Origin: Thermoanaerobaculia bacterium | Lineage (GTDB): Bacteria > Acidobacteriota > Thermoanaerobaculia > Multivoradales > Multivoraceae | Reading direction: 5' to 3' | DNA length: 64,000 nucleotides | Assembly: GCA_963666565.1 (NCBI GenBank) | Contig: OY762911.1 | Span: 4,160,001-4,224,000 of the forward strand | Shown: positions 1 through 64,000 of the stretch, in pieces | Numbering within the stretch: the first letter of the stretch is position 1 | How the letters are laid out: the number at the start of each line of letters is the position of its first letter | Program-made: the position numbers and the translations under genes | The notes under the pieces: model-generated | The model's database searches: none | The model's input: the letters and a program-made list of their open reading frames with translations, nothing else | Told to the model about the DNA's origin: nothing

Positions 1-504
1 GGCCCGGACGCGTCCTGCTTCCGGGTCGTCGCAAAGATCCGCCTTGGTCAGCACGACGACGGGCTCGGCGCCGCTCTCCCTGACCATGGCGACGAAGCGC
101 TCCAGGCGACGGGGGTTGAAGTCGCCGTCGAGGCCCATCACCAGGAACACGGCGTCGACGTTCGCGGCCACGACCTGCTCTTCCGTCCGCGCGCCCGCGG
201 CCTTGCGCGACAGGCGGCTCCGGCGGTCCAGCACGTGGACGATCCTCGGGTCTACGCCGGGAACCGAGAAGGACTCGACCACCACCCAGTCGCCGACTGC
301 CGGCGGGCCGGTCGCCGAGGTGCGCACACGCTTCAACACGCGCGCACCCATCTCGCCCTCCGCGGCCGCGACGTGGAACACGCCGCGCGCCATCGAAACC
401 ACGCGGGCCGGAAACAGATGCTCGGGCGCGGCCGCCGACTCCAGGAATCGGTCGCAGGATTCGGCGAAGTCGGGCGCCCAACCCCAGGATTCGAGCAGCG
501 CCAC
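1..504 (-). CDS. rsgA: Ribosome small subunit-dependent GTPase A, N-terminal part (runs off the window start)
   Basis: Manual translation gives ...VLDRRSRLSRKAAGARTEEQVVAANVDAVFLVMGLDGDFNPRRLERFVAMVRESGAEPVVVLTKADL, typical of RsgA. GTG start near 504. Confidence 0.9.
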   Translation of the reverse strand, partial: MALLESWGWAPDFAESCDRFLESAAAPEHLFPARVVSMARGVFHVAAAEGEMGARVLKRVRTSATGPPAVGDWVVVESFSVPGVDPRIVHVLDRRSRLSRKAAGARTEEQVVAANVDAVFLVMGLDGDFNPRRLERFVAMVRESGAEPVVVLTKADLCDDPEAGRVRA

Positions 505-661
505 GTTTACGAACCGTCCGCCCTGGGACCGAGGGCGGGCAACATGCCCGCGTGCCATTCGCACATCCGATGACGGAAGCACGGAGTGGGCCGCGGGCGG
601 CGGGGACCGGGCCACGCGGGTTCCCAAGCCATCGAACACCCGTCCTCCCCCAAGGAGACCA

Positions 662-1492
662 CTACGTCAACCGTCGTTTCGGATCGAACGTGTCGCGCAG
701 CCAGTCGCCCAGCATGTTCGACGCCAGGCAGGACGCCATGATCGCCAGCCCCGGCATCGTGATCAGCCACCAGGCGACCTCGATGAAATTGCGGCCGTCC
801 GCCAGCATTCCGCCCCACGAGACCTGGGGCGGTTGGATGCCGAGCCCCAGGAAGCTCAAGCCCGCCTCGAAGACGATCACGCTGCCGAACTGGAGCGTCG
901 CCAGAACCAGGAGCGTGTTCAGGACGTTCGGGGTCAGGTGCCGGATCAGGATCATCGAACTCGATACCCCCGCGACCCTGGCCACGGTGATGAAGTCGCG
1001 CTCGCGCAGGCTCAGCGCCTCGCCCCGCACGATGCGGGCGTACCAGGTCCAGTACGTCAGGACAATGATCGTGATGACCATGCCCTCGCCGGGCGGCAGC
1101 ACGGCGGCGAACAACATGGCCAGGGGAATGGACGGAATCGACATCTGCACGTCGATCAACCGCGAGATCACGGCGTCCACCGCACCGCCGAAGTAGCCGG
1201 CGGCGAGCCCCAGCGCGGCGCCGATGCCGCCCGAGAGCGCGATGGCGTAGAGGGCCACCGTCACCGACACGCGCGCGCCGGCGATGATGCGGCTCAGGAT
1301 GTCGCGCCCCAGCATGTCCGTTCCGAGCGGATAGTCGAAGCTGCCGCCGGCCCGCCAGAACGGCGGGGTCATCGACTCGGCAAGCGCGATCTCGGAGGCC
1401 TCGTGAGGCGCGAACCACGGTCCCGCGACGGCACACAGCAGGACCAGGCCGAGAACCAGGCAGGAGACGACGGGCACCCGCCGCTCAGCCAT
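662..1492 (-). CDS. Peptide/nickel ABC transporter permease (DppC/OppC-like)
   Basis: PLGTDMLGRDILSRII, ARIVRGEALSLRERDFI, GLSFLGLGIQPPQVSWGGML motifs. Confidence 0.93.
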   Translation of the reverse strand: MAERRVPVVSCLVLGLVLLCAVAGPWFAPHEASEIALAESMTPPFWRAGGSFDYPLGTDMLGRDILSRIIAGARVSVTVALYAIALSGGIGAALGLAAGYFGGAVDAVISRLIDVQMSIPSIPLAMLFAAVLPPGEGMVITIIVLTYWTWYARIVRGEALSLRERDFITVARVAGVSSSMILIRHLTPNVLNTLLVLATLQFGSVIVFEAGLSFLGLGIQPPQVSWGGMLADGRNFIEVAWWLITMPGLAIMASCLASNMLGDWLRDTFDPKRRLT

Positions 1493-2402
1493 GGCGGATC
1501 CTCGGGTCGATCAGCCCGTAGCTCAGGTCGACCAGGAGGTTCACGACGACGAAGATGACCGCCGACAGCACGACCCCGGCTTGCACCACCGGAAAGTCGC
1601 GCGCGAAGACGGCGTCGACCACCGCGCGGCCGACTCCCGGCCAGGCGAACACGACCTCGATCACGAAGGCGCCGCCGAGCATGTTCGCGAAGTAGACGCC
1701 GATCATCGTCGCCAGGGGCACGGCGGCGTTGCGCAGCGCGTAGCGCCAGATGACCGTGCGCTCCGGCAGGCCCATCACCCGACCGGTACGGATGTAATCG
1801 CTGTCCAGGATGTCGAGCATCGATGAGCGCAGCGTGCGGGTCATCGCGGCGACCGGGTACCAGCCGAGGGCGATCGCCGGCAGAACGAGGTGGAACGGTC
1901 CCTCGCGGCCGAACGCCGGCAGCCACTGGAGCCGCACGGCCAGGAAGAGGATGAGCAGGAGGCCGACCCAGAACCCCGGCATCGCCTGGCCGAGGAGAGC
2001 CAGCACCTTCGCCAGCCGGTCGACCCAGCGGCCGCGGTAGACGGCCGACATCACGCCCAGCGGCACGGCCAGCAGCAGCGCGAAGGCGAGGCCCGCCAGC
2101 GCCAGCTCCAGGGTCGCCGGCAGCCGCTCGAGCAGCAGCGGCATCGCCGGCGCCTGCCACTGGTAGGACTCGCCGAAGTCGCCGGTGAACGCGTCGCGCA
2201 GGAAGACGAGGAACTGGACCGGCAGCGGCCGGTCGAGGCCGAGGGCCTCGCGCATCGCCGCGAAGTCCTCCTCCGAAGCGTCCATCGGCAGCAACAGGGC
2301 GACCGGGTCGCCGGCCAGGCGCTGCGCCACGAAGACGATCACGAGCGCACCGAGCACCGCCACCGCGCCCTGCCAGAGCCGCCGGATCAGATAGGCGCGC
2401 AT
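1485..2402 (-). CDS. Peptide/nickel ABC transporter permease (DppB/OppB-like)
   Basis: LGLDRPLPVQF, ERLPATLELA, DYIRTGRVMGL, DLSYGLIDPRIR motifs. Confidence 0.93.
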   Translation of the reverse strand: MRAYLIRRLWQGAVAVLGALVIVFVAQRLAGDPVALLLPMDASEEDFAAMREALGLDRPLPVQFLVFLRDAFTGDFGESYQWQAPAMPLLLERLPATLELALAGLAFALLLAVPLGVMSAVYRGRWVDRLAKVLALLGQAMPGFWVGLLLILFLAVRLQWLPAFGREGPFHLVLPAIALGWYPVAAMTRTLRSSMLDILDSDYIRTGRVMGLPERTVIWRYALRNAAVPLATMIGVYFANMLGGAFVIEVVFAWPGVGRAVVDAVFARDFPVVQAGVVLSAVIFVVVNLLVDLSYGLIDPRIRHG

Positions 2403-2557
2403 CGCTTCGAGGCCTTCACCGAACCGCCGGGCCGCCGCGCCTGGCCGCCGCCTGCGCCGCGGGCGTCATCGCGCCGGCTCTTCGTCCATCGCCCGGTCCG
2501 CCAGACCGATGTGCCGCATCGTCCGCACCAAGGGTTCCCGCGCCTGCGCCGAAGGCG

Positions 2558-4147
2558 TCACTGCCCGGACTCCCCACGTGCCACGGGCTCGGCCGGGCCG
2601 ATGTCCCGCATCATCCGCCAATTCGCCTGCGGCCAGGGCTCGAAACGCAGCGTGTCGCGCCAGGCCAGCGTCACGAGCGGCCGGTAGGTCGGCAGGCCGC
2701 CGGCTACCCGCTCGTGCTTGAGCCGGGCGATCTCCCGGATCAGCGCCTCCTTGGCCTCCGGGTCTGCCGTGACGCGCAGGGTCTCGACCATCTCGTCCAG
2801 TTCCGGGTCGTCGTGGTATGAGTACCAGCCCCAGCCGTCGCGGTACGAGTGCAGGTGGCCGCCCCATGCGTCGGTCGGATCGCCGAGAGCGCCGTGGCCC
2901 CACATCCAGCTCGCGATGCCGTCCATCTCCGGGCGGGCGTCGCGGCGGCCGAGGTTGATCCAGGCGCCGTACTCGAGCTGCACGATCCGGCAGCGGATGC
3001 CCGCGGCGGTCAGGTAGGCGAACATCGCCTCGCCCACTTCCTTGAGGTACGGCTCGCGCGGCGTCGTCAGGTTGTAGCAGTTCACGTTGATGCCGCGGCC
3101 GTAGCCGGCCTGCCGCAGCAGCTCGCGGGAGCGGTCCGGGTCGAACGCGTACGCATCAAGCGCGGGATCGTGCCCCGGCGCTCCCGGCGTCACCTGGACC
3201 GTCCGAATGCCCTGCCCGTGAAGGATGTACCGGATGATCGCGTCGAAGTCGACGGCGTGCGCCACGGCCCGTCGCACGCGGACGTCTCCCAGCGGACTTC
3301 GCGGGTCGAGAGCGTTCAGCGCGAGGAACAGGTTGTTGCTCGTGGGCAGCGAGGCGACCTTCACGCCGGGCGTCCGCTCGAAGTCCGCGACCTGTGCCGG
3401 CGGCACGGCGTCGATCCAGTCGACCGCGCCGGTCTTGAACGCGGCGACCCGGGTCGTGTCCTCCGGGACGATCTTGATCGTCAGCCGGCGGATGCCCGGC
3501 AGCGAGTCGGGGTCCCAGTAGTCGTCGAACCGCTCGACGACGATCTCCTCCCGCACGCTGCGCGACACGAACCTCCAGGGCCCGGTGCCGATCGGATGCG
3601 CCTGCACTCCTTCGTTCCCGACCTCCTCGTAGTACCGCCGGGGAATGGCCCAGAGGTCGAGGTTGAGCGGCAGGAGCGCCGAGTCCGGCAGGCCCTTGAA
3701 GACGATCTCCAGTTCGTAGTCGCCGAGCACCCGCACGTCGGCCACGTGCCGCCAGCGCCCGGCCTGGCGCGAAAGGGACGGATCCCGCTGGCGAAGATAG
3801 CTGTAGCGGAGATCGTGGGCCGTCAGTTCGTCGCCGTTGTGGAACCGGACGCCCCGCCGCAGCTCGACGCCGATCAGCCAGACGCCGTCGCGCTCGAAGA
3901 GCCGCCAGGACTCGGCCAGCCAGTTCCGCTGCTTCAGGTCCGGGCCCACCGTGAGCAACTGCTCATAGAACAGCGCCATGAAGTACTGGTCGACGCCGGC
4001 CGAAGTCCGAGTGGGGTCGATCTGCGTCGGCTCCGCGGCGAACGCAACGACGACGTGGGCGTCGCCACCATCGTCGACGGCCGCGAGCGGCAGCGACAGC
4101 AGGCAGCCAGCGCACAGACACGCCGCCGCCATCACTCCACGCCGCAT
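2558..4147 (-). CDS. ABC transporter substrate-binding protein, family 5 (DppA/OppA-like)
   Basis: Signal peptide; LAESW, LRRGVRFHNGDELTAHD, PIGTGPWRF, DVRVRRAVAHAVD. Confidence 0.92.
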   Translation of the reverse strand: MRRGVMAAACLCAGCLLSLPLAAVDDGGDAHVVVAFAAEPTQIDPTRTSAGVDQYFMALFYEQLLTVGPDLKQRNWLAESWRLFERDGVWLIGVELRRGVRFHNGDELTAHDLRYSYLRQRDPSLSRQAGRWRHVADVRVLGDYELEIVFKGLPDSALLPLNLDLWAIPRRYYEEVGNEGVQAHPIGTGPWRFVSRSVREEIVVERFDDYWDPDSLPGIRRLTIKIVPEDTTRVAAFKTGAVDWIDAVPPAQVADFERTPGVKVASLPTSNNLFLALNALDPRSPLGDVRVRRAVAHAVDFDAIIRYILHGQGIRTVQVTPGAPGHDPALDAYAFDPDRSRELLRQAGYGRGINVNCYNLTTPREPYLKEVGEAMFAYLTAAGIRCRIVQLEYGAWINLGRRDARPEMDGIASWMWGHGALGDPTDAWGGHLHSYRDGWGWYSYHDDPELDEMVETLRVTADPEAKEALIREIARLKHERVAGGLPTYRPLVTLAWRDTLRFEPWPQANWRMMRDIGPAEPVARGESGQ

Positions 4148-4223
4148 GAAGGGAACCTACCGCAAGGACGCAGAGGCCCCGCAGGACGAACCAAGCGCCA
4201 CGGCGCCCGGTCGTGACGCGCCG

Positions 4224-4652
4224 CTACCCATGCTCCGACCAGGGATTCAACATGGGCACGTTCATCAGCGAGAAGTCCCGTACGTTCCGCGTAACCACGG
4301 TCATCCCGTGCCGACGCGCCACCGCCGCGATCTGGGCGTCAACGACCGGAAGCGGCAGCCCCGCCTTGTCCCCGGCCGCCAGCATCTCGCCCCAGATGGT
4401 CGCCGCCTCCGCGTCGAAGGGCAGAATGCGACCCTTGAAGTCCCCCATCAGTTGACGTTCGATCCATGCCGCGTAGGCGCGACGCCTTGCTTCGTCCCGC
4501 AGCCTGCGCGCACCGCGGACGATCTCCCCGACCGTGATGACCGAGAGATAGAGATCCGTCGCCAGGCGCCCCGCCAACCAATCGACGACCTGCTGTGCGG
4601 GCCTCGGCTTGAACGTCTCGCTGAGGACGTTGGTGTCGAGCAGAAAAGTCAC
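4224..4652 (-). CDS. vapC: VapC-family PIN domain toxin
   Basis: FLLDTNVLSE ... DAQIAAVARRHGMTVVTRNVRDF. Confidence 0.92.
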   Translation of the reverse strand: MTFLLDTNVLSETFKPRPAQQVVDWLAGRLATDLYLSVITVGEIVRGARRLRDEARRRAYAAWIERQLMGDFKGRILPFDAEAATIWGEMLAAGDKAGLPLPVVDAQIAAVARRHGMTVVTRNVRDFSLMNVPMLNPWSEHG

Positions 4653-4972
4653 TCGAGGTCGACCGGGCGGCCCGTGGAGCGGTCGCGCTCAAACTCCAAC
4701 TCCTCCATGCCCTTTGGCAGGCTCGAACGCAAGGCGGCGATCAGATCCGCCCCAGTCCTGATCGGCGGCGCCGAAACGAGGTCGGCAAGCCGCCGCCGGA
4801 CCACCGCGCCCGCCCCGCCTCCTTCCCGGAGAGTTCGCCCGACCGCCCGGATCAGGTCCGCGTCCTCCGCCGGCACCGTCACTTCAACTCTCTTCGACCC
4901 CTCGGCCAGCACCCTCCTGCGATGCCGCCTCACTCGCTCCCTCGACGTTTCTCTCGTTGCAGGCTCAGCCAT
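4649..4972 (-). CDS. Putative antitoxin (107 aa), coupled to the PIN gene
   Basis: MAEPATRETSRERVRRHRRR...VEVTVP...LEFERDRSTGRPVDLE; GTGA overlap with vapC; upstream palindrome. Confidence 0.75.
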   Translation of the reverse strand: MAEPATRETSRERVRRHRRRVLAEGSKRVEVTVPAEDADLIRAVGRTLREGGGAGAVVRRRLADLVSAPPIRTGADLIAALRSSLPKGMEELEFERDRSTGRPVDLE

Positions 4973-4979
4973 GGCGTAG

Positions 4980-4999
4980 TCCCGGTAACGTTTCCGGGA
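4980..4999. promoter_or_regulatory. Near-perfect 20-bp palindrome, likely TA autoregulatory operator
   Basis: tcccggtaac/gtttccggga, between a TAGGTT -10-like hexamer and the antitoxin start. Confidence 0.55.
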
Positions 5000-5071
5000 A
5001 CCTAGCGCATCGCCTGCTCGAACGTCAATCCCGCCGGGAATCGCCAACGCGCCGGCGCATAGAGTCGGCAC

Positions 5072-6124
5072 ATGGCTGAACCGGTCGCCAAGCCTGCCAG
5101 ACGAGTTCCCCACGACCCTCGTCCGCCTCGGGCCGCCGACTTCCCCGGCTGCCGCGAGAAGACGATCCCGCGCGACGAGATCGAGGACTACGAGGGCCGC
5201 ATCGAGTACTGGGACGCCCGCAACGAAGCCGCATTCATCGCGGAGCCGACCACCACGTATCACGAGTACGGCGCCCGGCGCCTGACCCGTCTCGTGGCGC
5301 TGATCGGGATGCGGCGCGGGGCAGCGATCACGGTCGTGGGATCGGCCGACCTCGTGGTGCGCGACGGGCAGAGCCATCGCCGCGTCATCCAGGCCGACGA
5401 GAGCGTGTACCTGCGGACGGCGGACGCTCCCGAGGATCGGTGGATCGAAACCGGCGTCCACCGCCTCCCGGACGTCGTCCTGGAGGTCGACTACAGCACC
5501 GACGCGAGGCGCTACAAGCTCGGCGTCTACGAGTCCTGGGGCTTCCCGGAGGTCTGGATCGAAGTGCCCGACGCCGGTTGGCGCTACCGTCCGAAGAACC
5601 GAGGTTCGGCCCTCACGATTCACCTGCTGGAAGGCGGCTGCTACGTCGAGGCGCCGTCGAGCCGGGCGTTCCCGGGCTGGACCGCCGAGGAGATCCACCG
5701 GGCGCTGAACGAGACCGAGCCCTCCGCGGAGACCGTCGAGATCGCGCGCCGCGTGGCCGATGCCCTCGCCGCCGCCGGCGGCACGAGCCCCGACGACGAT
5801 CCCCTGCTGCGCCGGGAGCGCGCCGAGGGGCGGGAGAAGGGTCGCGCCGAGGGCCGGGCCGACGAGCGCCTCGACATCGTGCGAAGCGCAGTTCAGGACG
5901 CGTTCACCGCGCGCTCCCTTGCGATCACGCCCGGCCTGCGGTCCTGGCTCAACGAAGCGGATCCGGCGCTGGTCCCGGTCGAACTGATCCGTCTGGCCTG
6001 GGAGTGCCGCGACGCGGACGACTTCCTGAGCCGCGCGGCTGCCGCGCCGCGAGCGCGTAGCGGAGGCGGCCGAGGGTGGACTCGGGAGGAACTCTACGGG
6101 CGCGGCCGTGCGCGTACTGATTGA
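5072..6124 (+). CDS. Uma2/DUF820-family PD-(D/E)xK nuclease-like protein with C-terminal extension
   Basis: QADESVY, PDVVLEVDYST, KLGVYESWGFPEVW; EGREKGRAEG low-complexity tail. Confidence 0.8.
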   Translation: MAEPVAKPARRVPHDPRPPRAADFPGCREKTIPRDEIEDYEGRIEYWDARNEAAFIAEPTTTYHEYGARRLTRLVALIGMRRGAAITVVGSADLVVRDGQSHRRVIQADESVYLRTADAPEDRWIETGVHRLPDVVLEVDYSTDARRYKLGVYESWGFPEVWIEVPDAGWRYRPKNRGSALTIHLLEGGCYVEAPSSRAFPGWTAEEIHRALNETEPSAETVEIARRVADALAAAGGTSPDDDPLLRRERAEGREKGRAEGRADERLDIVRSAVQDAFTARSLAITPGLRSWLNEADPALVPVELIRLAWECRDADDFLSRAAAAPRARSGGGRGWTREELYGRGRARTD

Positions 6125-6330
6125 CGACACGGCGGCAGTCGGCCGGAAGGCCAGCGCGCGTCGCAAAGAGGAGAACGAAGACCAGCCGCCGCAACCATCA
6201 GGCCGACCCGATCCAAGGCGCAGTGGAGCGCTCTCGACGAGAGCATTCCCTGCTTCGCCGAGTACCCCGAGTGGCGAGGCGCACCTCTCCTTCTCCTGAC
6301 CTGGACGGAAAGCCGCGCCGGAAGCCCGTG

Positions 6331-7146
6331 TCAGCGCGCGGCGCGAAGACCCGCCGGCAGGCCGCCGGTCGGGTTCGCGTTCTTGTAGAACCGGGACTCG
6401 AGCACGCGCATCCGGCGCTTGTAGAGGTCCTTCTGGTCGGCGGCGGTCAGGTCGAAGGCGCGCACGAAGAAGCGGCACTCGCGTTCCACCGTCCAGAGAT
6501 GCACGGGGAGGGTCTGCCGCAGAAACTCGGTCTCGGTGAGCAGTCGGCTCGCCTGGACCGCGCCGACCGGCAGTTGCCTGCGCGCGGCCTCGTGTTCGGG
6601 AGCGCGGGCGGGCGCCACGATGAAGCCGCCCGGCGCCAGCGCGATGTCGAACAGGTAGGCGACCGTGCCGTCCCGGTCGTACCAGCAGCTCGGGTGATCC
6701 GTGCCGCCGCCGCCCCGGGCGCGCTCCTGGACCTCCAGCCGCTCGATTCGCCGGTTGGCGCGGTCGAGTCGCTCGGCAAGCGCGGCGGCGCTCTTCTCGG
6801 ACTCCCGGAGCCGGTTCACGATCTCCGGCGCCGACGGCTCGGGAATCGTCGTCTCCATCTCGCGTACGAGTTCCCGCCAGTTGTCGGCGTCCCGGTGTTC
6901 GTCCACCCGCTCACGCAGCGCCGCCTTGAGCGCCACCGGGTCCTCCGGCAGCGCCTCCTCCTCGAACAGCGCGTCGATCCGCTCGAAGCGCACCAGTTCC
7001 TGTTCGGCCGCCTGCCGCCGGTCCGACTCGCGCGCGAGCAGGGCGGCCAGCGCGAGCAGAAGGACGAAGATGATCAGGATGGCGATCTCCGCCATCGTGA
7101 GGCCGAGGACCAGGCCGCGCGGGAACGTGCGGCCGCGCTCGCTCAC
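6331..7146 (-). CDS. Single-TM protein, MotB/ExbD/ZorB-like topology, with a Cys-containing C-terminal domain
   Basis: GTG start overlaps the upstream stop; TM LGLTMAEIAILIIFVLLLALAALL contains an acidic residue; coiled coil; DHPSCW...ECRFFV; no OmpA-like motif seen. Confidence 0.7.
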   Translation of the reverse strand: MSERGRTFPRGLVLGLTMAEIAILIIFVLLLALAALLARESDRRQAAEQELVRFERIDALFEEEALPEDPVALKAALRERVDEHRDADNWRELVREMETTIPEPSAPEIVNRLRESEKSAAALAERLDRANRRIERLEVQERARGGGGTDHPSCWYDRDGTVAYLFDIALAPGGFIVAPARAPEHEAARRQLPVGAVQASRLLTETEFLRQTLPVHLWTVERECRFFVRAFDLTAADQKDLYKRRMRVLESRFYKNANPTGGLPAGLRAAR

Positions 7147-8183
7147 CAGAAACCCCAACGCCGCAACTCGCGCCGACGGCCGCCCTCCTCCGCGACGGCG
7201 TCGAGCCGGTCCGCCATGCGCAGCAGCGACCGGTTCATCGCCTGCGAGAGGTGGCGGTTCTCTTCGAGGATCTCCGTCAACCGCGCCACCGCGCCCTGGT
7301 TCTGCTCGATGACCCGCAACTGGCTCGCCTCGAGGCGCCGCAGACCCTCCGCGACGGAAAGGAACTCCCGCGCCAGTTCCTGGAACCGCTCCGACGTCGG
7401 CCCAATCAACTCCTCGACGAACTCGCGCCGGAAGTCCACGGAACGGAAGTTCGCGAGCAGTTGCCGAAGGGAGTCGCTCACGGCCTCCGACTCGGAGACG
7501 AAGCGCTCCCGTTGAGCCTGGATGTCGCGGGCCGACGCGGCGGCGGCTTCGTCGACCTCGCCGACGCGCTGCCGGAGCGCCCCCAGCCGGGCGGCGCCGC
7601 TCTCCAGGTCTTCGATCCGCTCTTCCAGCGCGGCGCCCGCGGCGGTCACGCCCCGATCGAGTTGCTCGAACACCCGCTTCGCCTCCGCCCGAAACTGCTG
7701 GAACTCGTCGATCGAGTACTCCATCTCGGCACGCAGACGGCGGTTCGCGCGGGCCAGGTCCTCGCGCGCCCCCGCTTCCGCCCGTTCCTCGTCCTGCGGC
7801 TGGTTCAGGAGGATGCGTCCGGCCAGACCGAGGATCGTGCTGGTCAGGGCCAGACCGAAGTTCGTGACGATGGAGCTCGTCGCCCCTTCGGTGTTGAACT
7901 GGTACAGCGAGATGGCCAGCGAGATCAGCGTGTAGAGAAAGCCCAAGTAGTAGAGGTTGTCGCCCGCGAAGTCGTACCTGGGCCGCATCTCCGGCCACTC
8001 CACGAGCAGGCAGGCGTAGCTGCCCATCAGGACGATCGGCAGCAGCACGGCGAGAAGCGGGCTCGCCGTCAACGACTTCATCAGCAGGATGAGGAAGCCC
8101 CCGCCGGCGAAGAACGCCAGAAACAGCCCGCGGCCGCTCCCCGGCCCGGAATCCACCGACCGTTGCCGCGATGCGACGGACAT
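7143..8183 (-). CDS. Multi-TM protein resembling a MotA/TolQ/ExbB (ZorA-like) channel, with a long coiled-coil tail
   Basis: About 4 TMs including GDNLYYLGFLYTLISLAISL and NFGLALTSTILGLAGR, followed by ~220 aa of helical tail; TGATG coupling to the upstream gene. Confidence 0.7.
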   Translation of the reverse strand: MSVASRQRSVDSGPGSGRGLFLAFFAGGGFLILLMKSLTASPLLAVLLPIVLMGSYACLLVEWPEMRPRYDFAGDNLYYLGFLYTLISLAISLYQFNTEGATSSIVTNFGLALTSTILGLAGRILLNQPQDEERAEAGAREDLARANRRLRAEMEYSIDEFQQFRAEAKRVFEQLDRGVTAAGAALEERIEDLESGAARLGALRQRVGEVDEAAAASARDIQAQRERFVSESEAVSDSLRQLLANFRSVDFRREFVEELIGPTSERFQELAREFLSVAEGLRRLEASQLRVIEQNQGAVARLTEILEENRHLSQAMNRSLLRMADRLDAVAEEGGRRRELRRWGFW

Positions 8184-9025
8184 CAGTTGAGGCCGTCGAC
8201 GCGCACGACCCGAATCAGGGCGCCTCCCTGGTCCTCGATCCACCGCTGCCAGAAGTCGATCAGGCCGCGGGCGCCGTCCAGGCGGTCGTGGACCGCGCGC
8301 TGAACGAACAGGACCTCGACCGCGGTTCCCCGAAGGTCCGTGCGCAGCGCGGCGGCGCCGGTCGTCGCGGCGAAGGCGTCGTAGTCGACCGCCTGGCGGA
8401 AGAAGGAGAGGTTGCGCGTGTTCTGCATCAGGTCGGACACCAGGATCAGGCGTCTTGGAAGATCCGCGTACTCGTGCCGGCCGAGCACGGATACCGCCAC
8501 GCTCTGCACGCTCTCCATGAGCGGCGAAGTCGGCGCCGCCTCCCGGCCGAGCAAGTCGGCGAACAGGTCCTCGAGCGGCCGCTCGAACCGCTCCTCCAGC
8601 CGTCGCCGGATCAACCGCGGGTTCTCCGTCCACTCGCTGGCCTGGTCGGGATCGCCCGGATGGCAGACCGAGAGCAGCGGGGCTCCGATCTCGCTCCCGA
8701 CCGGCTTCGCCTCGAAGGCCAGGACCATCTCGTCCTCCCGGCTGCCGGCCACGTACTCGTCGAGGTGAGCGAGCACGTCGGCGCGGCTGATCGCGCCGAC
8801 CTGGTCCGTGACATCGACCAGGATCGCGGTCAGGGCCGCGGGCCCGGCCTCGGGACAGCCCGTCTCCGGGTCGCGATCCGGCGGCTTCGGAGCGAAGATC
8901 GTGAGGCGCGCGCCCACGACCAGGAGCAGCAGGGCGACGACCGCGATGCCGCCGCCGACCGCCAGATCCCGCGACGAGAGGTCGCCGCGCCGCGACCGAT
9001 GGCGCCGCCGCCTACGAGCCGCCAC
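8183..9025 (-). CDS. Membrane-anchored vWA-like domain protein
   Basis: N-terminal TM; AILVDVTD, TSPLMESV, LILVSDLMQN resemble MIDAS-type vWA motifs. Confidence 0.65.
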   Translation of the reverse strand: MAARRRRRHRSRRGDLSSRDLAVGGGIAVVALLLLVVGARLTIFAPKPPDRDPETGCPEAGPAALTAILVDVTDQVGAISRADVLAHLDEYVAGSREDEMVLAFEAKPVGSEIGAPLLSVCHPGDPDQASEWTENPRLIRRRLEERFERPLEDLFADLLGREAAPTSPLMESVQSVAVSVLGRHEYADLPRRLILVSDLMQNTRNLSFFRQAVDYDAFAATTGAAALRTDLRGTAVEVLFVQRAVHDRLDGARGLIDFWQRWIEDQGGALIRVVRVDGLN

Positions 9026-10400
9026 GACTTGCGGGAACGGCCGCCGGCGGGCGCTCGCGGGCCATCGAGCCCTGGAGGTCCAACCGCAACTGGGTCCGTT
9101 CCCACTCCCCGTGTACGCGTCCCAGCGCCGACTCGTACTGTTCGTTCAGCCCCTCCAGATCCACGTCTTCGACGGCGCCCGGCTCGCTGCGGCGCCGGTG
9201 CGGCGCCGGCGGATCCATCCTCCAGGGCCTGCCGTACGCCTCGGGCGTGCCGCGGTCGAAGCGCGCCGAGCGGTTCGCCTCCCGGTACTCCTCGATCAGC
9301 ATCGTCCCGAAGCGCTGCAACTGTTCGACATGAGAGTCGAACGCGGCCAGGAGCTTCGTCTCGCTCTCGGCCGCGCGCCGGCGTTCGACCGGCTGGCTCT
9401 TCGCCTCGTGCGCCGTGCGCCGGATCGCGTCCAGGCCGTCTTCGCGGATGGTGCGCAACTGCTCCACCACGTCCTGCCAGAGGTCGTCGTAGTCGGCCCG
9501 CGCGTCCTCCATCCTGCGGTGATTCCGGGAGTAGCCGGGGTAGGAGTCGCCGAAGAGCTTGCGGCCGTCGAAGAAGGCGACGCCGGAGAAGAAGAAGCCG
9601 AGCACGAAGAGCAGCCACGATTCGGCGTCCTGCAGGCCCAGCGGCGAAGCCTGGAAGCGGCTCAGCGCCTCGGCGCCGATGTTCTCGCTCAGGTCGGCCG
9701 AAGCGTCCCGGAAGTGCGCGAGTCCCAGGTTGAGGACGAATGCGGTCGCAAGCCACCCCAGGATCGCCAGCACTCCCACGGCCTTCAAGAGCACGCGGAT
9801 ATGGCTCACGAAACGGCTGACCGGACCGAAGAAAAGCGCCGGCAGCACCAGGTTCACGACGCTGAAGCCCAGCGCCAGACCCCAACCGCCCACCAGACCG
9901 CCCTCGCTGCCGACCGCCAGGAAGGCGCCGTTCAGCCCGCTCTCGACCACGAACAGCAGGACGATCAGGCCCACCAGCAACAGCGTCGTCCGCTGGCTCG
10001 CGTAGTCCGGCTCGCGGTCCAGCCGGTTGCGGTGCTTGAAGTCGAAGAAGTCCCTCCGCCTGCGCTCGAACTCGTGCAGGTTCGCCTTGAGCGCCTGCAG
10101 TTCGCTCTGTTCGACCTCCCTGAACTCGGTCTCGGCCTTGCGCGCCGACGACTCCAGGTCGCCGGCGAGCACCGCCCGGTCGAGCTGGTCCAGATGGCGG
10201 TCGACCTGCTCGAGCTGCTCGTCGCGGATCCGTACCGCGTCGTTCTTCTTCGCCTCGATGAACTCCTCGATCTCGGTCTGGCCGGGGTCGTCCGTTGCGT
10301 CGAGCGGCGGCATGCCGCGCTCTCCCGCCTGGCGTCCAAGCCGTTCCGGCTCGATCTCCGCCCGCAGATCCTCGATCAGCAGTTCCGGGAAGACCTTCAT
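9012..10400 (-). CDS. Hypothetical membrane protein (about 4 TMs flanked by coiled coils), 462 aa
   Basis: ATG 17 nt after the PQQ gene stop; FVVESGLNGAFLA, NLGLAHFRDA, GDSYPGYS; host-like codon usage. Confidence 0.75.
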   Translation of the reverse strand: MKVFPELLIEDLRAEIEPERLGRQAGERGMPPLDATDDPGQTEIEEFIEAKKNDAVRIRDEQLEQVDRHLDQLDRAVLAGDLESSARKAETEFREVEQSELQALKANLHEFERRRRDFFDFKHRNRLDREPDYASQRTTLLLVGLIVLLFVVESGLNGAFLAVGSEGGLVGGWGLALGFSVVNLVLPALFFGPVSRFVSHIRVLLKAVGVLAILGWLATAFVLNLGLAHFRDASADLSENIGAEALSRFQASPLGLQDAESWLLFVLGFFFSGVAFFDGRKLFGDSYPGYSRNHRRMEDARADYDDLWQDVVEQLRTIREDGLDAIRRTAHEAKSQPVERRRAAESETKLLAAFDSHVEQLQRFGTMLIEEYREANRSARFDRGTPEAYGRPWRMDPPAPHRRRSEPGAVEDVDLEGLNEQYESALGRVHGEWERTQLRLDLQGSMARERPPAAVPASRGGS

Positions 10401-10417
10401 CGCCGGCTGGAAGCGCC

Positions 10418-12088
10418 CTACTCCGCCGGCAACGCGAACGTGAACAGCGCCCGGCCGGCGGCGATCGTCACGTGCTGCTGCCCGCCCGCCTCGTAGCTGA
10501 TCGGCGCCGCGACGACGTCGCCGCCGAGCCGCCGGTGCCAGAGTTCGTCGCCGGTTTCGGCGTCGAGGGCGTAGAAGATGCCGGCCACGCTGCCACCGAA
10601 GACCAGTCCGCCCTTCGTGGCCAGCAGGCCGGACCTGGACCGGGGCTGCACCTGGTACTGCCACTTCCTGTCGCCGGTCAGCGGATCGATCGCGCGCACC
10701 GCGCTGACGTACTGGTCTGCCGGCCCGGCCGGCTTGCCGTAACCGCCGACGAAGAGCTCACCCTCTTCGTACTCGGCCTCGGCCATGTAGTAACGCATTT
10801 CCGCGTCGTAGGCCTGGATATAGAACAGGCCGGTGTCGGGGCTGTAGGTGGGCGAGAACCAGTTCGCTGCGCCGCCGATCGTCGGCGCCACGAGGGTGCC
10901 CTCCTCGCTGGGGAACATGTTCGGCACCCGGATCGGCCGGCCGGTCTCCTGGTCGATCCCCTCGGCCCAGGTCTGCCGCGCGAACTCGCGCGCGAACAGG
11001 AACTCCCCGGTCTCGCGGTCCAGCAGATAGAAGAAGGCGTTCCGGTTGGCGAAGGCCATCAGCTTGCGCCGCTCGCCCCGGTACTCGGCGTCGAACAGGA
11101 TCGGCACCTGGCAGGCGTCCCAGTCGTGGACGTCGTGCGGCGTGAACTGGAAGGTCCAGACGATCTCGCCCGTGTCCGGGCGAATCGCCAGCACGGAATC
11201 CGAGTGCAGGTTGTCGCCCTCGCGGACCTCGCCGTTCCAGTCCGGCCCCGGATTGCCCGTTCCCCAGTAGAGGAGATCGAGTTCGGGGTCGTAGGAGCCG
11301 GTCATCCAGGTCGGCGCGCCGCCCGTCTTCCAGGAGTCGCCCTCCCAGGTCTCGTTGCCCGGTTCGCCCGGTCCGGGAATGGTCCAGGTGCGCCAGCGGA
11401 GTTCGCCGGTGTCCGCGTCGTAGGCGTCGAGGAAGCCCCGGATGCCGTACTCGCCGCCGCCTATCCCGGTGATCACGAGGTCGCGGACGACCATCGGCGC
11501 CGCCGTGATCGACTGCCCGGTGCGCGGGTCGCCCACTTCCGTGTCCCAGATCGGGGCGCCGGTCTTCGCATCCAGGGAGACGAGATGCGCGTCGATCGTG
11601 CCCATGTAGAGCCGGTCGCCGAGAACGGCCACGCCGCGGTTCTGCTTGCCGCAGCAGAGGGCGAGCTGGTCCGGCAGTTCGTGAGAGTAGGACCAGTACC
11701 GCCGGCCGGTGCGGGCATCGAGCGCGATGACGACGTTGTCCGGCGTCGTCGCGTACATCACCTCGTCGATCACGAGCGGCGTGGTTTCCAGGCGTCCGAG
11801 GGTCGGCATCTGGTACACCCAGCGAAGCTGGAGCTTCGCGGCGTTCGAGCGATCGATCTCGTCGAGGCGGCTGAAGCGCTGGCTGTTGTACTCGCCCGAG
11901 TACATGAGCCAGTTGGCCGGGTCGTCGGCCGCGGCCTTCAACTGTTCGTAGGAGACCCCGCCCTGAGCGGACAAGCTGGTGGCCGCAATCGTGAACGCCG
12001 CAAAGACGATGGCGCCGAGCGGCCTGTTCGGAGCCGGCGCTGCGCGCCGGATGCCGGCGGGGGCGCCGGCGTACCCAGTGTGTGTCAT
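10418..12088 (-). CDS. PQQ-dependent alcohol dehydrogenase family protein
   Basis: NWLMYSG, ETTPLV, vicinal LCCGKQNRG, GGGEYGIRG, GTGNPGP, TPHDVHDWDA; GGAGAG RBS before 12088 (alternative starts 12142 or 12148). Confidence 0.92.
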   Translation of the reverse strand: MTHTGYAGAPAGIRRAAPAPNRPLGAIVFAAFTIAATSLSAQGGVSYEQLKAAADDPANWLMYSGEYNSQRFSRLDEIDRSNAAKLQLRWVYQMPTLGRLETTPLVIDEVMYATTPDNVVIALDARTGRRYWSYSHELPDQLALCCGKQNRGVAVLGDRLYMGTIDAHLVSLDAKTGAPIWDTEVGDPRTGQSITAAPMVVRDLVITGIGGGEYGIRGFLDAYDADTGELRWRTWTIPGPGEPGNETWEGDSWKTGGAPTWMTGSYDPELDLLYWGTGNPGPDWNGEVREGDNLHSDSVLAIRPDTGEIVWTFQFTPHDVHDWDACQVPILFDAEYRGERRKLMAFANRNAFFYLLDRETGEFLFAREFARQTWAEGIDQETGRPIRVPNMFPSEEGTLVAPTIGGAANWFSPTYSPDTGLFYIQAYDAEMRYYMAEAEYEEGELFVGGYGKPAGPADQYVSAVRAIDPLTGDRKWQYQVQPRSRSGLLATKGGLVFGGSVAGIFYALDAETGDELWHRRLGGDVVAAPISYEAGGQQHVTIAAGRALFTFALPAE

Positions 12089-12144
12089 CTTCTCTCCGGC
12101 CGTAGCAAGCAAGGTGACGCCGGAGTACTTGGTGTTTGTCATCG

Positions 12145-12942
12145 TCACTCCGGCCGCAGCGAGTAGAGGTAGGCGACCAGGTCGTCGAGGTCCCGGCCGC
12201 GGAAGAAGCTGCTCAGCGGCGGCATCAGCGACTCCTCCGGCTTGTCGACCTCCGCGAGATCCGCTTTCTGGAAGGACCGCAGGTTCTCGAACTCGTCCAG
12301 GAGCTGGATCGAGTAGCGGTCCTCGTTGCGCAGCACGCCGCGCACGATGCCGCCCTCGCGGGTCCGCACCTCGACCGTCCTGTAGTCGGCGTCCATCGCG
12401 GCGGAAGGATCGGTGATCGAAGCGCGGATGTGGCCCGGCGCGCGCCGCCAGCCAAGATCGCTCAGATCGGGCCCGATGCGGCCGCCCGAGCCGTTCAGCC
12501 GGTGGCAGTCGGAGCAGGAGCCGCGGCTCATGTAGAGGTTCCGGCCCCGCCGCGGATCGCCGGGCAGGTCTTCCTCGCCGCCGGCGCGGCTGAGCGAGCG
12601 CAGGTACGACACGACCTGCCAGATCGACCTGTCCGGCTGGTAGATGCCGCCCATGCCCGTGTTCGGGATGCCGGTCAGGATGTTGCGGAACAGCGCCGCG
12701 TCGCTGCTGCCGTGGCGGAAGACGCCGCGGGTGAGGTCCGGCCCGTCGGCGCCCGTTCCGTCCGCGCCGTGGCAGAGCGAACAACTGCGGCGGAACACCT
12801 TGGCGCCGGCCTCGATGTCGGCTTCGGTCGTGTGCGGATTCTCCTGAACGCGTTCCTGGAGCGCCCTGGAGAGCACGTTCTGGGCGGCGACCGGATAGCC
12901 CCAAAGCGCGATCGCCGCCACAAGAACCGGCGCCCCGAACAT
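12145..12942 (-). CDS. Di-heme c-type cytochrome
   Basis: CSLCHG and CSDCHR motifs, GPDLT/GPDLS, SLMPP; adjacent to the PQQ gene; start uncertain (may extend to 13089). Confidence 0.88.
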   Translation of the reverse strand: MFGAPVLVAAIALWGYPVAAQNVLSRALQERVQENPHTTEADIEAGAKVFRRSCSLCHGADGTGADGPDLTRGVFRHGSSDAALFRNILTGIPNTGMGGIYQPDRSIWQVVSYLRSLSRAGGEEDLPGDPRRGRNLYMSRGSCSDCHRLNGSGGRIGPDLSDLGWRRAPGHIRASITDPSAAMDADYRTVEVRTREGGIVRGVLRNEDRYSIQLLDEFENLRSFQKADLAEVDKPEESLMPPLSSFFRGRDLDDLVAYLYSLRPE

Positions 12943-13263
12943 CGAGACCCGAAGACGGCGGTCAGGAGACCTCCGCCAACGACCGACCCCGAAACCCGTG
13001 GAGGGAGACTCCTCCCGACGTCGGCCGACCGGGCATCGGCGAGGCCCTGCTCCGGCGCTCCCGGAAGGCGTCGGTTCGACCGGTGACATGGCGGGAAGCG
13101 TAGCACCCGAACAGTGGGCGAAGGTCGAAACCCGAGGGGCGAGGAGGCGTATACTCGGATACCGTGCAAGCCGCATCGGACGCACCGACGCTCCAAGTCG
13201 TAGACGCATCCGGCATCCGCAAGGTTGCGTGACACCCCTCCATCCGACTCCGAAGGACACGAC

Positions 13264-14835
13264 ATGAACCGGATCCCCTTCCGCGCGCTCGCGGCAACGA
13301 CCGTCGCACTCGGACTGTTCGCCATGCCGGCGACGGGCCTCGCCCTGAACCTGGACCAGCCCACCTTCGTCGACGACATCGCGCCGATCCTCCACGAGAA
13401 CTGCGCGTCCTGCCATCGGCCGGACGAGATCGCGCCGATGTCGCTCCGCACCTACCGCGAAGTCCGGCCCTGGGCGCGTTCCATCGCCCGGGCGGTCGAG
13501 AACGGCGACATGCCGCCCTGGGACGCCGATCCCGGCTACGGCCCGTGGGCGAACGACATCTCCCTGAGCGACGACGAGATCGCCGCGATCACCCGCTGGG
13601 CCACGAACGGCGCGCCCCGCGGCGACGGCGACGAACCCGTCTACGAGTCGCCGGCAACCGGAGGCGACTGGGCGCTTGGCGAACCGGACTGGGTCTACGA
13701 GTTCGATCCCTTCGCGGTCGCCGCCGACGGGCCGGATCTGTTCGCGATCCTCCCGGTCGAGACCGGCTGGGAAGAGGACCGCTGGATCCGCGCCGTCGAG
13801 GTCCAGCCCGGCGACCGCGAGGTGCTCCACCACTTCATCCTCTGGCGGGCCGCTCCGGGCGGCGAGGTCCAGGACGCCTGGATCGACGCCTGGGCCGCCG
13901 GCATCGGCGCGACCGGATTCCCCGCCGGCACGGCGCGCCTGGTCCCCAAGGGCCAGGACCTGCTCGGCGACTTCCACTACCACCCGAACGGCACGGCCTC
14001 GACCGACAAGACCCGCATCGGCGTCTGGTTCGCGGAACCCGAAGAGGTCGAGAAGGAACTGATCAACCTCTGGGTCATGAACTCCACGTTCAAGATCCCC
14101 GCGGGCGACGCCAACCACGAGGCCCGCGCCCAGCACGTCTTCACGGACGACGTCGTGGTGCGCTCGCTCGGGCCGCACATGCACTACCGCGGCAAGGACA
14201 TGAGCTACACGGCCTTCCTGCCCGACGGCACGGAGCGCGAACTGCTGAGCGTCAGCCGCTACGACTTCAACTGGCAGACCTTCTACGAGTTCGCCGAACC
14301 CGTGGCGCTGCCGGCCGGCACCCGGGTCGAGGTCGTGGCGCACTGGGACAACTCCGCCGACAACCCGGCCAACCCCGACCCGACGATCGACGTCACCTGG
14401 GGCACCGAGTCGACGGACGAGATGCTGATCGGGTTCGTCGACTACGTGGCCGCCGAGGGCGTCAGCCCGAAGCCGGCCAGCCCGGTCATCTCGAAGCTGG
14501 CGGAACTGGCCCAGACGCACCCCGGCGAGGCATGGCGCTTCGACATCGAGCGCGAACCCGGCAAGGGACCGGAGCCGACCGCCATGCTCCTGCCGCGCAA
14601 CGGCGGGCAGGGCGGCTGGTTCGTCCAGTTCGGCACCCTCGTGCTGCCAGCGCCGATCGTCGACATCGTCTGGGACGGCGACCACGTGACCGCCACCGCG
14701 CAGACGCCCGGCAACACGATGCAGCTCAAGGGTTCCGTCCAGGCGGACGGCACGCTGCGGATGCACATGGGACCGGGCGAGGTCGTCGGCACGCCGGCCG
14801 GGAACGAGACGCCGTCGACGCTGCCGACCGGGTAG
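13264..14835 (+). CDS. Secreted cytochrome c fused to a copper type II monooxygenase-like domain
   Basis: Signal peptide, NCASCH, GDMPPW, VLHHF, PHMHYRGK, YDFNWQ, DEMLIG; GAAGGA RBS. Confidence 0.8.
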   Translation: MNRIPFRALAATTVALGLFAMPATGLALNLDQPTFVDDIAPILHENCASCHRPDEIAPMSLRTYREVRPWARSIARAVENGDMPPWDADPGYGPWANDISLSDDEIAAITRWATNGAPRGDGDEPVYESPATGGDWALGEPDWVYEFDPFAVAADGPDLFAILPVETGWEEDRWIRAVEVQPGDREVLHHFILWRAAPGGEVQDAWIDAWAAGIGATGFPAGTARLVPKGQDLLGDFHYHPNGTASTDKTRIGVWFAEPEEVEKELINLWVMNSTFKIPAGDANHEARAQHVFTDDVVVRSLGPHMHYRGKDMSYTAFLPDGTERELLSVSRYDFNWQTFYEFAEPVALPAGTRVEVVAHWDNSADNPANPDPTIDVTWGTESTDEMLIGFVDYVAAEGVSPKPASPVISKLAELAQTHPGEAWRFDIEREPGKGPEPTAMLLPRNGGQGGWFVQFGTLVLPAPIVDIVWDGDHVTATAQTPGNTMQLKGSVQADGTLRMHMGPGEVVGTPAGNETPSTLPTG

Positions 14836-14853
14836 CGGCGGTCCCGGTGGGGC

Positions 14854-14896
14854 CTGGGTGCGCGGGTCTTCCGACCCGCTGCCGCCGAAGGCGGCC
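14854..14896 (-). repeat. REP-like palindromic repeat, copy 1 of 9 (core GCGGGTC-GGAA-GACCCGC-GCACCCAG)
   Basis: ctgggtgcgcgggtcttccgacccgctgccgccgaaggcggcc. Confidence 0.85.
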
Positions 14897-14917
14897 GCAG
14901 TCGCTTCGCTGGCGCGC

Positions 14918-16024
14918 ATGAGACTGGCCGCGTACCGGCTGCGCCGGCGCTCTCGCCGGCTGGCGGTGGCGGCCGCGGACTCGTCGGCCTTGCAGAGGCT
15001 TCCCCGGCGACGGGCCGTCGAGGCGGCAGGAACCCTGGGGCTTGCCGCGCTTGCCGCGCTTGCCGCGCTGGGCTGCGGCGCCAACGCGCCGCCTCCGGCC
15101 GACGGCGACGGCGGCACTCCGCCGCCAGTGGCGGCGCCGGAGTTCACCGCGCCGATCGTCTTCCAGCGTTTCGAGAACACAGGTGCTACGCCGAAGATGC
15201 CCGGCTTCTACGGCGGCGCGGACATCTGGATCATGGAGGGCGACGGCAGCGGCGTACGCCTGGTACGAAAGGGCGTGCCGCAGCACCTGGACCACCCGTC
15301 CCTGACCTTCGATCTGCGGAGCGTCGTCTACGCCGAGTTCACCGACGCGGAAGCCGGCGTCGAAGCCGGGGCCCGGATCTTCCGCGAGGATCTGGCGACC
15401 GGCGAACGCGAAGTGCTGCGCGAAGTCGAGGGGTGCGCCGTCCATCACGCCAGCGTCTCCCCGATCACCCGCCAGCTCGTCTACGCCCGGAACTGCCCCG
15501 AAGGCGACGGCTTCAACCAGGGACTGATCGTCGAGATCGGCGCCCGCCGCCGGCTCGATGCGGCCCAGACCACCGCGCTCCGCGTCGGCAACGGCGTCGG
15601 CCTGCCACGCGCCGTGCTGTTCCAGGCCGAAGGCGAGCCCGTGGACGGCGAGCGGCGGATGGAGATCGCCATCATCCGCTTCGACGGCTACGGCCAGGGC
15701 ACCTACGCCGCCCTCACCGACCGCGACCACCGCCACCGCCGGCCCGCCGTCTCGCCCGACGGCCGAACCATCGCCTGGCAGACCAACCGCGAAGGCCCCG
15801 ACGACGACATCTTCCTGGCCGACATCGACGGCTCGAACCAGCGCCGTCTCACCGTGTCCGACGCCAACGACGGCCACCCCTGGTTCTCCCGCGACGGCCG
15901 CTGGATCGTCTTCGAGTCCGACCGCTCCGGTAACTGGGAGTTCTGGAAGATCGAGATCGAGACCGGTGAGGCGGTGCAGTTGACGGACGATCCGGCCTAC
16001 GTCAGTACGCGGCCTCGCTGGTAG
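14918..16024 (+). CDS. TolB-like/PD40 beta-propeller lipoprotein
   Basis: LAALGC lipobox-like sequence; PAVSPDGRTIAW, PWFSRDGRWIVFESDRSG; start uncertain. Confidence 0.85.
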   Translation: MRLAAYRLRRRSRRLAVAAADSSALQRLPRRRAVEAAGTLGLAALAALAALGCGANAPPPADGDGGTPPPVAAPEFTAPIVFQRFENTGATPKMPGFYGGADIWIMEGDGSGVRLVRKGVPQHLDHPSLTFDLRSVVYAEFTDAEAGVEAGARIFREDLATGEREVLREVEGCAVHHASVSPITRQLVYARNCPEGDGFNQGLIVEIGARRRLDAAQTTALRVGNGVGLPRAVLFQAEGEPVDGERRMEIAIIRFDGYGQGTYAALTDRDHRHRRPAVSPDGRTIAWQTNREGPDDDIFLADIDGSNQRRLTVSDANDGHPWFSRDGRWIVFESDRSGNWEFWKIEIETGEAVQLTDDPAYVSTRPRW

Positions 16025-16200
16025 GGCATTCCCTCTTGTAGTATCCCACCTGTGACGAAACGGACGAGCATCGTGACAACACCGGCGGCGCCCTCTACCC
16101 TCTCGTCGAAACGTGAGTGGCATGCACGCGATTCTGTTCCAGTCCTAAGCGTCGCGACGGTGTCGCTGCTGGCACCGCTCGTGCCGAGTCGGGGCGCTGC

Positions 16201-17451
16201 ATGAGGATCGACTACCGCGACCCGCAGCACGAGCGGTTGCCGCACATCGTCCGGTTCTCGGGTGGCCGCTCGTCGGCCGCGATGACCTTCCTGCTGGCAG
16301 ATGCCGGCGTCCTGCAACCGGAGCGCGGCGACGTCGTGCTCTTCGCGAACACGTCCGCCGAACACCCGGGCACCTACACCTTCGCCGCCGAGTGCAAACA
16401 CCGGGTCGAGCAGGAGTATGGGATTCCGTTTCTCTGGTATGAGTTCTGCACCGTCGAGGACGCTTGGCGGGGCTCTTACCGAAGGAAGCTCTCCTACCGT
16501 CTGGTAGACGCCGTACCGGTCCAACGGGATGCCCAGCGCGGCTACCGCTCGAACGGCGAGGTCTTTGAGGAGCTCCTGTCGTTCCAAGGAATGCTGCCGA
16601 CGCCGATGTCGCGCTCCTGCACGTCGAAGCTGAAGCTCTACCCGCAGCACCTGTTGCTGGCCGAGTGGTTGGGGCCTGGCGACGGTCCGGCACACGACGG
16701 CCACCATGCGGAGCGGCCCTTCATGACCGCAGACGCGGCGATGCGCCTCTACCGCAAGAACCGCGGGAGCGCGAGCGAGGACAGCTACCGAGAGCGCGTC
16801 GCCTGCATGATCGGAAAGCCGCCGGCGCGGCAGAAACAGCGCTGGAGCGACTTCACGTCTCCTTCGTCCGACAGATGGGCAGCTAGGGAGTGGGCGCGAA
16901 ACCGTCCGCGGCTCGTCGAGCTCTGGGGGCGCAAGGCCGCCCGCTTCGTGACCCTACTGGGGCTGCGCGCGGACGAGCCCAGTCGCGTACGGCGAGTCGT
17001 GTCGCGATCTTTCTACGCCGAGGATGCGCCCAGGCGCCACTGCTCGGTGCGCACCCAACCGCCAGGCGAACGACCCTACTTCCCGCTCTTCGACGCGGGC
17101 TTCGGCACTGAGGACGTTCACGAGTACTGGAACGGCCGGAACTTCGACCTGGCCTGTCCATCCCATGCCGGCAACTGCGTCTTCTGCTTCATGAAGGGAA
17201 CGGAGCAGTTGGCGCGAGCATCCCAGCTCGAGGACTCGCTGCGCCAAGAGGGACGACCTTCGGACATTCGGTGGTGGGCGGCGATGGAGCGGAAGTACCG
17301 CCGCGAGGCGCCGAAGCGAAACGGCGAAGGCGTTTCCCGATTCGGTTTCTTGGGCGTATCCGGCCCGACCTACGAACAACTGGCGGCGGGCGACCCCGGT
17401 CGGCGAACCCGCTTCTCCGGCGGCGAGCCCGCCTGCGACTGCACGGACTGA
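16201..17451 (+). CDS. PAPS-reductase/PP-loop family, Cys-rich protein (DndC-like fold)
   Basis: VRFSGGRSSAAM, FANTSAEHP, RSCTSKLK, LGLRADEPSRV, GNCVFCFMK, C-terminal CDCTD. Confidence 0.8.
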   Translation: MRIDYRDPQHERLPHIVRFSGGRSSAAMTFLLADAGVLQPERGDVVLFANTSAEHPGTYTFAAECKHRVEQEYGIPFLWYEFCTVEDAWRGSYRRKLSYRLVDAVPVQRDAQRGYRSNGEVFEELLSFQGMLPTPMSRSCTSKLKLYPQHLLLAEWLGPGDGPAHDGHHAERPFMTADAAMRLYRKNRGSASEDSYRERVACMIGKPPARQKQRWSDFTSPSSDRWAAREWARNRPRLVELWGRKAARFVTLLGLRADEPSRVRRVVSRSFYAEDAPRRHCSVRTQPPGERPYFPLFDAGFGTEDVHEYWNGRNFDLACPSHAGNCVFCFMKGTEQLARASQLEDSLRQEGRPSDIRWWAAMERKYRREAPKRNGEGVSRFGFLGVSGPTYEQLAAGDPGRRTRFSGGEPACDCTD

Positions 17452-19389
17452 ATGGCGGATCTGCACTTCCCACGCACCTGGAAGTCCGAAGGGCTCTCGG
17501 TCCAGTCGATGGCCCAGCACGACGGTTCCGCCGACCCCGTTGTCCGCGAGCTGCTTCAGAACTGCCTGGACGCCGCGCGCAAGGCGGGCCGGGCGACCCG
17601 CGAAAGCCCCCTGCGGGTGGCCTTCTCGATCAACGAGTGGCAGGTCGACGACTTACCGGGCATTGCAGCGTATCGGCGCGCATTCGAGGCGGCACGGAGA
17701 GAGGAACCCGCCGACCGGGCGACTCCGGCCGCAGCGGAGGCGATCAGACGCATCCAGAAGGCTCTGGACCAGGAATGGACGAGAGTGCTGTTCTGCGCCG
17801 ACAACGGCCACGGTCTGAATCGGGACCGGATGCGCGCGATCCTGTCGGAGGCACGCGGCGACAAGGGCGGTGACCGGCAGCTCGCAGGCTCCTATGGCCT
17901 CGGTCATCTGACCGCCTTCTCCGCCTCTGATCTTCGCTACGTCCTCTACGGCGGCCTGTCGAGCGAGGGCCTCTGCGTAAGCGGTCACGCGATCCTGGCC
18001 TCTCACTTCGATACGGCCGCCGGCCTCCACCGCGCCGGCGAGGGCTTTTGGACTGACGATCCCGAACCCGATCTGCATTCGTGCGACTTCCCGAACGAGG
18101 TCCCGCCGCTGCTGGAAGTCGAGATGGAAGAGATCGCGAGCGAGGACGCAGGTGGTGCCGGCACCGTTGTCTGCATTACCGGCTTCAACCACTTCCGGGA
18201 GCACGACGAACAAGCCGCAGTGAACGAGATCCTCCGCGTGGCGGCCACTAACTTCGTCGCAGCCATCGCCCGGGGGGAAATGGAGTTGGAGGTTCTGGCG
18301 GAGTCGAACGATCTCGAAGAGCGCCTCGACCGGAGGACATTGCAGGACCGCCTCAAAGCCCACTCGGGCCAGCAGCGCAGCCGCCGCGGTTCGGGGGGCG
18401 GCTGGCTTCCCGGCGCGCAGGCGTTCGCGGCTTGGCGGACGCTCCAACAGGGACGGAGGCTGGACGAAACAGAAGCAGGGGTGGAAGTGCTTCTGCGGCC
18501 AGTGACGGACCAGCCCAGTGCCCGCGGCCGAGTCAACGTGTTTCGAAACGGCATGTGGATCACGAACAGCGCGCCGGAGCTTCAGCCTGGCAGCTTTGTC
18601 GGCGCAAGACCCTTCGACGCGGTAGTCCTGCTCGAAGAAGGCGATCTGTTCGACCTCGTTCGCGCTTCGGAAGGGCCCGAACACCGAGGGATCGACCTGA
18701 AGCGGCTGAGCAAGGCTAGGCGCCGTGCTCTCGTTGCTGACTTGAACCAACTCGCGCAACGCCTGCGAATGGCAGCCGGGGAAGCAGCGGCCGCCGACCG
18801 GTTCCGGCCTCCGGGTTTCGCCGTGTTCGAGGGCAGCGACCTGAGAAGGGCTGAGCGGTTGCGCCCCCTGAGGCATCGGACGAGCGATGGACAGGAAAAA
18901 CCCAGCGCGCCTAGCCCCGGACCTGGGAAAGGCCCCCAACCGGTTCCCGGCGAACCGAACCCCAGAAACCTAAAGCCGGGCCGCGCCTTGTCCATGCGAG
19001 CAGCTTGCCGCCCGCTGCTGAACGGAGACGGGCTGGTGGACCGGGTCGCCGTCGACCTTGAGGTTCGCGACAGTCGTCTAACCCAGGCGTCTGAGCTTGG
19101 CTTCCGATTGCGACAGGACTCGGGCTCCGATGCGTCCTGCGAACAACCGTTCCCGCCGGTCTGGCTGGACCTGAGATCGATCGAGATCGTGGACGCCGCA
19201 ACGGCTGCCGGAGGCTCGAGGGCGCCCATCGGCCCGTCGAACGGAAGCGTCAAGGAACTTTCCCTGCCGGTCGGTGTCTCCCGGGTCATCGTCAGTCTCG
19301 GCGAACCGCTCGCCGACACCCGTGGCCTTCAGGTGGACCTTGTCCACAGGAAGGCGGAACGAGTGACCGCTCCCCAGGGGAAGCCATGA
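17452..19389 (+). CDS. GHKL (HATPase_c/MORC-like) ATPase
   Basis: RELLQNCLDA, ADNGHGL, GSYGLGH, GTVVCI; ATG immediately follows the upstream TGA. Confidence 0.8.
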   Translation: MADLHFPRTWKSEGLSVQSMAQHDGSADPVVRELLQNCLDAARKAGRATRESPLRVAFSINEWQVDDLPGIAAYRRAFEAARREEPADRATPAAAEAIRRIQKALDQEWTRVLFCADNGHGLNRDRMRAILSEARGDKGGDRQLAGSYGLGHLTAFSASDLRYVLYGGLSSEGLCVSGHAILASHFDTAAGLHRAGEGFWTDDPEPDLHSCDFPNEVPPLLEVEMEEIASEDAGGAGTVVCITGFNHFREHDEQAAVNEILRVAATNFVAAIARGEMELEVLAESNDLEERLDRRTLQDRLKAHSGQQRSRRGSGGGWLPGAQAFAAWRTLQQGRRLDETEAGVEVLLRPVTDQPSARGRVNVFRNGMWITNSAPELQPGSFVGARPFDAVVLLEEGDLFDLVRASEGPEHRGIDLKRLSKARRRALVADLNQLAQRLRMAAGEAAAADRFRPPGFAVFEGSDLRRAERLRPLRHRTSDGQEKPSAPSPGPGKGPQPVPGEPNPRNLKPGRALSMRAACRPLLNGDGLVDRVAVDLEVRDSRLTQASELGFRLRQDSGSDASCEQPFPPVWLDLRSIEIVDAATAAGGSRAPIGPSNGSVKELSLPVGVSRVIVSLGEPLADTRGLQVDLVHRKAERVTAPQGKP

Positions 19390-20156
19390 TCCCCGTGCTG
19401 CGCCAGGACGGTTCGAGTCTGGACTGGAAGTCCGCCACGTACCATGTGGACGTAGAGGCGAACGGCACTGGTGCGGTCGTCACTCACGAACTGAGAGACG
19501 CACCGGAGTTGGTCAGGCTGATCGAAGACGGTGCCGCCGCCTATGCCGTGGAAGCGCGCTGCCCTAGGACGCTCTTCGCCCGAACGTGGCTGAGCCGCAA
19601 GCAGCGGCTGGAAGTGGACTGGCGCGAGACCGACGTGGACGGCCAAGTCTTCCTGTTCCCCGGCGTAGTGGCCCTGAAGGAGACGTCCTTGGCGACCGCC
19701 GGCCTTATCGAACTATGGGAAGAAGATCAGGTCCGCGTGCCATTGGGCGCATGGCTCGCACGCGGCGCCGAGTTCGCCGCCAAGAATCTCGCCGCGTCGC
19801 TGATCGAGTTTCGCAAGGACGAGTCGCTTCAGTCGGGACGAATGAGGGTGGTCGAGGACACTAGCGGCGACGATGCCCGTTTCCTGGTCAAGCTCGCCCC
19901 AGAGTTGTACCAACGCGCAACGCAAGGGGACCGGGATGTCCAGGTGGCCGGGCTAATCGCCGCGTTCGCCAAGCTGCCGGACTCTCCACGCTTCGCTGAG
20001 GACTCGGCTAGTCCGGTCGCACGGATGCTCCGGGATCGGCTCGAGAGCGCGGAAGTTCCGACTTGGGACGACGGTTACGACTGGGATCCGGCTTGGGCCG
20101 CGACCACGATCGAGAAGTTCTACCCGGCGACCGCCGAAGACGAGACAGCGCCTTGA
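19386..20156 (+). CDS. Hypothetical protein (256 aa) in the modification operon
   Basis: ATGA overlap; globular, beta-rich N-half (AYAVEARCPRTLFAR). Confidence 0.75.
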   Translation: MIPVLRQDGSSLDWKSATYHVDVEANGTGAVVTHELRDAPELVRLIEDGAAAYAVEARCPRTLFARTWLSRKQRLEVDWRETDVDGQVFLFPGVVALKETSLATAGLIELWEEDQVRVPLGAWLARGAEFAAKNLAASLIEFRKDESLQSGRMRVVEDTSGDDARFLVKLAPELYQRATQGDRDVQVAGLIAAFAKLPDSPRFAEDSASPVARMLRDRLESAEVPTWDDGYDWDPAWAATTIEKFYPATAEDETAP

Positions 20157-21142
20157 CACTGGAAACGAACGGTTTCCCTGCCGGCGAGGCAAAGTCGGCA
20201 TCCAGTCTCGCCGACGAGAGTCTTCGGGACCGCTACGGCCAGTGGGTGGCGGAGCTGATCTGGGTTGCGCGGGCCGAACGGCACCGGAACGATGCCGAAC
20301 GGGAACGCCGGCATCGCCATGTAACCCAGCGCCAACGCGAACTGCGCCGAGCGATCGGGGACGGGCCGAACACGGCCGCTGCGTGGCTTCGAACACAACT
20401 AGGGCTGGAGGAATCGGGAGCGCTCCTGATCGAAGCGCCGCAGCTGCCCCGGCCACTGACGGCCGACGAGTTCATCGAGCCGCCGTTCGAACTGGAGCTA
20501 GAGATCGGTCAAGCGCTTTCGGCCGAGATCACTACGCGAGACGCCGCCCGTCCCTGGTTCTGGCTGCTCTGCCACATCGCGTGGCTCGAACGGGGCGACA
20601 TCGCAGACAACGTTCGAAGGGCCTTCTGCTGGAGCAGCGCCGCCGCCGGCAAGTCGGACGAAACCGACCAGTTGGAGGCGGAAACCCGCAACTTCCTGCG
20701 CCGTACCGGCGGAATCGAGATGGTCCGAGGCAAGGTATCCGTACTCAGCGACTGTCCGCTCGCCCGGGCTTGGTGGCGTTACCGTCTTGCCCACAACGCG
20801 GCTCACACTGCAGGTGACGGAAAGGTCCTGAACGCCGCGGATGCCCACCGGTGCCTCCATCACAGCGGCCCGATCTGGGAGGAACTCGTTCGCCTGGGAG
20901 TGAAACGCCTGACCGTCGTCAACCACGACCGGGCCCGCGCCGCCGTTGTCGCGGCACTCGCCCAGGTCGTCTCAAGGGCAGCGCCCGATGGCAAGATCGA
21001 GTGGGGGACCCAGCACATTGCGCGAGCGGCCAAGGAACTCGGGCGGGAAGCGCTTGTCCGGTCGTTAGGACAAATCGAGTGGTCCGAGCTGTGCGGCATC
21101 GTGGAGAACGCGACCCCGGGGCCCGAGGGAGCCGCGTCTTGA
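20153..21142 (+). CDS. Hypothetical protein (329 aa), possibly DUF6339-like
   Basis: TTGA overlap; DAARPWFWLLCH and CPLARAWWRY motifs; family assignment is from memory only. Confidence 0.7.
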   Translation: MTLETNGFPAGEAKSASSLADESLRDRYGQWVAELIWVARAERHRNDAERERRHRHVTQRQRELRRAIGDGPNTAAAWLRTQLGLEESGALLIEAPQLPRPLTADEFIEPPFELELEIGQALSAEITTRDAARPWFWLLCHIAWLERGDIADNVRRAFCWSSAAAGKSDETDQLEAETRNFLRRTGGIEMVRGKVSVLSDCPLARAWWRYRLAHNAAHTAGDGKVLNAADAHRCLHHSGPIWEELVRLGVKRLTVVNHDRARAAVVAALAQVVSRAAPDGKIEWGTQHIARAAKELGREALVRSLGQIEWSELCGIVENATPGPEGAAS

Positions 21143-23241
21143 CCACCGCCCTCACTCTCCCGTCCTCACCGCCAACCCCCGGCAACCCTTGGGGCGTCGC
21201 CCGCACACCGCTCGTGCCCGGTGCCTATCGGCGCCGATACGGTGACAGCACGGCAGCTCGCGACCTGCGGAACGCGGTCGCCAATCCGAACCTGACGCTC
21301 CACGACTTGGGCGCGCGCTTCTGGGACAAAGCGCCTTGGTCGACCGTGCCTCGGAGGGCTTTCAAGAGCCTCCGCCTCCAGCTCGCGCGATTCCGGGTAC
21401 CCTCGGACGTCGAAGTGCTGGTCGCGGGTACGCGCACCGAGCACCTGTTGGCTCTGCCTCTCGGTACCCGCGCCCACAACTTCATCAGGATCGCCGGGCA
21501 GGAGGAAGCGGTCGAAGGTCGACTGCGGCGGACCCTAACGGCTGGCGACGTGCTGGCGTATCGGAATGCGGGCGTCATGGTACTGCTCGAACTGCTCGCG
21601 GTCGTCGAAGGTCATCGATTAGCGCAACGGCCGGCCTCGGAAGCGGGCGTTGACCGGCCAGCCGCTGAACAGAGCGAGCCATCGGACGACAGCGCAATCC
21701 TCTTGCCAAAGAGATTGATAGACCTGCTGGCGGTCGCTCGCGAGTTCCGCAGCGCCACAACTCTGAAGGAAGCGCTCGAACTCGATGGCAGCTCTCTTGC
21801 CGAGCGAACCGGCCTCGCGGCTGAACTGGACGCAGTGAGCCTCGACGACCTAGGGATCGGCGAGGGCATGACTCACGCAGCCGGTCTGCTCGCGGAGACC
21901 GAGGCCTTGGATTCGGAACTGACCCAGCATGAGGAGACGATCCTCCAACGTCGGCTCTTCCGCCGGCGGCCGGCCACACTTGCGGCGCTCGGCAAGCTAC
22001 AGGGGATCACAAGAGAGCGTGTCCGCCAGATCGAGTCCAAGCTGAAGAGGCGACTCGAGAGCCGCCTCGGGCGACGCGTCGGAATCGTAGCCGGTGCAGT
22101 AGCAGAACGGATCGCACCGATCTCCCGGCCCGAGGAGATCGACCGACAGATCGGAGCAGTCTTCGAAGGCCGAGATCATCCTTCGGTCCCACTCGCTTGC
22201 CGGATGCTCCGCAGCCGGCTGGGCTACCGCGCCAAAGGCGAACTGGAACTGAACGAGGACGCCTCCAAGGCAGTGACCGAGCTTCGCAGCTTCGCTCGCG
22301 AGCAGCAGGACGACGCCGGTCTGCTTGACGAGGACACGCTTCAGTCCCGGCTGGCTGACCTGTCCTGGGCGGAACACTGGGAACTGCTTGTCGAGACTTG
22401 CGGCTTTCACCGGATCGACGGCCTCCTGGGACTCCGCAACACGAAGAAGGCGCGGGTCAAGGCCGCCGTCCTGAACATCGGCCGGATCGCTTCCAGGGAA
22501 GAGATCGCGGCCAGATGCGGCCTCTCCCGGCAACGCACCGTCAGTTACCTCTCGGCACTGCCGTCTGTCGCTCGGGCAGATCGAACGCGTTGGGGCCTCA
22601 CCGAGTGGATCGACGATGTGTACGAAGGCGTCGCGAACGAGATCCTGCAGCGGATCGACGAGGACGGCGGCGCTACCCGTGTCGAACGCGTGCTCGACGA
22701 ACTGCCGCGACTGTTCGGCGCGACCGAGGCGACGGTCCGAGCGTACCTAGCAGCACCGCAGTTCGAGGTTCGGAGCGGCTGGGTTCGCCGGGCCGACCCA
22801 TCGGCAGTGCGACTCCGCCCGCTCGACGACGCGATCGACGGGCGGGACGAGCTCGGAAGGCCGTGCTGGAGCTTTCAAGTGAAGGCGGACTACTTCAAGG
22901 GTTACAGCTTGGCGGGCCTGCCGCCGGAGATCGCCCGTGAGCTGGGTTGCCCTCCGAACGGACGCACTGAAGTACGCCTTGTCGAGCCGTCGGACTGCCG
23001 CCCATTGAGCCTGACCTGGCGGCTCACTTCGTTGACGGGTCCCAATCTCGGCTACTTGTCCACGCCGCTGGAGCGCCTGGGAGCCAAGGCTGGCGACCGC
23101 GTGCAGCTCATCCTGCGCGGCAACGGCTCGGTCGAACTCCGCCGGAACGGTCGACGGGTGTCGCCTAGCGATCCAGGCGCCCCGCCCAAGCCTGCCGAGG
23201 AAATTCTCGAACGCCTCAAGCAAAGGCGCCAAGTGCTGTAG
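21139..23241 (+). CDS. Multi-domain DNA-binding protein: RNAP alpha-CTD-like, sigma-70 region 4 HTH and winged HTH
   Basis: LPLGTRAHNF...TAGDVLAYRNAG; TLAALGKLQGITRERVRQIE; ARADRTRWGLTEW; TTGA overlap. Confidence 0.78.
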   Translation: MTTALTLPSSPPTPGNPWGVARTPLVPGAYRRRYGDSTAARDLRNAVANPNLTLHDLGARFWDKAPWSTVPRRAFKSLRLQLARFRVPSDVEVLVAGTRTEHLLALPLGTRAHNFIRIAGQEEAVEGRLRRTLTAGDVLAYRNAGVMVLLELLAVVEGHRLAQRPASEAGVDRPAAEQSEPSDDSAILLPKRLIDLLAVAREFRSATTLKEALELDGSSLAERTGLAAELDAVSLDDLGIGEGMTHAAGLLAETEALDSELTQHEETILQRRLFRRRPATLAALGKLQGITRERVRQIESKLKRRLESRLGRRVGIVAGAVAERIAPISRPEEIDRQIGAVFEGRDHPSVPLACRMLRSRLGYRAKGELELNEDASKAVTELRSFAREQQDDAGLLDEDTLQSRLADLSWAEHWELLVETCGFHRIDGLLGLRNTKKARVKAAVLNIGRIASREEIAARCGLSRQRTVSYLSALPSVARADRTRWGLTEWIDDVYEGVANEILQRIDEDGGATRVERVLDELPRLFGATEATVRAYLAAPQFEVRSGWVRRADPSAVRLRPLDDAIDGRDELGRPCWSFQVKADYFKGYSLAGLPPEIARELGCPPNGRTEVRLVEPSDCRPLSLTWRLTSLTGPNLGYLSTPLERLGAKAGDRVQLILRGNGSVELRRNGRRVSPSDPGAPPKPAEEILERLKQRRQVL

Positions 23242-23259
23242 GCCGACCGGAGACGAACT

Positions 23260-25521
23260 GTGCTTGCTGACGAAGCGACGCTCGAACCGCGGCTTTATCG
23301 CCTGCCCGACGATCCTGTGGCGGATCGCGTGTTGATCCCCGGATTCCGTTCGGCGACATCGGTTCGGGGCGCGTTCGGTTGGTTCGGCGCCGGCTGGATT
23401 CGCCAACTTGCGCCGGGGCTTGCCCACTACCTGAACCGAGAAAGCCCGCAGCCGATCGAATTCACCGTGGCCCCCCTTCACTACGAACCGGAACTGGCAG
23501 CGATGAGAGCAGCCCAGACAATGTCGGCGAAACAGGCGACGGAGCGAGTGGCGCACCTATTCGTCAACGGTCGCGTCGACCGGTCCGCACTGGGCCGCCA
23601 CGCTCTGGACTGCTTGGCTTGGATGCTCACCTGTGACCTCCTCCGCCTGCAGGTCGCGGTGCCGGAATCCGATTCGAACTTCCACCCCAAGATGTGGCTC
23701 TTCTCCGACGGGGACGGTCGAGTGCTGGCCCGCGGCTCAGGCAACGCCACGGGTATGGGTGTTGCGTCAGGTATCGAGCAGATGGACGTTGACGTCTCCT
23801 GGATCAAGGAGAGCCGCCAGCGCGTGTTGCAGGGCGAGCGCATCCTTTGCGACTGGTCCAGCGCGCGTGGGGCCGGTATCGTGGAAGTGGTCCCTCTTCC
23901 AGAGGCGCTAAAGCGGAAGATCATCCGTGTGGCGCCGTCATCGGCACCAAGCCCCGACGACTACCTAGTGGCGGCCGCCGAAGACGGAAGCCCGCGGTGG
24001 GCGGTGGACGCCTGGCAACAACTGGACGCCCGCCTCCGCAGCGTTCGTGGCCGCGGATCGGCGCCCCGACTCGAGATTCCGGCGTGGCTCGAATGGGAGA
24101 CTGGCCACTACGGCCACCAGAAGGAAGCCGTGGATGCCTGGGAGGCAGAGCCGGAACCCGAACGCGGCACGCTCGCCATGGCGACGGGAGCGGGCAAGAC
24201 GTTGACGGCCCTGATCTGCGCTGCCCGGGCGCAGGACCGGCTGCCCGGCGGCTCGGCCTTCGCCGTGGTCGTCGCGGCGCCCTCCCGGCCCCTCCTGCTG
24301 CAGTGGAAGGAAGAGGTGTCGAAGTTCGGCGTCGCCGCAGAAACGCCAACCTTCTCTTCCGACACGGCCGCCTCCCTGACTAACTTCCTGCGCGGGCTGG
24401 ACGGTGATGGCACCCGGGTTGCGGTTGTGACCAACAACCTGCTCTGCACGTCGTCGTTCCAACGAACACTCGAATCGGGACTGCGCGGACGACCGTCGCT
24501 GCTGATCGCCGACGAAGCGCATCGGCTTGGCGCGGAAGGGTTCATCCGCCAGACGCCAAACTTCTTTGAACGGCGCTTGGCCCTTTCCGCCACACCGGTA
24601 CGCCAGTACGACCCGGATGGGACCGAACGGATCTTCGAGTTCTTCGGCCCACCCGTCTACGAGTTTGGTCTGGACCGGGCTATAGGCTTCTGTCTGGTCC
24701 CGTACGACTACCATGTTCACGCCGCAACACTGGACGAAGAGGAGACGGACGAGTTCACGCAACTGACCCGCAAGATCGGCGCGGCAATGGCCGGTGCCGA
24801 GGATCGAAAACCGAGCGACCGCGAACGAGAAGCCCTGAACGGGTTGCTGCTGAAGCGCCGGCGAATCATCGAGGCGGCGGAGGCGAAGATCCCGCTGCTC
24901 CAGGCCGTGCTGGAGCGCCGCGGACCGCGAAGGATCGAGCAGGCGCTGGTCTACGCATCCGCCAAGAAGCGGGACCAGTTCGAACGCATCGGCCAGGTAC
25001 TAACGCAACTCGGGATTCGCTGGGCACCGGTTACGCAAGAGGAGACAGCCCAACGGTCGAAGCTCGAAGGAACGTTGGAGGCGTTCCGCACGGGCGGCCT
25101 CCAAGTGCTCCTGGCGAAGAAGGTTCTCGACGAAGGCGTCGACATTCCGTCGATCCGCGAGGCGTACATCGTCGCCTCATCCACGGTCGAACGCGAGTGG
25201 GTGCAGCGCCGCGGTCGAGTGCTTCGCCGCCATCCCGGAAAGGAGTGTGCGGTCGTGCACGACTTCCTCGCCCTGCCGGTGGCGAGCACCGTCCGAGGGG
25301 GCGACCAACCGCTCAAACGGCTGGTACGGAGGGAACTGGAGCGAGCGCTCGCCTTCGCCGGATACGCTCGAAACGCCGCCGGCTCCGCAGGTGCGCTCGC
25401 CTGGATTGAGCGAATCCGCGAGACGTTCTGGCCAAGTCGGCGCCAGCGCTACGACCAACTCGCCGAAACGCCAAGCTACCAGAGAATCGCGCCAACGCTC
25501 GAGGGGAGAGACGCGAGATGA
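23260..25521 (+). CDS. PLD(HKD)-nuclease plus SF2 DEAH helicase (similar to dnd-associated restriction helicases)
   Basis: FHPKMWLFSD...GSGNAT; HQKEAV, ATGAGKT, DEAH, LSATP, LDEGVDIP, QRRGRVLR. Confidence 0.9.
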   Translation: MLADEATLEPRLYRLPDDPVADRVLIPGFRSATSVRGAFGWFGAGWIRQLAPGLAHYLNRESPQPIEFTVAPLHYEPELAAMRAAQTMSAKQATERVAHLFVNGRVDRSALGRHALDCLAWMLTCDLLRLQVAVPESDSNFHPKMWLFSDGDGRVLARGSGNATGMGVASGIEQMDVDVSWIKESRQRVLQGERILCDWSSARGAGIVEVVPLPEALKRKIIRVAPSSAPSPDDYLVAAAEDGSPRWAVDAWQQLDARLRSVRGRGSAPRLEIPAWLEWETGHYGHQKEAVDAWEAEPEPERGTLAMATGAGKTLTALICAARAQDRLPGGSAFAVVVAAPSRPLLLQWKEEVSKFGVAAETPTFSSDTAASLTNFLRGLDGDGTRVAVVTNNLLCTSSFQRTLESGLRGRPSLLIADEAHRLGAEGFIRQTPNFFERRLALSATPVRQYDPDGTERIFEFFGPPVYEFGLDRAIGFCLVPYDYHVHAATLDEEETDEFTQLTRKIGAAMAGAEDRKPSDREREALNGLLLKRRRIIEAAEAKIPLLQAVLERRGPRRIEQALVYASAKKRDQFERIGQVLTQLGIRWAPVTQEETAQRSKLEGTLEAFRTGGLQVLLAKKVLDEGVDIPSIREAYIVASSTVEREWVQRRGRVLRRHPGKECAVVHDFLALPVASTVRGGDQPLKRLVRRELERALAFAGYARNAAGSAGALAWIERIRETFWPSRRQRYDQLAETPSYQRIAPTLEGRDAR

Positions 25522-25751
25522 ACAATATCGACCGAGTGGCCGCGGAGATCCGCCAGCGCGCCGCACAGGAGTCGGTTGACGGACTGAGTGCGGACGAACT
25601 GGTCACCTTCCTGCTGGAAGTCGTGAACGTCGAGGATCTCCACCTTCGGCGTCCCCGGAACGTGCAGAAGGAGGTCGACACCATGGTGCGCGCATTGGCC
25701 CGGCGATTGGCCCCAAAGAACCCAACTCCGACCGGAGACAGCGGATGCTGA
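25518..25751 (+). CDS. Small helical protein (77 aa) between the helicase and the ATPase
   Basis: ATGA overlap upstream and 7-nt overlap downstream; same position as small partners of DndD/CxC-type ATPases. Confidence 0.7.
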   Translation: MNNIDRVAAEIRQRAAQESVDGLSADELVTFLLEVVNVEDLHLRRPRNVQKEVDTMVRALARRLAPKNPTPTGDSGC

Positions 25752-27994
25752 AGTTCAAGCGCATCGAGATCCGCAACTTTGCCGTCTTCGAGCACCTGGA
25801 GGTCGAGCCGTCGACGGATCCTGAGGGCCCGCTTACGGTTGTCCGTGCCGAGAATGGCTCCGGCAAGACGACCTTCCTGCGAGCCCTCCTCTGGGGTATG
25901 TATGGGGAGAAGGGACTGCCCGGAGCGAATCCCGGGCGCTACTCCGTCCATCCGGCATGGTGGCGCCCTGACGAGCAAGGAGTCCAGACGACGGTAACGA
26001 TCGAGTTCGAGACCGATGGCTCCGACCGACACGATCCCGCCGCCGGTACCAAGATGGACGCCTACCTGCTAAGTCGATCAGTGACGACAGTGAGGCGCGA
26101 TGCTGCCCGCGACGACGAGCCTGACTTCGAGCGCCGGGAAGAAATGCCCTCGCTCATGAAGCGAGTAGATTCGGGCGCTTGGGAACCGGCCAACGTAGGT
26201 GTGGACGCGGCCGTCCAACAGTTACTTCCCTGGGACCTCCGCGACTTCTTTGTCATGGACGCCGATCAGGCGGCGGACTTCGTGGGCGGTACCGAGAACC
26301 GTCAGATCAGCGTCCACGAGGTCGAGAAGAAGACAACGGACGCCGTTCGAAGTCTGCTCGGCATCGACGTCTTTGAGGCGGCGGCGAACCGCCTGCGGAA
26401 GGCATCAAGGAACTTCGGGAGCGAGGCGACGAAGACCGTCAAGGATCACGAACTCCACCAACTCCAGGCGGAGCAGAATCGCCTGGAAGATCGAGTGGAA
26501 CAGATCAAGGGCGATCTGGACAAAGCACGGGAGGACGCTCGCGACCTGAAGGGCAGGCTGGATGACCGCAGCCAGCGACTCAAGGAGGAACTCCTCCACC
26601 AAGGAGCGTACGAACCCCTGGTCAAACTCAGGGACGAAGCACGGAAGAAGCAGGAGACATCCCGCAACGCCCGTCGTGAAGCGGCCGCCGGTTTGGCGGC
26701 CGGGTTGGCGGACGCCTCACTCTTCGCACCGTTGGCGTCGCCGGCTCTCCTCCGCGTTGAGGGAGCCCTCAAGCCTCTCCATGACGCCGGCAGGATTCCG
26801 CTGAAGCACGTCAGCTTCGTTCGACAACTGCTTGAGCGCGGCGAATGCGTCTGCGGGCGACGCTTGGACACCGACACGGAAACGCGTAGCCGGGTCGAAG
26901 GGGAACTCGCACGTTCCGCCGAACGTGAAGAAGAGGCGGAGTACCTAGGGCGGCTCTATGAAGCGGCCGCTCACCATCGGGCGGCAAAGACGGGAGCCGG
27001 CTGGAGCGCACGCAAGAAGCGGCTCTCTGCCGAGATCGCGCGGGCCAACTCTTCGGCCAACGAAGCCAGCCTGGAGCTTCGGGACACGGAGCGGAAGCTC
27101 GACGGGATCGATCAGGAGAAGGTCCGGGTACTTCGCGCCGAAGAAGCGGCGCTCACGACCCAGTTGGAAAAGAAGCAGCAAACGGTCGGCAGTCTCAACC
27201 TTCAGCTTGAGACGATGTCGAAGTCGCTCTCCGGCGTAAGCAAGCGCCTCGTGGCCGCCCAGCGCAGGCATTCCGCAGCCGCCGACAGCACCGCCGCACG
27301 GGACCTGGCGAGCCTGGGAGCCAGAATTCTTGACGACTCGGTCGCGGAGCTAAGGAAGCGACAGGTGAAGGACCTCTCCGATCGAATGAAGCGCTTGTTC
27401 GACCAGATGGCCGCGAACGTCACGGACGCCGATTTCGACGGCGCCGAGGAAGGACGCGAATCAGTCCGCATGATCGCACGGGTCGGCATCCGCCCAGTCG
27501 AGGACAGCCTAGATCGCTTCGAGATCTTCGCCCTGAACCACCGCGACCGGGTCATGCCGCCGACCGAGATCAACGGCGCCTCTCGCAGGGTGCTCGCCGT
27601 GTCCTTCGTTCTCGCTCTCTGCCAGGAGTCCCGTACACATGCGCCGCTCATCGCCGACTCCCTGTTGAACTCCATGTCCGGAGCGGTACGACGCAACACC
27701 CTGAACGCTACGGTGGAGAACTCCGAGCAGCCGATCCTGCTGCTGACTGGGTCGGACCTGGAGGGAGAAACAGAGGTCGCAACGGTCCGCCGCTTCGGGG
27801 GTGCCGTCTACACGCTTACCGGGCAGTGGGACGCAGTCGCAGCCGGGCGGGGAGGCGATGTCGTCCGACAGACTTCAAGCAATGCCAATGTCGCCGTGCT
27901 GTGCAAGTGCGGGCCGCGCCAGTTCTGTGATGTCTGCGAGCGTCAGGGGCAGCGCGAAGCCGCAGGCTGGTCCGAACGCGCAGCGACCGACTAG
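25745..27994 (+). CDS. DndD/Rad50/SMC-like coiled-coil ABC ATPase with CxC zinc hook
   Basis: IEIRNFAVF, AENGSGKTT, FFVMDAD, coiled coils, ECVCG, PLIADS, C-terminal CKC..FCDVC. Confidence 0.87.
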   Translation: MLKFKRIEIRNFAVFEHLEVEPSTDPEGPLTVVRAENGSGKTTFLRALLWGMYGEKGLPGANPGRYSVHPAWWRPDEQGVQTTVTIEFETDGSDRHDPAAGTKMDAYLLSRSVTTVRRDAARDDEPDFERREEMPSLMKRVDSGAWEPANVGVDAAVQQLLPWDLRDFFVMDADQAADFVGGTENRQISVHEVEKKTTDAVRSLLGIDVFEAAANRLRKASRNFGSEATKTVKDHELHQLQAEQNRLEDRVEQIKGDLDKAREDARDLKGRLDDRSQRLKEELLHQGAYEPLVKLRDEARKKQETSRNARREAAAGLAAGLADASLFAPLASPALLRVEGALKPLHDAGRIPLKHVSFVRQLLERGECVCGRRLDTDTETRSRVEGELARSAEREEEAEYLGRLYEAAAHHRAAKTGAGWSARKKRLSAEIARANSSANEASLELRDTERKLDGIDQEKVRVLRAEEAALTTQLEKKQQTVGSLNLQLETMSKSLSGVSKRLVAAQRRHSAAADSTAARDLASLGARILDDSVAELRKRQVKDLSDRMKRLFDQMAANVTDADFDGAEEGRESVRMIARVGIRPVEDSLDRFEIFALNHRDRVMPPTEINGASRRVLAVSFVLALCQESRTHAPLIADSLLNSMSGAVRRNTLNATVENSEQPILLLTGSDLEGETEVATVRRFGGAVYTLTGQWDAVAAGRGGDVVRQTSSNANVAVLCKCGPRQFCDVCERQGQREAAGWSERAATD

Positions 27995-28012
27995 GGAACG
28001 GAGGAGCGACCC

Positions 28013-28516
28013 ATGAACTACTTCGAGAGCAGACTGCGAGCACAGGCCCACACACTCGCGCTGCCCAAAGATCTGCGCGACGACGTGGACCGCTATGTCC
28101 AGAGTCATCGACCCGGCGCGGATCCTGAGCAGGCACCGTTCCCGCGACGTCTCGATCTCTGGGCCTACGGGATCTTCGCGGCTCTGGCACTGGGACTCGA
28201 ACCGGAGGACCAGTCCAAGACAAGGCGAACCACCTACAAGTTCAAGGACACGGCATCCGTGAACATGTCGTCCGAACTCTGCGAACTGCTTGCTGTCGTG
28301 GCCGCGGCCGGCCTAGGACCCGAGAACGAACGGGTCACCGAACCAGCGGAGATCATCCGATACGCCAACTGCTTGGCCGCTGTCGGTTGCCCGGTCGTGA
28401 TCGGCGAACTCAACAAGGTGGACCTTCGGCTGACTCCGCTGGAGAAGATGGTCCGCCACGCGGAGACGCTACTTGAGAGGACTCAGGAGCACCTGAGAGC
28501 GGCGATACCAACGTAG
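28013..28516 (+). CDS. Dnd-associated/DndE-like small protein
   Basis: LPKDLRDDV...APFPRRLDLWAYGIFAAL...YANCLAAVG recalls dnd-associated protein 4; last gene of the operon; GGAGGAG RBS. Confidence 0.6.
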   Translation: MNYFESRLRAQAHTLALPKDLRDDVDRYVQSHRPGADPEQAPFPRRLDLWAYGIFAALALGLEPEDQSKTRRTTYKFKDTASVNMSSELCELLAVVAAAGLGPENERVTEPAEIIRYANCLAAVGCPVVIGELNKVDLRLTPLEKMVRHAETLLERTQEHLRAAIPT

Positions 28517-28865
28517 TCCTCGACGCCCGGCGACGAAGGTGACTCAGCATGACAGAACGGCATGTAGAGATTCAGGGACTCCAGTACAACCAGAACGGTT
28601 GCTTGGAGGAAGTACAACACGGGACGACTCCGCTCGTCACGGCGCGTGAACAAGCCATGGAGCGGATCATGCCGGAGTCCCAGCCGTATGAATGCGGAGC
28701 ACAATCACCCTATCTTCCCGGGGATGGGAGGGTTGCGGAAGATCAGGCCGTTGGTCCGCCGGCGAGGCGAGGGCAACATGGACGACATCGTGAGAGAAAA
28801 CCGGCGGTGAGTTCCCTCTACGGGGACACGAGCGCCCTCAGGAGCTCCGCGGAGGCCATGGCTGG

Positions 28866-29339
28866 ATGAAACCGAGTGTCTACATCGAGACCTCGGTAGT
28901 CAGCTATCTCACCGCTCGGCCTTCCCGGGATGTCATGGTCGCTGCCTACCAGGACGTAACGCAGCGCTGGTGGGCAAGTGCGCCCGCCAGGTTCCGGCTC
29001 TTCGCCTCCGAGCTGGTACACGACGAGGCCGGTGCCGGCGACACTGGTGCCGCTCGCGCACGCCAAGACGCCCTCCACGGGATTCCGCTGCTTGAAGCCA
29101 CCCGAGAAGACGGCGAGCTTGCAGCGAAGCTCTTTGAGTTCCGGGCCGTGCCGCGGAGCGCGGCGAACGATGCCGCCCATGTCGCCATCGCGGCCGTCAA
29201 CCGTGTTGACTACCTCGTTACCTGGAACTTCCGCCATATCGCCAACGCCGCAATGAGATCTAGAATCGAAGACGTCTGCAGCCGTGCGGGTCATCGGCCG
29301 CCCGTCATCTGCTCCCCCAACCAGCTCATGGAGACATGA
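28866..29339 (+). CDS. PIN domain toxin
   Basis: VYIETSVVSYLTARPSRD, DAAHVAIAAV, YLVTWNFRHIAN, PVICSPNQL. Confidence 0.9.
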   Translation: MKPSVYIETSVVSYLTARPSRDVMVAAYQDVTQRWWASAPARFRLFASELVHDEAGAGDTGAARARQDALHGIPLLEATREDGELAAKLFEFRAVPRSAANDAAHVAIAAVNRVDYLVTWNFRHIANAAMRSRIEDVCSRAGHRPPVICSPNQLMET

Positions 29340-29340
29340 C

Positions 29341-29541
29341 ATGCGCAAGAACGAGCACGCCCGTCCCGAGCAACCGGCCGGCGACCCGGTGATCGAGGAA
29401 CTCTGGGCCGTGCGCGACGAGTACGCCGCTTCCTGCGGCTACGACGTGCACGAGCTGTTCCGGCGGATTCGAGCTCGGCAGCGAACCTCCGGGCGCGAGT
29501 ACGTCCGCCTCTCTCCTCGGAACACGTCTTCCGCCGACTAG
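29341..29541 (+). CDS. Small protein downstream of the PIN gene (putative antitoxin, reversed order)
   Basis: DPVIEELWAVRDEYAASCGYDV motif, commonly seen beside this PIN subtype. Confidence 0.65.
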   Translation: MRKNEHARPEQPAGDPVIEELWAVRDEYAASCGYDVHELFRRIRARQRTSGREYVRLSPRNTSSAD

Positions 29542-29590
29542 GACTGCGTGGCCCCGCCACCTCGGCGACAGCCGCCACCATCCGCATCGC

Positions 29591-29818
29591 ATGCGCATCA
29601 CAGTGACCATCGACGATGACGTGCTGGCTACCGCCAGGGCGTCGGCCGCGCGCAAGGGCTGCAGCCTGGGCCGCGCCCTGTCTGAACTGGCTCGGCGCGG
29701 ATTCACGACCGCCATCCCAGTCCGAAAGGGCGATGACGATACGGCGTTTGCCGTTCGCGCGGACGCGGAATCCATCACCAACGACGACGTACACCGATCC
29801 TTGGCCGACTGGCCGTGA
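29591..29818 (+). CDS. RHH/CopG-type VapB antitoxin; cognate vapC reduced to a stub
   Basis: MRITVTIDDDVLATARASAARKGCSLGRALSELARRG; an overlapping GTG AAG GCA CTG start follows with no full PIN ORF. Confidence 0.8.
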   Translation: MRITVTIDDDVLATARASAARKGCSLGRALSELARRGFTTAIPVRKGDDDTAFAVRADAESITNDDVHRSLADWP

Positions 29819-29882
29819 AGGCACTGCCAACCCGCTGATCGCCTTTGACGCCAAGAACGCTGCCTGGGCTCGCCGACTACGG

Positions 29883-30093
29883 TCAACTCTCCCCGAGGAG
29901 TCTCATCTCGTACGAGTTCGCCACCAAGAGGCGTCCGAGCGTGGCGAGCATCTCGAACGGATCACTCCCGTCGATCTTCTCCGCCTCCATCACTTCCCGC
30001 ACATCGCTCCGGCTGGTAGGCGGGATCCGCACCTCGAAGAAGGGCCAGAGGAAGTTCGCCCGGTAGCGCTCTGTTGTCTCCGGAAAGGCCGAA
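29883..30093 (-). pseudogene. HipA N-terminal (Couple_hipA)-like gene, 5'-truncated by ISL3
   Basis: AFPETTERYRANFLWPFFEVRIPPTSRSDV...DPFEMLATLGR; paralog of 34454-34948. Confidence 0.7.
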
Positions 30094-30974
30094 GGCTCTT
30101 CCGGGTTGATGGTGGAAATCGCGTAGTGTGGCGCGATGCGCGACACAGACTTGTACGGTCGGATTCTCGGCATCGAGAGTCCCTGGAAGGTGACGGACGT
30201 CGAGTTGCGGATCGAGTCCGGCGAGGTGGAGGTTCTCGTGGCTCGTGGCGCCGGCGAGTCCTATCGTTGTCCGAAGTGCGGCGGCGCTGCGCGCCGGCAC
30301 GATTCGCGTCGTCGGCGCTGGCGGCATCTGCCGACGTGCCAGTACCGGACGATCCTGACCGCGGACGTGCCTCGGGTGCGGTGCGCGGAGCACGGAGTGC
30401 TGACGATCGGCGTGCCCTGGTCGGACCCGACAAGTTCCACGTCGCGGCCCATCTGGGCGACGCCGTGAACCGGGTGCGGGTGGCGGAGCACCGAGAGCTG
30501 CAGAACCGGGGGGACGACCGGCTGGCCGGCACCCGGTACATGTGGCTGTACCACACCGACCGGTTGCCGGAGAGGCATGCGGCCTCCTTCAAGACCTTGG
30601 TGAACGCGACCTGGAAGACGGCGCGTTGCTGGCACCTGAAGGAGGTGGCGATGATGATGTGGGAGACGCGGGACCGCGTCGAGGCGCGTGAGACCTTCGA
30701 CGGCTGGTACTCGTGGGCGATCCGCAGCCGTCTCGAGCCCATGAAGGAAGTCGCCCGCATGATCAAGGCTCATCTCGACGGCGTGCTGAACGCGATCGAG
30801 CGGGGCGTCACCAACGCCCGCCTCGAAGGCATCAACTCGGTCATCCAGTCGCTCAAGAAGACCGCCCGCGGCTACCGGAACCGCGACCGGTTCCGCGACG
30901 CCATCTACTTCCATCTCGGCGGCCTGAACCTCTACCCTGATTCCCTCACGTTCCACACGAAACCCTGAAGAGCC
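30094..30974 (+). mobile_element. ISL3-family element, internally deleted
   Basis: 24-bp imperfect TIRs (ggctcttccgggttgatggtggaa vs revcomp ggctcttcagggtttcgtgtggaa); no target duplication. Confidence 0.88.
30136..30968 (+). pseudogene. ISL3 transposase remnant (zinc-finger N-terminus joined out of frame to the C-terminus)
   Basis: LGIESPWKV..CPKCG..WRHL..PRVRCAEHG..VPWS, then DKFHV...TNARLEGINSVIQSLKKTARGYRN in another frame. Confidence 0.88.
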
Positions 30975-32372
30975 GCGGGAGAGAACGTCGCACTGATCGG
31001 CTGTAGGCAGAAGGTGCGAGACGATGACGACTGGGCGCAGGCCTTCGCCACCGCTCGGATCGCAGAAAGCTGTGCGATCTCGAACACAACCCGCGAAATC
31101 AACTGCGTTTTCCCGCTGTACCTCTACCCGGGGGTCGGCAAGGCCTCGGCGGCGCTGTTCAATCGCTGGCCGGAAGGCAAGGACGGACGAACTCCAAACC
31201 TGGACACAGAGTTTGTCGAGGCAACTGCGGTAGCCACCAAACTCCGATTCCTCAGCGACGGCCGCGGTGATCCGCGAGCGACCTTCGGCCCCGAGGACGT
31301 GCTTGCCTGGATCTACGCCATGTTTCACAGCCCGGGCTACCGCAGCCTGTATGAGGCACACCTCAAGCTCGACTTCCCCCGCGTTCCGCCACCCGGGAAC
31401 ACGGACATCTTCCGGGCGTTGACGGAGGCGGGCCACGACCTGCTGACCGTCCACCTGCTTGAGTCCCGGAAGCTCACCGAGACCATCACGGACTATGCCG
31501 GCCCTAGAGCGCCCGAGGTCGGCCGCGTCGGCTGGTCGGCAGGGATGGTCTGACTCGACGCTCGGAAGACTCTGGCCCGGGAGGGGCATCGCGCCGCGCA
31601 GCCCGGCACGATAGGCTTCCACGGAGTACCCGAAGAAGTCTGGGACTTCCAAGTCGGGGGCTATCAGGTCTGCCACAAGTGGCTCAAGGACCGGAAGGGG
31701 CGCACGCTCTCGGACGAGGACATCGCCCACTACCAGAAGATCGTCGTCGCCCTGAACAAGACGATCCGGCTCATGACCGAGATCGACGAGGTCATCGAGG
31801 CCTACGGTGGTTGGCCCGCGGCCTTCGAGCCTCGGACGGCGGCAGCCACGAGCGCGGAGGAAACGGCGAAGCTCCTGCCGTTCCGGCCACGGACCGTCGA
31901 ACCAGCGCCGGAGGACCGTTACGTCAACTGCGTTCCGCTCGTACCACTCCAAGTGGCCGCCGGCGGGTTCGGCAGCCAGCAGCACCTCGAGGACGACGGC
32001 GACGTCGAGTAGGTCGAGGTCGCATCCAGCCACAGGCTGCGGCCAGGCATGTTCGTCGCCCAAGTCGTCGGCATGTCCATGGCGCCCACCATCCCCGACG
32101 GCGCCTGGTGCCTCTTCCGCGCACCGGTAGAGGGCACGCGCCAAGGCAAGACGGTTCTCGTCCAACTTCGGGACGCCATCGACCCCAAGACCGGCCAGCG
32201 CTACACCGTCAAGCGCTACCGAAGCGAGAAGGCGACCACCGGCGACACTTGGCAGCACGAGAAGATCATCCTCGAACCGCTGAACCCAGACTTCGAGCCG
32301 ACTATCCTCACCGGCGCGGAAGAGGACGAACTGCAGGTCATCGCCCAGCTCGTAGAGGTTCTGACGGACTGA
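30975..32372 (+). pseudogene. Type ISP/IIG R-M C-terminal specificity region fused to an S24 (LexA-like) domain; 5'-truncated, two nonsense codons
   Basis: [76 protein letters not shown], all in one frame with TGA 31551 and TAG 32010. Confidence 0.85.
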
Positions 32373-32568
32373 GAGACCCGCGCGTACCGGCGTTCGCGGC
32401 TTCCCCGACTCGACGCCATCCCCCGGATGCATCCTCCCCAAACCCGGTCCAGCGCGGTCTGGCTTGACACACGCGCCGGATCTCGGCGACACTCTCTCCT
32501 CGACCTTGCGACAAGCTCTGCGCCGAGCGTCGCGCTCTCCGCTCCAGCCCACCAGGAGGACTACTCAA

Positions 32569-33723
32569 ATGCCACGAGAGGATCGCGTTTCACTTATCTC
32601 GAAGATTGAAGAGCATCGCAAGTCTCGCGTGATCTGCTATGTCTGTGGAGATCGTCAAGGCGCCCAAACGATCATTTCCGATGATGCAGTCTGGCCGATG
32701 TACGACCACGTGCGGAACATTGGGACGGTTGATGCTCTCGATCTGTTTCTGTACAGCCGCGGGGGAAACGTGGACGTACCCTGGCGCATCGTCAGTATGC
32801 TGAGGGAACACTGCAAGACACTCAGTGTCCTCATTCCCTATCGGGCACATAGTGCGGCAACGATGATCGCTCTGGGCTGCGACAGCATTCTCATGACGCG
32901 CAAAGCCGAGTTGGGGCCTATAGATCCGGCTCTCAGCACTCACCAGGCTGAGAAAGGAACCGCAGTTCGAGAAGATGTACGCGTGGAGGACGTAATGGCA
33001 TTCGTCGACTTTATGAAGGACAAAGCTGGACTCGGAGACCAGAGTGCGATCGCCACCAACGTGAAGATCCTAAGCCAGAAGCTGACACCTTGGGGCCTTG
33101 GCAGTATCTACAGGACACACACACACATCCGCGACGTCGCTCGCAAACTGCTTCTTTCGCGAGCTAGGAAACTCGACGAGAGGAGGACAGAGCAGATCGT
33201 CGAAGCCCTAGCGGAGAAGATCTACCTGCACAACCACGCCATTTCTAGGGTGGAGGCACTTGAACTGGGCCTGCCAGTCAAGAATCCTGACTCCGACCTC
33301 GAGGAACTGCTCTGGCGCCTACTGCAGACCTACAAGGACGACATGTTGCTCCGAGTTCCACTAAAGCCGGAGGACCTCTTCGTGGGTCAGGATGCAGATG
33401 AGGTTGAAGGTGAGCCCATGGATATGGCAATAGTCGAGTCAGCCGAAATGGCCTGGGCTTTCCGGGCCAGTCTATCGGCGCGCCGGCAGCGTCAGGCTCC
33501 CGCGAACATCAACGTGACGGTCAACCTAGGTCTCCAGTTGCCAGCCGAGCTCAAACAAGAAGAGCTGAACCAGGCAGCAATCCAGCAGTTGGTTCAACAG
33601 TTTCAGAATGAGGTGCCGGCAATGGTCAGGCAACAAGTGCGTCAGCAGTCGCCCATCGTGGGCTTCGAGGCAAGCCTCCGTGACGCGTACTGGCGCGATA
33701 TCACCGACGACTCCGACGACTAG
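32569..33723 (+). CDS. SDH/ClpP-like serine protease
   Basis: LFLYSRGG, IPYRAHSAATMIALG, ELGPIDP; AGGAGGA RBS; markedly lower GC. Confidence 0.87.
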   Translation: MPREDRVSLISKIEEHRKSRVICYVCGDRQGAQTIISDDAVWPMYDHVRNIGTVDALDLFLYSRGGNVDVPWRIVSMLREHCKTLSVLIPYRAHSAATMIALGCDSILMTRKAELGPIDPALSTHQAEKGTAVREDVRVEDVMAFVDFMKDKAGLGDQSAIATNVKILSQKLTPWGLGSIYRTHTHIRDVARKLLLSRARKLDERRTEQIVEALAEKIYLHNHAISRVEALELGLPVKNPDSDLEELLWRLLQTYKDDMLLRVPLKPEDLFVGQDADEVEGEPMDMAIVESAEMAWAFRASLSARRQRQAPANINVTVNLGLQLPAELKQEELNQAAIQQLVQQFQNEVPAMVRQQVRQQSPIVGFEASLRDAYWRDITDDSDD

Positions 33724-34085
33724 AGCCGGAGTACGGTGGGATTGGGGTCTGCGACTCGCATGCTGCCGCGACAGGGCGCTGCTACCGGCTCCATATCGAC
33801 GCGTGGCACAGCCACCTCCGATATCGTGAAGCGAGTTGAGTAGTGCCACGGCGGATCGACTCGCACATTCACAGTTACCGTCGCTGGTGTGCTCGGTGCC
33901 CCGTCTCGACCGTCCTTAGGGTCCTCTGCAGGTAAGGCGTGAACGCTTCTCATGGCGAGTAGCTCCAACTCTGCTAGGGAAGACATCTGGGCTTTCTTGG
34001 TCGTGGCCTTCCTCCCGATCAAAGGGCGGCGGATCTTAGCAGAGATCGGGAGACCGTTCAACTGCGAGGCGATGGTCGTCTGCAT
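33720..34085 (-). CDS. Hypothetical protein (121 aa)
   Basis: GAGGA RBS before the ATG; lower GC like its neighbour; no recognisable motif. Confidence 0.35.
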   Translation of the reverse strand: MQTTIASQLNGLPISAKIRRPLIGRKATTKKAQMSSLAELELLAMRSVHALPAEDPKDGRDGAPSTPATVTVNVRVDPPWHYSTRFTISEVAVPRVDMEPVAAPCRGSMRVADPNPTVLRL

Positions 34086-34320
34086 TGTCGCGTCCTCGAT
34101 TCGAGACCGGCGCTTTGGGTCGTGTGCCAGCCTTCTGACGGCCTTCTCCCGCTCCGTTAGGCGAGCGCGTGTGGCGGACGCGCTCAACCGCGCCGTCTCA
34201 CGACGGCACATGGTGTGGTCTCCTTGATCGCCTCATCGAACAGCTGCGGTCGTCCGCGACGGGCACCCATTATCGGCCTCGGTCGCGAATCCGTCAAGGA
34301 TGCGTGTTTCCGGCCCGCCG

Positions 34321-34458
34321 GCTCGGCGCGGCTTGACGAACGCCAGCCCCGTCCGAGTAAGGAGGATGATGGGGTGTTCGCCGTCCCCGCGGACGCGGAG
34401 TCCATCACCAACGACGACGTACAACGATCACTGACCGACTGACCGTGATCGCGCTACC
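34321..34458 (+). pseudogene. Degenerate second copy of the vapB 3' end plus vapC start stub
   Basis: gcggacgcggagtccatcaccaacgacgacgtaca...gactgaccgtga matches 29690-29828. Confidence 0.7.
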
Positions 34459-34948
34459 GGCCTGACGACCTCATCGCTCTCGCCCAAGGCCAGCGACGCG
34501 CGCCACGCCCTCGGGAAAGCGCTCGCGATCCGCCGTCGCCCTCGTCGGCAAAGCGCAGTTCGTAGGTGTTCGCCACCGACGTGCGGCCCAGCGCCGCGAG
34601 CATCTCGAGAGGGTCGTCGGCATTGATCCCCTTCAGGATCTCCTGGACGTCCGGCCGACCCGGCGGCGGCATCCGCACAACGAAGAACACCCACAGGGCC
34701 TCACTCCTGTAGACCCGGTCCTTCCTAGGGAACTCGGCAATCGGCCGCCCGTCGTAGCCGGGCACGTAGCGAAAGACGAACTCGCCGTCCTCGCAGGACA
34801 GCTCACCGACGAGCTCCCGCCCGTGCTCCCTGCTTAGCTGGGAGACCTCGAGCTTCCTCTCCAACGTCTCGCGCGGGGCGCGCGGCCGGCGGATCCCCGC
34901 AGCCAGACACAGTTCGTCCAGAATCCTCTCGACCAGCTTGTTGTCCAC
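34454..34948 (-). CDS. HipA N-terminal (Couple_hipA)-like domain protein; no kinase partner in view
   Basis: VGELSCEDGEFVFRY, AEFP..YRSEALWVFFVVRMPPPGRPDV, DPLEMLAALG. Confidence 0.75.
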   Translation of the reverse strand: MDNKLVERILDELCLAAGIRRPRAPRETLERKLEVSQLSREHGRELVGELSCEDGEFVFRYVPGYDGRPIAEFPRKDRVYRSEALWVFFVVRMPPPGRPDVQEILKGINADDPLEMLAALGRTSVANTYELRFADEGDGGSRALSRGRGARRWPWARAMRSSGR

Positions 34949-34995
34949 GGTCTCCGCCCCTCTGAGCCACTATCCCGCCGGCCCGGGCCTTGCCG

Positions 34996-35967
34996 CTACT
35001 CCACCCGCGCCAGCAGCCACCACTTCATCGTCGTCGAGACGAGGTCGGCCGCGTCCTCCTGGACGAAGTGGTTCGCGCCCGGCACGGTGACCAGGGTCAG
35101 GTCGCTATCCAGCCAGTCCCAGGTGTTGTTCAGGCCGTCCGAGTGGAGCGCCGTGTCGTCCAGGCCGTGGAACTGGAGGACCGGCATGCCGAGGCGGGGC
35201 GGTTCCTGCCCGGCGGCCTGGCCGATGCCGCCGCCTTCGCGGGGGTAGTTCTGCTTGTAGTAGGCGAGCATCGCGTCGAAATCGGAGCGTTCGAACGCCT
35301 CGACGTAGTGCTTCCTCGCCTCCTGGTCCTGCACCCAGCCGGAGAGCGTCTGCGGCGTCATCGGCATGCCGAAGAAGATGTCCGGGTCGCTGGCGCTGCC
35401 CTCCTGGAACCTGCGGGCGTAGCCGCTGTTCGCCTGCTGCTCGGGGTTGTTCGCCAGTTCCCGGCCCATCCCGGTCGGGTGCGGCAGGTTCAGGATGATC
35501 AGCCGCTCGGTCATCTGCGGCACGTGGAACGCGAACTGCCAGGCGACCGCGCCGCCCCAGTCGTGGCCGACGATGGTCGCCTTGTCGCGGCCCAGGTGCC
35601 GGATCACCGCCGCCACGTCGCCGACGAGGTACTGCATGGCGTAGTTCTCGTCGCCGTCGGGCTGGTCGCTCCTGTTGTAGCCGCGCTGGTCGATCGCGAC
35701 GACCTGGAAGTCGCTCGACAGCGCCTCCATCTGGTGGCGCCACGAGTACCAGAAGTCCGGGAAGCCGTGGATCATCACGACCAGCGGTCCTTCGCCGATC
35801 GTGGCGTAGTGGATCTTGACGCCGTTCGAGTCGGCGTAGCCGTGTTCGACGCGGTCCATCAGGTCGCTCGCCATCGCCGTTCCTCCCGTCGTCGCCGTCA
35901 GCAGAAGGGCGGCGGCCGCGGCTGCCGGCCAGCGCCTCCGCGTCACTTGGTTCGTCGCTCGCTTCAT
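34996..35967 (-). CDS. Secreted alpha/beta hydrolase (epoxide hydrolase-like)
   Basis: [28 protein letters not shown]. Confidence 0.92.
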
Positions 35968-36077
35968 GTCTCGCTCTCCTCGGGTGGTCGCTGTGCTTGC
36001 TGAGCCATTGTACGCGTGTTCCGGCGGCCGCGGCCGGGACAAGAGGGGCGCCGGCCCGCGGCCGGCGGCGGGCTTCA

Positions 36078-36117
36078 GGCCGCCTTCGGCGGCAGCGGGT
36101 CGGAAGACCCGCGCACC
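36078..36117 (+). repeat. REP-like repeat copy
   Basis: ggccgccttcggcggcagcgggtcggaagacccgcgcacc. Confidence 0.85.
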
Positions 36118-36141
36118 GACACCCGGAGACCGAGATCCGGG

Positions 36142-38332
<2,191 letters not shown>

Positions 38333-38340
<8 letters not shown>

Positions 38341-39325
38341 TGACGTCGATGACCACGCGGCCGCGCGTCTTGCCGGCCAGGATCGCCGCGGCCAGTTCCT
38401 CGATCCGGCTCATCGGCTCGACGGTCGTCATCTCGGCCAGCAGGTCGGCCGGAAGCTCCGCCGCCAGCCGCCGCCAGGCCTCCCGCCGTCGTTCCATCGG
38501 CGCCATCACCGAGTCCACGCCGGCCAGGACGACGCCGCGCAGGATGAAGGGGTAAACACTCGACGGCAGGTCCATGCCGCCGGCCAGGCCGCAGGCCGCG
38601 ACGCAGCCGCCGTAGCGGGTTTGGGCGATCAGGTTCGCCAGCGTCGCCGAGCCCACGACGTCGACGGCGCCGGCCCAGCTCTCCCGGCCGATCGGCCGCG
38701 GCTTCGCGGCCAACGCGTCGCGCGCGATGAAGTCGGCGGCGCCCAGGCTTCGCAGGTAGTCGTGCTCCGCCTCGCGCCCGGTGGAGGCGATGACGCGGTA
38801 GCCGGCGCGCGCCAGCAGCGCCACCGCCACCGAGCCCACGCCGCCAGCGGCGCCGGTGACGACCACGTCGCCGCTCTCGGGCGCCACGCCGTGATCCTGC
38901 AGCGCCATGACGCACAGCATCGCGGTGTAGCCGGCGGTGCCGATCGCCATCGCCTGCTTGCTCGTGAAGGCGTCCGGCACCGGCACCAGCCAGTCCGACT
39001 TCATTCGCGCCTTCTGCGAGTAGCCGCCCCAGTGGCTCTCGCTGAGCCCGTAGCCGTTGACGAGCACCCGGTCGCCCGCTGCGAACGACGGCGACGCCGA
39101 CTCGACGACCGTGCCCGCGAGATCGATGCCGCAGACCATCGGCACGGAACGGCAGATCGGCGCCGCGCCGGTGATCGCCAGGCCGTCCTTGTAGTTCAGC
39201 GTCGAGTACTCGATGTCGACCAGGGTGTCGTGGTCGGGCAGATCGTCGGCGGTCAGGTCGCGCAGGCCGGCTGTGTGCTTGTCATCGACCTTGTCGACGA
39301 CGACGGCTCGAAAGGTGTCGCTCAT
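38333..39325 (-). CDS. MDR oxidoreductase, YhdH/AcuI (acryloyl-CoA reductase-like) family
   Basis: YSTLNYKDGLA, GIDLAGTV, AIGTAGYTAML, VTGAAGGVGS, PFILRGV. Confidence 0.92.
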
Positions 39326-39440
39326 TCCCGGAGTGTCCCCATGAAGTCCCGTTCGATCTCGTGCAGACGGCGCCGGCGTACGCCGCGCCCGCAACTGGTT
39401 CCTGGATTCGGTTGGCCGCGAGGGTTCTATCATTCCGTCC

Positions 39441-40742
39441 ATGAGATTCACGAAGCCGATTCGAGTGCTCCTCGCCGCCGCTCTGCTGTTGCCGGCGGTC
39501 GCCGCAAACTCCGCCGACGCCGCCAACGAACGCGCCCGGATGACGCCCGCCGACGCCGACCCGGCCACCACCTGGCCGCAGTGGCGCGGTCCGAGCGGCC
39601 AGGGCGACGTGGCCGGCAGCGGCTACGTCGACCGCTGGGGCCCGGAGGAGAACGTGCGCTGGAAGGTCGCCGTTCCCGGCAAGGGCAACTCCTCGCCGAT
39701 CGTCTGGGGCGATGCGCTGTTCCTGACCACCGCCGAGGCGGCCGGCGCCAGGCGCTCGGTGCTCGCCTTCGACCGGGCGACAGGCGAGCGGCTCTGGACC
39801 ACCGCCGCGCCCACCGCGAATCCGGAGCGCGCCTACCCGAAGAACGGACACGCCTCCTCGACGCCCACCGCCGACGGCGAGCGTGTCTACGCCTACTTCG
39901 GCAACCACGGCCTGCTCGCCGTCGACTTCGGCGGCGAGATCGTCTGGCACAAGTCGTTCGGCGAGTTGAGCGCCTTCCACGGCACCGCCTCGTCGCCGCT
40001 CCTGCTCGGCGACCGGCTGATCCTCGTCCAGGAGCAGCAGCGCGCCGCGTCCTTCATCGCCGCGTTCGACCGCCGCACCGGAGAAGAACTGTGGCGCACC
40101 GAGCGCGACACCCAGGTCGGCTGGAGCTCGCCGGCAGCCATCTCCGTCACCACCGACGACGGCGAGGAGCGCGACGAGATCGTCGTCAACAGCCAGCATC
40201 ACGTGATCGCCTACGCGCCGGAGGACGGCCGCGAACTCTGGCGCGCCAGCGGCACGACCTTCGAGGTCATTCCGAGCCCCGTGGTCGGCCACGACCTCCT
40301 CTTCAGCACCTCCGGCCGCGCCGGCCCGACGCTCGCGATCCGCCCCGGCGGCGCCGGCGACGTGACGGACAGCCGCATCGTCTGGACCGCGGCCAAGGGA
40401 TCGCCCTTCGTCGTCGCCCCGATGCTGGTCGGCGACTACCTCTACATGGTCAACGACATGGCGAGCGTGATCACCGTCTACGAGGCGAAGACGGGCGAGG
40501 TCCTCTGGCAGGAACGCCTCGGCGAACGGATGCGCGAAGGCTTCTCCGCCGCGCCGGTCGCCTTCGGCGGCAAGGTCTTCTTCACGAACGACAACGGCGA
40601 GACCTTCGTCATCCGGGAGGGGCCGGACTTCGAGCTTCTCCACGTCAACCGCATCGGCGAACGGACGATCGCCTCGCCCGCCCTCGTCGGCGGCGTCTGG
40701 TACATCCGCACCGACGGCCACCTGTGGGCGATCGCGGGCTAG
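39441..40742 (+). CDS. PQQ-like beta-propeller repeat protein (BamB-like)
   Basis: WPQWRGP, GNSSPIVWGD, ASSTPTADG, repeated TGE.LW. Confidence 0.9.
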   Translation: MRFTKPIRVLLAAALLLPAVAANSADAANERARMTPADADPATTWPQWRGPSGQGDVAGSGYVDRWGPEENVRWKVAVPGKGNSSPIVWGDALFLTTAEAAGARRSVLAFDRATGERLWTTAAPTANPERAYPKNGHASSTPTADGERVYAYFGNHGLLAVDFGGEIVWHKSFGELSAFHGTASSPLLLGDRLILVQEQQRAASFIAAFDRRTGEELWRTERDTQVGWSSPAAISVTTDDGEERDEIVVNSQHHVIAYAPEDGRELWRASGTTFEVIPSPVVGHDLLFSTSGRAGPTLAIRPGGAGDVTDSRIVWTAAKGSPFVVAPMLVGDYLYMVNDMASVITVYEAKTGEVLWQERLGERMREGFSAAPVAFGGKVFFTNDNGETFVIREGPDFELLHVNRIGERTIASPALVGGVWYIRTDGHLWAIAG

Positions 40743-40764
40743 ACCCGACCCGGATCGACGCCGC

Positions 40765-41037
40765 TCAGGGGAGCAGCTTGGTCAGCGCCACCGTCATTCC
40801 CACGATGCCGGCCGCCATGACCCACAAGTGCCGGTAGAGGTCAGCGCGCAGGGTCTGAACTTCGGTGCGGACGGCCTGAACTTCGGACCGCAGGTCTGCC
40901 CTCGCGACCTGGAGGTCCGCTTTCGTGACGAGATCGCCTTCGACCGCCTGCTTCATCGTCCTCAGCACGACGTCCGCCTGAGCCTCGGTGAAGCCAGCCC
41001 CCCGAAACGCTCGCGCCGCCTGCAGAGTGTCGATCAC
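40765..41037 (-). CDS. DUF1640/CCDC90-like small coiled-coil membrane protein
   Basis: IDTLQAARAFRGAGFTEAQA, LVTKADL, C-terminal TM. Confidence 0.8.
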   Translation of the reverse strand: MIDTLQAARAFRGAGFTEAQADVVLRTMKQAVEGDLVTKADLQVARADLRSEVQAVRTEVQTLRADLYRHLWVMAAGIVGMTVALTKLLP

Positions 41038-41135
41038 GGAGTCATCGTACACAGGGTCGGCGGAAGCTCCAAACGACGACATGTTCCCTTGACACATGCC
41101 GCAACGGAACGCCGCGCCCGATGGGTCGGCGCCCG

Positions 41136-41882
41136 TCAGCGTGGCATTCGCCCGCGATGCACTCGCGCCACTTCGACCATGTAGCCGCGGTTGGGGAAGG
41201 AGGCGGCGCGCTCGATGGCAGCCGCTGCCTTCTCCGCTTCGCCGATCACCTCGTAGTACAGCCCGAGGTAGAGGTCGGCGTAGAAGCGCGCGCCAGGGCC
41301 TTCCGCCGCCGCCACGGCCTCGACCTCATCGACCGAGCCCTTGCCTCGGAACAGCGCGTCGATCTCCGTCATCGGCCGCCGAGCGTCCGGGCCGACCGGC
41401 AACATCGCCTCCCGTGCGGCTTCAAGTCCCTCCTCGGCGGCGACGCAGAGCAAGTGCCACACGGCGTTCTCGACGTCGTTCGGGTTGACCAGCCGGTGAC
41501 GCTCGAACTGCCCCCGGCAGTCCTCGAACCGGCCGGCGTAGTAGTACGAGATGCCGCGCTGCCACAGGTACGGATCCTGCGACGGATCGAGGGTCACGAC
41601 CCGGTCGAAGTCCTCGATGGACGCTTCGATCCGTCCCGCCTTGAACCGGGCCGATCCCCGGTAAAGGTAGAGCCGCCAGTCCCGCGGCGCGGCCTCGATC
41701 GCCCGGTCGTAGCCGGCGATCGCCGCCTCGTACTCGCCTCGGGACTCGTGGAGGCTCGCCTGGCGCAGCAGCATCTCCGCGCTCCGCTCCTCGTGTTGTT
41801 GAGCGGACACGTCGCCCACCAGCCCGAGGAGGAGGCCGACGGCAGCCGCCGAACCGAACCGGCGTGTGCTCCGGCTCCTCAT
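41136..41882 (-). CDS. Secreted TPR protein (NlpI-like)
   Basis: RGSARFKAGRIEASIEDFD, PYLWQRGISYYY, NPNDVENAVW, FYADLYLGLYYE. Confidence 0.85.
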   Translation of the reverse strand: MRSRSTRRFGSAAAVGLLLGLVGDVSAQQHEERSAEMLLRQASLHESRGEYEAAIAGYDRAIEAAPRDWRLYLYRGSARFKAGRIEASIEDFDRVVTLDPSQDPYLWQRGISYYYAGRFEDCRGQFERHRLVNPNDVENAVWHLLCVAAEEGLEAAREAMLPVGPDARRPMTEIDALFRGKGSVDEVEAVAAAEGPGARFYADLYLGLYYEVIGEAEKAAAAIERAASFPNRGYMVEVARVHRGRMPR

Positions 41883-41958
41883 TCGCGGCACTCTAACGAC
41901 ACCGACTCTCTCAATCACCGCGCCAACCCGAGCCCTACCGATCAGCCGACGCCGTCCA

Positions 41959-42135
41959 GCCTGCCGCGGCATCGCGGGGGAGGGTCCCTGCGGGCTGGAG
42001 GCAAGTGACGCCCAACGCCTCCCCATCGACCGACGCCAACGTGAAACGCAGCCGACCGAAGCGAGCACGTTCGTACCACCCGCCAAGAGAGTGCGAGCGG
42101 CCGCAGGGACCCTCCCCCGCGATGCCGCGGCAGGC
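41959..42135 (+). repeat. ~175 bp element with perfect 35-bp terminal inverted repeats (copy A)
   Basis: gcctgccgcggcatcgcgggggagggtccctgcgg at 41959-41993; exact reverse complement at 42101-42135. Confidence 0.85.
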
Positions 42136-42212
42136 GGCGCCCCGCATCGTCGCCGGCCTCCGGCCGGCGGCCTGTTTCCCCGGGCTGCGCCGCTCCGCGG
42201 CTTCGCCCGCCA

Positions 42213-42238
42213 GCGGGTCAGAAGACCCGCGCACCCAG
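42213..42238 (+). repeat. REP-like repeat copy
   Basis: gcgggtcagaagacccgcgcacccag. Confidence 0.85.
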
Positions 42239-42333
42239 CCTGCACCCAGCGGTCCCACGTCGACTACGGGTACACTTCGCGCGCTTCGGCATAGCCACCC
42301 CCGCAAGGACGACGAAGGAAGGGAATACGCATC

Positions 42334-43212
42334 ATGGGTCTGCTCGACGGCAAGGTTGCACTCGTTACGGGCGCGGGAGGCGGCCTCGGCCGCACCCACG
42401 CGCTGCTGCTGGCGCAGGAAGGCGCCGCGGTCGTGGTCAACGATCTCGGCGGCGCGCGCGACGGCAGCGGCGCCGGCACCGCGATGGCCGACCAGGTCGC
42501 CCAGGAGATACGCGACGCCGGCGGCCAGGCCGTCGCCGACTACGGGTCCGTCTCGGACGGCGACGCCGCCCGGGCGATGGTCCAGCGCGCCGTGGACGAG
42601 TTCGGCAAGCTCGACATCGCGATCAACAACGCCGGCATCCTCCGCGACAAGTCCTTCAAGAACATGACCGACGAGATGTGGGACATCGTCCTCGACGTCC
42701 ACCTCCGCGGCACCTACCTCGTCACCAAGGCCGCCTACGACCGGATGATCGAGCAGGAGTCCGGCGGCCGGATCGTCATGACCAGCTCGACCTCCGGGCT
42801 GCTCGGCAACTTCGGCCAGACGAACTACGGCGCCGCCAAGGCGGGGATGGCCGGCTTCATGCGTTGCCTCGCGCTCGAAGGCGCCAAGTACGGCGTGACC
42901 GTCAACCTGCTCGCGCCCGCCGCCTGGTCCCGCCTGACCGAGGACATCATGCCGGAGGCGACCGCCGAGCCGCTCGCACCCGAGAAGGTCTCGCCCGCCG
43001 TCGTCTGGCTCTGCTCCGACGACGCCGCGGACATCACCGGCCGCATCTTCGCGGTCGGCGGCAACAAGGTGTCGCTCCTGGCTTGGCAGTCGCTCGAAAT
43101 CGCCAGCCGGCCCAACGACCAGGACCCCTGGAGCGTCGCGGCCATCGGCGAGAAGATCCGCGCCGCCTCCGCCGACTTCCCCGAGCCGGTCCGCTTCCAG
43201 GATCTGATGTAG
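42334..43212 (+). CDS. SDR oxidoreductase (MFE-2/3-hydroxyacyl-CoA dehydrogenase-like)
   Basis: TGAGGGLG, VVVNDLG, NNAGILRD, GNFGQTNYGAAK. Confidence 0.93.
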   Translation: MGLLDGKVALVTGAGGGLGRTHALLLAQEGAAVVVNDLGGARDGSGAGTAMADQVAQEIRDAGGQAVADYGSVSDGDAARAMVQRAVDEFGKLDIAINNAGILRDKSFKNMTDEMWDIVLDVHLRGTYLVTKAAYDRMIEQESGGRIVMTSSTSGLLGNFGQTNYGAAKAGMAGFMRCLALEGAKYGVTVNLLAPAAWSRLTEDIMPEATAEPLAPEKVSPAVVWLCSDDAADITGRIFAVGGNKVSLLAWQSLEIASRPNDQDPWSVAAIGEKIRAASADFPEPVRFQDLM

Positions 43213-43249
43213 CCGCGCGAGGTCGGCGGTCGCCGCTTCGCCCCCGCGA

Positions 43250-43273
43250 GCGGGTCGGAAGACCCGCGCACCC
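43250..43273 (+). repeat. REP-like repeat copy
   Basis: gcgggtcggaagacccgcgcaccc. Confidence 0.85.
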
Positions 43274-43475
43274 GGTCGGCGCGGGCGCCGGCGCACCGGC
43301 TGACGGCGCGGAGCGGCGGGTTGCAACGTTGGCCCCCGGTGCGCGTAGAATGACGAATGTGACCAAACTGGTCACGAATACGCGGACGGCCGTTCGCGCC
43401 CAGCCCGACCGGCGCCTCGGAGCGACCCGGAAAGCGGACCCGCCCCCCAAAGAGAGAGCAAGCGAGAACAGACCG

Positions 43476-45772
<2,297 letters not shown>

Positions 45773-45773
<1 letters not shown>

Positions 45774-46390
45774 TGACGGCCGACCTCGCGGACAGCGAAG
45801 GCACGCGGGAGTCCGACTTCGGCGCGCCCCGGCTCGACGACCTCGTCAAGCTCGACCTGAAGGTGCTGGCGGCCGGCGGCGCGGACGTGGAGGCCGAGGA
45901 GTTCATCCCGGTCTTCCACCGCTGGATCACCGAGCGGGTTCTGCCGGAACTGCTGATCGACGTGGCCGACTACAGCCACGTTCCGGAGGGCCCCGGCGTG
46001 CTGCTGATCGGCCACGACGCCCAGTACGCCTGGGACCTGAGCCGGGGCGAGCCGGGCCTCCTCTACAGCCGCCGGCGCGAAACCGGGCCGGACCTCGAAG
46101 GCATCGGCAACCTCGACCGGCGGCTCCGGTCGCTGCTCGACTGCGCCTTTCGAGCCTGCGACCTGATCGAGGCCGAACCGGGGCTGGAAGGCCGGGTCGC
46201 CTTCGACCGCCACCGGCTGGAACTGCGGGTCAACGACCGGCTCTTTCCGCAAGACGAGCCGACGGCCGAGGCGCTCGCGAGCGCGTTCCGGCAAGCTCTG
46301 ACCGAAGCCGGCATCCGAGACGGCGGAGCGCCGGCGGAGGTGAATCGAATCGGAGAAAGCCGCGAGCGGCTGACGCTGCGAACCGGCTGA
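45773..46390 (+). CDS. Hypothetical protein coupled to the reductase
   Basis: TGATG overlap; FIPVFHRWI, LIDVADYSHVPEGPGVLLIGH, NDRL. Confidence 0.75.
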
Positions 46391-46429
46391 GAGCTACAAA
46401 GCGGTCGCCGCTTCGCGGCGCGTGCTTCT

Positions 46430-46472
46430 GGCCGCCTCTGGCGGCAGCGGGTCAGAAGACCCGCGCACCCAG
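46430..46472 (+). repeat. REP-like repeat copy
   Basis: ggccgcctctggcggcagcgggtcagaagacccgcgcacccag. Confidence 0.85.
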
Positions 46473-46533
46473 TGTGTGGCCGCGTTGCCCTACAGCCCGC
46501 GCACCCAGTGTGCAGCGCCGAGGACGACGTCCA

Positions 46534-46705
46534 GCCCGGAGGGGGCGAGGGGAGGGTCCCAGGTGGCTGTCGGCAAGCGACTCCCGACGCCGTTGCCGGA
46601 ACCAACGAGCCCACGGAGCGCAGCCGACCGCAGCGAGCCCATACTCTCCAACCGTCAGGAGAGGGCGAGCGTCATCCTGGGACCCTCCCCTCGCCCCCTC
46701 CGGGC
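46534..46705 (+). repeat. ~175 bp element with perfect 30-bp terminal inverted repeats (copy B)
   Basis: gcccggagggggcgaggggagggtcccagg and its reverse complement at 46676-46705. Confidence 0.85.
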
Positions 46706-46746
46706 GGGTTGCCGCCGCCGAACGCCGCCAGGAAGCGCGCCGGCCG

Positions 46747-47358
46747 TCAGGCCGGCGTCCGCTTCCTGGCTCGTTCGACGAGCTTCCGCAGTTCCGGCTT
46801 CAGGTCCAGCCCCGCCGCAGCCTCCCGCCCGGCGGCCGACATCTTCGGCCACGTCCTGACCAGGACCTCCACGGTCCGGTCCGGCCCCAGCCGGCCCGCC
46901 AGCGCCTCCAGGTCGTGCTCCAGGAACACCAGGCAGGCCGCGTCCTCCAGGGTCTGCGCCTCCGCAGGGGCGCTCCGCGCCGCCCGCTTCAGCACCAGGT
47001 TCTGCACCCGCTCCATCTTCTCTCGCCGGTAGCCGGCGTCGCGCAGCACCGCGCCCGCCAGCCGGGCGTGCTCGAGCGCCGCCGCCCGCCGCCAGGCGAG
47101 GTAACCCTTTCGCCCCTCGGGATAGTCCGTCCGCGGCATCTTGAAACGGCGCAGGTGCTGGCAATGCGCGGCGAGCATCAGGATCTCTCCGGCCTCCGGA
47201 TCGAGCCGCTCCACCCAGGCCGTCATCCGCCGCGAGTAAGCCAGTTCGCGCGGAACCTCCTCGCCGTTCAGCGTCGCCGTCGCCGGGTCCTCCCGGTGAA
47301 ACAGGTCGAACCCGGCCACCGCGTTCTGGAAACGCGGCATCAACTCGAAGCTCTTCAC
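46747..47358 (-). CDS. DUF4202 family (HD-like) protein
   Basis: EDP, ELAYSRRM, AAHCQHLRR, YPEGRKGYLAWR, QTLEDAACLVFL, TWPKMS. Confidence 0.87.
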   Translation of the reverse strand: MKSFELMPRFQNAVAGFDLFHREDPATATLNGEEVPRELAYSRRMTAWVERLDPEAGEILMLAAHCQHLRRFKMPRTDYPEGRKGYLAWRRAAALEHARLAGAVLRDAGYRREKMERVQNLVLKRAARSAPAEAQTLEDAACLVFLEHDLEALAGRLGPDRTVEVLVRTWPKMSAAGREAAAGLDLKPELRKLVERARKRTPA

Positions 47359-48297
47359 CTACTCGCCGGCCAGCTCGCGCTCGACCGTCAGCTTGTGCTC
47401 GGCGTTTCGCTGGAGTTCGGCCAGCCAGTCGACGAAGCCCCGCGGATCGACGAACGGGTGCGGGTCGCCCGAGGCCCGCGACGCCAACCGCTCCGCGCGC
47501 TCGAAGACCCGCCCCATCCCGGCGTGGTTCGTGACGTTGACCTCGATCGGATTGCCCTCCTCGCCGGCGAGCCGCCGGATGCGGGCGACGCTGTCCAGGT
47601 AGAGGTTCGTCCGGTGAACTCCCTCGAAGTTGAGGCCCACGCCGCCGAAGACGAACGCCCGGTGCTCCTCGCCGCCGTCCCGCACGGGAAACTCCATCGA
47701 GAGGACGCCCTCCGTGTGGCCCGGCGTGACGTAGAAGCGGATCTCCGTGTCGCCCAACTGCAGGGTGTCGCCGTCCGCGACGACCATGTCGCGGACCGCA
47801 ACGTCGATCTCGTACCGCGGGTCGCTCGGCGGCCGTTCGGCCAGCTCCCAGTCCGCTTCCGTCATGCCGACCCGCGCGCCGTAGGCCTCCTGAAACCGCG
47901 CCGCCCCGCCGACGTGGTCGAAGTGGCCGTGGGTCACCAGAACGTACTTCAGGTCGGAAGGATCGAAGCCCACGGCGCGGATGCCGTCGATCGCGTTGTC
48001 GATGAAGTCGCCGTACAGCGAGCCGATCAGGATCAGGCCGTCGGTCGTCACCAGGAGGTAGCTCGACACCCACTCGATGCCGACGTAGTAGAGGTTGTCG
48101 AAGATCCGGAAGGGCTCGACCCGCTGCGCCGCCGGGTCGTTCCGGAGCGCCCAGCCGTCGTCGGCGGCGTCCGCGGCGGCCGCGGCGCCGGCTTCGGGCG
48201 CGCCGTCGGGCGCCGGCCCCGAGCCATCGCCGCCGCAGGCCGCGGCGCCCAGGGCGATCAGGAGTGCGCTCGCGAGAGCCAGAAAGGAACGTGTCAT
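47359..48297 (-). CDS. Metallo-beta-lactamase-fold lipoprotein (subclass B3-like)
   Basis: AAAC lipobox, PFRIFDNLYYVG, THGHFDHVGG, TPGHTEG. Confidence 0.87.
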   Translation of the reverse strand: MTRSFLALASALLIALGAAACGGDGSGPAPDGAPEAGAAAAADAADDGWALRNDPAAQRVEPFRIFDNLYYVGIEWVSSYLLVTTDGLILIGSLYGDFIDNAIDGIRAVGFDPSDLKYVLVTHGHFDHVGGAARFQEAYGARVGMTEADWELAERPPSDPRYEIDVAVRDMVVADGDTLQLGDTEIRFYVTPGHTEGVLSMEFPVRDGGEEHRAFVFGGVGLNFEGVHRTNLYLDSVARIRRLAGEEGNPIEVNVTNHAGMGRVFERAERLASRASGDPHPFVDPRGFVDWLAELQRNAEHKLTVERELAGE

Positions 48298-48370
48298 CGC
48301 TAGTCTCCGCCGGGAATTCGCACCGGCAAACTACCACGGGCGCCGGGAGGGGCGGCGCCGTCCCCGGGGG

Positions 48371-49072
48371 CTACCAGCTCTCGCCGTACGGCCTGAGTTC
48401 CACGTCGAAGCTCCAGGCCGACGGGTCCTGGTGCGCCACTTGCCAGACGTTCTCGGCGATCGCATCCGGCCTGATGAAGAAGTCGTCCGGCTTGTCGGGC
48501 ATCCGCTGCCGCGTCCACTCCAGGTCGATCACCGCGTCGATGACGAAGTACGCGACGTGAACGCCCTGCGGCCCCAGGCTCCGCGCCATCGACTCGGCCA
48601 GAATGCGCTGCCCGGCCTTCGTCGGCGCGAACCCGGCGAAGCGCGGCATGCCGCGGCGGGCGGAAGTGTTGCCGGTGACCATGATCGCGCCCCGCCCGGC
48701 CTCGATCATCGCCGGCGCCAGCGCGCGGGCCAGATACAGGAGGCCCATCACGTTGACCTCGAAGTTGGCGCGCAGGCGCTCCGGCTCGATCTCCGGGAAG
48801 TCCCCGAAGGCGCCGCCGACAGCGTTGTGGACGAGCGCCGTCGGCGCGCCGAGGTCGCCGCGGACCCGAGCCGCCGTCGCCCGCACCGCATCCCCGTCGG
48901 ACACGTCGCAGACGTAGCCGCGCGAGCCCTCGATCTCCGCTTCGAGCGCCCGCAGCCGGTCCTCGCTTCGGGCCAGCATCGCCACCCGGTAGCCGCCCGA
49001 GGCGAACCGCCGGGCGAGCGCCGTTCCGGTGCCGGGGCCGACGCCGGAGATCAGGCAGACGGGATCGCTCAC
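48371..49072 (-). CDS. SDR oxidoreductase
   Basis: GVGPGTG, HNAVGG, FAPTKAGQR, HVAYFVIDAVI. Confidence 0.9.
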   Translation of the reverse strand: MSDPVCLISGVGPGTGTALARRFASGGYRVAMLARSEDRLRALEAEIEGSRGYVCDVSDGDAVRATAARVRGDLGAPTALVHNAVGGAFGDFPEIEPERLRANFEVNVMGLLYLARALAPAMIEAGRGAIMVTGNTSARRGMPRFAGFAPTKAGQRILAESMARSLGPQGVHVAYFVIDAVIDLEWTRQRMPDKPDDFFIRPDAIAENVWQVAHQDPSAWSFDVELRPYGESW

Positions 49073-49183
49073 GGGGCGCGGACTCTACCGGAACCGGCTC
49101 TCTGCCGCGGCCGGCGGCGAGACATATAGCCGTTCCTGTATGCTTTCCGCGCCCGCTCCACCGCCGTCTTCCCGGAGGCCACG

Positions 49184-49792
49184 ATGACCAGACGCCGCTT
49201 CAGGCTGCCCCGCTTCCTGCTCCCGGCGGCATCCGCCGCCCTGCTGTTCACGACGTTCGCGGCGACGCCGCCCGCGGCCGCCGAACGCGAGATCTACGCC
49301 GGCTTCCATCTCGGCCGGTCGGACGTGGCGGTGAACGCCGGCGATGCCCTGGACCAGGTCCTCGACGGCGACGGCAACTCCACCATCTTCGAAGTCGGCT
49401 TCAAGTTCAGCGACTACTTCGCCGTGGAGGCCGCGTACCACGACCTGTCCGACGTCGACGGCGCCGTCCGCCCCTGCGCGGAGGGCGTGGCGTGCTCCGA
49501 CATTCCGATACGCGGCACGATCGACGCCGTGTCGGCGGCGATCGTGCCGCGGTACCCGATCACCGGCCGCATCTCCGTCTTCGCCAAGGTCGGCATCGTG
49601 TCCTGGGGCGCCAACATGGAGGACGCCCTCGACGACTTCGACGTCGCCCTCGACGACCTCGACAAGGAAGACCTGGTGTACGGCATCGGCGCCCAGTTCC
49701 AGTTCCTCGGCCGGCTCAGCCTGGTCGGCCGCTTCGAGTCCATCGGCGGCGACATCGAGACCGTCTCCGTCGGCGCCCGCATCGGCTTCTAG
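49184..49792 (+). CDS. Outer-membrane beta-barrel protein (OmpA-like transmembrane domain)
   Basis: Signal peptide, GFKFSDYFAVEAAY, alternating strands, terminal Phe. Confidence 0.85.
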   Translation: MTRRRFRLPRFLLPAASAALLFTTFAATPPAAAEREIYAGFHLGRSDVAVNAGDALDQVLDGDGNSTIFEVGFKFSDYFAVEAAYHDLSDVDGAVRPCAEGVACSDIPIRGTIDAVSAAIVPRYPITGRISVFAKVGIVSWGANMEDALDDFDVALDDLDKEDLVYGIGAQFQFLGRLSLVGRFESIGGDIETVSVGARIGF

Positions 49793-49812
49793 GGGCCGCC
49801 TGCCGGTGCGCA

Positions 49813-49954
49813 CTGGGTGCGCGGGTCTTCCGACCCGCCCCCGGGCGGAGCCGCGAAACGGCGCAGCCCGGCCACCCAGGTCGCTGGCCAAAGGCCGGCG
49901 ACGCCACTCCCGCCGCCTCCGGCGGCAAGCGGGTCGGAAGACCCGCGCACGCAG
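49813..49954. repeat. Inverted pair of REP-like repeats (REPIN-like doublet)
   Basis: ctgggtgcgcgggtcttccgacccgc (49813-49838) and gcgggtcggaagacccgcgcac (49929-49950). Confidence 0.85.
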
Positions 49955-49973
49955 CGGTGCTACCGTCACGAAT

Positions 49974-51113
49974 ATGACGGACATCACGCCCTACCGCATC
50001 GAGATCGACGAAGAGCAACTGACCGACCTCCGCCGCCGGCTGGCCGCCACCCGCTGGCCCGAGCGCGAGACGGTCGACGACTGGACCCAGGGGATCCCCC
50101 TCGCCTACACGAAGGAGGTCTGCGAGTACTGGCGGACCTCCTACGACTGGCGCCGCCTGGAGAGCCGCCTGAACGACCTCGACCAGTTCACCACCGAAGT
50201 CGACGGCGTCGGCATCCACTTCCTCCACCTGCGCTCGAAGCACCGGGGGGCCGCGCCGCTGGTCATGACCCACGGCTGGCCGGGCTCGATCGTCGAGTTC
50301 CTCGAGGTGCTCGACCCGCTGCTCGATCCGACCGCCCACGGCGGCTCGGAGGAGGATGCCTTCCACCTGGTCGTCCCGGCCCTGCCGGGCTTCGGCTTCT
50401 CCGGCAAGCCCGCCGAGGCCGGCTGGAGCGTCGAGAAGATCGCCGAGGCCTGGGCCGAGCTCATGTCGCGGCTCGGCTACGAGTGGTACTTCGCCCAGGG
50501 CGGCGACTGGGGCGCCGCGGTCAGCACCGCCATCGCCATCCAGGACCACGAGCACTGCCACGGCATCCACCTGAACATGCCGACCTCGGGCGTGGACCGC
50601 AGCACGATGGACGACCTGACGGACATCGAGAAGGACGCCCTCGCCGGTCTCCAGCACTACCAGGACTGGGACTCCGGCTACTCCAAGCAGCAGTCGACCC
50701 GGCCCCAGACCCTCGGCTACGGCCTGGTCGACTCGCCGGCCGGGCAGGCCGCCTGGATCGTCGAGAAGTTCTGGTCCTGGATGGACTGCGACGGCCACCC
50801 GGAGAACGTGCTCACCCGCGACCGGTTGCTCGACAACGTGATGATGTACTGGCTGCCCGCCTGCGGCGCCTCCTCCGGCCGGCTCTACTGGGAGAGCTTC
50901 GGCAAGGGCGGCGGCGACCCGGTCGAGATACCCGTCGGTTGCAGCATCTTCCCCAAGGAGATCTTCCGCTCCTCCCGGCGCTGGGCTGAGCGGCGCTACC
51001 GGCAGCTCGTTTACTGGAACCGGCTCGACAAGGGCGGTCACTTCGCCGCCTTCGAGGTGCCGGACGTCTTCGTCGACGAGCTGCGGAAGTGCTTCAGCGC
51101 GATGCGAGCGTAG
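49974..51113 (+). CDS. Epoxide hydrolase (EHN family)
   Basis: RLAATRWP, YDWRRLE, HGWPGS, QGGDWG, GGHFAAFE. Confidence 0.93.
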   Translation: MTDITPYRIEIDEEQLTDLRRRLAATRWPERETVDDWTQGIPLAYTKEVCEYWRTSYDWRRLESRLNDLDQFTTEVDGVGIHFLHLRSKHRGAAPLVMTHGWPGSIVEFLEVLDPLLDPTAHGGSEEDAFHLVVPALPGFGFSGKPAEAGWSVEKIAEAWAELMSRLGYEWYFAQGGDWGAAVSTAIAIQDHEHCHGIHLNMPTSGVDRSTMDDLTDIEKDALAGLQHYQDWDSGYSKQQSTRPQTLGYGLVDSPAGQAAWIVEKFWSWMDCDGHPENVLTRDRLLDNVMMYWLPACGASSGRLYWESFGKGGGDPVEIPVGCSIFPKEIFRSSRRWAERRYRQLVYWNRLDKGGHFAAFEVPDVFVDELRKCFSAMRA

Positions 51114-53533
51114 GCAGGCGTCGTCGACGGCAGCAGGGACTCGCCGCCCTGGCGCTCGCCGCGCTCGCCGCCGTCGCCTTCTACCCCGCCCTCGAGGCCG
51201 GATTCGTCTGGGACGACACGATCTTCGCGGAGGAGCCCGTGGTCCAGCGGGCCTCGGGCCTGCGCGACATCTGGTTCTCTCCCGCCGCGATCCGGGGAGA
51301 GGCGCACTACTGGCCGCTCACCTACACGACCTTCTGGCTGGAACACCGGCTCTGGGGTCTCGCTCCCTTCGGCTATCACCTCGTCAACCTGCTGCTGTAC
51401 GTCGGCAACGTCCTGCTCCTGTGGCGGCTCTGCCTGCGCCTCTCGCTGCCCGGCGCCTGGGCGGCGACCGCGATCTGGGCCGTTCATCCGCTGCACGTCG
51501 AGTCGGTGGCCTGGGTCATCGAGCGCAAGGACGTGCTGTCGGGCCTGTGCTTCCTCGGCGCGGCCCTGGCCTACGTGCGCTTCCGCGAGACGAAGAAGCC
51601 GGGTCCCTACGGCCTGAGTCTCGCGCTCTACGCGCTCGGCCTCCTGGCGAAGTCGGCGATCGTCCCGCTGCCGGCCGCGATGCTGGTCTGGCACTGGCTT
51701 GAGCGCGGCCGGCTGCGGGCGCGGGACTTTCTGCGGACCGCGCCGTTCTTCGCCGCCGGCCTCCTCATCTCGCTCGGCGACATGGCCTTCTACCGCGGGC
51801 GGGAGGCCGCCGCGGTCCTGGACCACTCGCTGCCGGAACGGGCGCTGATCGCGGCCCGCGCCCTGTGGTTCTACGCGGGCAAGCTGGTCTGGCCGGCCGA
51901 CCTGGCGGTCATCTATCCGCGCTGGGACGTCCGGGTCGGCGATCCTCTGGCCTGGGCCTGGCTCGCGGCCGCCGCGCTGCTGGCGGCCGGGCTCTGGGTC
52001 GGACGCCGCCGGTTCGGACGCGGTCCTCTGGCGGGCGTCCTGTTCTTCGCGCTCATGGTCTCGCCGGCCCTGGGCTTCCTGGACTTCGGCTACATGAAGT
52101 TCTCATTCGTCGCCGACCGGTTCCAGTACCTCGCCGGCTTCGGCCCGATCGCCGTCGTCGTCGCCGCGGCCGCCGCCGGCGCGCGGCGGCTGCCGCGGGC
52201 GTACGGGTTCGCCGCTCCCGCCGTCCTGGCGACGACGCTTGCGCTGCTCGGGACGGCCACCTGGCGGCAGGCCGGCCTCTGGCGCGACGGCGTCACCCTG
52301 TTCAGCCACGTCGTCGCCCTGAACCCCGAGGCCCGCGGCGCCCACTTCAACCTGGCCAAGGCCCTCCGCGAGGAGGGCCGCCACGAAGAGAGTCTCGCGG
52401 CGAGCCGGATCTCGGTCGAGCGCTTCCCCGACGAGGCCGAGGCGTTCACCGGCCTCGGCCTCGTCCTGCTCGAGCTGAACCGCTTCGACGAGGCCGAAGC
52501 CAGCTTCGCCAGCGCCCTGGAGCTCGATCCCCGCCACCTGAACACGCACCAGAACCTGGCCGACGCGCTGCGCCGGCAGGGACGGCACGAGGAAGCGGCC
52601 GCCCGGTTCCGGGCCGTCCTCGACCTCGACGAGGGCTTCCCGCTCGCCTGGGCCGGCCTCGGCAGTTCCCTGTTCGACGCCGGTCGGCACGAGGAGGCGA
52701 TCGACGCGCTCCGCCGCGCCCTGGACCTCGCGCCGTCGTCGCCCAACGCGGCCGGACTCCACCTCCTGCTGGGGCGGGCGCGGCTCGAGACGGGCCGGAT
52801 CGAGGCGGCCGAGCGGAGCCTGCTGGAAGCCGCGCGGCTCGCGCCCGGCGCCGCGATGCCGTTGCGGGAACTCGCGAAGGTCTACTTCCAGCTCGAACGC
52901 TCCGCCGAGGCGGAGGAGGTCCTGGCGCGCGCGGCGGAACTTGAACCTCCGGATCCGACCGAGCGCCACGCACGGGCCGAAGCGCTGCGGGCGCAGGGCC
53001 GTCTCGACGCGGCGCTCGCGGTCTACCGCGAGGCCCTGGAGACGGCGCCCGAATTCGCGCCGTCGTTGGCCGGCCTGGGCGCCGCGCTGTTCCAGCTCGA
53101 CCGGCACGAAGAGGCAGTCGAAGCGCTCGACCGCGCGCTGGCCCTCGATCCCGACCTGCCCGCGGCGGCGGCGCTGCACCGGCTTGCCGGCCTGGCGCTC
53201 ATGGAACTCGGCCGGCCGGCGGAAGCGGCGGCCCGGTTCGAGCGCTGCGTGGAACTCGATCCCCGAGACGCGGAGGCGCTCGACCGCCTCGCCTTCCTGC
53301 GCTTCCAGCAGGAGCGCTTCGAAGACGCGGTCGACCTCTACCGCCGGATGCTCGCGACCGACCCCGACGAAGCGCGAACGCACTTCAACCTCGGCATCGC
53401 CCTGCTCCTGCTCGACCGCCACGAAGAAGCGGCGGCGAGCCTGGAGCGGTCCCTCGCTCTCGCTCCAGACCAGCCGACCGCCCGCGACGCCCTCGCGGAC
53501 GCGCGCCGCCGGGCCGGCGCCGGGCAGAGGTAG
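51089..53533 (+). CDS. TMTC-like membrane glycosyltransferase-fold protein with TPR repeats
   Basis: FVWDD, YWPLT, GYHLVN, HPLHVESVAW..ERKDVL, ADRFQY, many TPRs; start uncertain. Confidence 0.87.
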   Translation: MLQRDASVGRRRRRQQGLAALALAALAAVAFYPALEAGFVWDDTIFAEEPVVQRASGLRDIWFSPAAIRGEAHYWPLTYTTFWLEHRLWGLAPFGYHLVNLLLYVGNVLLLWRLCLRLSLPGAWAATAIWAVHPLHVESVAWVIERKDVLSGLCFLGAALAYVRFRETKKPGPYGLSLALYALGLLAKSAIVPLPAAMLVWHWLERGRLRARDFLRTAPFFAAGLLISLGDMAFYRGREAAAVLDHSLPERALIAARALWFYAGKLVWPADLAVIYPRWDVRVGDPLAWAWLAAAALLAAGLWVGRRRFGRGPLAGVLFFALMVSPALGFLDFGYMKFSFVADRFQYLAGFGPIAVVVAAAAAGARRLPRAYGFAAPAVLATTLALLGTATWRQAGLWRDGVTLFSHVVALNPEARGAHFNLAKALREEGRHEESLAASRISVERFPDEAEAFTGLGLVLLELNRFDEAEASFASALELDPRHLNTHQNLADALRRQGRHEEAAARFRAVLDLDEGFPLAWAGLGSSLFDAGRHEEAIDALRRALDLAPSSPNAAGLHLLLGRARLETGRIEAAERSLLEAARLAPGAAMPLRELAKVYFQLERSAEAEEVLARAAELEPPDPTERHARAEALRAQGRLDAALAVYREALETAPEFAPSLAGLGAALFQLDRHEEAVEALDRALALDPDLPAAAALHRLAGLALMELGRPAEAAARFERCVELDPRDAEALDRLAFLRFQQERFEDAVDLYRRMLATDPDEARTHFNLGIALLLLDRHEEAAASLERSLALAPDQPTARDALADARRRAGAGQR

Positions 53534-53589
53534 ACGCGCTTGAGCCGTCGTCGACTCGCCGCCTCCGCGGTGTGCGCTACACTCCGAAT

Positions 53590-53862
53590 GTGACCACCAC
53601 GACCTTCGATTCGCTGGCGACTGCCCGTGCACTGGAACGGGTCGGCATGGATCCGGCTCACGCGGAGGCCGTGACGGAAGCGATCAGCGGAGCGAGAAAC
53701 AGCGCCGACATGGTGACGCGGGCCGATCTGGAACCGCTGGCGACCAAAGTTGCCTTGGCCGAACTGGAAACGCGAATGACCCGAACCCTCTACGGCGTCG
53801 CGGCGGCACTGCTCGCCGGCCAGTTGGCCGCGGTCCCGGCCATCCTCAGACTGCTCGGCTGA
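53590..53862 (+). CDS. DUF1640/CCDC90-like small coiled-coil membrane protein
   Basis: FDSLATARALERVGMDPAHAEAV, VTRADL, LATK, C-terminal TM. Confidence 0.8.
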   Translation: MTTTTFDSLATARALERVGMDPAHAEAVTEAISGARNSADMVTRADLEPLATKVALAELETRMTRTLYGVAAALLAGQLAAVPAILRLLG

Positions 53863-53884
53863 CGATCCGCTCCGGTCGCCAGCT

Positions 53885-55570
53885 TCAGCCTTCGTCGACG
53901 CTGGCGAGGAACCGCGGCGGCCGGCGGTGCGGCGCGGCCTGCTCGAAAGCCCAGGCGATGCGGATGAGCGTCGGTTCGCTCCAGGCGGCGCCGAAGAAGG
54001 AGACGCCCACCGGAAGGCCGTGGACGTACCCGGCCGGGACCGTGACGTTCGGGTAGCCGGCAACCGCCGCCGGGCGGGAGCTGCCGACCGAGAAGCCGTC
54101 GCCGTGGACCGGGTCGGTCACCCAGGCGGGGCCGCCGCTCGGACCGAGGATGGCGTCGAGGGCGTGCTCCGCGAGCGTCGCGTCGAGGCCCTCGTCGCGG
54201 GACAGGCGGTTCGCCGTGTCGCGCGCCGTGCGGTAGGCGGCCTCGGTCAACGGTCCCCTGGCCTCCGCCTCGATCAGGATCTCCTGGCCGAAGAACGGCA
54301 TTTCCTCGGCGGCGCGCGCCTCGTTGAAGGCGATCACGTCGGCCAGCGTCTTCACCGGAGCGTCGTCCCCCATTGCGGCCAGGTACTCGTTCAGGCCGGC
54401 CTTGAACTCGTAGAGCATCGCCTCGAACTCGTGCCGACCCACCTCCTGGAGATGGGCGATGTCCACCGGGTCGACCATCTCGGCGCCCAGGCTCCGGAGG
54501 GTCTCGATCGCCTCCTCCATCACCGCGTCGACGCGGCCGTCTCGGTCGAAGAACTGACGGTCGACGCCGATCCGCAAGCCGCTCAGGTCGGCCGCGCCGG
54601 ACTCGCCGCCCAAGTGGCGCGTCAGGTCGGTTGGAACCGGCGAGGCCGCGGTCGCTTCGTCCAGCGGGTCGGCGCCCGTCATGCCGCTGAGCAACGCGGC
54701 GGCGTCCGCGACCGTACGCGCCATCGGGCCGGCGGTGTCCTGTACCGAGGAGATCGGAACGATGCCGCTGCGGCTCACCAGGCCGACCGTCGGCTTGATC
54801 CCGACCAGGCCGTTCGCCGACGACGGGCAGATGATCGAGCCGTCCGTCTCCGTGCCGACCGCGGCGGCGCAGAGGTTCGCGGACGTGGCGACGCCCGAAC
54901 CGGAGCTTGAACCGCAGGGATTGCGGCTCAAGACGTACGGGTTGCGGCACTGGCCGCCGCGCGCGCTCCAGCCCGAACTCGAACGCCGGGACCGGAAGTT
55001 CGCCCACTCGCTCAGGTTCGCCTTGCCCAGCAGCACCGCCCCTGCCTGCCGAAGCCGGGCGGCGACGAAGGCGTCCCGCTCCGGGATCGAACCCTCGAGC
55101 GCCAGCGAGCCGGCGGTCGTCGTGTTGCGGTCGGCGGTCGCCATGTTGTCCTTGAGCAGGATCGGAACGCCGTGGAGCGGACCGCGCACGTTGCCCGCGG
55201 CCCGCTCCCGGTCGAGTTCCTCCGCGATCTCCAGGGCGTCCGGGTTCGTCTCGATGACGGAACGCAGCGTCGGCCCCTGCCGGTCGAGCGCCTCGAGGCG
55301 GCCGAGGTAGAGCTCGGTGATCCCGGCGCTCGTCCGCTCGCCCTCCGCCATCTGTCGGCCGAGTTCGGCGATCGTCGCCTCTTCGAGCTCGAAGCCGCCC
55401 ACCGCCGTCTGCTGGGTGCGCGGGTCTTCTGACCCGCTCGCTTCCGCCCCGGGCGGCTCGTCCCCGTCGCGGCCGGACGGAGCGCATGCCGAGCCCGCCA
55501 CGGCCGTCGCGCCCAACGCCCCAGCCGCGGCCATCACCTGCCTCCGCGTAGCTCCTTCCTTCTCGCTCAT
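53885..55570 (-). CDS. Amidase signature enzyme with Tat/lipoprotein signal
   Basis: TRRQVM, GPLHGVPILLKDN, GKANLSEWANFRS, PCGSSSGS, GTETDGSI. Confidence 0.93.
   Translation of the reverse strand: MSEKEGATRRQVMAAAGALGATAVAGSACAPSGRDGDEPPGAEASGSEDPRTQQTAVGGFELEEATIAELGRQMAEGERTSAGITELYLGRLEALDRQGPTLRSVIETNPDALEIAEELDRERAAGNVRGPLHGVPILLKDNMATADRNTTTAGSLALEGSIPERDAFVAARLRQAGAVLLGKANLSEWANFRSRRSSSGWSARGGQCRNPYVLSRNPCGSSSGSGVATSANLCAAAVGTETDGSIICPSSANGLVGIKPTVGLVSRSGIVPISSVQDTAGPMARTVADAAALLSGMTGADPLDEATAASPVPTDLTRHLGGESGAADLSGLRIGVDRQFFDRDGRVDAVMEEAIETLRSLGAEMVDPVDIAHLQEVGRHEFEAMLYEFKAGLNEYLAAMGDDAPVKTLADVIAFNEARAAEEMPFFGQEILIEAEARGPLTEAAYRTARDTANRLSRDEGLDATLAEHALDAILGPSGGPAWVTDPVHGDGFSVGSSRPAAVAGYPNVTVPAGYVHGLPVGVSFFGAAWSEPTLIRIAWAFEQAAPHRRPPRFLASVDEG
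55412..55437 (-). repeat. REP-like repeat copy lying in frame within the amidase CDS
   Basis: ctgggtgcgcgggtcttctgacccgc, read as SGSEDPRTQ in the linker after the signal peptide. Confidence 0.85.
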
Positions 55571-55574
55571 GCCG

Positions 55575-57323
55575 TCACGCTACACGACCGCTCAGCCCCA
55601 AGCCCCAAAGCCAGGCCACGACGGCGCCCAAGGGCACGTACCACGGCCACGCGAGCACCGCGCCGCCGGGGCCCTCCGCCCAACCCCACAAAGCCAGCAC
55701 GGCGCCGACGCCCAGGACCAGGAAGAGGCTGGCGCCGAAGCGGCCGCGGCCGTCCATGCGCAGCCAAGCCACAAGCAGCACGACGCCGCCGAGCAGGCAG
55801 ACCCAGCCGGCCGCCGGCTGGTGCCACACCGCGGCGAACACCGCGAGCGCCGAAAGCGGCCCGGACCACAGAAAGCCCCGTCCGTCCCGGCCGAACGGCG
55901 CCAGAGCCAAAGCCACGGCCGCCAGCAGCGCCCCGCCCGTGTACCCCGCCATCGCCAGCGCGAGGTCGAGCAGCGCGTCGTAGCGCGCCGCCACCGCGTC
56001 CATCGACAGCGACGTCAGGCCCAGCACGAGACCCCAGCCGAGCACCAGCAGCCGCGGCAGTCGCACGCCGGAGCGCAGCGCCCCGAAACCCCCTGCCGGC
56101 TCGGCGCTCCTGCCCATCCCGTCCGCTTGGCGGACTTCGCTCCCGGAACGTGCCCCGCCGGGTTCCGCGGCGCGAGGTCGCAGCAGGGCCGCGGTCGTCT
56201 GCGCGAGCGCCGCGAGGATCGAATCGAGGCTGGAAACGGCCGCCGCGAGCGCTCCGGCGACGACGAGCGCCTTCAGACCGACCGCCACCGCCTCGACCGC
56301 AAAGACCGCGAAGATCCGATCGGGCTGCTCCGCCACGATCTCGGCCGCAACGCCTCCGAGCGGCGCCTGCTCGTAGTAGGCCCACAGACCGATCCCGACG
56401 AGAGCGAACGAGAAGGAAACGAGCACGGAAACGCCGCTGGCCGCGACCGCCAGTTGCGCGTCCCGCGCGCTTCGGCAGCAGAACAGGCGCTGCGCCATCA
56501 ACTGGTCGGTGCCGAAGGCCGCGACGCCGCCGATCGTGGCGCCGATCAGCGCCGCCCACAGAGTGTACGGCGCGGTCAGCGACGCCGACAGGTCGAACAG
56601 CGCGAACTTCCCCTCGTTCCACGCCGCGGCGAGCGCCGGCGCCATGCCCGCCTCGAGTTCCCACGCGACGACGCCCAGACTGACCGCGACGCCCGCCACG
56701 AACAGCAGGAAGAGGACGACGTCCGTCCAGACCACCGCGGCGATGCCGCCCAGCCAGGTCCAGACGACGGCGATGACGACCACCGCCGCCACCGCCGCCA
56801 CGTGCGGCGGCACGCCCGTCGCGCGTTCCAGCCAACCCAGCTCCCGGTGCAGCAGAACGCCCAGCACGACCGCCGACAGGTAGACCCGCGCCGACTGCGC
56901 CAGGACGCCTCCGAGCCAGAACATGCCGGTCGCCGTCCGCCGCACCGATGCCCCCGCCGCGCCCAGCCGACGCTCGATCAGGTCGTACGGGCTCATCACG
57001 TCGTACCGGTAGTAGGCCGGGACGAGCAGCCACGCCACCAGGAACCGCGCCCCGAGATAGCCGAACAGCCCGATCTGCAGATACGTCAGGTTGCCGCCCG
57101 GCCGATGCACGATCGACGGCAGACTGATGTACGTGACCGCGCTGATCTCCGTCGCCACGAGCGACGCCGCGACCGCGTACCACGGCAGGTTCCGCGCACC
57201 TCCGAAGTAGTCGCTCTCCGTCTTCTGCCGCCTTGAGAGCGACCTCGCCATCACCGTGATGGCGACCAGCAACCCGAGCAGGATCAGCCAGTCGAGAACC
57301 CCGAAGTTACCGTTCAGACCCAC
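55575..57323 (-). CDS. Sodium:solute symporter (SSS) family transporter
   Basis: DYFGGARNLPW, ATEISAVTY, GGIAAVVWTD, GTDQLMAQRL, AAAVSSLDS. Confidence 0.9.
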   Translation of the reverse strand: MGLNGNFGVLDWLILLGLLVAITVMARSLSRRQKTESDYFGGARNLPWYAVAASLVATEISAVTYISLPSIVHRPGGNLTYLQIGLFGYLGARFLVAWLLVPAYYRYDVMSPYDLIERRLGAAGASVRRTATGMFWLGGVLAQSARVYLSAVVLGVLLHRELGWLERATGVPPHVAAVAAVVVIAVVWTWLGGIAAVVWTDVVLFLLFVAGVAVSLGVVAWELEAGMAPALAAAWNEGKFALFDLSASLTAPYTLWAALIGATIGGVAAFGTDQLMAQRLFCCRSARDAQLAVAASGVSVLVSFSFALVGIGLWAYYEQAPLGGVAAEIVAEQPDRIFAVFAVEAVAVGLKALVVAGALAAAVSSLDSILAALAQTTAALLRPRAAEPGGARSGSEVRQADGMGRSAEPAGGFGALRSGVRLPRLLVLGWGLVLGLTSLSMDAVAARYDALLDLALAMAGYTGGALLAAVALALAPFGRDGRGFLWSGPLSALAVFAAVWHQPAAGWVCLLGGVVLLVAWLRMDGRGRFGASLFLVLGVGAVLALWGWAEGPGGAVLAWPWYVPLGAVVAWLWGLGLSGRVA

Positions 57324-57353
57324 GCCACGTCACTCGGCTCTGCACACGGTCCA

Positions 57354-57530
57354 GCCCACGGCGAGGCCGGTGGGAGGGGTCCCCGGCGGGCTCTGAACGA
57401 GCGACTCCCGGCACCCCCACCGAAACCGACGCCGAACCGGAGCGAGTGAAGCGAAGCGAGCGCCAACCTTCCCTCCTCCAAGAAAGCGGGAGCGGCCGCC
57501 GGGACCCCTCCCACCGGCCTCGCCGTGGGC
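57354..57530 (+). repeat. ~175 bp element with perfect 30-bp terminal inverted repeats (copy C)
   Basis: gcccacggcgaggccggtgggaggggtccc and its reverse complement at 57501-57530. Confidence 0.85.
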
Positions 57531-57551
57531 GGGTTCATCCCGTGACGCCGC

Positions 57552-58613
57552 CTACTCGCCGCCGGCGTAAACGAGGCCTCGCGTACTCGTCGCCACGCGG
57601 TACAGCCCGGTGCGCGCCGTCATGTAGAGCGTGCTGCCGTCGCCGCCGAACGCCGTGTTCGCGGGCAGTTCCGCGGGCGCGATCGTGCCCAGGTGGCGGC
57701 CGTCGGGCGCGAAGACCATCACGCCGCCCGGGCCGGTCGCAAAGACGTTGCCGTCCACGTCGACGGCCAGGCCGTCCGGAGCGCCCGGCACGTCCACCAT
57801 GCCGCTGGCGTCGAAGAACATCTCGCCTTCGCCGAGGGTCAGGTCGTCGTTGACCGCGTACTTCTTCCAGTACCGGTTGGGCGCCGCGTCGGAGTTCGCC
57901 ACGTAGAGCGTCTTCTCGTCCGGGGACAGGCCGAGGCCGTTCGGTCGGGTCTGACCGGTCTCGAGCAACGTCACCGTGCCGTCCGGGTCCAGGCGGTAGA
58001 TGCCGTTGTGCGCCTGCTCCTTGTTCTCCGACGCGTCCTGGCCTTGCAGGCCGTACGGCGGATCCGTGAAGAACGCGGCGCCGCTCGAGTGGAACACGAT
58101 GTCGTTCGGGCTGTTCAGCTTCTTCCCGTCGTAGCTGCCGGCCAGGGTCGCCCGCTCGCCGTCCAGCGCCATCGCCGACACGACGCGGTTGCCGTGCTCG
58201 CACAGCACGAGGCGGCCGTCGGGGTGGAGCGCCAGCCCGTTCGACCCGCCCGTGCCGCCGGTGCCGGCGTCGTCGGGCAGGACCGGATCGAGGAACACGA
58301 CCGCGCCCTCGCCCTCGGACCAGCGGTAGACCTTGTTCTGCGGGATGTCGCTGAAGTACAGCCGGTCCGGGTCCCCCGGCACCCACACCGGACCCTCGGT
58401 GAACGTGAAGCCGTCCGCCACCTTCTCGACCACGGCGTCCGCGGGCACCAGGCCGTCCATCGCCGGATCGTTCCTCAGCACCGTGCCGTCGTTCGACATC
58501 TCTTCCATCGCCTCCTCCGCCGTCGTTTCCGCTTCCTCGCCGTCGCCGCCGTAGCCGCAACCAGCGGCTGCAACGACGGCCGCCATCGTCCATCCGGCCA
58601 ACGCCTTCTTCAT
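57552..58613 (-). CDS. SMP-30/gluconolactonase family lipoprotein
   Basis: AAGC lipobox, FTEGPVW, GSNGL, LNSPND, PNGLGLSPD, PDGLAVD. Confidence 0.93.
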   Translation of the reverse strand: MKKALAGWTMAAVVAAAGCGYGGDGEEAETTAEEAMEEMSNDGTVLRNDPAMDGLVPADAVVEKVADGFTFTEGPVWVPGDPDRLYFSDIPQNKVYRWSEGEGAVVFLDPVLPDDAGTGGTGGSNGLALHPDGRLVLCEHGNRVVSAMALDGERATLAGSYDGKKLNSPNDIVFHSSGAAFFTDPPYGLQGQDASENKEQAHNGIYRLDPDGTVTLLETGQTRPNGLGLSPDEKTLYVANSDAAPNRYWKKYAVNDDLTLGEGEMFFDASGMVDVPGAPDGLAVDVDGNVFATGPGGVMVFAPDGRHLGTIAPAELPANTAFGGDGSTLYMTARTGLYRVATSTRGLVYAGGE

Positions 58614-58703
58614 CCTCACCCCTCCTCGGGTCGAAGTCCTCCGTTCCGCGCAGAAGGACTCAGGATAGCAACCGGCATCCGGCGCCGGGCTATAGTCCCG
58701 CCG

Positions 58704-60032
58704 TTGCCCCCTTCGCCCGCCATGGCCGCCGCGCGAGCGCTTTCCGCCGCCGTGACGCCGCTCCGGGCGGGCCTGTTCGGCCTGGCCGCCGTCACCGCCT
58801 GCCAAACGACAGGACCACAGCCTCCAGGAATCGCGGTCCACATGTCCCCACCGAGACCGGCAGACCCGGCAGCAGCCGCGCCCGTGCTGCGCGACGGACC
58901 GCCTGAAGCGGCCGGCTTCGACCCGGAACGCCTGCGCCACGCAGCCGACCTGCTGGACAAGGCCGTCGCGGAGGGCGTCACGCCCGGCGGCGTCCTCCTG
59001 GTGGCCCGCCGCGGCACGGTCGTCCTCGAACACGGAGCCGGCTGGCTGACCCGCGACAGCGAGGCGCCCGCCGTCACCCCGTCCACCATCTACGACCTCG
59101 CCTCGCTGACCAAGGTCATCGCGACCACCGCCCTCGTCATGCGCCGCGTCGAGGCGGGCGACCTCCAGCTCGACGCCGCAGCCGCCTCGTATCTACCCGA
59201 ACTCGAAGAATCGCCCGTCGGCGGCGCCACGCTGCGGGACCTGCTGGCCCATTCGAGCGGCCTTCCCTGCTGCACCGAGTTCTTCCGCGAACTGGGCGAA
59301 GGCGTCGACCGGGACGAGGCCCGCGCCCACTACCTGGATCACATCGCCGCCGCGGGACTCGAAGCAGGGCCGCGCGAACGGGCGATCTACTCCGACCTGG
59401 GCGTGCTGCTTCTGGGCGAGATCCTGGAGCGCGGCGCCGGCAGGCCCCTGGACGAGCAGTTCCACGACGAGATCGCCGGTCCGCTCGGCCTCGAGTCGCT
59501 CTCCTACACGCCGGACCTGGGGCTCCTCGACCGGATCGCCCCGACCGAGGTCGACTCCTGGCGCGGCCTCCTCGTCCACGGCGAGGTCCACGACGAGAAC
59601 ACCCATGCGTTGGGCGGCATCGCCCCGCACGCGGGCCTGTTCGGCACCGCCCGCGATGTCGCGACCTTCGCCCAGGCGATGCTGAACGGCGGCGCCTACG
59701 GCCCGGCCCGGGTCGCGAGCGCCAGAACGGTCGCCCTCTTCACCCGCCGCGCAGGCCTCGTCCCCGGCAGCAGCCGCGCGCTGGGCTGGGACACGCCGTC
59801 CGAGCCAAGCTCCGCCGGCCGCTACTTCTCGACCCGCTCCTACGGCCACACCGGCTTCACCGGGACCTCGCTCTGGATCGACCCGGAACTGGACCTGATC
59901 GTCGTTCTGCTGACCAACCGGGTCCATCCGACCCGCGAGAACGTCGCGATCCGCGGGCTGCGGCCGGCGATCCACGACGCCGTCGCCCTGGCCATCGAGG
60001 ACGCGAAGATCGAGCCGCGCGAAGACGCTTGA
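58704..60032 (+). CDS. Serine hydrolase (beta-lactamase class C/AmiE-like) lipoprotein
   Basis: YDLASLTK, YSDLG, GEVHDEN, HAGLFGTA, GHTGFTG; start at TTG 58704 or ATG 58722. Confidence 0.9.
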   Translation: MPPSPAMAAARALSAAVTPLRAGLFGLAAVTACQTTGPQPPGIAVHMSPPRPADPAAAAPVLRDGPPEAAGFDPERLRHAADLLDKAVAEGVTPGGVLLVARRGTVVLEHGAGWLTRDSEAPAVTPSTIYDLASLTKVIATTALVMRRVEAGDLQLDAAAASYLPELEESPVGGATLRDLLAHSSGLPCCTEFFRELGEGVDRDEARAHYLDHIAAAGLEAGPRERAIYSDLGVLLLGEILERGAGRPLDEQFHDEIAGPLGLESLSYTPDLGLLDRIAPTEVDSWRGLLVHGEVHDENTHALGGIAPHAGLFGTARDVATFAQAMLNGGAYGPARVASARTVALFTRRAGLVPGSSRALGWDTPSEPSSAGRYFSTRSYGHTGFTGTSLWIDPELDLIVVLLTNRVHPTRENVAIRGLRPAIHDAVALAIEDAKIEPREDA

Positions 60033-60418
60033 AGGCGGCCGCCCAGCGGCAGCGTCCCGACGTTTGCCGAAGGCTCGACCACAGGCGCGCCGGACCTTGA
60101 GTCGACCACGATTCCGCTGACGAGCCGCGCCGACCCGACACGGCACCGCCCAAAGCTCCGCTCGGCGGTCGACGACACGGTGCTCCCGGCACTCGAAGAC
60201 GCCACCGTCGAACCCGGCTACGCCGGCTGAAACGGCGGGCGCAGGCACCGATCGTCGCCGCAAGCCCGCCACCATCTCGCCACACGTGAGCGGGCACGCT
60301 CCACGATCATGCGATCTCCACGCCCCGCTCGCGGTCTCATCGACGAGTGTCGGCTGGCATCTTCACCGTTTACACACTGATTACCTCATTCGTACACGTA
60401 TTCGCCACTCTCGGTTTG

Positions 60419-60424
60419 TATCAT
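60419..60424 (+). promoter_or_regulatory. Putative -10 element (TATCAT), 6 nt before an in-frame GTG
   Basis: Same TAnnnT-N6/7-start geometry as about 10 other genes in the window. Confidence 0.5.
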
Positions 60425-60430
60425 CCCCGG

Positions 60431-63400
60431 GTGGTTTCTGATAAGGGGAGAAGGCTTCCGCGGATCGCGGATCGCGGATCGCGGATCGCGGATCGCGGAT
60501 CGCGGATCGCGGATCGCGGATCGCGGATCGCGGATCGCGGATCGCGGATCCGTCGCACGCACCGCCAGCGGGTGACGACGATGCGGCGTCCCGCACGCTG
60601 GCGCAACACCGTTGCGTCACGGCCCAGGCGACGGGAGATGGCCTCCTCCAGTAGGGCCACGGGCCACGACGGAGACGGCGCCGGTCGTGGCGGGAACGCC
60701 CGGAACCGGCGGCGAACGGCTACGCCCGGAAACCGCGCGAAGCCGGACCTCCGCAGCGCCGGCGCACGCCTGAAACGGGCGCTTGCCCTGGCGTGCCTGT
60801 CAGCGCCGTGGTCGGCTGTTCCCCTAGCCGCCCAGACGCCCGACATCACGATCCACGAGATCAACCAGAACAGCGCGAAGGTCACTATCGCGGGCTACGA
60901 CGAGGCCTTCTTCCACCGGCAACGTGGCACAACCACATGCAGCCTCTACAGATACAGCAAGCTCACCAATCTGACCGCTGACACCAGCTACACCTACGAC
61001 TTCTTCGACACCCCCGGGCAGTGCAACTCCGGCTCATTGGGCAGCGCCACCTTCAGGACCCTCAAGTACTCGATGACTGTATCGCACAGCACCTACAGTT
61101 TCGTCCAGTTGACCCTCGGCGCGGACGTGAGCTGGTCCTACCAGGTGAGATCGCCCACCGTCGGCACCTGCTTCAACCAGGCGAAGAGCACCAAAGGAAG
61201 GCTGACTGGCCTGCAAGGCGGCACCTATTACCAAGCGAACGCGTACGCTCAACCGAATTGCGCCGGAAACCGCGTCGCCGCGGCGTACTTCACGACCCTG
61301 CCCCAGCCCACGCTCACCGCGAGCAGCGTGGAGGCCACCAGCGCCACGCTGACCATCGGCCACTGGGCCGACCAGTGGTCCATCAAGAAGACGACGGACA
61401 CGAACTGCGCCTCCATACACAACGGCACGACATTCAGCGCCGTCGGTCTCTCCGAGGGAACGTCCTATACCTACAAGGCCTATCGGACCGATTGCAGCAG
61501 CGAACTCGCCACCGAGACCTTCCTCACCAAGCCGGCGAAGACCACCGGCCTGTCCGCCGCCAGCCGCGCCAGGAGCCTCTATGTCTCATGGGATGCAATG
61601 ACCGGCGCCGCGAGCTACAAGGTGCAGTGGAAGTCGGGCACGGACAACTTCGGCACATCGCGCCAGAACACCGTCTCCTCCGGCACCAGCCACACCATCA
61701 CCGGCCTCACCAACGACACCACCTACACCGTCCGCGTCGCCGCGGTCAACGCCACCGGCGACGGCGCCTGGTCGGACGAGGTGTCGCGACCGGCGAAAGC
61801 GGTCACGCTCACCGCGAGCAACGTGGCGGAAGTCACCGCGACGCTGACCATCGCCAACTGGGGAGGGACGTGGTACCACAAGTACACCTCCCCAAGCGGC
61901 GGCACCTGCACGGCCGAAACGACGCTGGCGGCGTCGCTCACCACCACGGAGAACACGTCCTACACCTGGAAGGCCTACAGCGACTCCGGCTGCACAACGG
62001 AAATCGGCAGCGAGACCTTCAAGACGGTCTGGATCTCCGTCAACAGCAATACGGTCGGACATACCATCGCGCAGTTGGCCAATACCGGATGGTCGGGCAA
62101 TTGGTGGTCCAAGGGCGATCAGAGCGGCGCCACTTGCACCAGGGAAACCAGCTCGGTCGCCATCCTGAGGAACCTCACCAAGAACACGACCTACACCTAT
62201 ACGGGGTATCGGGCGGCCGGCTGCAACGCTGCAGACAAGATCGGCGATGCGACCTTCACGACCCTGGATTCGACCTACCTCTCGGCAACGAACAAGACGG
62301 AGTCCAAGTCGACGCTCGCCATCCACAATGTGCGTCATGGGCGAAAGTGGTGGTTCAAGGCCACATACGGACCCGTGTACAGGACCTGCACTGAGGCCGG
62401 CAGATTTCCCGCGGTCTCCTCGGTGGAGTTGACCGGCTTGAGAGAGCGCGTTCAAACCCAATACAAGGCTTACGACGCGGCTGGCTGCGCTGCGGACAAC
62501 GAGATCGCCAGCCTGCTCTTCTGGACGTTGTCGTTCGACTTGAGCACGCAAACTCTGGGAGTCGTACAGCTAGCCCTAAGCAATTGGCCGTCGGGCACAT
62601 GGTGGTACAAAGGCGATCAGAGCGGCGCCACCTGCACCAGCGAGACCTCGGCGGTCGCCATTGTTCGGAACCTGGAAAAAGAAACGAGCTACACCTACAC
62701 CGCCTACGGGGCGTCCGGCTGCAACGCCGCGGACAAGATCGGCGATGCCAGCTTCACGACTTGGGGCGACACGTCGCTGACCAAAAGCAGGCTGGAGTCG
62801 ACGAGCGTCCGGCTGCACTTGAACTATGTACGGGGCAGTACGCGGTGGTCCATCAAGGGCTCCCAGAGCGGCGACAAGTGCCGCGCGCTAGGCCAAGCCC
62901 ATTTCAACTGGGCAGACGTCACGGGCTTGACGGGGAACAGCAGCTATACCTACAAGGCGTACTCCTACGTCAACACTGATTGGCCCAATGTCTGCCGCGA
63001 CGCCAAGGAACTCGCCAACCTGACCTTCACGACCAAGCCGCCGAAACCCGCCAAGCCGACCACGACCAACGCTGGCAGCGGCAAGCTCACACTGGCGTCG
63101 TCGGTGGGCGGCGACGCGGCACTGACCAAATGGCAATTCAAGAAGTGGGCCCGAGGCACTTGGGATGCCAACTGGACCGACGTCACCTCCACGTCGAGGA
63201 CGCTGAGCCACACCGTCACCGGGCTGAGCGACCACAGGCCCGTCGCGTTCAAGGTTCAGGCGGTAAACGCCTCGGGCACGAGCGCGGAGTCCGCCCAGTC
63301 CCTCTATGCGTACCCCAGCGCCGCCCATCTGAAGGCGACCAACGTCAGCGCCTCTGGCGCGACACTCACCATTCAGTCCTGGACGCTGGCATGGTGGTAC

Positions 63401-64000
63401 CAGGGCAACCAGACCAACGCGGCCTGCACTTCGGTGGCCGCCAACACGAGCACTGCCACCCTGTCGAGTCTGGATGCCGGCACGGACTACACCTACAAGG
63501 CGTACTCCAAAGCGGGGTGCGCCGATGCGGACCAGATCGCCGCCCGGGGTTTCACGACCATACCGGCGAAGACCACGGGCGTCTCGACCGCGGCCTTGCA
63601 CCAGAAGCTCAAGGTGTCGTGGAACTCGATGGCTGGCGCCACGAGCTACAAGGTGCAGTGGAAGTCCGGCGCCCAGAACTACGACTCCGCCCGCTCCGCG
63701 ACCGTCAGCGGCACGAGCCACACCATCACCGGCCTCACCAACAGCACCGAGTACACCATGCAGGTCGCCGCCGTCAACGGCAGCGGCGACGGCGCATGGT
63801 CCGACGAGGCGAAAGGCACGCCCACCACGCCAACCCTCGCCGCCAGCGGCGTCACCGCCTCGGGCGCGACCCTCACCATCGGCAACTACACGGACGCATG
63901 GTGGTACAAGGGCAACCAGACCAACGCGGCCTGCACTTCGGTGGCCGCCGGCACGGCGTCTGCCACGCTGTCGGGCCTCGACGCCGGCACCAGCTACATC
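60431..64000 (+). CDS. Giant secreted fibronectin type III repeat protein (runs off the window end)
   Basis: Frame open from GTG 60431 (alternative starts 60572, 60581, 60638); signal LALACLSAPWSAVPLAAQ; FN3 SWDAMTGAASYKVQWKSG..TITGLTNDTTYTVRVAAVN; repeated Cys-pair modules. Confidence 0.88.
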   Translation, partial: MVSDKGRRLPRIADRGSRIADRGSRIADRGSRIADRGSRIRRTHRQRVTTMRRPARWRNTVASRPRRREMASSSRATGHDGDGAGRGGNARNRRRTATPGNRAKPDLRSAGARLKRALALACLSAPWSAVPLAAQTPDITIHEINQNSAKVTIAGYDEAFFHRQRGTTTCSLYRYSKLTNLTADTSYTYDFFDTPGQCNSGSLGSATFRTLKYSMTVSHSTYSFVQLTLGADVSWSYQVRSPTVGTCFNQAKSTKGRLTGLQGGTYYQANAYAQPNCAGNRVAAAYFTTLPQPTLTASSVEATSATLTIGHWADQWSIKKTTDTNCASIHNGTTFSAVGLSEGTSYTYKAYRTDCSSELATETFLTKPAKTTGLSAASRARSLYVSWDAMTGAASYKVQWKSGTDNFGTSRQNTVSSGTSHTITGLTNDTTYTVRVAAVNATGDGAWSDEVSRPAKAVTLTASNVAEVTATLTIANWGGTWYHKYTSPSGGTCTAETTLAASLTTTENTSYTWKAYSDSGCTTEIGSETFKTVWISVNSNTVGHTIAQLANTGWSGNWWSKGDQSGATCTRETSSVAILRNLTKNTTYTYTGYRAAGCNAADKIGDATFTTLDSTYLSATNKTESKSTLAIHNVRHGRKWWFKATYGPVYRTCTEAGRFPAVSSVELTGLRERVQTQYKAYDAAGCAADNEIASLLFWTLSFDLSTQTLGVVQLALSNWPSGTWWYKGDQSGATCTSETSAVAIVRNLEKETSYTYTAYGASGCNAADKIGDASFTTWGDTSLTKSRLESTSVRLHLNYVRGSTRWSIKGSQSGDKCRALGQAHFNWADVTGLTGNSSYTYKAYSYVNTDWPNVCRDAKELANLTFTTKPPKPAKPTTTNAGSGKLTLASSVGGDAALTKWQFKKWARGTWDANWTDVTSTSRTLSHTVTGLSDHRPVAFKVQAVNASGTSAESAQSLYAYPSAAHLKATNVSASGATLTIQSWTLAWWYQGNQTNAACTSVAANTSTATLSSLDAGTDYTYKAYSKAGCADADQIAARGFTTIPAKTTGVSTAALHQKLKVSWNSMAGATSYKVQWKSGAQNYDSARSATVSGTSHTITGLTNSTEYTMQVAAVNGSGDGAWSDEAKGTPTTPTLAASGVTASGATLTIGNYTDAWWYKGNQTNAACTSVAAGTASATLSGLDAGTSYI
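60460..60550 (+). repeat. Perfect heptamer tandem repeat (GCGGATC)13
   Basis: 91 bp counted directly. Confidence 0.97.

What the first reader, a model, noticed from the sequence alone, without database searches (positions are those of the whole stretch)
6331..10400. Uncharacterised four-gene MotAB/ZorAB-like membrane motor with a vWA partner
Seen: four overlapping genes encoding a 4-TM coiled-coil protein, a TM-anchored vWA-like protein, a MotA/ExbB-like protein (LGFLYTLISL; FGLALTSTILG) with a ~220-aa helical tail, and a single-TM protein with Glu (MAEIAILIIF) where MotB/ExbD/ZorB carry the ion-binding Asp, ending in a Cys-containing non-OmpA domain. Known: 5:2 ion motors power flagella, Ton/Tol, gliding and Zorya, and a long tail is a ZorA trait. 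No ZorC/D/E, TonB or flagellar genes are adjacent. Inference: an undescribed ion-driven envelope machine for defence sensing, adhesion or export. It follows the PQQ dehydrogenase by only 17 nt and is bordered on the other side by Uma2/TA genes.
Basis: partly seen in the sequence, partly recalled or inferred. Interest (0 to 1): 0.75.

Follow-up and report, generated by a model that had tools for sequence, protein, structure and literature searches.

The report
Zorya-like ion motor with swappable heads
Four unnamed genes that stay together in scattered bacteria of several phyla likely build an ion-driven membrane motor, related to the Ton/Tol and Zorya motors, whose axle protein carries different outer heads in different species, and which would act with two membrane partners, possibly as an anti-phage envelope sensor.

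The parts
9012..10400 (-). Gene A, 462 aa: N-terminal coiled coil, 4 TM helices (about window 9570-9992) with invariant polar residues (E153, N157, N183, N224, H229, R231, S261, W262), DxYPGY motif, C-terminal helical region with invariant Y372/N376/R380/P386; no known family
   Evidence: (invariant in 27 rows)
8183..9025 (-). Gene B, 280 aa: Arg-rich N-terminus, one TM, vWA domain with MIDAS-like D71-x-T/S73-D74, S/T167, D198 and a conserved Cys pair (C57, C121)
   Evidence: hhalign to 25 VWA_2 domains E 4.6e-4, score 30.4 vs max 16.7 in 100 shuffles; D71 57/57
7143..8183 (-). Gene C, 346 aa: 4 predicted TM helices, then a ~220-aa helical tail; predicted ring subunit (ExbB/TolQ/MotA/ZorA-like)
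7812..7961 (-). C TM3-TM4 hairpin with invariant D75, Y78, G81, T85, F109, T116, G119, R123; T85 and T116 align with the two ring Thr of ExbB/TolQ/MotA
   Evidence: (77/77 rows)
6331..7146 (-). Gene D, 271 aa (GTG start): single TM, helical stalk of variable length, disulfide-type head; predicted axle subunit
7087..7089 (-). Codon of D Glu20, at the position of the MotB/ExbD/ZorB Asp (T-M-A-E vs T-F-A-D in MotB of locus L131); Asp in the divergent member L182
6367..6711 (-). D head (residues ~146-260), predicted ExbD/TolR periplasmic fold with conserved C154/C224; replaced by OmpA or OmpA+SNase heads in relatives
10418..12052 (-). Neighbour, not part of the system: PQQ dehydrogenase, upstream in this genus only
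4224..6124 (.). Neighbours, not part of the system: PIN toxin (4224-4652, -) and Uma2 gene (5072-6124, +) in a variable stretch downstream

Best explanation
The four genes form one conserved operon; C and D likely assemble as an ion-driven ring-and-axle motor of the ExbBD/TolQR/ZorAB kind, predicted to work with the membrane pair A-B, probably as an envelope sensor against phages. Steps: (1, shown) the genes travel together and D's TM carries an invariant acid. (2, inferred from motifs and head folds) five C subunits ring two D helices, and T85/T116 of C face Glu20 of D; C's invariant D75 is a second candidate ion site. (3, predicted) D's stalk lifts a head into the periplasm that anchors the axle: ExbD/TolR-like here, peptidoglycan-binding OmpA/ZorB-like in other lineages. 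(4, inferred) B's vWA domain binds a periplasmic ligand through a metal ion, and A, with polar residues in its membrane helices and long cytoplasmic coils, is the output that C's tail or TM1-2 engages. (5, least certain) envelope disturbance by a phage engages the head, ion flow turns the ring, and A-B respond, taking the place of Zorya's soluble ZorC/D/E.
Confidence: 0.45

Rival explanations
1. Same motor, but a non-defence envelope machine (Ton/Tol/Agl-like force transducer): B's vWA head grips an outer-membrane or host ligand and the motor pulls on it, for adhesion, envelope upkeep or uptake.
For: ExbD/TolR-type head; near-fixation and a stable site in this genus; vWA proteins beside tolQR-like genes are predicted force transducers (PMC12204202, section 8 passages); many flanks are housekeeping genes.
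Against: B has no TonB/TolA-type His in its TM and no long linker. No TonB, TPR or outer-membrane partner is conserved. The range is patchy, with broken copies (L057, L064, L068, L074). ZorB-like and nuclease heads fit this reading poorly.
Confidence: 0.27
2. A DNA gate: the motor positions or drives periplasmic nucleases to destroy or process incoming DNA (phage, conjugative or free), with A as the membrane conduit.
For: SNase is fused to D in L166 and L174, which lie apart on the B tree. Exported-type nucleases lie directly beside the operon in L169 (SNase), L095 (endonuclease I) and L172 (PLD). An SNase gene lies downstream, on the opposite strand, in 26 of 33 loci of this genus. An A+B pair abuts a type IV coupling protein in L185.
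Against: The window's own genome has no SNase by the session profile. SNase also occurs in 1/20 control stretches. Most loci have no nuclease, and these genes are common on mobile DNA.
Confidence: 0.13
3. Not a rotary motor: C and D are a motor-derived or merely similar static channel or scaffold that supports A-B.
For: No structural match of C to motor rings in three searches; Glu in place of Asp; no cytoplasmic motor domain in C; A+B stand alone in 7/24 loci.
Against: Invariance of exactly the ring Thr pair and the axle acid across very distant members, and three separate heads all typical of motor axles.
Confidence: 0.15

Closest known systems
Zorya ZorA5B2 motor (PMC11946911, PMC11890865; passages read)
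   Same: Ring subunit with two hydroxyl residues facing an axle acid, plus a long C-terminal helical tail; no plug after the axle TM in the D model; some relatives carry a ZorB-like OmpA head; some copies lie among defence genes.
   Different: Glu instead of Asp26; 4 TM and no membrane-proximal cytoplasmic domain in C; ExbD/TolR-like head in this copy; no ZorC/D/E-type genes in flanks; extra membrane partners A and B; below all PADLOC/NCBIfam Zorya cut-offs.
ExbB-ExbD and TolQ-TolR
   Same: TM3-TM4 motif register with ExbB/TolQ; periplasmic head fold like TolR/ExbD.
   Different: A 100-300-aa helical stalk under the head; Cys pair; long cytoplasmic tail on C; Glu; no TonB/TolA partner; the genome has its own ordinary ExbB/TolQ and ExbD/TolR genes elsewhere.
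vWA force transducers beside tolQR-like genes, and TPH-vWA motors (PMC12204202, section 8 passages)
   Same: A membrane-tethered vWA protein encoded with a TolQ-like ring.
   Different: There the vWA protein either has an SHLS helix and a long linker (with a TPR gene and two tolR genes) or is itself the Asp-bearing axle. Here B has neither feature, a separate axle D exists, and a 4-TM partner A is obligatory.
Flagellar MotA-MotB / PomA-PomB
   Same: Four TM helices in the ring subunit; T-x-A-acid pattern in the axle; OmpA heads in relatives, auto-annotated 'MotB'.
   Different: No torque-generating cytoplasmic domain (defined in PMC12505986, passages); no plug; no flagellar genes adjacent; no MotB_plug hit.
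GldL-GldM (PMC8986121, passages)
   Same: Uses glutamates; the ring subunit has a cytoplasmic domain after its TMs.
   Different: The working Glu is in the ring (GldL E49), and GldM E31 was dispensable. No family hit to GldL/M.

Membership tests
Zorya (types I-III) | ZorA: TM ring with Thr/Ser filter and a long helical tail | tested here: inconclusive
   T85/T116 invariant and a 220-aa tail; ZorA2 model E 0.012 only; tail hits to ZorA rank behind generic helical proteins; fold searches list no ZorA
Zorya (types I-III) | ZorB: TM Asp | tested here: not met
   Glu in 148/148 rows; Asp only in the divergent L182 (105)
Zorya (types I-III) | ZorB: OmpA-like peptidoglycan-binding domain | tested here: not met
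   Window D head matches TolR/ExbD; met only in relatives
Zorya (types I-III) | Adjacent soluble effectors (ZorC/D, ZorE, ZorF/G) | tested here: not met
   Window neighbours are a PQQ dehydrogenase, Uma2 and PIN; no Zor hit among 132 and 133 flanking proteins; no conserved fifth gene (57)
Zorya (types I-III) | Anti-phage activity | not testable with these tools
   Only a non-significant neighbourhood trend
ExbBD / TolQR | Pfam MotA_ExbB and ExbD domains above cut-off | tested here: not met
   family searches of the genome find other genes, not C or D
ExbBD / TolQR | Ring helices with two conserved Thr | tested here: met
   Register alignment; 1/200 shuffles reach the score; E 0.005. Weak but position-exact
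ExbBD / TolQR | ExbD/TolR periplasmic fold | tested here: met
ExbBD / TolQR | TonB/TolA partner with an SHLS helix | tested here: not met
   No His in B's TM in the window or conserved in 31 rows; no such gene conserved in flanks
5:2 ion-driven motors (superfamily) | Pentamer:dimer assembly and ion-driven rotation | not testable with these tools
MotAB / PomAB | Torque-generating cytoplasmic domain, plug and OmpA domain | tested here: not met
   Only ~10 residues between C TM2 and TM3 (25); continuous helix after D's TM, and a non-OmpA head
vWA domain | Rossmann-type vWA fold with MIDAS residues | tested here: met
   hhalign E 4.6e-4, 0/100 shuffles; D71 57/57, T/S73 57/57, S/T167 57/57, D198 55/57; the second MIDAS Ser is not conserved. 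No structure model was made
vWA transducers / TPH-vWA (PMC12204202) | vWA protein with an SHLS helix and ~100-aa linker, or with the axle Asp | tested here: not met
   B has ~25 residues between TM and vWA and no acid or His in its TM

The most novel reading that the evidence does not exclude
A fourth branch of Zorya-like immunity: a glutamate-based 5:2 motor with exchangeable periplasmic heads (TolR-like, ZorB-like, or nuclease-tipped) that drives a membrane effector (A) and a vWA sensor (B) and destroys or blocks phage DNA at the envelope, without any soluble effector.
Probability: 0.25. Interest if true: 0.9.

Novelty: new variant of a known kind. Interest (0 to 1): 0.68.

Why it matters
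The axle family alone has 1,034 clusters at 50% identity (E<=1e-10), yet no curated family names any of the four proteins. One axle helix carrying TolR-like, OmpA/ZorB-like or nuclease-fused heads links the Ton/Tol and Mot/Zor branches of 5:2 motors within a single operon type. It also offers a natural test of whether Glu can replace the 'universally conserved' Asp. If defensive, it would be a Zorya-like sensor wired to membrane outputs. Relatives occur in cultured bacteria: Methylobacter luteus (L097) carries the operon, and Bradyrhizobium diazoefficiens and Labrys monachus carry D-family proteins, so it can be tested.

Full report
OBSERVATION. Four minus-strand ORFs fill 6331-10400 and overlap end to start: A (462 aa), B (280), C (346) and D (271, GTG start at 7146). 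Each is single-copy in the genome. None reaches a Pfam, NCBIfam or PADLOC cut-off; C gives weak hits on its TM hairpin to ZorA2 (E 0.012) and exbB2 (E 0.023). The closest titled relatives are Ca. Multivorans / Thermoanaerobaculia genomes, so the host likely belongs there.

CONSERVATION AND RANGE. D has 1,034 cluster representatives at E<=1e-10. The loci scan found 257 relatives and kept the best 80. Of these 80, 74 have A-B-C-D in order (7 with one split gene), 2 are cut by contig ends and 4 are decayed. They come from Acidobacteriota, Latescibacterota, Alpha- and Gammaproteobacteria, one Spartobacteria bin and one Dehalococcoidia bin. No fifth gene is shared across lineages; the PQQ dehydrogenase, cytochrome and ABC neighbours recur only in this genus. 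Presence: 33 of 36 genomes of the genus and 0 of 24 from other families of the order; 3 of 295 other Acidobacteriota; 23 of 400 Alphaproteobacteria; 18 of 150 in the Bradyrhizobium genus; 3 of 399 in Methylobacter's class (few candidates scored per genome, so a floor). To avoid selecting on D, I fetched all 24 alphaproteobacterial B matches. Fifteen have the full operon (one with D cut short next to an integrase-type gene), 7 have A+B only, 1 has B only and 1 ends at a contig edge.

GENE C. The model (pLDDT 72, pTM 0.37) shows four N-terminal helices, then a tail. D75, Y78, G81, T85, F109, T116, G119 and R123 are invariant in 77 rows. Against 27 ExbB/TolQ/MotA proteins taken from session genomes, hhalign places G81-T85 on the G-L-x-G-T motif and A112-T116-G119 on the A-L-x-x-T-x-x-G motif. 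The score of 18.6 is reached by 0 of 40 and 1 of 200 column shuffles, and E is 0.005 with the deeper alignment. These are the two ring hydroxyls that face the axle acid in ZorAB (Thr147/Ser184; PMC11946911, passages). Against this, three fold searches listed only generic helical bundles, C lacks the cytoplasmic domain found before the ring helices in known motors, and its tail matches ZorA tails only behind generic helical proteins.

GENES A AND B. B aligns to 25 VWA_2 domains at E 4.6e-4, above all 100 shuffles, and keeps D71, T/S73, D74, S/T167 and D198. Its basic N-terminus and Cys pair suggest a periplasmic domain (inference). It has no TonB-type His helix or long linker, unlike the vWA transducers of PMC12204202 (abstract, outline and section 8 passages read). 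A has four TM helices with invariant polar residues, and conserved cytoplasmic coils; it has no family, PDB or named Atlas match. C-D almost never occur without A-B, while A-B occur alone, so A-B looks like the working core and C-D its energiser (inference).

FUNCTION. I scanned up to three genes on each side of 23 loci from the first set (one per lineage or site outside this genus), 16 full-operon loci of the second set, and 20 control stretches from 20 of the operon-bearing genomes. After dropping hits to housekeeping homologues in both sets, defence-type neighbours were 14 of 39 against 3 of 20 (p 0.08), 10 of 39 by a strict list (p 0.28), and 4 of 16 in the unbiased set (p 0.37). Adding the A+B-only loci gives 18 of 46 (p 0.046). 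Loci are not fully independent, and my gene calls are heuristic. Single cases are striking: inside a type III-A CRISPR operon (L171), beside type I RM (L168), near an OLD nuclease (L170), and in a viral contig (L135). Against defence: near-fixation in this genus at a housekeeping site, and no plasmid or phage match. Exported-type nucleases are fused or adjacent in several lineages, but the session's SNase profile finds none in the window's genome.

MECHANISM AND VERDICT. I put about 0.8 on C-D being a 5:2-type ion motor and about 0.45 on the whole reading that it drives A-B as a Zorya-like envelope sensor. Rivals: a Ton/Tol-like envelope or adhesion transducer (0.27), a DNA gate (0.13) and a static scaffold (0.15). 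Which acid conducts ions is open: in GldLM the ring Glu matters and the axle Glu does not (PMC8986121, passages), and C has its own invariant D75. It works like ZorAB/ExbBD but fails membership of Zorya, ExbBD/TolQR, MotAB and the published vWA motors. Searches found no description; passages of a stator phylogeny (PMC12505986) mention neither vWA nor glutamate. Supplements were not read. The scan had noted the same four-gene row in another genome (e1-4974199). The head fold, head exchange, A+B-only loci and CRISPR embedding go beyond that note as shown to me. Notes on TPH-vWA operons concern a different architecture. Novelty: new variant of a known kind; interest 0.68.

Noticed in passing
window 16117-34100: Lower-GC island about 6 kb from the operon: PAPS-reductase/SspD-like gene, HATPase gene and next gene matching PADLOC PDC-M33A/B, then ORFs that look by eye like a helicase, a DndD-like ATPase, a PIN pair and restriction-modification remnants.
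   Followed up: partly
L171:6970-17911: The four-gene operon lies co-oriented inside a type III-A CRISPR-Cas operon, between cas6 and a CARF (Csx1-like) gene followed by cas10 and csm3.
   Followed up: partly
L166:11338-12804, L174:2504-4723: D proteins ending in OmpA plus staphylococcal-nuclease domains; the L174 OmpA head is close to type II ZorB.
   Followed up: yes
L175, L176, L183, L184, L185, L187, L188: A+B pairs without C and D; four of seven lie near restriction-modification genes, and L185 abuts a type IV coupling protein and a resolvase.
   Followed up: partly
L097, L071, L075: B proteins of Methylobacter, a Spartobacteria bin and a Dehalococcoidia bin are close on the tree: transfer or binning error.
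   Followed up: no
window 7143-7805 and 6712-7035: The window's C tail is about 50 aa shorter than in its closest relatives (346 vs ~397 aa), and D length in close relatives ranges from about 250 to 450 aa, mostly in the stalk.
   Followed up: partly
L057, L064, L068, L074, L048; G026, G028: Decayed, frameshifted or interrupted copies of the operon; it was not found in 3 genomes of this genus that are 94-97% complete.
   Followed up: partly
G000 genome: At least 21 VWA_2 matches above cut-off elsewhere in the genome, unrelated to this locus.
   Followed up: no

Follow-up and report, generated by a model that had tools for sequence, protein, structure and literature searches.

Gene cluster and its surroundings

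The window analysed is a 64,000-nt stretch from a Thermoanaerobaculia bacterium (GCA_963666565.1, OY762911.1:4160001-4224000), and all positions are counted from its first nucleotide. Nine genes, g1 to g9, were read on one strand as follows.

16201-17451, + strand: g1, predicted PP-loop enzyme, 416 aa, with a further open GTG upstream at 16117
17452-19389, + strand: g2, predicted GHKL (Bergerat-fold) ATPase, 645 aa
19386-20156, + strand: g3, 256-aa partner protein
20153-21142, + strand: g4, TTG start, 329 aa, no known fold
21139-23241, + strand: g5, TTG start, 700 aa, sigma-70 region 4 HTH
23260-25521, + strand: g6, PbeA, predicted PLD/HKD-type nuclease domain fused to an SF2 helicase
25518-25751, + strand: g7, 77 aa, in the PbeB position (by position and size only)
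25745-27994, + strand: g8, PbeC, predicted CxC-type coiled-coil ABC ATPase, sister of DndD
28013-28516, + strand: g9, 167 aa, in the PbeD position (by position and size only)

The junctions were read from the sequence. Those from g1/g2 to g4/g5 are an abutting TGA and ATG, ATGA, TTGA, and TTGA, and g5/g6 is an 18-nt gap containing GGAGAC. The g6/g7 and g7/g8 junctions are ATGA and ATGCTGA, and g8/g9 is a second 18-nt gap, containing GGAGGAG. The initial annotation's nine genes, co-directional and coupled in translation, are borne out, and its frame for g5, starting at the TTG at 21139, is correct. A single weak terminator-like site lies on the + strand within the cluster; across 15500-29600, 5 such sites were observed vs 9.7 +/- 3.4 in shuffles. 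GC content is 0.60-0.68 across 16-36 kb, the cluster region, vs 0.69-0.73 in most of the remaining window. Downstream are a partial ISL3 transposase (29616-30968), which covers profile positions 82-238 of 240 only, and a 179-aa fragment of a Type ISP specificity domain (31014-31553), so that the decay of neighbouring genes described earlier holds in part. Pfam and NCBIfam returned no family for g3, g4, g7, or g9. The earlier domain assignments stand for g1, g2, g6, and g8; for g5, described as an alpha-CTD/sigma4/wHTH protein, support was found for Sigma70_r4 only.

PbeABCD module and g5

By sequence comparison, g6-g9 are the described PbeABCD, or CxC ABC-ATPase, system, with g7 and g9 placed by position and size only. 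The PADLOC PbeA model matches g6 at 8.8e-150 across aa 13-707 (full length), and TIGR04095 (dnd_restrict_1) matches it at 6.7e-97 with 325 bits, below the 600-bit cut-off. Pfam matches of g6 are ResIII (6.7e-18) and Helicase_C (1.2e-7), its helicase motifs are GAGKT at 310, DEAH at 418, and SAT at 443, and an HPK...GSGN stretch was found by eye, while a strict HxK(4)D regex gave no match. In PADLOC, g8 scores better with PbeC (1.6e-44) than with DndD (5.5e-22); it reaches 95 bits with TIGR03185 (DndD), below the 245.85-bit cut-off, and has an NGSGKT loop and CVC at 368-370. g7 overlaps both neighbours, has identities of 32-72% among Pbe-linked loci, and gave no PADLOC, Pfam, or NCBIfam family match; in CxC systems PbeB, encoded between PbeA and PbeC, is small and evolves fast (PMC10853773). 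No match was returned for g9 by PADLOC, Pfam (even at E<=1), or NCBIfam, or by the DndE model TIGR03184 at E<=1; PbeD of CxC systems is a DndE cognate with two ribbon-helix-helix domains (PMC10853773).

A tandem modification module usually accompanies CxC/Pbe systems (PMC10853773). These systems are also found without any PT genes (PMC10853773; PMC6459918), with 165 of 553 PbeAC lacking a nearby modification gene (Xiong et al. 2019, PMC6459918). Rakesh et al. (2024, PMC10853773) noted that CxC systems had no known close PP-loop replacement for DndC.

The g5 product matches Pfam Sigma70_r4 (3.7e-7, aa 261-302), and its NCBIfam sigma-factor matches span region 4 only. g5 is present at 5 of 80 related loci, lying after g9 in one (L001) and upstream in another (L005). 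Besides its own genome, matches were found in 3 of 300 same-phylum genomes, each over region 4 only. g5 is thus clade-specific, variable in position, and outside the conserved cassette described below.

Distribution of the g1-g4 cassette

A sample of 80 related loci was found through g1. All four of g1-g4 are present with order kept in 75 of them, and the record titles of the 80 include Thermoanaerobaculia, Dehalococcoidia, Longimicrobiales/Gemmatimonadota, Acidimicrobiales, Opitutales, and others. Genes of the g5-g9 type accompany g1-g4 in the 6 closest loci only, with rearrangements, so that nine-gene synteny is confined to close relatives and the conserved unit is g1-g4. Besides g1-g4, no flanking gene family is common to more than 10 of the 80 loci, and about 70 loci have the cassette without a linked effector, often bounded by opposite-strand genes. 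g1-g4 is an autonomous cassette.

The initial annotation had proposed a single new nine-gene system, to be refuted by a complete match to a described one. PADLOC supplied half of such a refutation, with g6-g9 matching PbeABCD, and the single system does not hold. The nine genes are a composite of the known PbeABCD behind a conserved four-gene cassette not previously described, and the novelty of the cluster resides in g1-g4, treated earlier merely as part of the whole.

In a second arrangement, type B, the genes run PP-loop, cysteine desulfurase, GHKL, g3-like at 6 of 6 loci examined. Its desulfurase matches SspA (4.2e-141) and DndA (6e-141), and its GHKL/g3-like pair also matches PDC-M33A/PDC-M33B. 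Tandem copies of type A (g1-g4) and type B exist. Each subtype forms over 1000 clusters when grouped at 90% identity, and the g1 family has 205 representatives at 50% identity (E<=1e-30). The distribution of g1 is patchy, with presence in 4 of 18 same-genus genomes.

Components of the cassette

Sequence and predicted structure place g1 among the PP-loop ATP pyrophosphatases, in the PAPS/APS-reductase-like clade, as a distant homologue of SspD. Its motifs are an SGGRSS loop at 20-25, RxC140T, NC326VxC329FxKG, and a C-terminal C412xC414T[D/E] tail, the first two being invariant among aligned relatives. Pfam PAPS_reduct gave E 0.0056 and 17.1 bits (cut-off 22.5 bits), and no NCBIfam model matches. 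In PADLOC, SspD (PDLC02782) matched at 1.1e-7, with no single stretch passing by itself, and BrxP at 7.5e-4; the true SspD of the same genome scores 1.5e-134 on the SspD model. Alignment of g1 with that SspD (hhalign) gave 95.5% probability and E 1.4e-8 over the N-terminal 92 columns only, with the PP-loop and an SRxCTxxLKLxP motif in common. As judged from sequence, g1 is an SspD homologue yet outside the SspD family model.

The AF2 model of g1 (pLDDT 79.4, pTM 0.84) gave 7rge (Z 10.8, rmsd 3.7, 175 aligned), 2goy (Z 10.4, rmsd 3.7, 183 aligned), and 6vpu (Z 10.3) as best folds in VIA-align. The first two are PAPS and APS reductases, which agrees with the PAPS-reductase-like front enzyme named earlier. 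Other PP-loop enzymes (GMP synthase, NcsA, LarE, TilS) lie within 1-2 Z of the top matches, and the fold therefore does not fix the chemistry of g1. One g1 relative carries the source annotation PAPS reductase/FAD synthetase. In a further relative (P0337) a complete C5 DNA methylase (PF00145, 3.9e-70) is joined to a full g1-family domain, and the same junction occurs in P0346 and P0331; these fusions tie the g1 family to DNA.

The reductase-like fold, shared with CysD, and the source name given above would also suit a sulfur-assimilation, cofactor, or tRNA-thiolation pathway that lies in variable regions and marks no DNA. Many immediate neighbours of the cassette are housekeeping genes (DAO, DUF885, ribosomal S7, EF-G/EF-Tu), as such a pathway might have. 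It is nevertheless judged very improbable, given the patchy presence of g1, the GC content below that of the flanks, the tandem type A and type B copies and g4 duplications, the enrichment of defence-gene neighbours, the DNA-methylase fusion, and the GHKL ATPase as obligatory partner.

It is somewhat less improbable, though still doubtful, that g1-g4 puts sulfur on a DNA base rather than the backbone by tRNA-thiolase-like adenylate-then-thiolate chemistry, with Pbe, SspE-like, or GmrSD-like readers. NcsA (Z 9.7), LarE (9.0), TtuA (8.4), and ThiI-type enzymes (8.2) come near the reductases in fold, and the fusion partner of the g1 family is a base-flipping C5 cytosine methylase. Against a base as the target, SspD is the nearest sequence relative of g1, PAPS/APS reductases are the top folds, and both linked effectors, SspE and PbeABCD, are familiar from PT systems. 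To our knowledge, no natural epigenetic mark consisting of a thiolated DNA base has been described. The authors of PMC10853773 do consider that CxC systems may use marks other than PT.

g2 is predicted to be a GHKL ATPase with the N, G1, and G2 nucleotide-binding boxes all intact: none of E33xxxN37xxD40, D117xGxG, and G146xxGxG varies among 41 sequences. It matches PADLOC PDC-M33A (8.3e-19) and, below cut-off, the NCBIfam sacsin-like ATP-binding domain (9.2e-7). g3 matches PDC-M33B (1.3e-6), and its AF2 model (pLDDT 93.4) has an FN3/Ig-like beta-sandwich in the N-terminal part and a helical C-terminal half. Foldseek gave no match for g3 at E<=0.001, no enzyme, nickase, or DNA-binding fold was found, and the best VIA match (Z 7.6, residues 3-132) is generic. 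A predicted g2-g3 complex (ipSAE 0.47 vs best control 0.00) weakly suggests that the two interact. For g4, no match was obtained in Pfam, NCBIfam, or PADLOC, or among PDB sequences with a 42-sequence profile; DUF6339 gave a sub-threshold match in 3 of 50 homologues. Its conserved residues are rich in W and R. It is always 3' of g3 in type-A cassettes and is duplicated at some loci.

Neighbouring effectors and defence genes

PbeABCD is found behind type A at 6 loci, and PbeA and PbeC behind a type-B cassette in another phylum (L098). A bona fide SspE (7e-264) follows g4 in L052, an 82%-identical copy is present in L049, and an SspE-like gene adjoins g1 in L048; the linkage of SspE to the cassette represents two independent events. 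SspD and DndC had no match in the assembled sequence of these three genomes. The commonest neighbours of the cassette are DUF262/GmrSD-type enzymes. By hand comparison, at least 12 GmrSD_N/DUF262 matches, spread over 10 of 50 genomes and counted among the matches listed (150 of 190), are no more than 12 kb away from g1, vs about 1.4 expected from 190 matches in ~170 Mb. DUF262/GmrSD-type enzymes commonly act on base-modified DNA, and their frequency here is a further point for sulfur on a base. HEC-05, mad2, pAgo, and PD-Lambda-5 are also found beside the cassette.

The statement that no ssp gene is present holds for the cluster. It fails for the genome, which has a complete SspABCD at C1:~1.687-1.694 Mb (locus L084), 2.5 Mb from the cluster, and hence another possible source of a PT mark for Pbe. 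SspD occurs in every one of the 7 genomes whose Pbe is linked to the cassette (own, G002-G006, and G031) vs 16 of 49 others, the seven representing only about two lineages. Pbe could thus depend on Ssp-made PT, with g1-g4 merely adjoining.

Under this explanation the two modules would be unrelated defence-island neighbours: Pbe would act alone or on SspABCD-made PT, and g1-g4 would be a separate GHKL-centred, PDC-M33-like defence with a PP-loop effector or sensor and no self-mark writer. It is consistent with the PDC-M33A/B matches of g2 and g3, the autonomy of the cassette in about 70 loci, the defence genes beside it, and the occurrence of Pbe elsewhere without modification genes. It is considered unlikely, though the strongest of the three alternatives. 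The stop/start overlaps continue through g4-g5 and the g5-g6 gap is just 18 nt, and the Pbe linkage survives rearrangement in the 6 loci and recurs with type B in another phylum. The type-B desulfurase and the DNA methylase fusion suit a modification enzyme better than an effector, and PDC-M33C is missing from the cluster.

Proposed function

The main reading, to which a probability of about 0.5 is given on the basis of sequences and models, is that g1-g4 may be a sulfur DNA-modification machine, most likely of PT type, with PbeABCD as its coupled restriction arm. The modification-plus-restriction logic proposed initially is in this sense supported as the best reading. We read g1-g4 as a putative new PT-type variant in which a GHKL ATPase replaces the P-loop NTPase, and infer a PT mark with Pbe as its reader.

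In this machine, g1 would be the sulfur-inserting PP-loop enzyme and the counterpart of DndC, SspD, and BrxP. Its PP-loop would activate the target using ATP, C140, C326, and C329 may hold an Fe-S centre, and the C-terminal CxC tail would carry sulfur received from a cysteine desulfurase. The donor would be the desulfurase within the cassette in type B, and in type A a housekeeping IscS/SufS or the SspA of the genome. g2 would provide the NTPase that each known multi-gene PT system requires, as a GHKL protein and not a DndD or SspC/BrxC P-loop protein, possibly acting as an ATP-driven DNA clamp. g3 may be the adaptor of g2, g4 may confer site choice, and g5 is probably a regulator, a clade-specific HTH protein. 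g6-g9 (PbeABCD) would form the restriction or abortive arm.

A wider proposal is held with a little less confidence than the main reading: types A and B together may form a fifth, mechanistically distinct, GHKL-driven DNA sulfur-modification family, found mainly in sponge-symbiont-titled lineages. Its mark might be other than classical PT (a thiolated base) and would be read by PbeABCD, SspE-like, or GmrSD-like proteins.

If true, such a GHKL-based family would add a new engine to DNA backbone/sulfur epigenetics. Because g1 lies below the Pfam threshold and has no NCBIfam model, neighbourhood surveys seeded on DndC/SspD would miss it, and the cassette could thus account for some PbeABCD systems called "solitary" and some orphan SspE genes.

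Comparison with known systems

According to PMC12914056, the established PT-writing systems are four only, dnd, ssp, tdp, and BREX type 4. PT synthesis is stated there to require a PAPS-reductase-domain protein and an NTPase, all of these systems but tdp have a PAPS-reductase-type enzyme with a P-loop NTPase, and IscS or SufS often substitutes for DndA/SspA.

The set is neither canonical Dnd nor Ssp, as annotated initially. Canonical DndABCDE was ruled out, the curated cut-offs of DndC, DndD, and DndE not being reached: in the genome, DndC (TIGR03183) has no match, DndE (TIGR03184) has none at E<=1, and DndD (TIGR03185) matches g8 only (80-95 bits vs the 245.85-bit cut-off). BREX type 4 was likewise ruled out, BrxC, PglZ, and BrxL having no match in g1-g9 and BrxP matching g1 only, at the value given above. 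The cassette resembles DndABCDE and BREX type 4, as described in PMC12914056, in its PAPS-reductase-like PP-loop enzyme with an NTPase and its optional desulfurase in cis, but its NTPase belongs to a different superfamily.

A complete PDC-M33 was ruled out. g2 and g3 match PDC-M33A and PDC-M33B, whereas no PDC-M33 model matches g1 or g4, and the sole PDC-M33C match in the genome (C1:3301206-3301532) is outside the window. No paper naming PDC-M33 was found in a literature search.

SspABCD as the identity of the cluster was also ruled out, SspB and SspC having no match among g1-g9 and being present only at the distant L084. Like SspABCD, the cassette has four components, one an ATPase; g1 is homologous to SspD, type B has an SspA/DndA-type desulfurase, and L052 and L049 have SspE immediately 3' of the cassette. 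Unlike it, the cassette has no SspB (DUF4007 nickase) or SspC/BrxC-type P-loop ATPase, their places being occupied by a GHKL ATPase and two family-less proteins. g1 is also longer (416 aa vs ~280 for SspD), with an inserted beta-hairpin and an extensive C-terminal half that bears Cys residues.

With the PbeABCD/CxC systems (PMC6459918; PMC10853773), g6-g9 share gene order and parts: an HKD-type nuclease/SF2 helicase fusion, a CxC coiled-coil ABC ATPase, and two small proteins in second and fourth place, which in g7 and g9 are matched by position only. In contrast to those systems, no dndCDEA adjoins g6-g9 or occurs anywhere in the genome, and upstream are g1-g4 and the sigma region 4 protein. 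The putative modification module immediately precedes g6-g9, much as dndCDEA is found next to pbeABCD elsewhere, and since PbeABCD here stands where it normally would behind dndCDEA, g1-g4 appears to replace the Dnd module.

Layout and surroundings of the gene cluster

Nine open reading frames (g1 to g9) were read from the sequence on the + strand at 16201-28516, within a lower-GC stretch (about 16 to 36 kb) of a window with about 70% G+C. The junctions from g1 to g5 are, in order, TGA/ATG, ATGA, TTGA, and TTGA, and those from g5 to g9 are an 18-nt gap, ATGA, ATGCTGA, and another 18-nt gap, with a GGAG-type motif inside each gap (g5/g6 and g8/g9). Start codons are TTG for g4 and g5 and GTG for g6. 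These frames and junctions bear out the initial annotation of nine coupled co-directional genes. Terminator-like sites were not in excess (5 versus 9.7 ± 3.4 in shuffles), and no paralogues of g1-g5 or g7-g9 were found elsewhere in the genome (a single 4.79-Mb contig, 97% complete). Long ORFs antisense to g1-g9 (e.g., 17653-18939 on the - strand; up to 428 aa) were rejected as genes and regarded as shadow ORFs of high-GC sequence; antisense frames appeared "conserved" in related loci too when ORFs were clustered.

Upstream of g1 are host-like genes on the opposite strand, one for a protein with PD40 repeats and one for a cytochrome c. The features downstream of g9 are as follows.

28549-28869 and 28866-29339, + strand: pair of ORFs of 106 and 157 aa with a 4-nt overlap, directly 3' of g9
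29616-30968: partial ISL3 transposase; of the 240 profile positions only 82-238 are matched, and the 450-aa ORF that contains it has an unusual N-terminal portion
31014-31553: C-terminal specificity-domain fragment (179 aa) of a Type ISP restriction enzyme

The ORF pair is laid out like a toxin-antitoxin pair and matched no Pfam family at E ≤ 0.001. The ISL3 and Type ISP pieces are debris of other mobile or defence genes adjoining an intact cluster, in partial agreement with the previous view that the neighbours had decayed and the cluster had not. The sole notable repeats are direct repeats of about 80% identity (29689-29963 versus 34320-34615), consisting of three collinear blocks (97, 56, and 37 nt; 77-86% identity) spaced by about 4630 nt, which resemble a gene fragment present in two diverged copies. 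The blocks flank the IS and Type ISP debris on both sides. There were no tRNA genes within the window and no att-like repeats bounding the island.

The Pbe half of the cluster

g6 was matched by PADLOC to PbeA (8.8e-150), with further matches to TIGR04095, ResIII, and Helicase_C, and g8 to PbeC (1.6e-44), better than to DndD, with CVC at residues 368-370. g7 and g9, which had no match in Pfam, PADLOC, or NCBIfam scans, were placed as PbeB and PbeD by position only. In the available text of PMC10853773 (Rakesh, Aravind, Krishnan), PbeABCD is equated with the CxC ABC-ATPase-centred system, which consists of an HKD nuclease-SF2 helicase fusion (PbeA), a small and fast-evolving protein (PbeB), the CxC ABC ATPase (PbeC), and a DndE cognate (PbeD). 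g6-g9 fit PbeABCD by gene order, protein size, and motif content, which makes the rear half of the cluster an already described system. The proposal of one novel system covering all nine genes was thus narrowed to g1-g4, for which the literature search found no description. In the same available text, CxC systems stand in tandem with modification modules, and a close PP-loop substitute for DndC was not known for them.

Distribution of the g1-g4 cassette

In a 90% cluster library, more than 1000 full-length relatives of g1 (54-91% identity) were obtained at E ≤ 1e-3, every one unnamed or "hypothetical"; among 1.84 billion representatives searched by profile, 2041 relatives reached E ≤ 1e-3, 1168 reached 1e-10, and 205 reached 1e-30. 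One genome per species was then scanned for a locus set, with 101 g1 relatives found and 80 loci kept, against which the nine window proteins were run by tblastn. g2 was present in 79/80 loci, g3 in 77/80, and g4 in 75/80, with constant order and strand after g1; two of the five loci lacking g4 are contigs of <4 kb. Just six loci, L001-L005 and L007, have genes like g5-g9; all six rank among the seven nearest by g1 identity in the set of 80, and their record titles are Thermoanaerobaculia and Candidatus Multivorans. The arrangement differs: L001 has g5 3' of g9, L005 has it upstream, and L007 is without g6 and g7. All-against-all ORF clustering gave no other gene family beside the cassette in more than 10 loci, except for antisense shadow ORFs, and many loci have opposite-strand genes at either end of the cassette. 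Spread is patchy, with g1 in 4/18 other genomes of the window's own genus and locus titles including Dehalococcoidia, Longimicrobiales/Gemmatimonadota, Acidimicrobiales (several of them with "Candidatus Poriferi..." names), Opitutales, Bryobacterales, and others. Given the conserved order, the flanks that are unshared or on the opposite strand, and the patchy spread, g1-g4 are a mobile, self-contained four-gene operon.

Many of the 80 loci carry sponge-associated names (Candidatus Poriferisodalis, Poriferisocius, Hopanoidivorans cymbastelae) from at least six phyla, at 52-68% g1 identity, which suggests horizontal spread inside one habitat. One locus (L036) has two cassette copies and two others (L040 and L043) have two successive g4 paralogues, resembling the duplicated DndDE pairs of Dnd.

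Proteins of the cassette

In profile scans, g1 matched PAPS_reduct under the Pfam cut-off (E 0.0056) and, in PADLOC, SspD (1.1e-7) and BrxP (7.5e-4). Its AF2 model (pLDDT 79.4, pTM 0.84) gave nothing in Foldseek at E ≤ 0.001, the best match being APS reductase 4bwv (E 0.02). When the model was compared by VIA-align with 48,161 chains, the top match was PAPS reductase 7rge (Z 10.8, rmsd 3.7, 175 aligned), followed by APS reductase 2goy (Z 10.4, rmsd 3.7, 183 aligned) and then CysD and CysH. The (near-)invariant motifs of g1, common to the type A cassette (g1-g4) and the type B cassette described below, are FSGGRSS, R138xC140T, K145, GLRxDE, NC326VxC329FxKG, and a C-terminal C412xC414T[D/E]. APS reductases have an Fe-S and catalytic-tail layout. 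The Cys, CxxC, and Cys-bearing tail of g1 resemble this layout as well as the Cys triad and dyad reported for DndC (PMC10853773). By hhalign, g1 aligned with the SspD of the same genome (95.5%, E 1.4e-8, 92 columns) over a region that includes the PP-loop and the SRxCTxxLKLxP motif.

These data are in part adverse to a phosphorothioate (PT) assignment. The homology to SspD covers the N-terminal part only, and the fold leaves the chemistry undefined, with GMP synthase, NcsA, LarE, and TilS within 1-2 Z of the best matches. A sulfur mark placed on a base rather than on the backbone is accordingly a rival reading, though an improbable one.

g2 matched PDC-M33A (8.3e-19), a PADLOC candidate, as well as a GHKL domain of the sacsin-like type, and its GHKL boxes are invariant across 41 sequences. 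g3 matched PDC-M33B (1.3e-6), and its model (pLDDT 93.4) combines an FN3-like sandwich with a helical half; no enzyme fold was matched in Foldseek or VIA. A counterpart of the SspB nickase was rejected for now, given the FN3-like model and the lack of a nuclease match (Foldseek E ≤ 0.001; best VIA Z 7.6, generic). Profiles of g1 and g3 gave no meaningful match to PDB sequences. Prediction of a g2+g3 complex gave an ipSAE of 0.47 (best control 0.00), which lends it weak support, values of ≤0.60 also being given by 7/80 solved complexes and both passing mismatched pairs; the runs agreed in at least 68% of contacts, with partner pLDDT of at least 80. For g4, nothing was obtained from the PDB-sequence profile search, Atlas, Pfam at E ≤ 1, PADLOC, or NCBIfam, and DUF6339 appeared below threshold on 3/50 of its relatives.

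The type B cassette and the link to Pbe

In G362, a genome of the same genus, a g1 variant at 36-40% identity is followed by a 382-aa gene and then by genes resembling g2 (PDC-M33A, 1.6e-30) and g3 (PDC-M33B, 1.4e-5), in that order. The 382-aa gene was tried as a displaced g4 and rejected (hhalign 0.1%); it encodes a DndA/SspA-type cysteine desulfurase (SspA 4.2e-141, DndA 6e-141). This type B has more than 1000 relatives and co-occurs with type A in 5/50 type A genomes. In these five loci and that of G362 (6/6), the order is PP-loop enzyme, desulfurase, GHKL, and g3-like gene, and a g4-like gene was detectable in 2/6. At L100 (G033:C1:618900-633100), type B with its desulfurase lies directly upstream of type A on the same strand.

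At L098 (Longimicrobiales), PbeA (59% identity to g6) and PbeC (40% to g8) come after type B on the same strand, so each cassette type has a link to Pbe, across two phyla. The sigma-70 region 4 protein g5 (700 aa; Sigma70_r4 at aa 261-302 only) is missing from L098. Among the g1-seeded loci it is confined to the Pbe-linked clade, in varying positions, and it was matched in 3/300 other same-phylum genomes, each time over region 4 only. g5 is dispensable for the cassette-Pbe linkage; we infer a regulatory role.

Other partners and fusions

Full-length SspE (PADLOC 7e-264) is encoded 91 nt 3' of g4 in L052, with a copy of 82% identity in the same place in L049, and an SspE-like gene (29% identity) lies beside g1 on the other strand in L048 (Chloroflexota). 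According to the available part of PMC9646914, SspE needs host PT for activity. Neither SspD nor DndC was matched in these three genomes, for which completeness figures are not given.

The 88 immediate neighbours in Pbe-less loci most often matched, by Pfam, GmrSD_N (9), then DAO (6), DUF885 (3), and N6_Mtase (3), and many were housekeeping genes; the PADLOC tallies gave HEC-05 (8), PDC-M55C (8), and mad2 (3). GmrSD_N had 190 matches in the 50 cassette genomes (about 170 Mb); by hand comparison, 12 of the 150 listed lie within 12 kb of g1, in 10 genomes, versus about 1.4 expected. Since defence genes cluster anyway, this excess says more about location in defence islands than about a particular partner.

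The g1-family protein P0337 (823 aa) carries a complete C5 DNA methylase (PF00145, 3.9e-70, aa 8-386, with PCQ and ENV motifs) and, at aa 388-803, a full g1-family domain with FSGGRSS, NCVFCFLKG, and C-terminal CSCTD. In P0346 and P0331, a PF00145 end is joined to the g1-family domain. All three are singletons, each from a different source (NCBI/ENA, Logan, and JGI); the P0337 gene is on an NCBI/ENA contig of 1.5 Mb. P0346 and P0337 had been considered as desulfurase fusions, which was rejected, as DNA methylase is carried instead. A metagenome scan with P0337 (80 of 227 relatives) gave plain methylases only and no g1-g4 relative. Judged from sequence, the methylase fusion ties the g1 family to DNA as a substrate; a role of g1-g4 apart from nucleic acids is considered very unlikely.

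Ssp genes elsewhere in the genome and interpretation

The window's own genome has no DndC, DndE, or true SspE. It has a complete SspA/SspB/SspC/SspD locus outside the window at C1:~1.687-1.694 Mb (L084, G000:C1:1678000-1697000), and a single PDC-M33C match, with the following features.

L084 7635-8732: DUF262 NsnA-like gene beside SspABCD
L084 9549-10391, - strand: SspD
L084 10388-13876, - strand: SspC
L084 13759-14757, - strand: SspB
L084 14811-15989, + strand: SspA
L084 16192-17814: SF2 helicase with weak PbeA, type I, and type IV matches
G000:C1:3301206-3301532: PDC-M33C (2.2e-15), sole match in the genome, without a g2 or g3 paralogue alongside

SspD is present in all seven genomes with cassette-linked Pbe (the window's own, five relatives, and G031, the host of L098) versus 16/49 other cassette genomes; as the seven represent about two lineages, no formal test was warranted. 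Genome G005 carries a Dnd locus.

Two readings of the link to Pbe were weighed. The co-presence of SspD is in favour of g1-g4 and Pbe being independent neighbours, in which case Pbe could read PT made by Ssp. Pbe systems without modification genes are also known: Xiong et al. (PMC6459918), in the part available, counted 553 PbeAC, of which only 42.1% had dndCD no further than 10 kb away. Alternatively, g1-g4 form a putative sulfur DNA-modification module coupled to Pbe, which is found with both cassette types. The desulfurase of type B, the SspE partners, and the methylase fusion also speak for such a module. According to the available part of PMC12914056, PT synthesis requires an NTPase together with a protein that bears a PAPS-reductase domain, and IscS or SufS often stands in for DndA/SspA. 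Considering the co-presence of SspD, solitary Pbe, the partial homology, and the limits of the fold matches, we give the coupled module a probability of about one half, and regard independent neighbours, the main rival, as less likely.

Comparison with known systems

A literature search that covered main texts found no description of g1-g4 or type B and no paper naming PDC-M33. Queries combining PAPS reductase, GHKL, and defence found no paper, and phosphorothioate with GHKL found no paper whose title or abstract deals with a system of this sort; PMC12137116, from its available part, deals with GHKL-Shedu. Queries on PP-loop, DNA modification, restriction, and cysteine desulfurase gave already known papers only, and a text-term search of the accessible portion of the 2008 MORC paper (PMC2292703) was without match. 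For g1-g4, no model passed in Pfam or NCBIfam, and PADLOC covers g2 and g3 only. These two correspond to A and B of PDC-M33, a three-component PADLOC candidate whose third component is absent from the cluster. Four PT systems are established, namely dnd, ssp, tdp, and BREX type 4 (PMC12914056, available part). Categorical newness hinges on the chemistry; g1-g4 with Pbe would be a PT-type modification-restriction system with a new engine.

Follow-up and report, generated by a model that had tools for sequence, protein, structure and literature searches.

To our knowledge, only three enzyme families insert sulfur into DNA: DndC, SspD and BrxP. All three are described as makers of phosphorothioate DNA (PMC10853773, PMC12839542). 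DndC combines a three-cysteine 4Fe-4S cluster with a sulfur-accepting Cys dyad (PMC10853773), and BrxP, the PAPS-reductase-like protein of BREX type 4, stands in for a defence system's methyltransferase and generates phosphorothioate (PMC12839542, PMC12914056). Prokaryotic MORC and paraMORC GHKL ATPases are encoded beside DNA methylases, chiefly those acting on cytosine, in restriction-modification operons of defence type (PMC2292703; Iyer, Abhiman and Aravind 2008); in that article, the terms 'PAPS', 'PP-loop' and 'phosphorothio' have 0 occurrences.

The window analysed here, a stretch of 64,000 nucleotides from a Thermoanaerobaculia bacterium, encodes a PP-loop, PAPS-reductase-like enzyme (PPL) followed by a GHKL ATPase, an M33B-like protein and a protein named here c2 (Table 1). 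We read PPL, with a probability of about 0.55, as a swappable DNA self-marking enzyme that uses sulfur chemistry and occupies, in a PDC-M33-type defence cassette, the slot of a C5 methylase.

Table 1. Coding regions and PPL motifs of the locus, in window coordinates
Feature	Nucleotides	Strand	Size or residues	Remarks
PPL (PP-loop/PAPS-reductase-like enzyme)	16201..17451	+	416 aa	ATG start
PPL PP-loop SGGRSS	16258-16275		aa 20-25	
PPL NTSAEHP	16348-16368		aa 50-56	
PPL Cys motif RSCTSKLK	16612-16635		aa 138-145	
PPL GLRADE	16960-16977		aa 254-259	
PPL GNCVFCFMKG	17170-17199		aa 324-333	
PPL C-terminal CDCTD	17434-17448		aa 412-416	final residues ahead of stop
GHKL (Bergerat-fold) ATPase, distant PDC-M33A	17452..19389	+	645 aa	ATG directly 3' of PPL stop
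M33B-like protein	19386..20156	+	256 aa	ATGA overlap with GHKL stop
c2	20153..21142	+	329 aa	TTGA overlap with M33B stop; PDC-M33C/DUF6339 position
Sigma-70 region-4 HTH protein	21139..23241	+	700 aa	TTGA overlap with c2 stop
PbeA-like HKD(PLD) nuclease-SF2 helicase fusion	23260..25521	+	753 aa	
Small ORF at PbeB ('small protein') position	25518..25751	+	77 aa	overlaps PbeA stop and PbeC start
PbeC/CxC-clade DndD-like ABC ATPase	25745..27994	+	749 aa	ECVCG in coiled-coil region
ORF at PbeD/DndE position	28013..28516	+	167 aa	

Sequence, fold and relatives of PPL

The longest form of the PPL open reading frame (16117-17451) begins with GTG; translation from the ATG gives a protein of homolog length. 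The gene is part of a low-GC island that also holds defence genes. The initial annotation had picked out SGGRSS, RSCTSKLK, GNCVFC and a terminal CDC, all of which are found in the 416-residue frame, with GNCVFC extending to GNCVFCF. Ten Cys residues are present, at positions 65, 83, 140, 202, 281, 319, 326, 329, 412 and 414. C140, C326 and C329 are invariant in all 71 sequences of an alignment of PPL relatives with identity down to 28%, and S20, G21, G22, R23, S25, C412 and C414 are kept in at least 90% of its rows. Since the Cys and PP-loop residues are retained across such divergence, the motifs are not chance. C140, C326 and C329 align with Cys residues of SspD in hhalign, and C140 and the C326-x-x-C329 pair are placed as in the [4Fe-4S]-binding SspD, DndC and APS reductase, which makes them putative cluster ligands. 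A conserved Cys dyad is also carried on the C-terminal tail.

PPL and the phage clade have Ser or Thr at the fifth PP-loop position, that is SGGR(S/T)S, and lack the Asp of SGGxDS. This Asp is present in all ATP-using relatives fetched (8/8 DndC and 4/4 SspD), and its absence from PPL means that ATP pyrophosphatase activity is not assured. The attribution of SGGKDS to both DndC and CysH stands for DndC, in which all eight sequences have it where PPL reads SGGRSS, but not for CysH, the source genome's own copy reading SFQAEG there.

Judged by its sequence, PPL is neither DndC, SspD nor CysH: the models for these families fail on it, and the genome encodes its own SspD and CysH elsewhere. PPL gives no NCBIfam match at E≤0.01, DndC TIGR03183 (cut-off 290.4 bits) included, and a whole-genome search of G000 with TIGR03183 found nothing. 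The SspD model PADLOC PDLC02782 scores PPL at 29.4 bits, with its best stretch at residues 150-188, against 445.6 bits for the real SspD of the source genome (C1:1687551-1688366); within the window, no cassette protein matches the SspB or SspC models. With PF01507 (CysH/PAPS reductase), PPL reaches 16.9 bits (E 0.0065), under the gathering score of 22.5 bits, and the CysH-like gene of the genome 162.7 bits. An ECGLH-type C-terminal tail is the catalytic Cys tail of CysH; the genome's CysH ends in KECGLHVLQPR, whereas PPL ends in CDCTD. A role for PPL in housekeeping sulfate assimilation was rejected, given the normal CysH elsewhere and the location of PPL in the low-GC defence island.

Profile comparisons bear out the suggestion that PPL is nearer to phage and prophage PAPS-reductase-like proteins than to DndC. 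Phage 'PAPS reductase family' forms align over 248 columns (hhalign Prob 100, E 2.3e-43, with a phage profile of only two sequences), SspD over 184 columns (Prob 99.2, E 1.4e-19) that bring together the PP-loop, the CT..LK Cys and the CxxC, and DndC over the N-terminal 150 columns only (E 6.9e-6). In a quick SH-aLRT tree, whose deep nodes are unresolved and whose single-CysH root is unreliable, DndC forms a separate long-branch clade with 99% SH-aLRT support.

The closest relatives of PPL are phage and plasmid 'phosphoadenosine phosphosulfate reductase family' proteins, some annotated 'NinC-like', and include proteins of Roseobacter phage CRP-821, Escherichia phage ArgO145, phage C72C1, Microcystis phage Mae-JY30 and Vibrio phage vB_VpP_BT-1011; tblastn retrieves 113 phage records. 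Like PPL, the phage forms display SGGR(T/S)S, NT..EHP, FCT..K, GIRADE, GNC..CF.K and a Cys-bearing C-terminal tail. Unlike PPL, they measure about 270-290 residues, lack a β-hairpin insert (about residues 84-110) and a helical insert (about residues 157-248), and are solitary, in early or replication regions, without GHKL-M33B-c2.

The structural model of PPL shows a Rossmann-like core with an N-terminal PP-loop, a PAPS-reductase-like fold in the PP-loop (adenine nucleotide alpha hydrolase) superfamily that matches solved members. Matches of similar Z are obtained with GMP synthetase (9.6), TilS (9.2 and 8.9) and QueC (7.5), and the best viral structural match has an E value of 4.7e-9. A Foldseek search of the PDB gave no match at E≤0.001, and a profile search of PDB sequences nothing meaningful (best E 0.29). 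A first AF2 model, built from 18 close homologs, was discarded (pLDDT 57). Two protein libraries yield 1002 and 1593 matches to the family at E≤1e-3. No published description of it came up in our searches; it may be listed among 'PAPS reductase' neighbours in the supplements of the cited papers. PPL represents a large, well-conserved family without a name, a candidate fourth beside DndC, SspD and BrxP.

The four-gene cassette and its neighbours

PPL, GHKL, M33B and c2 are colinear on one strand in 71 of 80 loci, and four further loci are cut by a contig end; the order GHKL then M33B is kept in 74. By record titles and lineages the loci span six phyla, and they come from sponge-associated bacteria. 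The initial annotation had treated GHKL, helicase and ATPase genes as one operon unit. The counts dissolve this unit: GHKL-M33B-c2 accompany PPL in 71/80 loci, whereas the helicase and ATPase form a separate CxC/Pbe system seen in 6/80. The other elements of the initial annotation, namely phage kinship, a C5 methylase in first position, a role on DNA and sulfur chemistry, find support.

The GHKL ATPase matches PADLOC PDC-M33A (8.3e-19) and a sacsin-like ATP-binding domain (9e-7), its profile retrieves HSP90 (0.0036), then MutL and MORC, from the PDB, and its invariant residues are E33, N37, D40, D117, G119, G121, G146, G149 and G151. A strict first pass with this profile over an even sample of 401 Actinomycetota genomes returned the seed genome only, a count to be taken as a floor. 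The M33B-like protein matches PADLOC PDC-M33B (1.3e-6) and has no PDB or Pfam match. The c2 protein, of about 310 residues and traced by tblastn with c2 from 10 loci, has no Pfam or PADLOC match, hence none to the M33C or DUF6339 models; it aligns with one DUF6339 protein in hhalign (Prob 30%, E 5.5e-4), the two sharing an AR.WW motif. M33B and c2 profiles found nothing below E 0.36 in the PDB, and in the ESM Atlas c2 had no usable match, M33B matching unnamed clusters only. Some c2-type triads have no modifier next to them (L102, L103 and, in L036, the triad lying upstream), a point against the self-marking reading.

c2 is the predicted docking partner of PPL. The model of their complex scores 0.75 (runs 0.80, 0.75 and 0.01), the best of three controls scoring 0.00; among solved complexes 58 of 80 attain a score of 0.75, and among mismatched pairs 2 of 110. 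Contacts agree between runs to at least 72%, and the partner pLDDT is at least 83. The modelled interface on PPL (residues 87-93, 164-174, 185-188 and 236-238) falls in inserts that are gapped in the phage and SspD forms, so that contact would be made through family-specific elements.

Pfam, PADLOC and PDB profile searches recognised no nuclease domain in GHKL, M33B or c2, and restriction by these three proteins is therefore an assumption. The triad might instead be an ATP-driven scanning or targeting apparatus for a DNA-modifying PPL, comparable to DndD-DndE or SspB-SspC, with restriction left to variable neighbours such as GmrSD/SspE-like, HNH or PbeA nucleases. The missing nuclease domain and the predicted docking of PPL on c2 speak for such an arrangement, as do the nuclease genes lying within 10 kb (GmrSD_N/HEC-05 in 13 loci, HNH_2 in 9, PbeA in 5), the apparently full CxC/Pbe nuclease module translationally coupled downstream in the window, and the case made in PMC10853773 that ATPase-DndE cores recruit alternative modifiers. 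We nevertheless consider it unlikely: in most of the 80 loci none of these nucleases is fixed in position, some triads have no modifier beside them, and the canonical PDC-M33 triad pairs with an ordinary C5 methylase, a class that needs no targeting machine.

Downstream of c2, the 700-residue protein matches Pfam Sigma70_r4 (3.7e-7) and weakly an MzaA-like protein (5.8e-5), and is limited to the closest relatives (L001, L002, L003, L005 and L007 by tblastn). The PbeA-like protein matches PADLOC PbeA (8.8e-150), Pfam ResIII, DEAD and Helicase_C, and TIGR04095 (6.7e-97), the last at 325 bits, under the 600-bit cut-off. PbeC matches PADLOC PbeC (1.6e-44) and, under the cut-off, DndD TIGR03185 (3.9e-27). 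PbeB is assigned by position only, after section 16 of PMC10853773. The ORF at the PbeD/DndE position has no Pfam or PADLOC model match and is kept 3' of PbeC in L001, L004, L005 and L007.

This CxC/PbeABCD-like module and the sigma-HTH protein are translationally coupled to the cassette, and the module may use the same mark. PPL could even be the modification partner of the module, a DndC substitute, and the GHKL genes an unrelated insertion. The window genes do form one tightly packed operon, and CxC/Pbe systems are reported paired with DndC or cytosine methylases (PMC10853773), but the linkage counts make this explanation very improbable, PbeA or PbeC occurring with PPL in 6/80 loci, all from Thermoanaerobaculia, against 71/80 for GHKL-M33B-c2.

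Methylases and desulfurases beside PPL

As the initial annotation had proposed, homologous GHKL cassettes begin with a C5 methyltransferase: the order C5 methylase-GHKL-M33B-M33C(DUF6339) is found in the paralogous PDC-M33 cassettes L101, L110, L200 and L198, the last lying in the source genome, and the first cassette position is therefore swappable. PPL holds this position in L112 and L199; L104 has an N4/N6 methylase, and L113 carries its C5 methylase at the end. The two activities are also joined in C5 DNA methylase-PPL fusions (P0167, P0191, P0174 and P0277), of which P0167 retains the PCQ, ENV and QxRxR methylase motifs, and fusion to an intact C5 DNA methylase backs a role for PPL on DNA. 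A metagenome scan with the fusion alignment kept 80 loci, of which only L114 and L115 reach the PPL part, the others being ordinary C5 methylases. The L114 fusion occurs in ICE-like surroundings that contain no nearby GHKL gene, which implies that the PPL inserts do not serve c2 only.

On these grounds PPL is probably a DNA modifier. Action on a partner protein or a nucleotide, with the C5 methylases at the same position as mere neighbours, seems to us quite improbable. A solved entry holds a QueC-like PP-loop enzyme complexed with the CdnD cyclase, PPL itself is predicted to bind c2, and a Bosea plasmid carries a short phage-type homolog flanked by thyA and folA, hinting at nucleotide metabolism for the phage-type clade. 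This possibility is at odds with the fusions to intact C5 DNA methylases, with the alternation of PPL and DNA methylases in at least five loci, and with the location of phage homologs in early or replication regions, the one in phage C72C1 adjoining a DNA methylase.

The proposal of sulfur chemistry is backed by an Aminotran_5 cysteine desulfurase gene (271 and 249 bits, GAAC loop) lying between PPL and GHKL in two loci, L043 (Gemmatimonadota) and L199 (Actinomycetota). These are the only two PPL cassettes with an internal desulfurase; a desulfurase-like ORF occurs in the stored flanks of 3/80 loci, one of them 8 kb distant. Because the window cassette itself has no such gene, desulfurase supply in trans is plausible. 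A mark containing sulfur is, in our estimate, slightly favoured. PPL could also let an amine or another nucleophile attack a position activated by its PP-loop, its Cys residues being structural, Zn-binding or part of a structural Fe-S cluster. Such a sulfur-free mark would fit the amidating folds that match PPL at similar Z (GMP synthetase, TilS and QueC), the C5 methylase fusions, which point to the base and not the backbone, and the 78/80 loci in which no desulfurase adjoins PPL. It is distinctly unlikely in view of the in-operon desulfurases of L043 and L199, of the sulfur-inserting activity of SspD and DndC, which are closest by profile among characterised relatives, and of a pattern of three Cys and a Cys dyad that is that of the DndC description.

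In the preferred reading, of sulfur-based self-marking, a cysteine desulfurase, housekeeping in the source genome and cassette-encoded in some relatives, would load persulfide on the C-terminal CxC, and the PP-loop site would activate the target position in DNA. Cluster-bound sulfur would then take the place of oxygen to give a phosphorothioate or a thiolated base. PPL would dock c2 through the two inserts absent from the short phage forms, and c2, the GHKL ATPase and M33B would read the mark and act against unmarked DNA.

A bolder and doubtful extension would add PPL-GHKL-M33B-c2 to Dnd, Ssp and BREX type 4 as a fourth system for sulfur modification and restriction of DNA. Instead of the known Rp-phosphorothioate, the mark would be a thiolated base or, where PPL is fused to a methylase, a combined 5-methyl/thio-cytosine; c2 would recruit the writer, a GHKL-driven complex would read, and a single PPL might act in trans for several paralogous triads. 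Horizontal transfer would have carried the system through at least six phyla of sponge-associated bacteria, with phages and ICEs carrying a stripped-down enzyme for anti-restriction.

With four genes and an enzyme in the place of a methylase, the cassette is a clear genetic test bed. A sulfur-based mark would extend DNA thiolation to further chemistry and further restriction partners, assign a role to the 'PAPS reductase' genes common in lambdoid, marine and cyanobacterial phages, and account for some of the rich defence arsenal seen in sponge symbionts; any other mark would be a new DNA modification.

Comparison with known systems

SspD shares with PPL its fold class and an optional partner desulfurase (SspA), but reads SGG(K/R)DS and works with SspB and SspC rather than GHKL-M33B-c2. 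An analogy with SspFGH as a GHKL-containing system was dropped, the terms HATPase, helicase and GHKL having 0 occurrences in the SspFGH paper. DndC of DndABCDE is likewise a PP-loop enzyme with a three-Cys and Cys-dyad pattern and an optional cysteine desulfurase, DndA (PMC10853773); it differs in being encoded with DndD and DndE, a DndD-like CxC ATPase accompanying PPL in only 6/80 loci. Unlike prokaryotic MORC and paraMORC proteins, the window GHKL ATPase has no MORC model match, its best matches being the sacsin-like domain and HSP90.

The gene order and sizes of the cassette are those of the PADLOC candidate PDC-M33 (M33A GHKL, M33B and M33C/DUF6339), a name not found in the literature searched; where canonical PDC-M33 has a C5 methylase and DUF6339, the window cassette has PPL and c2. 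Like PPL in our reading, BrxP is a PAPS-reductase-like enzyme in the place of a methyltransferase. It differs from PPL in its DUF4007 fusion and in working with BrxC, PglZ and BrxL, and the PADLOC BrxP model matches PPL at only 8.8e-4.

Sequence features and family placement of PPL

PPL, the PP-loop (PAPS-reductase-like) protein, is encoded at 16201-17451 (+) in a stretch (~16-34 kb) of 60-67% G+C within a window of ~70%. Its longest frame spans 16117-17451 (+); from the in-frame ATG at 16201 the product has 416 residues, matching the length of nearly all relatives. Every motif named for it in the initial annotation (SGGRSS, RSCTSKLK, GNCVFC and a terminal CDC) is found in this ORF (Table). 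Across an alignment of 71 relatives, reaching down to 28% identity, C140, C326 and C329 are invariant, and at least 90% of the sequences retain S20, G21, G22, R23 and S25 of the PP-loop as well as C412 and C414 at the C terminus. The SGGKDS motif that had been assigned to 'DndC/CysH' holds for DndC (8/8 sequences) but is lacking from the CysH of the window's own genome.

PPL falls below the cut-off of Pfam PAPS_reduct (16.9 versus 22.5 bits) and matches no NCBIfam model, and therefore not DndC. Among PADLOC models, SspD scores 29 bits and BrxP, described in PMC12839542 as the PT-writing substitute for the BREX methylase, gives an E-value of 8.8e-4. The window's own genome, a single 4.79-Mb contig (97% complete), encodes elsewhere a normal CysH-like protein, which scores 162.7 bits, and an authentic SspD at 445.6 bits; no DndC was found in it. 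Profile-profile comparison bears out the earlier view that PPL is nearer phage PAPS-reductase-like proteins (Prob 100, E 2.3e-43, 248 aligned columns) than DndC (Prob 84.5, E 6.9e-6, 150 columns, N-terminal only), with SspD at Prob 99.2 (E 1.4e-19, 184 columns). The phage 'PAPS reductase family' proteins share SGGR(T/S)S, FCT..K, GIRADE and GNC..CF.K with PPL, but lack two of its stretches (roughly residues 84-110 and 157-248). By structure, the closest viral matches (E 4.7e-9 and 1.5e-5) are PAPS-reductase-like proteins of Vibrio phages. None of the 113 phage and 79 plasmid records retrieved by tblastn covers 80% of the query. In a quick maximum-likelihood tree, whose deep nodes are unresolved, DndC (99) and SspD (100) form separate long-branch clades and PPL lies inside neither; nesting within DndC or CysH is thus not observed.

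Organization of the cassette and its first position

The PPL family comprises 1002 matches (E<=1e-3) in one protein library, the best 120 of which are 54-91% identical and all unnamed, and 1593 when 1.84 billion representatives were searched with a profile. Pattern matching in species-representative genomes gave 162 matches, of which 104 encode a relative; the 80 loci kept all come from metagenome-assembled genomes, whose titles name Thermoanaerobaculia, Bryobacterales, Dehalococcoidia, Acidimicrobiales, Longimicrobiales, Opitutales and Gammaproteobacteria, together representing six phyla. The Acidimicrobiales include Candidatus Poriferisodalis and Hopanoidivorans cymbastelae, and several names suggest a sponge origin.

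By HMM mapping, 71 of these loci carry PPL, GHKL, M33B and c2 in colinear order on a single strand. The proposed linkage to downstream genes thus stands for this GHKL-M33B-c2 triad, but not for the helicase and ATPase genes, present in only 6/80, all Thermoanaerobaculia. Judged by sequence, these two genes are part of the known CxC-ABC/PbeABCD system, as described in PMC10853773 (section 16). In the window, consecutive genes from PPL through the sigma-HTH gene either overlap by 4 nt or have a stop codon directly followed by ATG. Overlaps also link PbeA, the small ORF and PbeC, and the PPL cassette and Pbe module form one operon. Further right in the low-GC island, the 179-aa Type ISP fragment matches only the C-terminal specificity domain of these enzymes, and the protease is of the SDH type. 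Another frame, at the window's right edge, stays open for >1237 codons and runs past the end, with unusual codon-position G+C (first 0.49, third 0.85) and local G+C down to 0.64-0.66.

GHKL and the next protein match the PADLOC candidate models PDC-M33A and PDC-M33B. The search for paralogous GHKL genes covered PPL-carrying genomes, the genome that contains the window, and 401 genomes sampled evenly across the phylum to which the gammaproteobacterial MAG belongs; 4 of these 401 gave a GHKL match. Four cassettes headed by a C5 methylase agree with the suggestion that such operons often begin with this enzyme and that the slot is swappable. Among the loci examined, DUF6339-type triads occur with C5 methylases and c2-type triads with PPL; c2 and DUF6339 show only a faint likeness (hhalign Prob 30%; AR.WW motif in both). 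Since one canonical cassette (L198) lies in the window's own genome, this organism carries both methylase-headed and PPL-headed forms. A 2.3-Mb Acidimicrobiales MAG (G303; L015, L101-L104) has five GHKL paralogs in its small genome, headed by PPL, C5 methylase and N4/N6 methylase once each and twice by no adjacent modifier; the two triads without a modifier might depend on this one PPL acting in trans. A Dehalococcoidia MAG (G305, L105, 8084-13811) carries two more GHKL genes, ~1.7 kb apart and distantly PDC-M33A-like, with no recognisable M33B or c2 beside them.

Coordinates of features (window positions unless stated) and composition of loci
Feature	Position or locus	Remark
PPL SGGRSS	aa 20-25	
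PPL RSCTSKLK	aa 138-145	
PPL GNCVFCFMKG	aa 324-333	
PPL CDCTD	final five residues	
Sigma-HTH gene	21139-23241 (+)	700 aa
PbeA	23260-25521	PADLOC match 8.8e-150
Small ORF of Pbe module	25518-25751	77 aa
PbeC	25745-27994	PADLOC match 1.6e-44; CVC motif present
ORF at DndE position	28013-28516	unassigned
Two small ORFs	28549-29339	right part of low-GC island; no model match
ISL3-family transposase	29616-30968	right part of island
Type ISP fragment	31014-31553	right part of island
ClpP-like protease	32464-33723	right part of island
Open frame	60290-64000 (+)	
C5 methylase - GHKL - M33B - M33C (DUF6339)	L101, L110, L200, L198	L198: G000:C1 about 3295800-3301700, outside window
C5 methylase as final gene	L113	
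C5-methylase-like gene, convergent	L111	
N4/N6 methylase + REase-like gene, then GHKL - M33B - c2	L104	
c2-type triad, no modifier adjoining	L102, L103, L036	L036: triad immediately upstream of PPL
PPL at first position	L112, L199	L112: 38% G+C
Colinear order cut by contig end	L037, L049, L076, L079	
Colinear order interrupted by insertion	L067	
True exceptions to colinear order	L026, L057, L065, L080	

Proposed DNA substrate, possible sulfur supply and predicted c2 docking

Four relatives (P0167, P0191, P0174 and P0277) are C5 DNA methylases fused to a full PPL domain, with catalytic PCQ, ENV and QxRxR motifs intact in P0167. One methylase-PPL fusion (L114) lies in an ICE-like setting, among ParB-like, DUF2857, topoisomerase III and DUF3577 genes and with no GHKL nearby. 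Phage homologs occupy early or replication regions, in one case adjoining a DNA methylase. On Bosea sp. plasmid pANAM02, from a sponge isolate (L197, 3120-5295), a short phage-type gene sits between those for thymidylate synthase and dihydrofolate reductase, a context that hints at nucleotide-level action for some short PAPS-reductase-like forms.

In two loci (L043, Longimicrobiales; L199, Candidatus Aldehydirespirator) PPL and GHKL are separated by a co-oriented gene for a class-V aminotransferase. Because of their scores (271 and 249 bits) and GAAC catalytic loop, the products look like cysteine desulfurases; the two PPLs, 52% identical, belong to one sub-branch. L043 (2890-17465) holds two tandem PPL cassettes, the desulfurase being in the first and the second being followed by two additional c2-like ORFs (305 and 463 aa). 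The window's cassette contains no desulfurase gene, and all 11 Aminotran_5 matches of its genome lie outside the window. PMC10853773 describes DndC with a 3-Cys 4Fe-4S cluster and a Cys dyad that accepts sulfur, and IscS as a frequent stand-in for DndA.

Complex prediction scores PPL with c2 at 0.75 (runs 0.80, 0.75 and 0.01), whereas the highest of three control scores is 0.00; the 0.75 mark is reached by 58/80 solved complexes and 2/110 mismatched pairs, a calibration only rough here because our own alignments served as input. Contact agreement between runs is at least 72% and partner pLDDT at least 83. The predicted interface on PPL (residues 87-93, 164-174, 185-188, 236-238 and 278-279) falls mostly in the two stretches missing from phage and SspD forms. 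The model supports, but does not show, binding of c2 by PPL.

Relation to known sulfur-modification systems

PPL is most likely the DNA self-marking modifier of a PDC-M33-type cassette. It occupies the slot of the C5 methylase in the canonical form; c2 would be its docking partner, and sulfur would pass from a desulfurase via its PP-loop site, 3-Cys cluster and C-terminal Cys dyad. A main caution is that the PP-loop lacks Asp. No nuclease domain is recognised in the triad, which may restrict unmarked DNA or may serve solely to target the modifier.

The window's own genome also holds an Ssp-type locus outside the window (L204, G000:C1:1680000-1699000) with SspD (286 aa), an AAA_16 ATPase (1235 aa) and an Aminotran_5 desulfurase, flanked by a GmrSD_N protein and an SF2 helicase - HATPase_c_3 (GHKL) - PLD trio; its gene content suggests a second island of sulfur-modification defence. 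In the literature library searched, no paper contains 'PDC-M33' or 'DUF6339', and none of those listed on PAPS-reductase and PP-loop enzymes in phages and DNA modification deals with the PPL family, although supplementary neighbourhood tables may bear on it; a 2008 MORC/restriction-modification paper (PMC2292703) mentions neither PAPS nor PP-loop. We rate the PPL cassette as a variant among DNA sulfur-modification defence systems, and the mark that PPL would write may well be new in itself.
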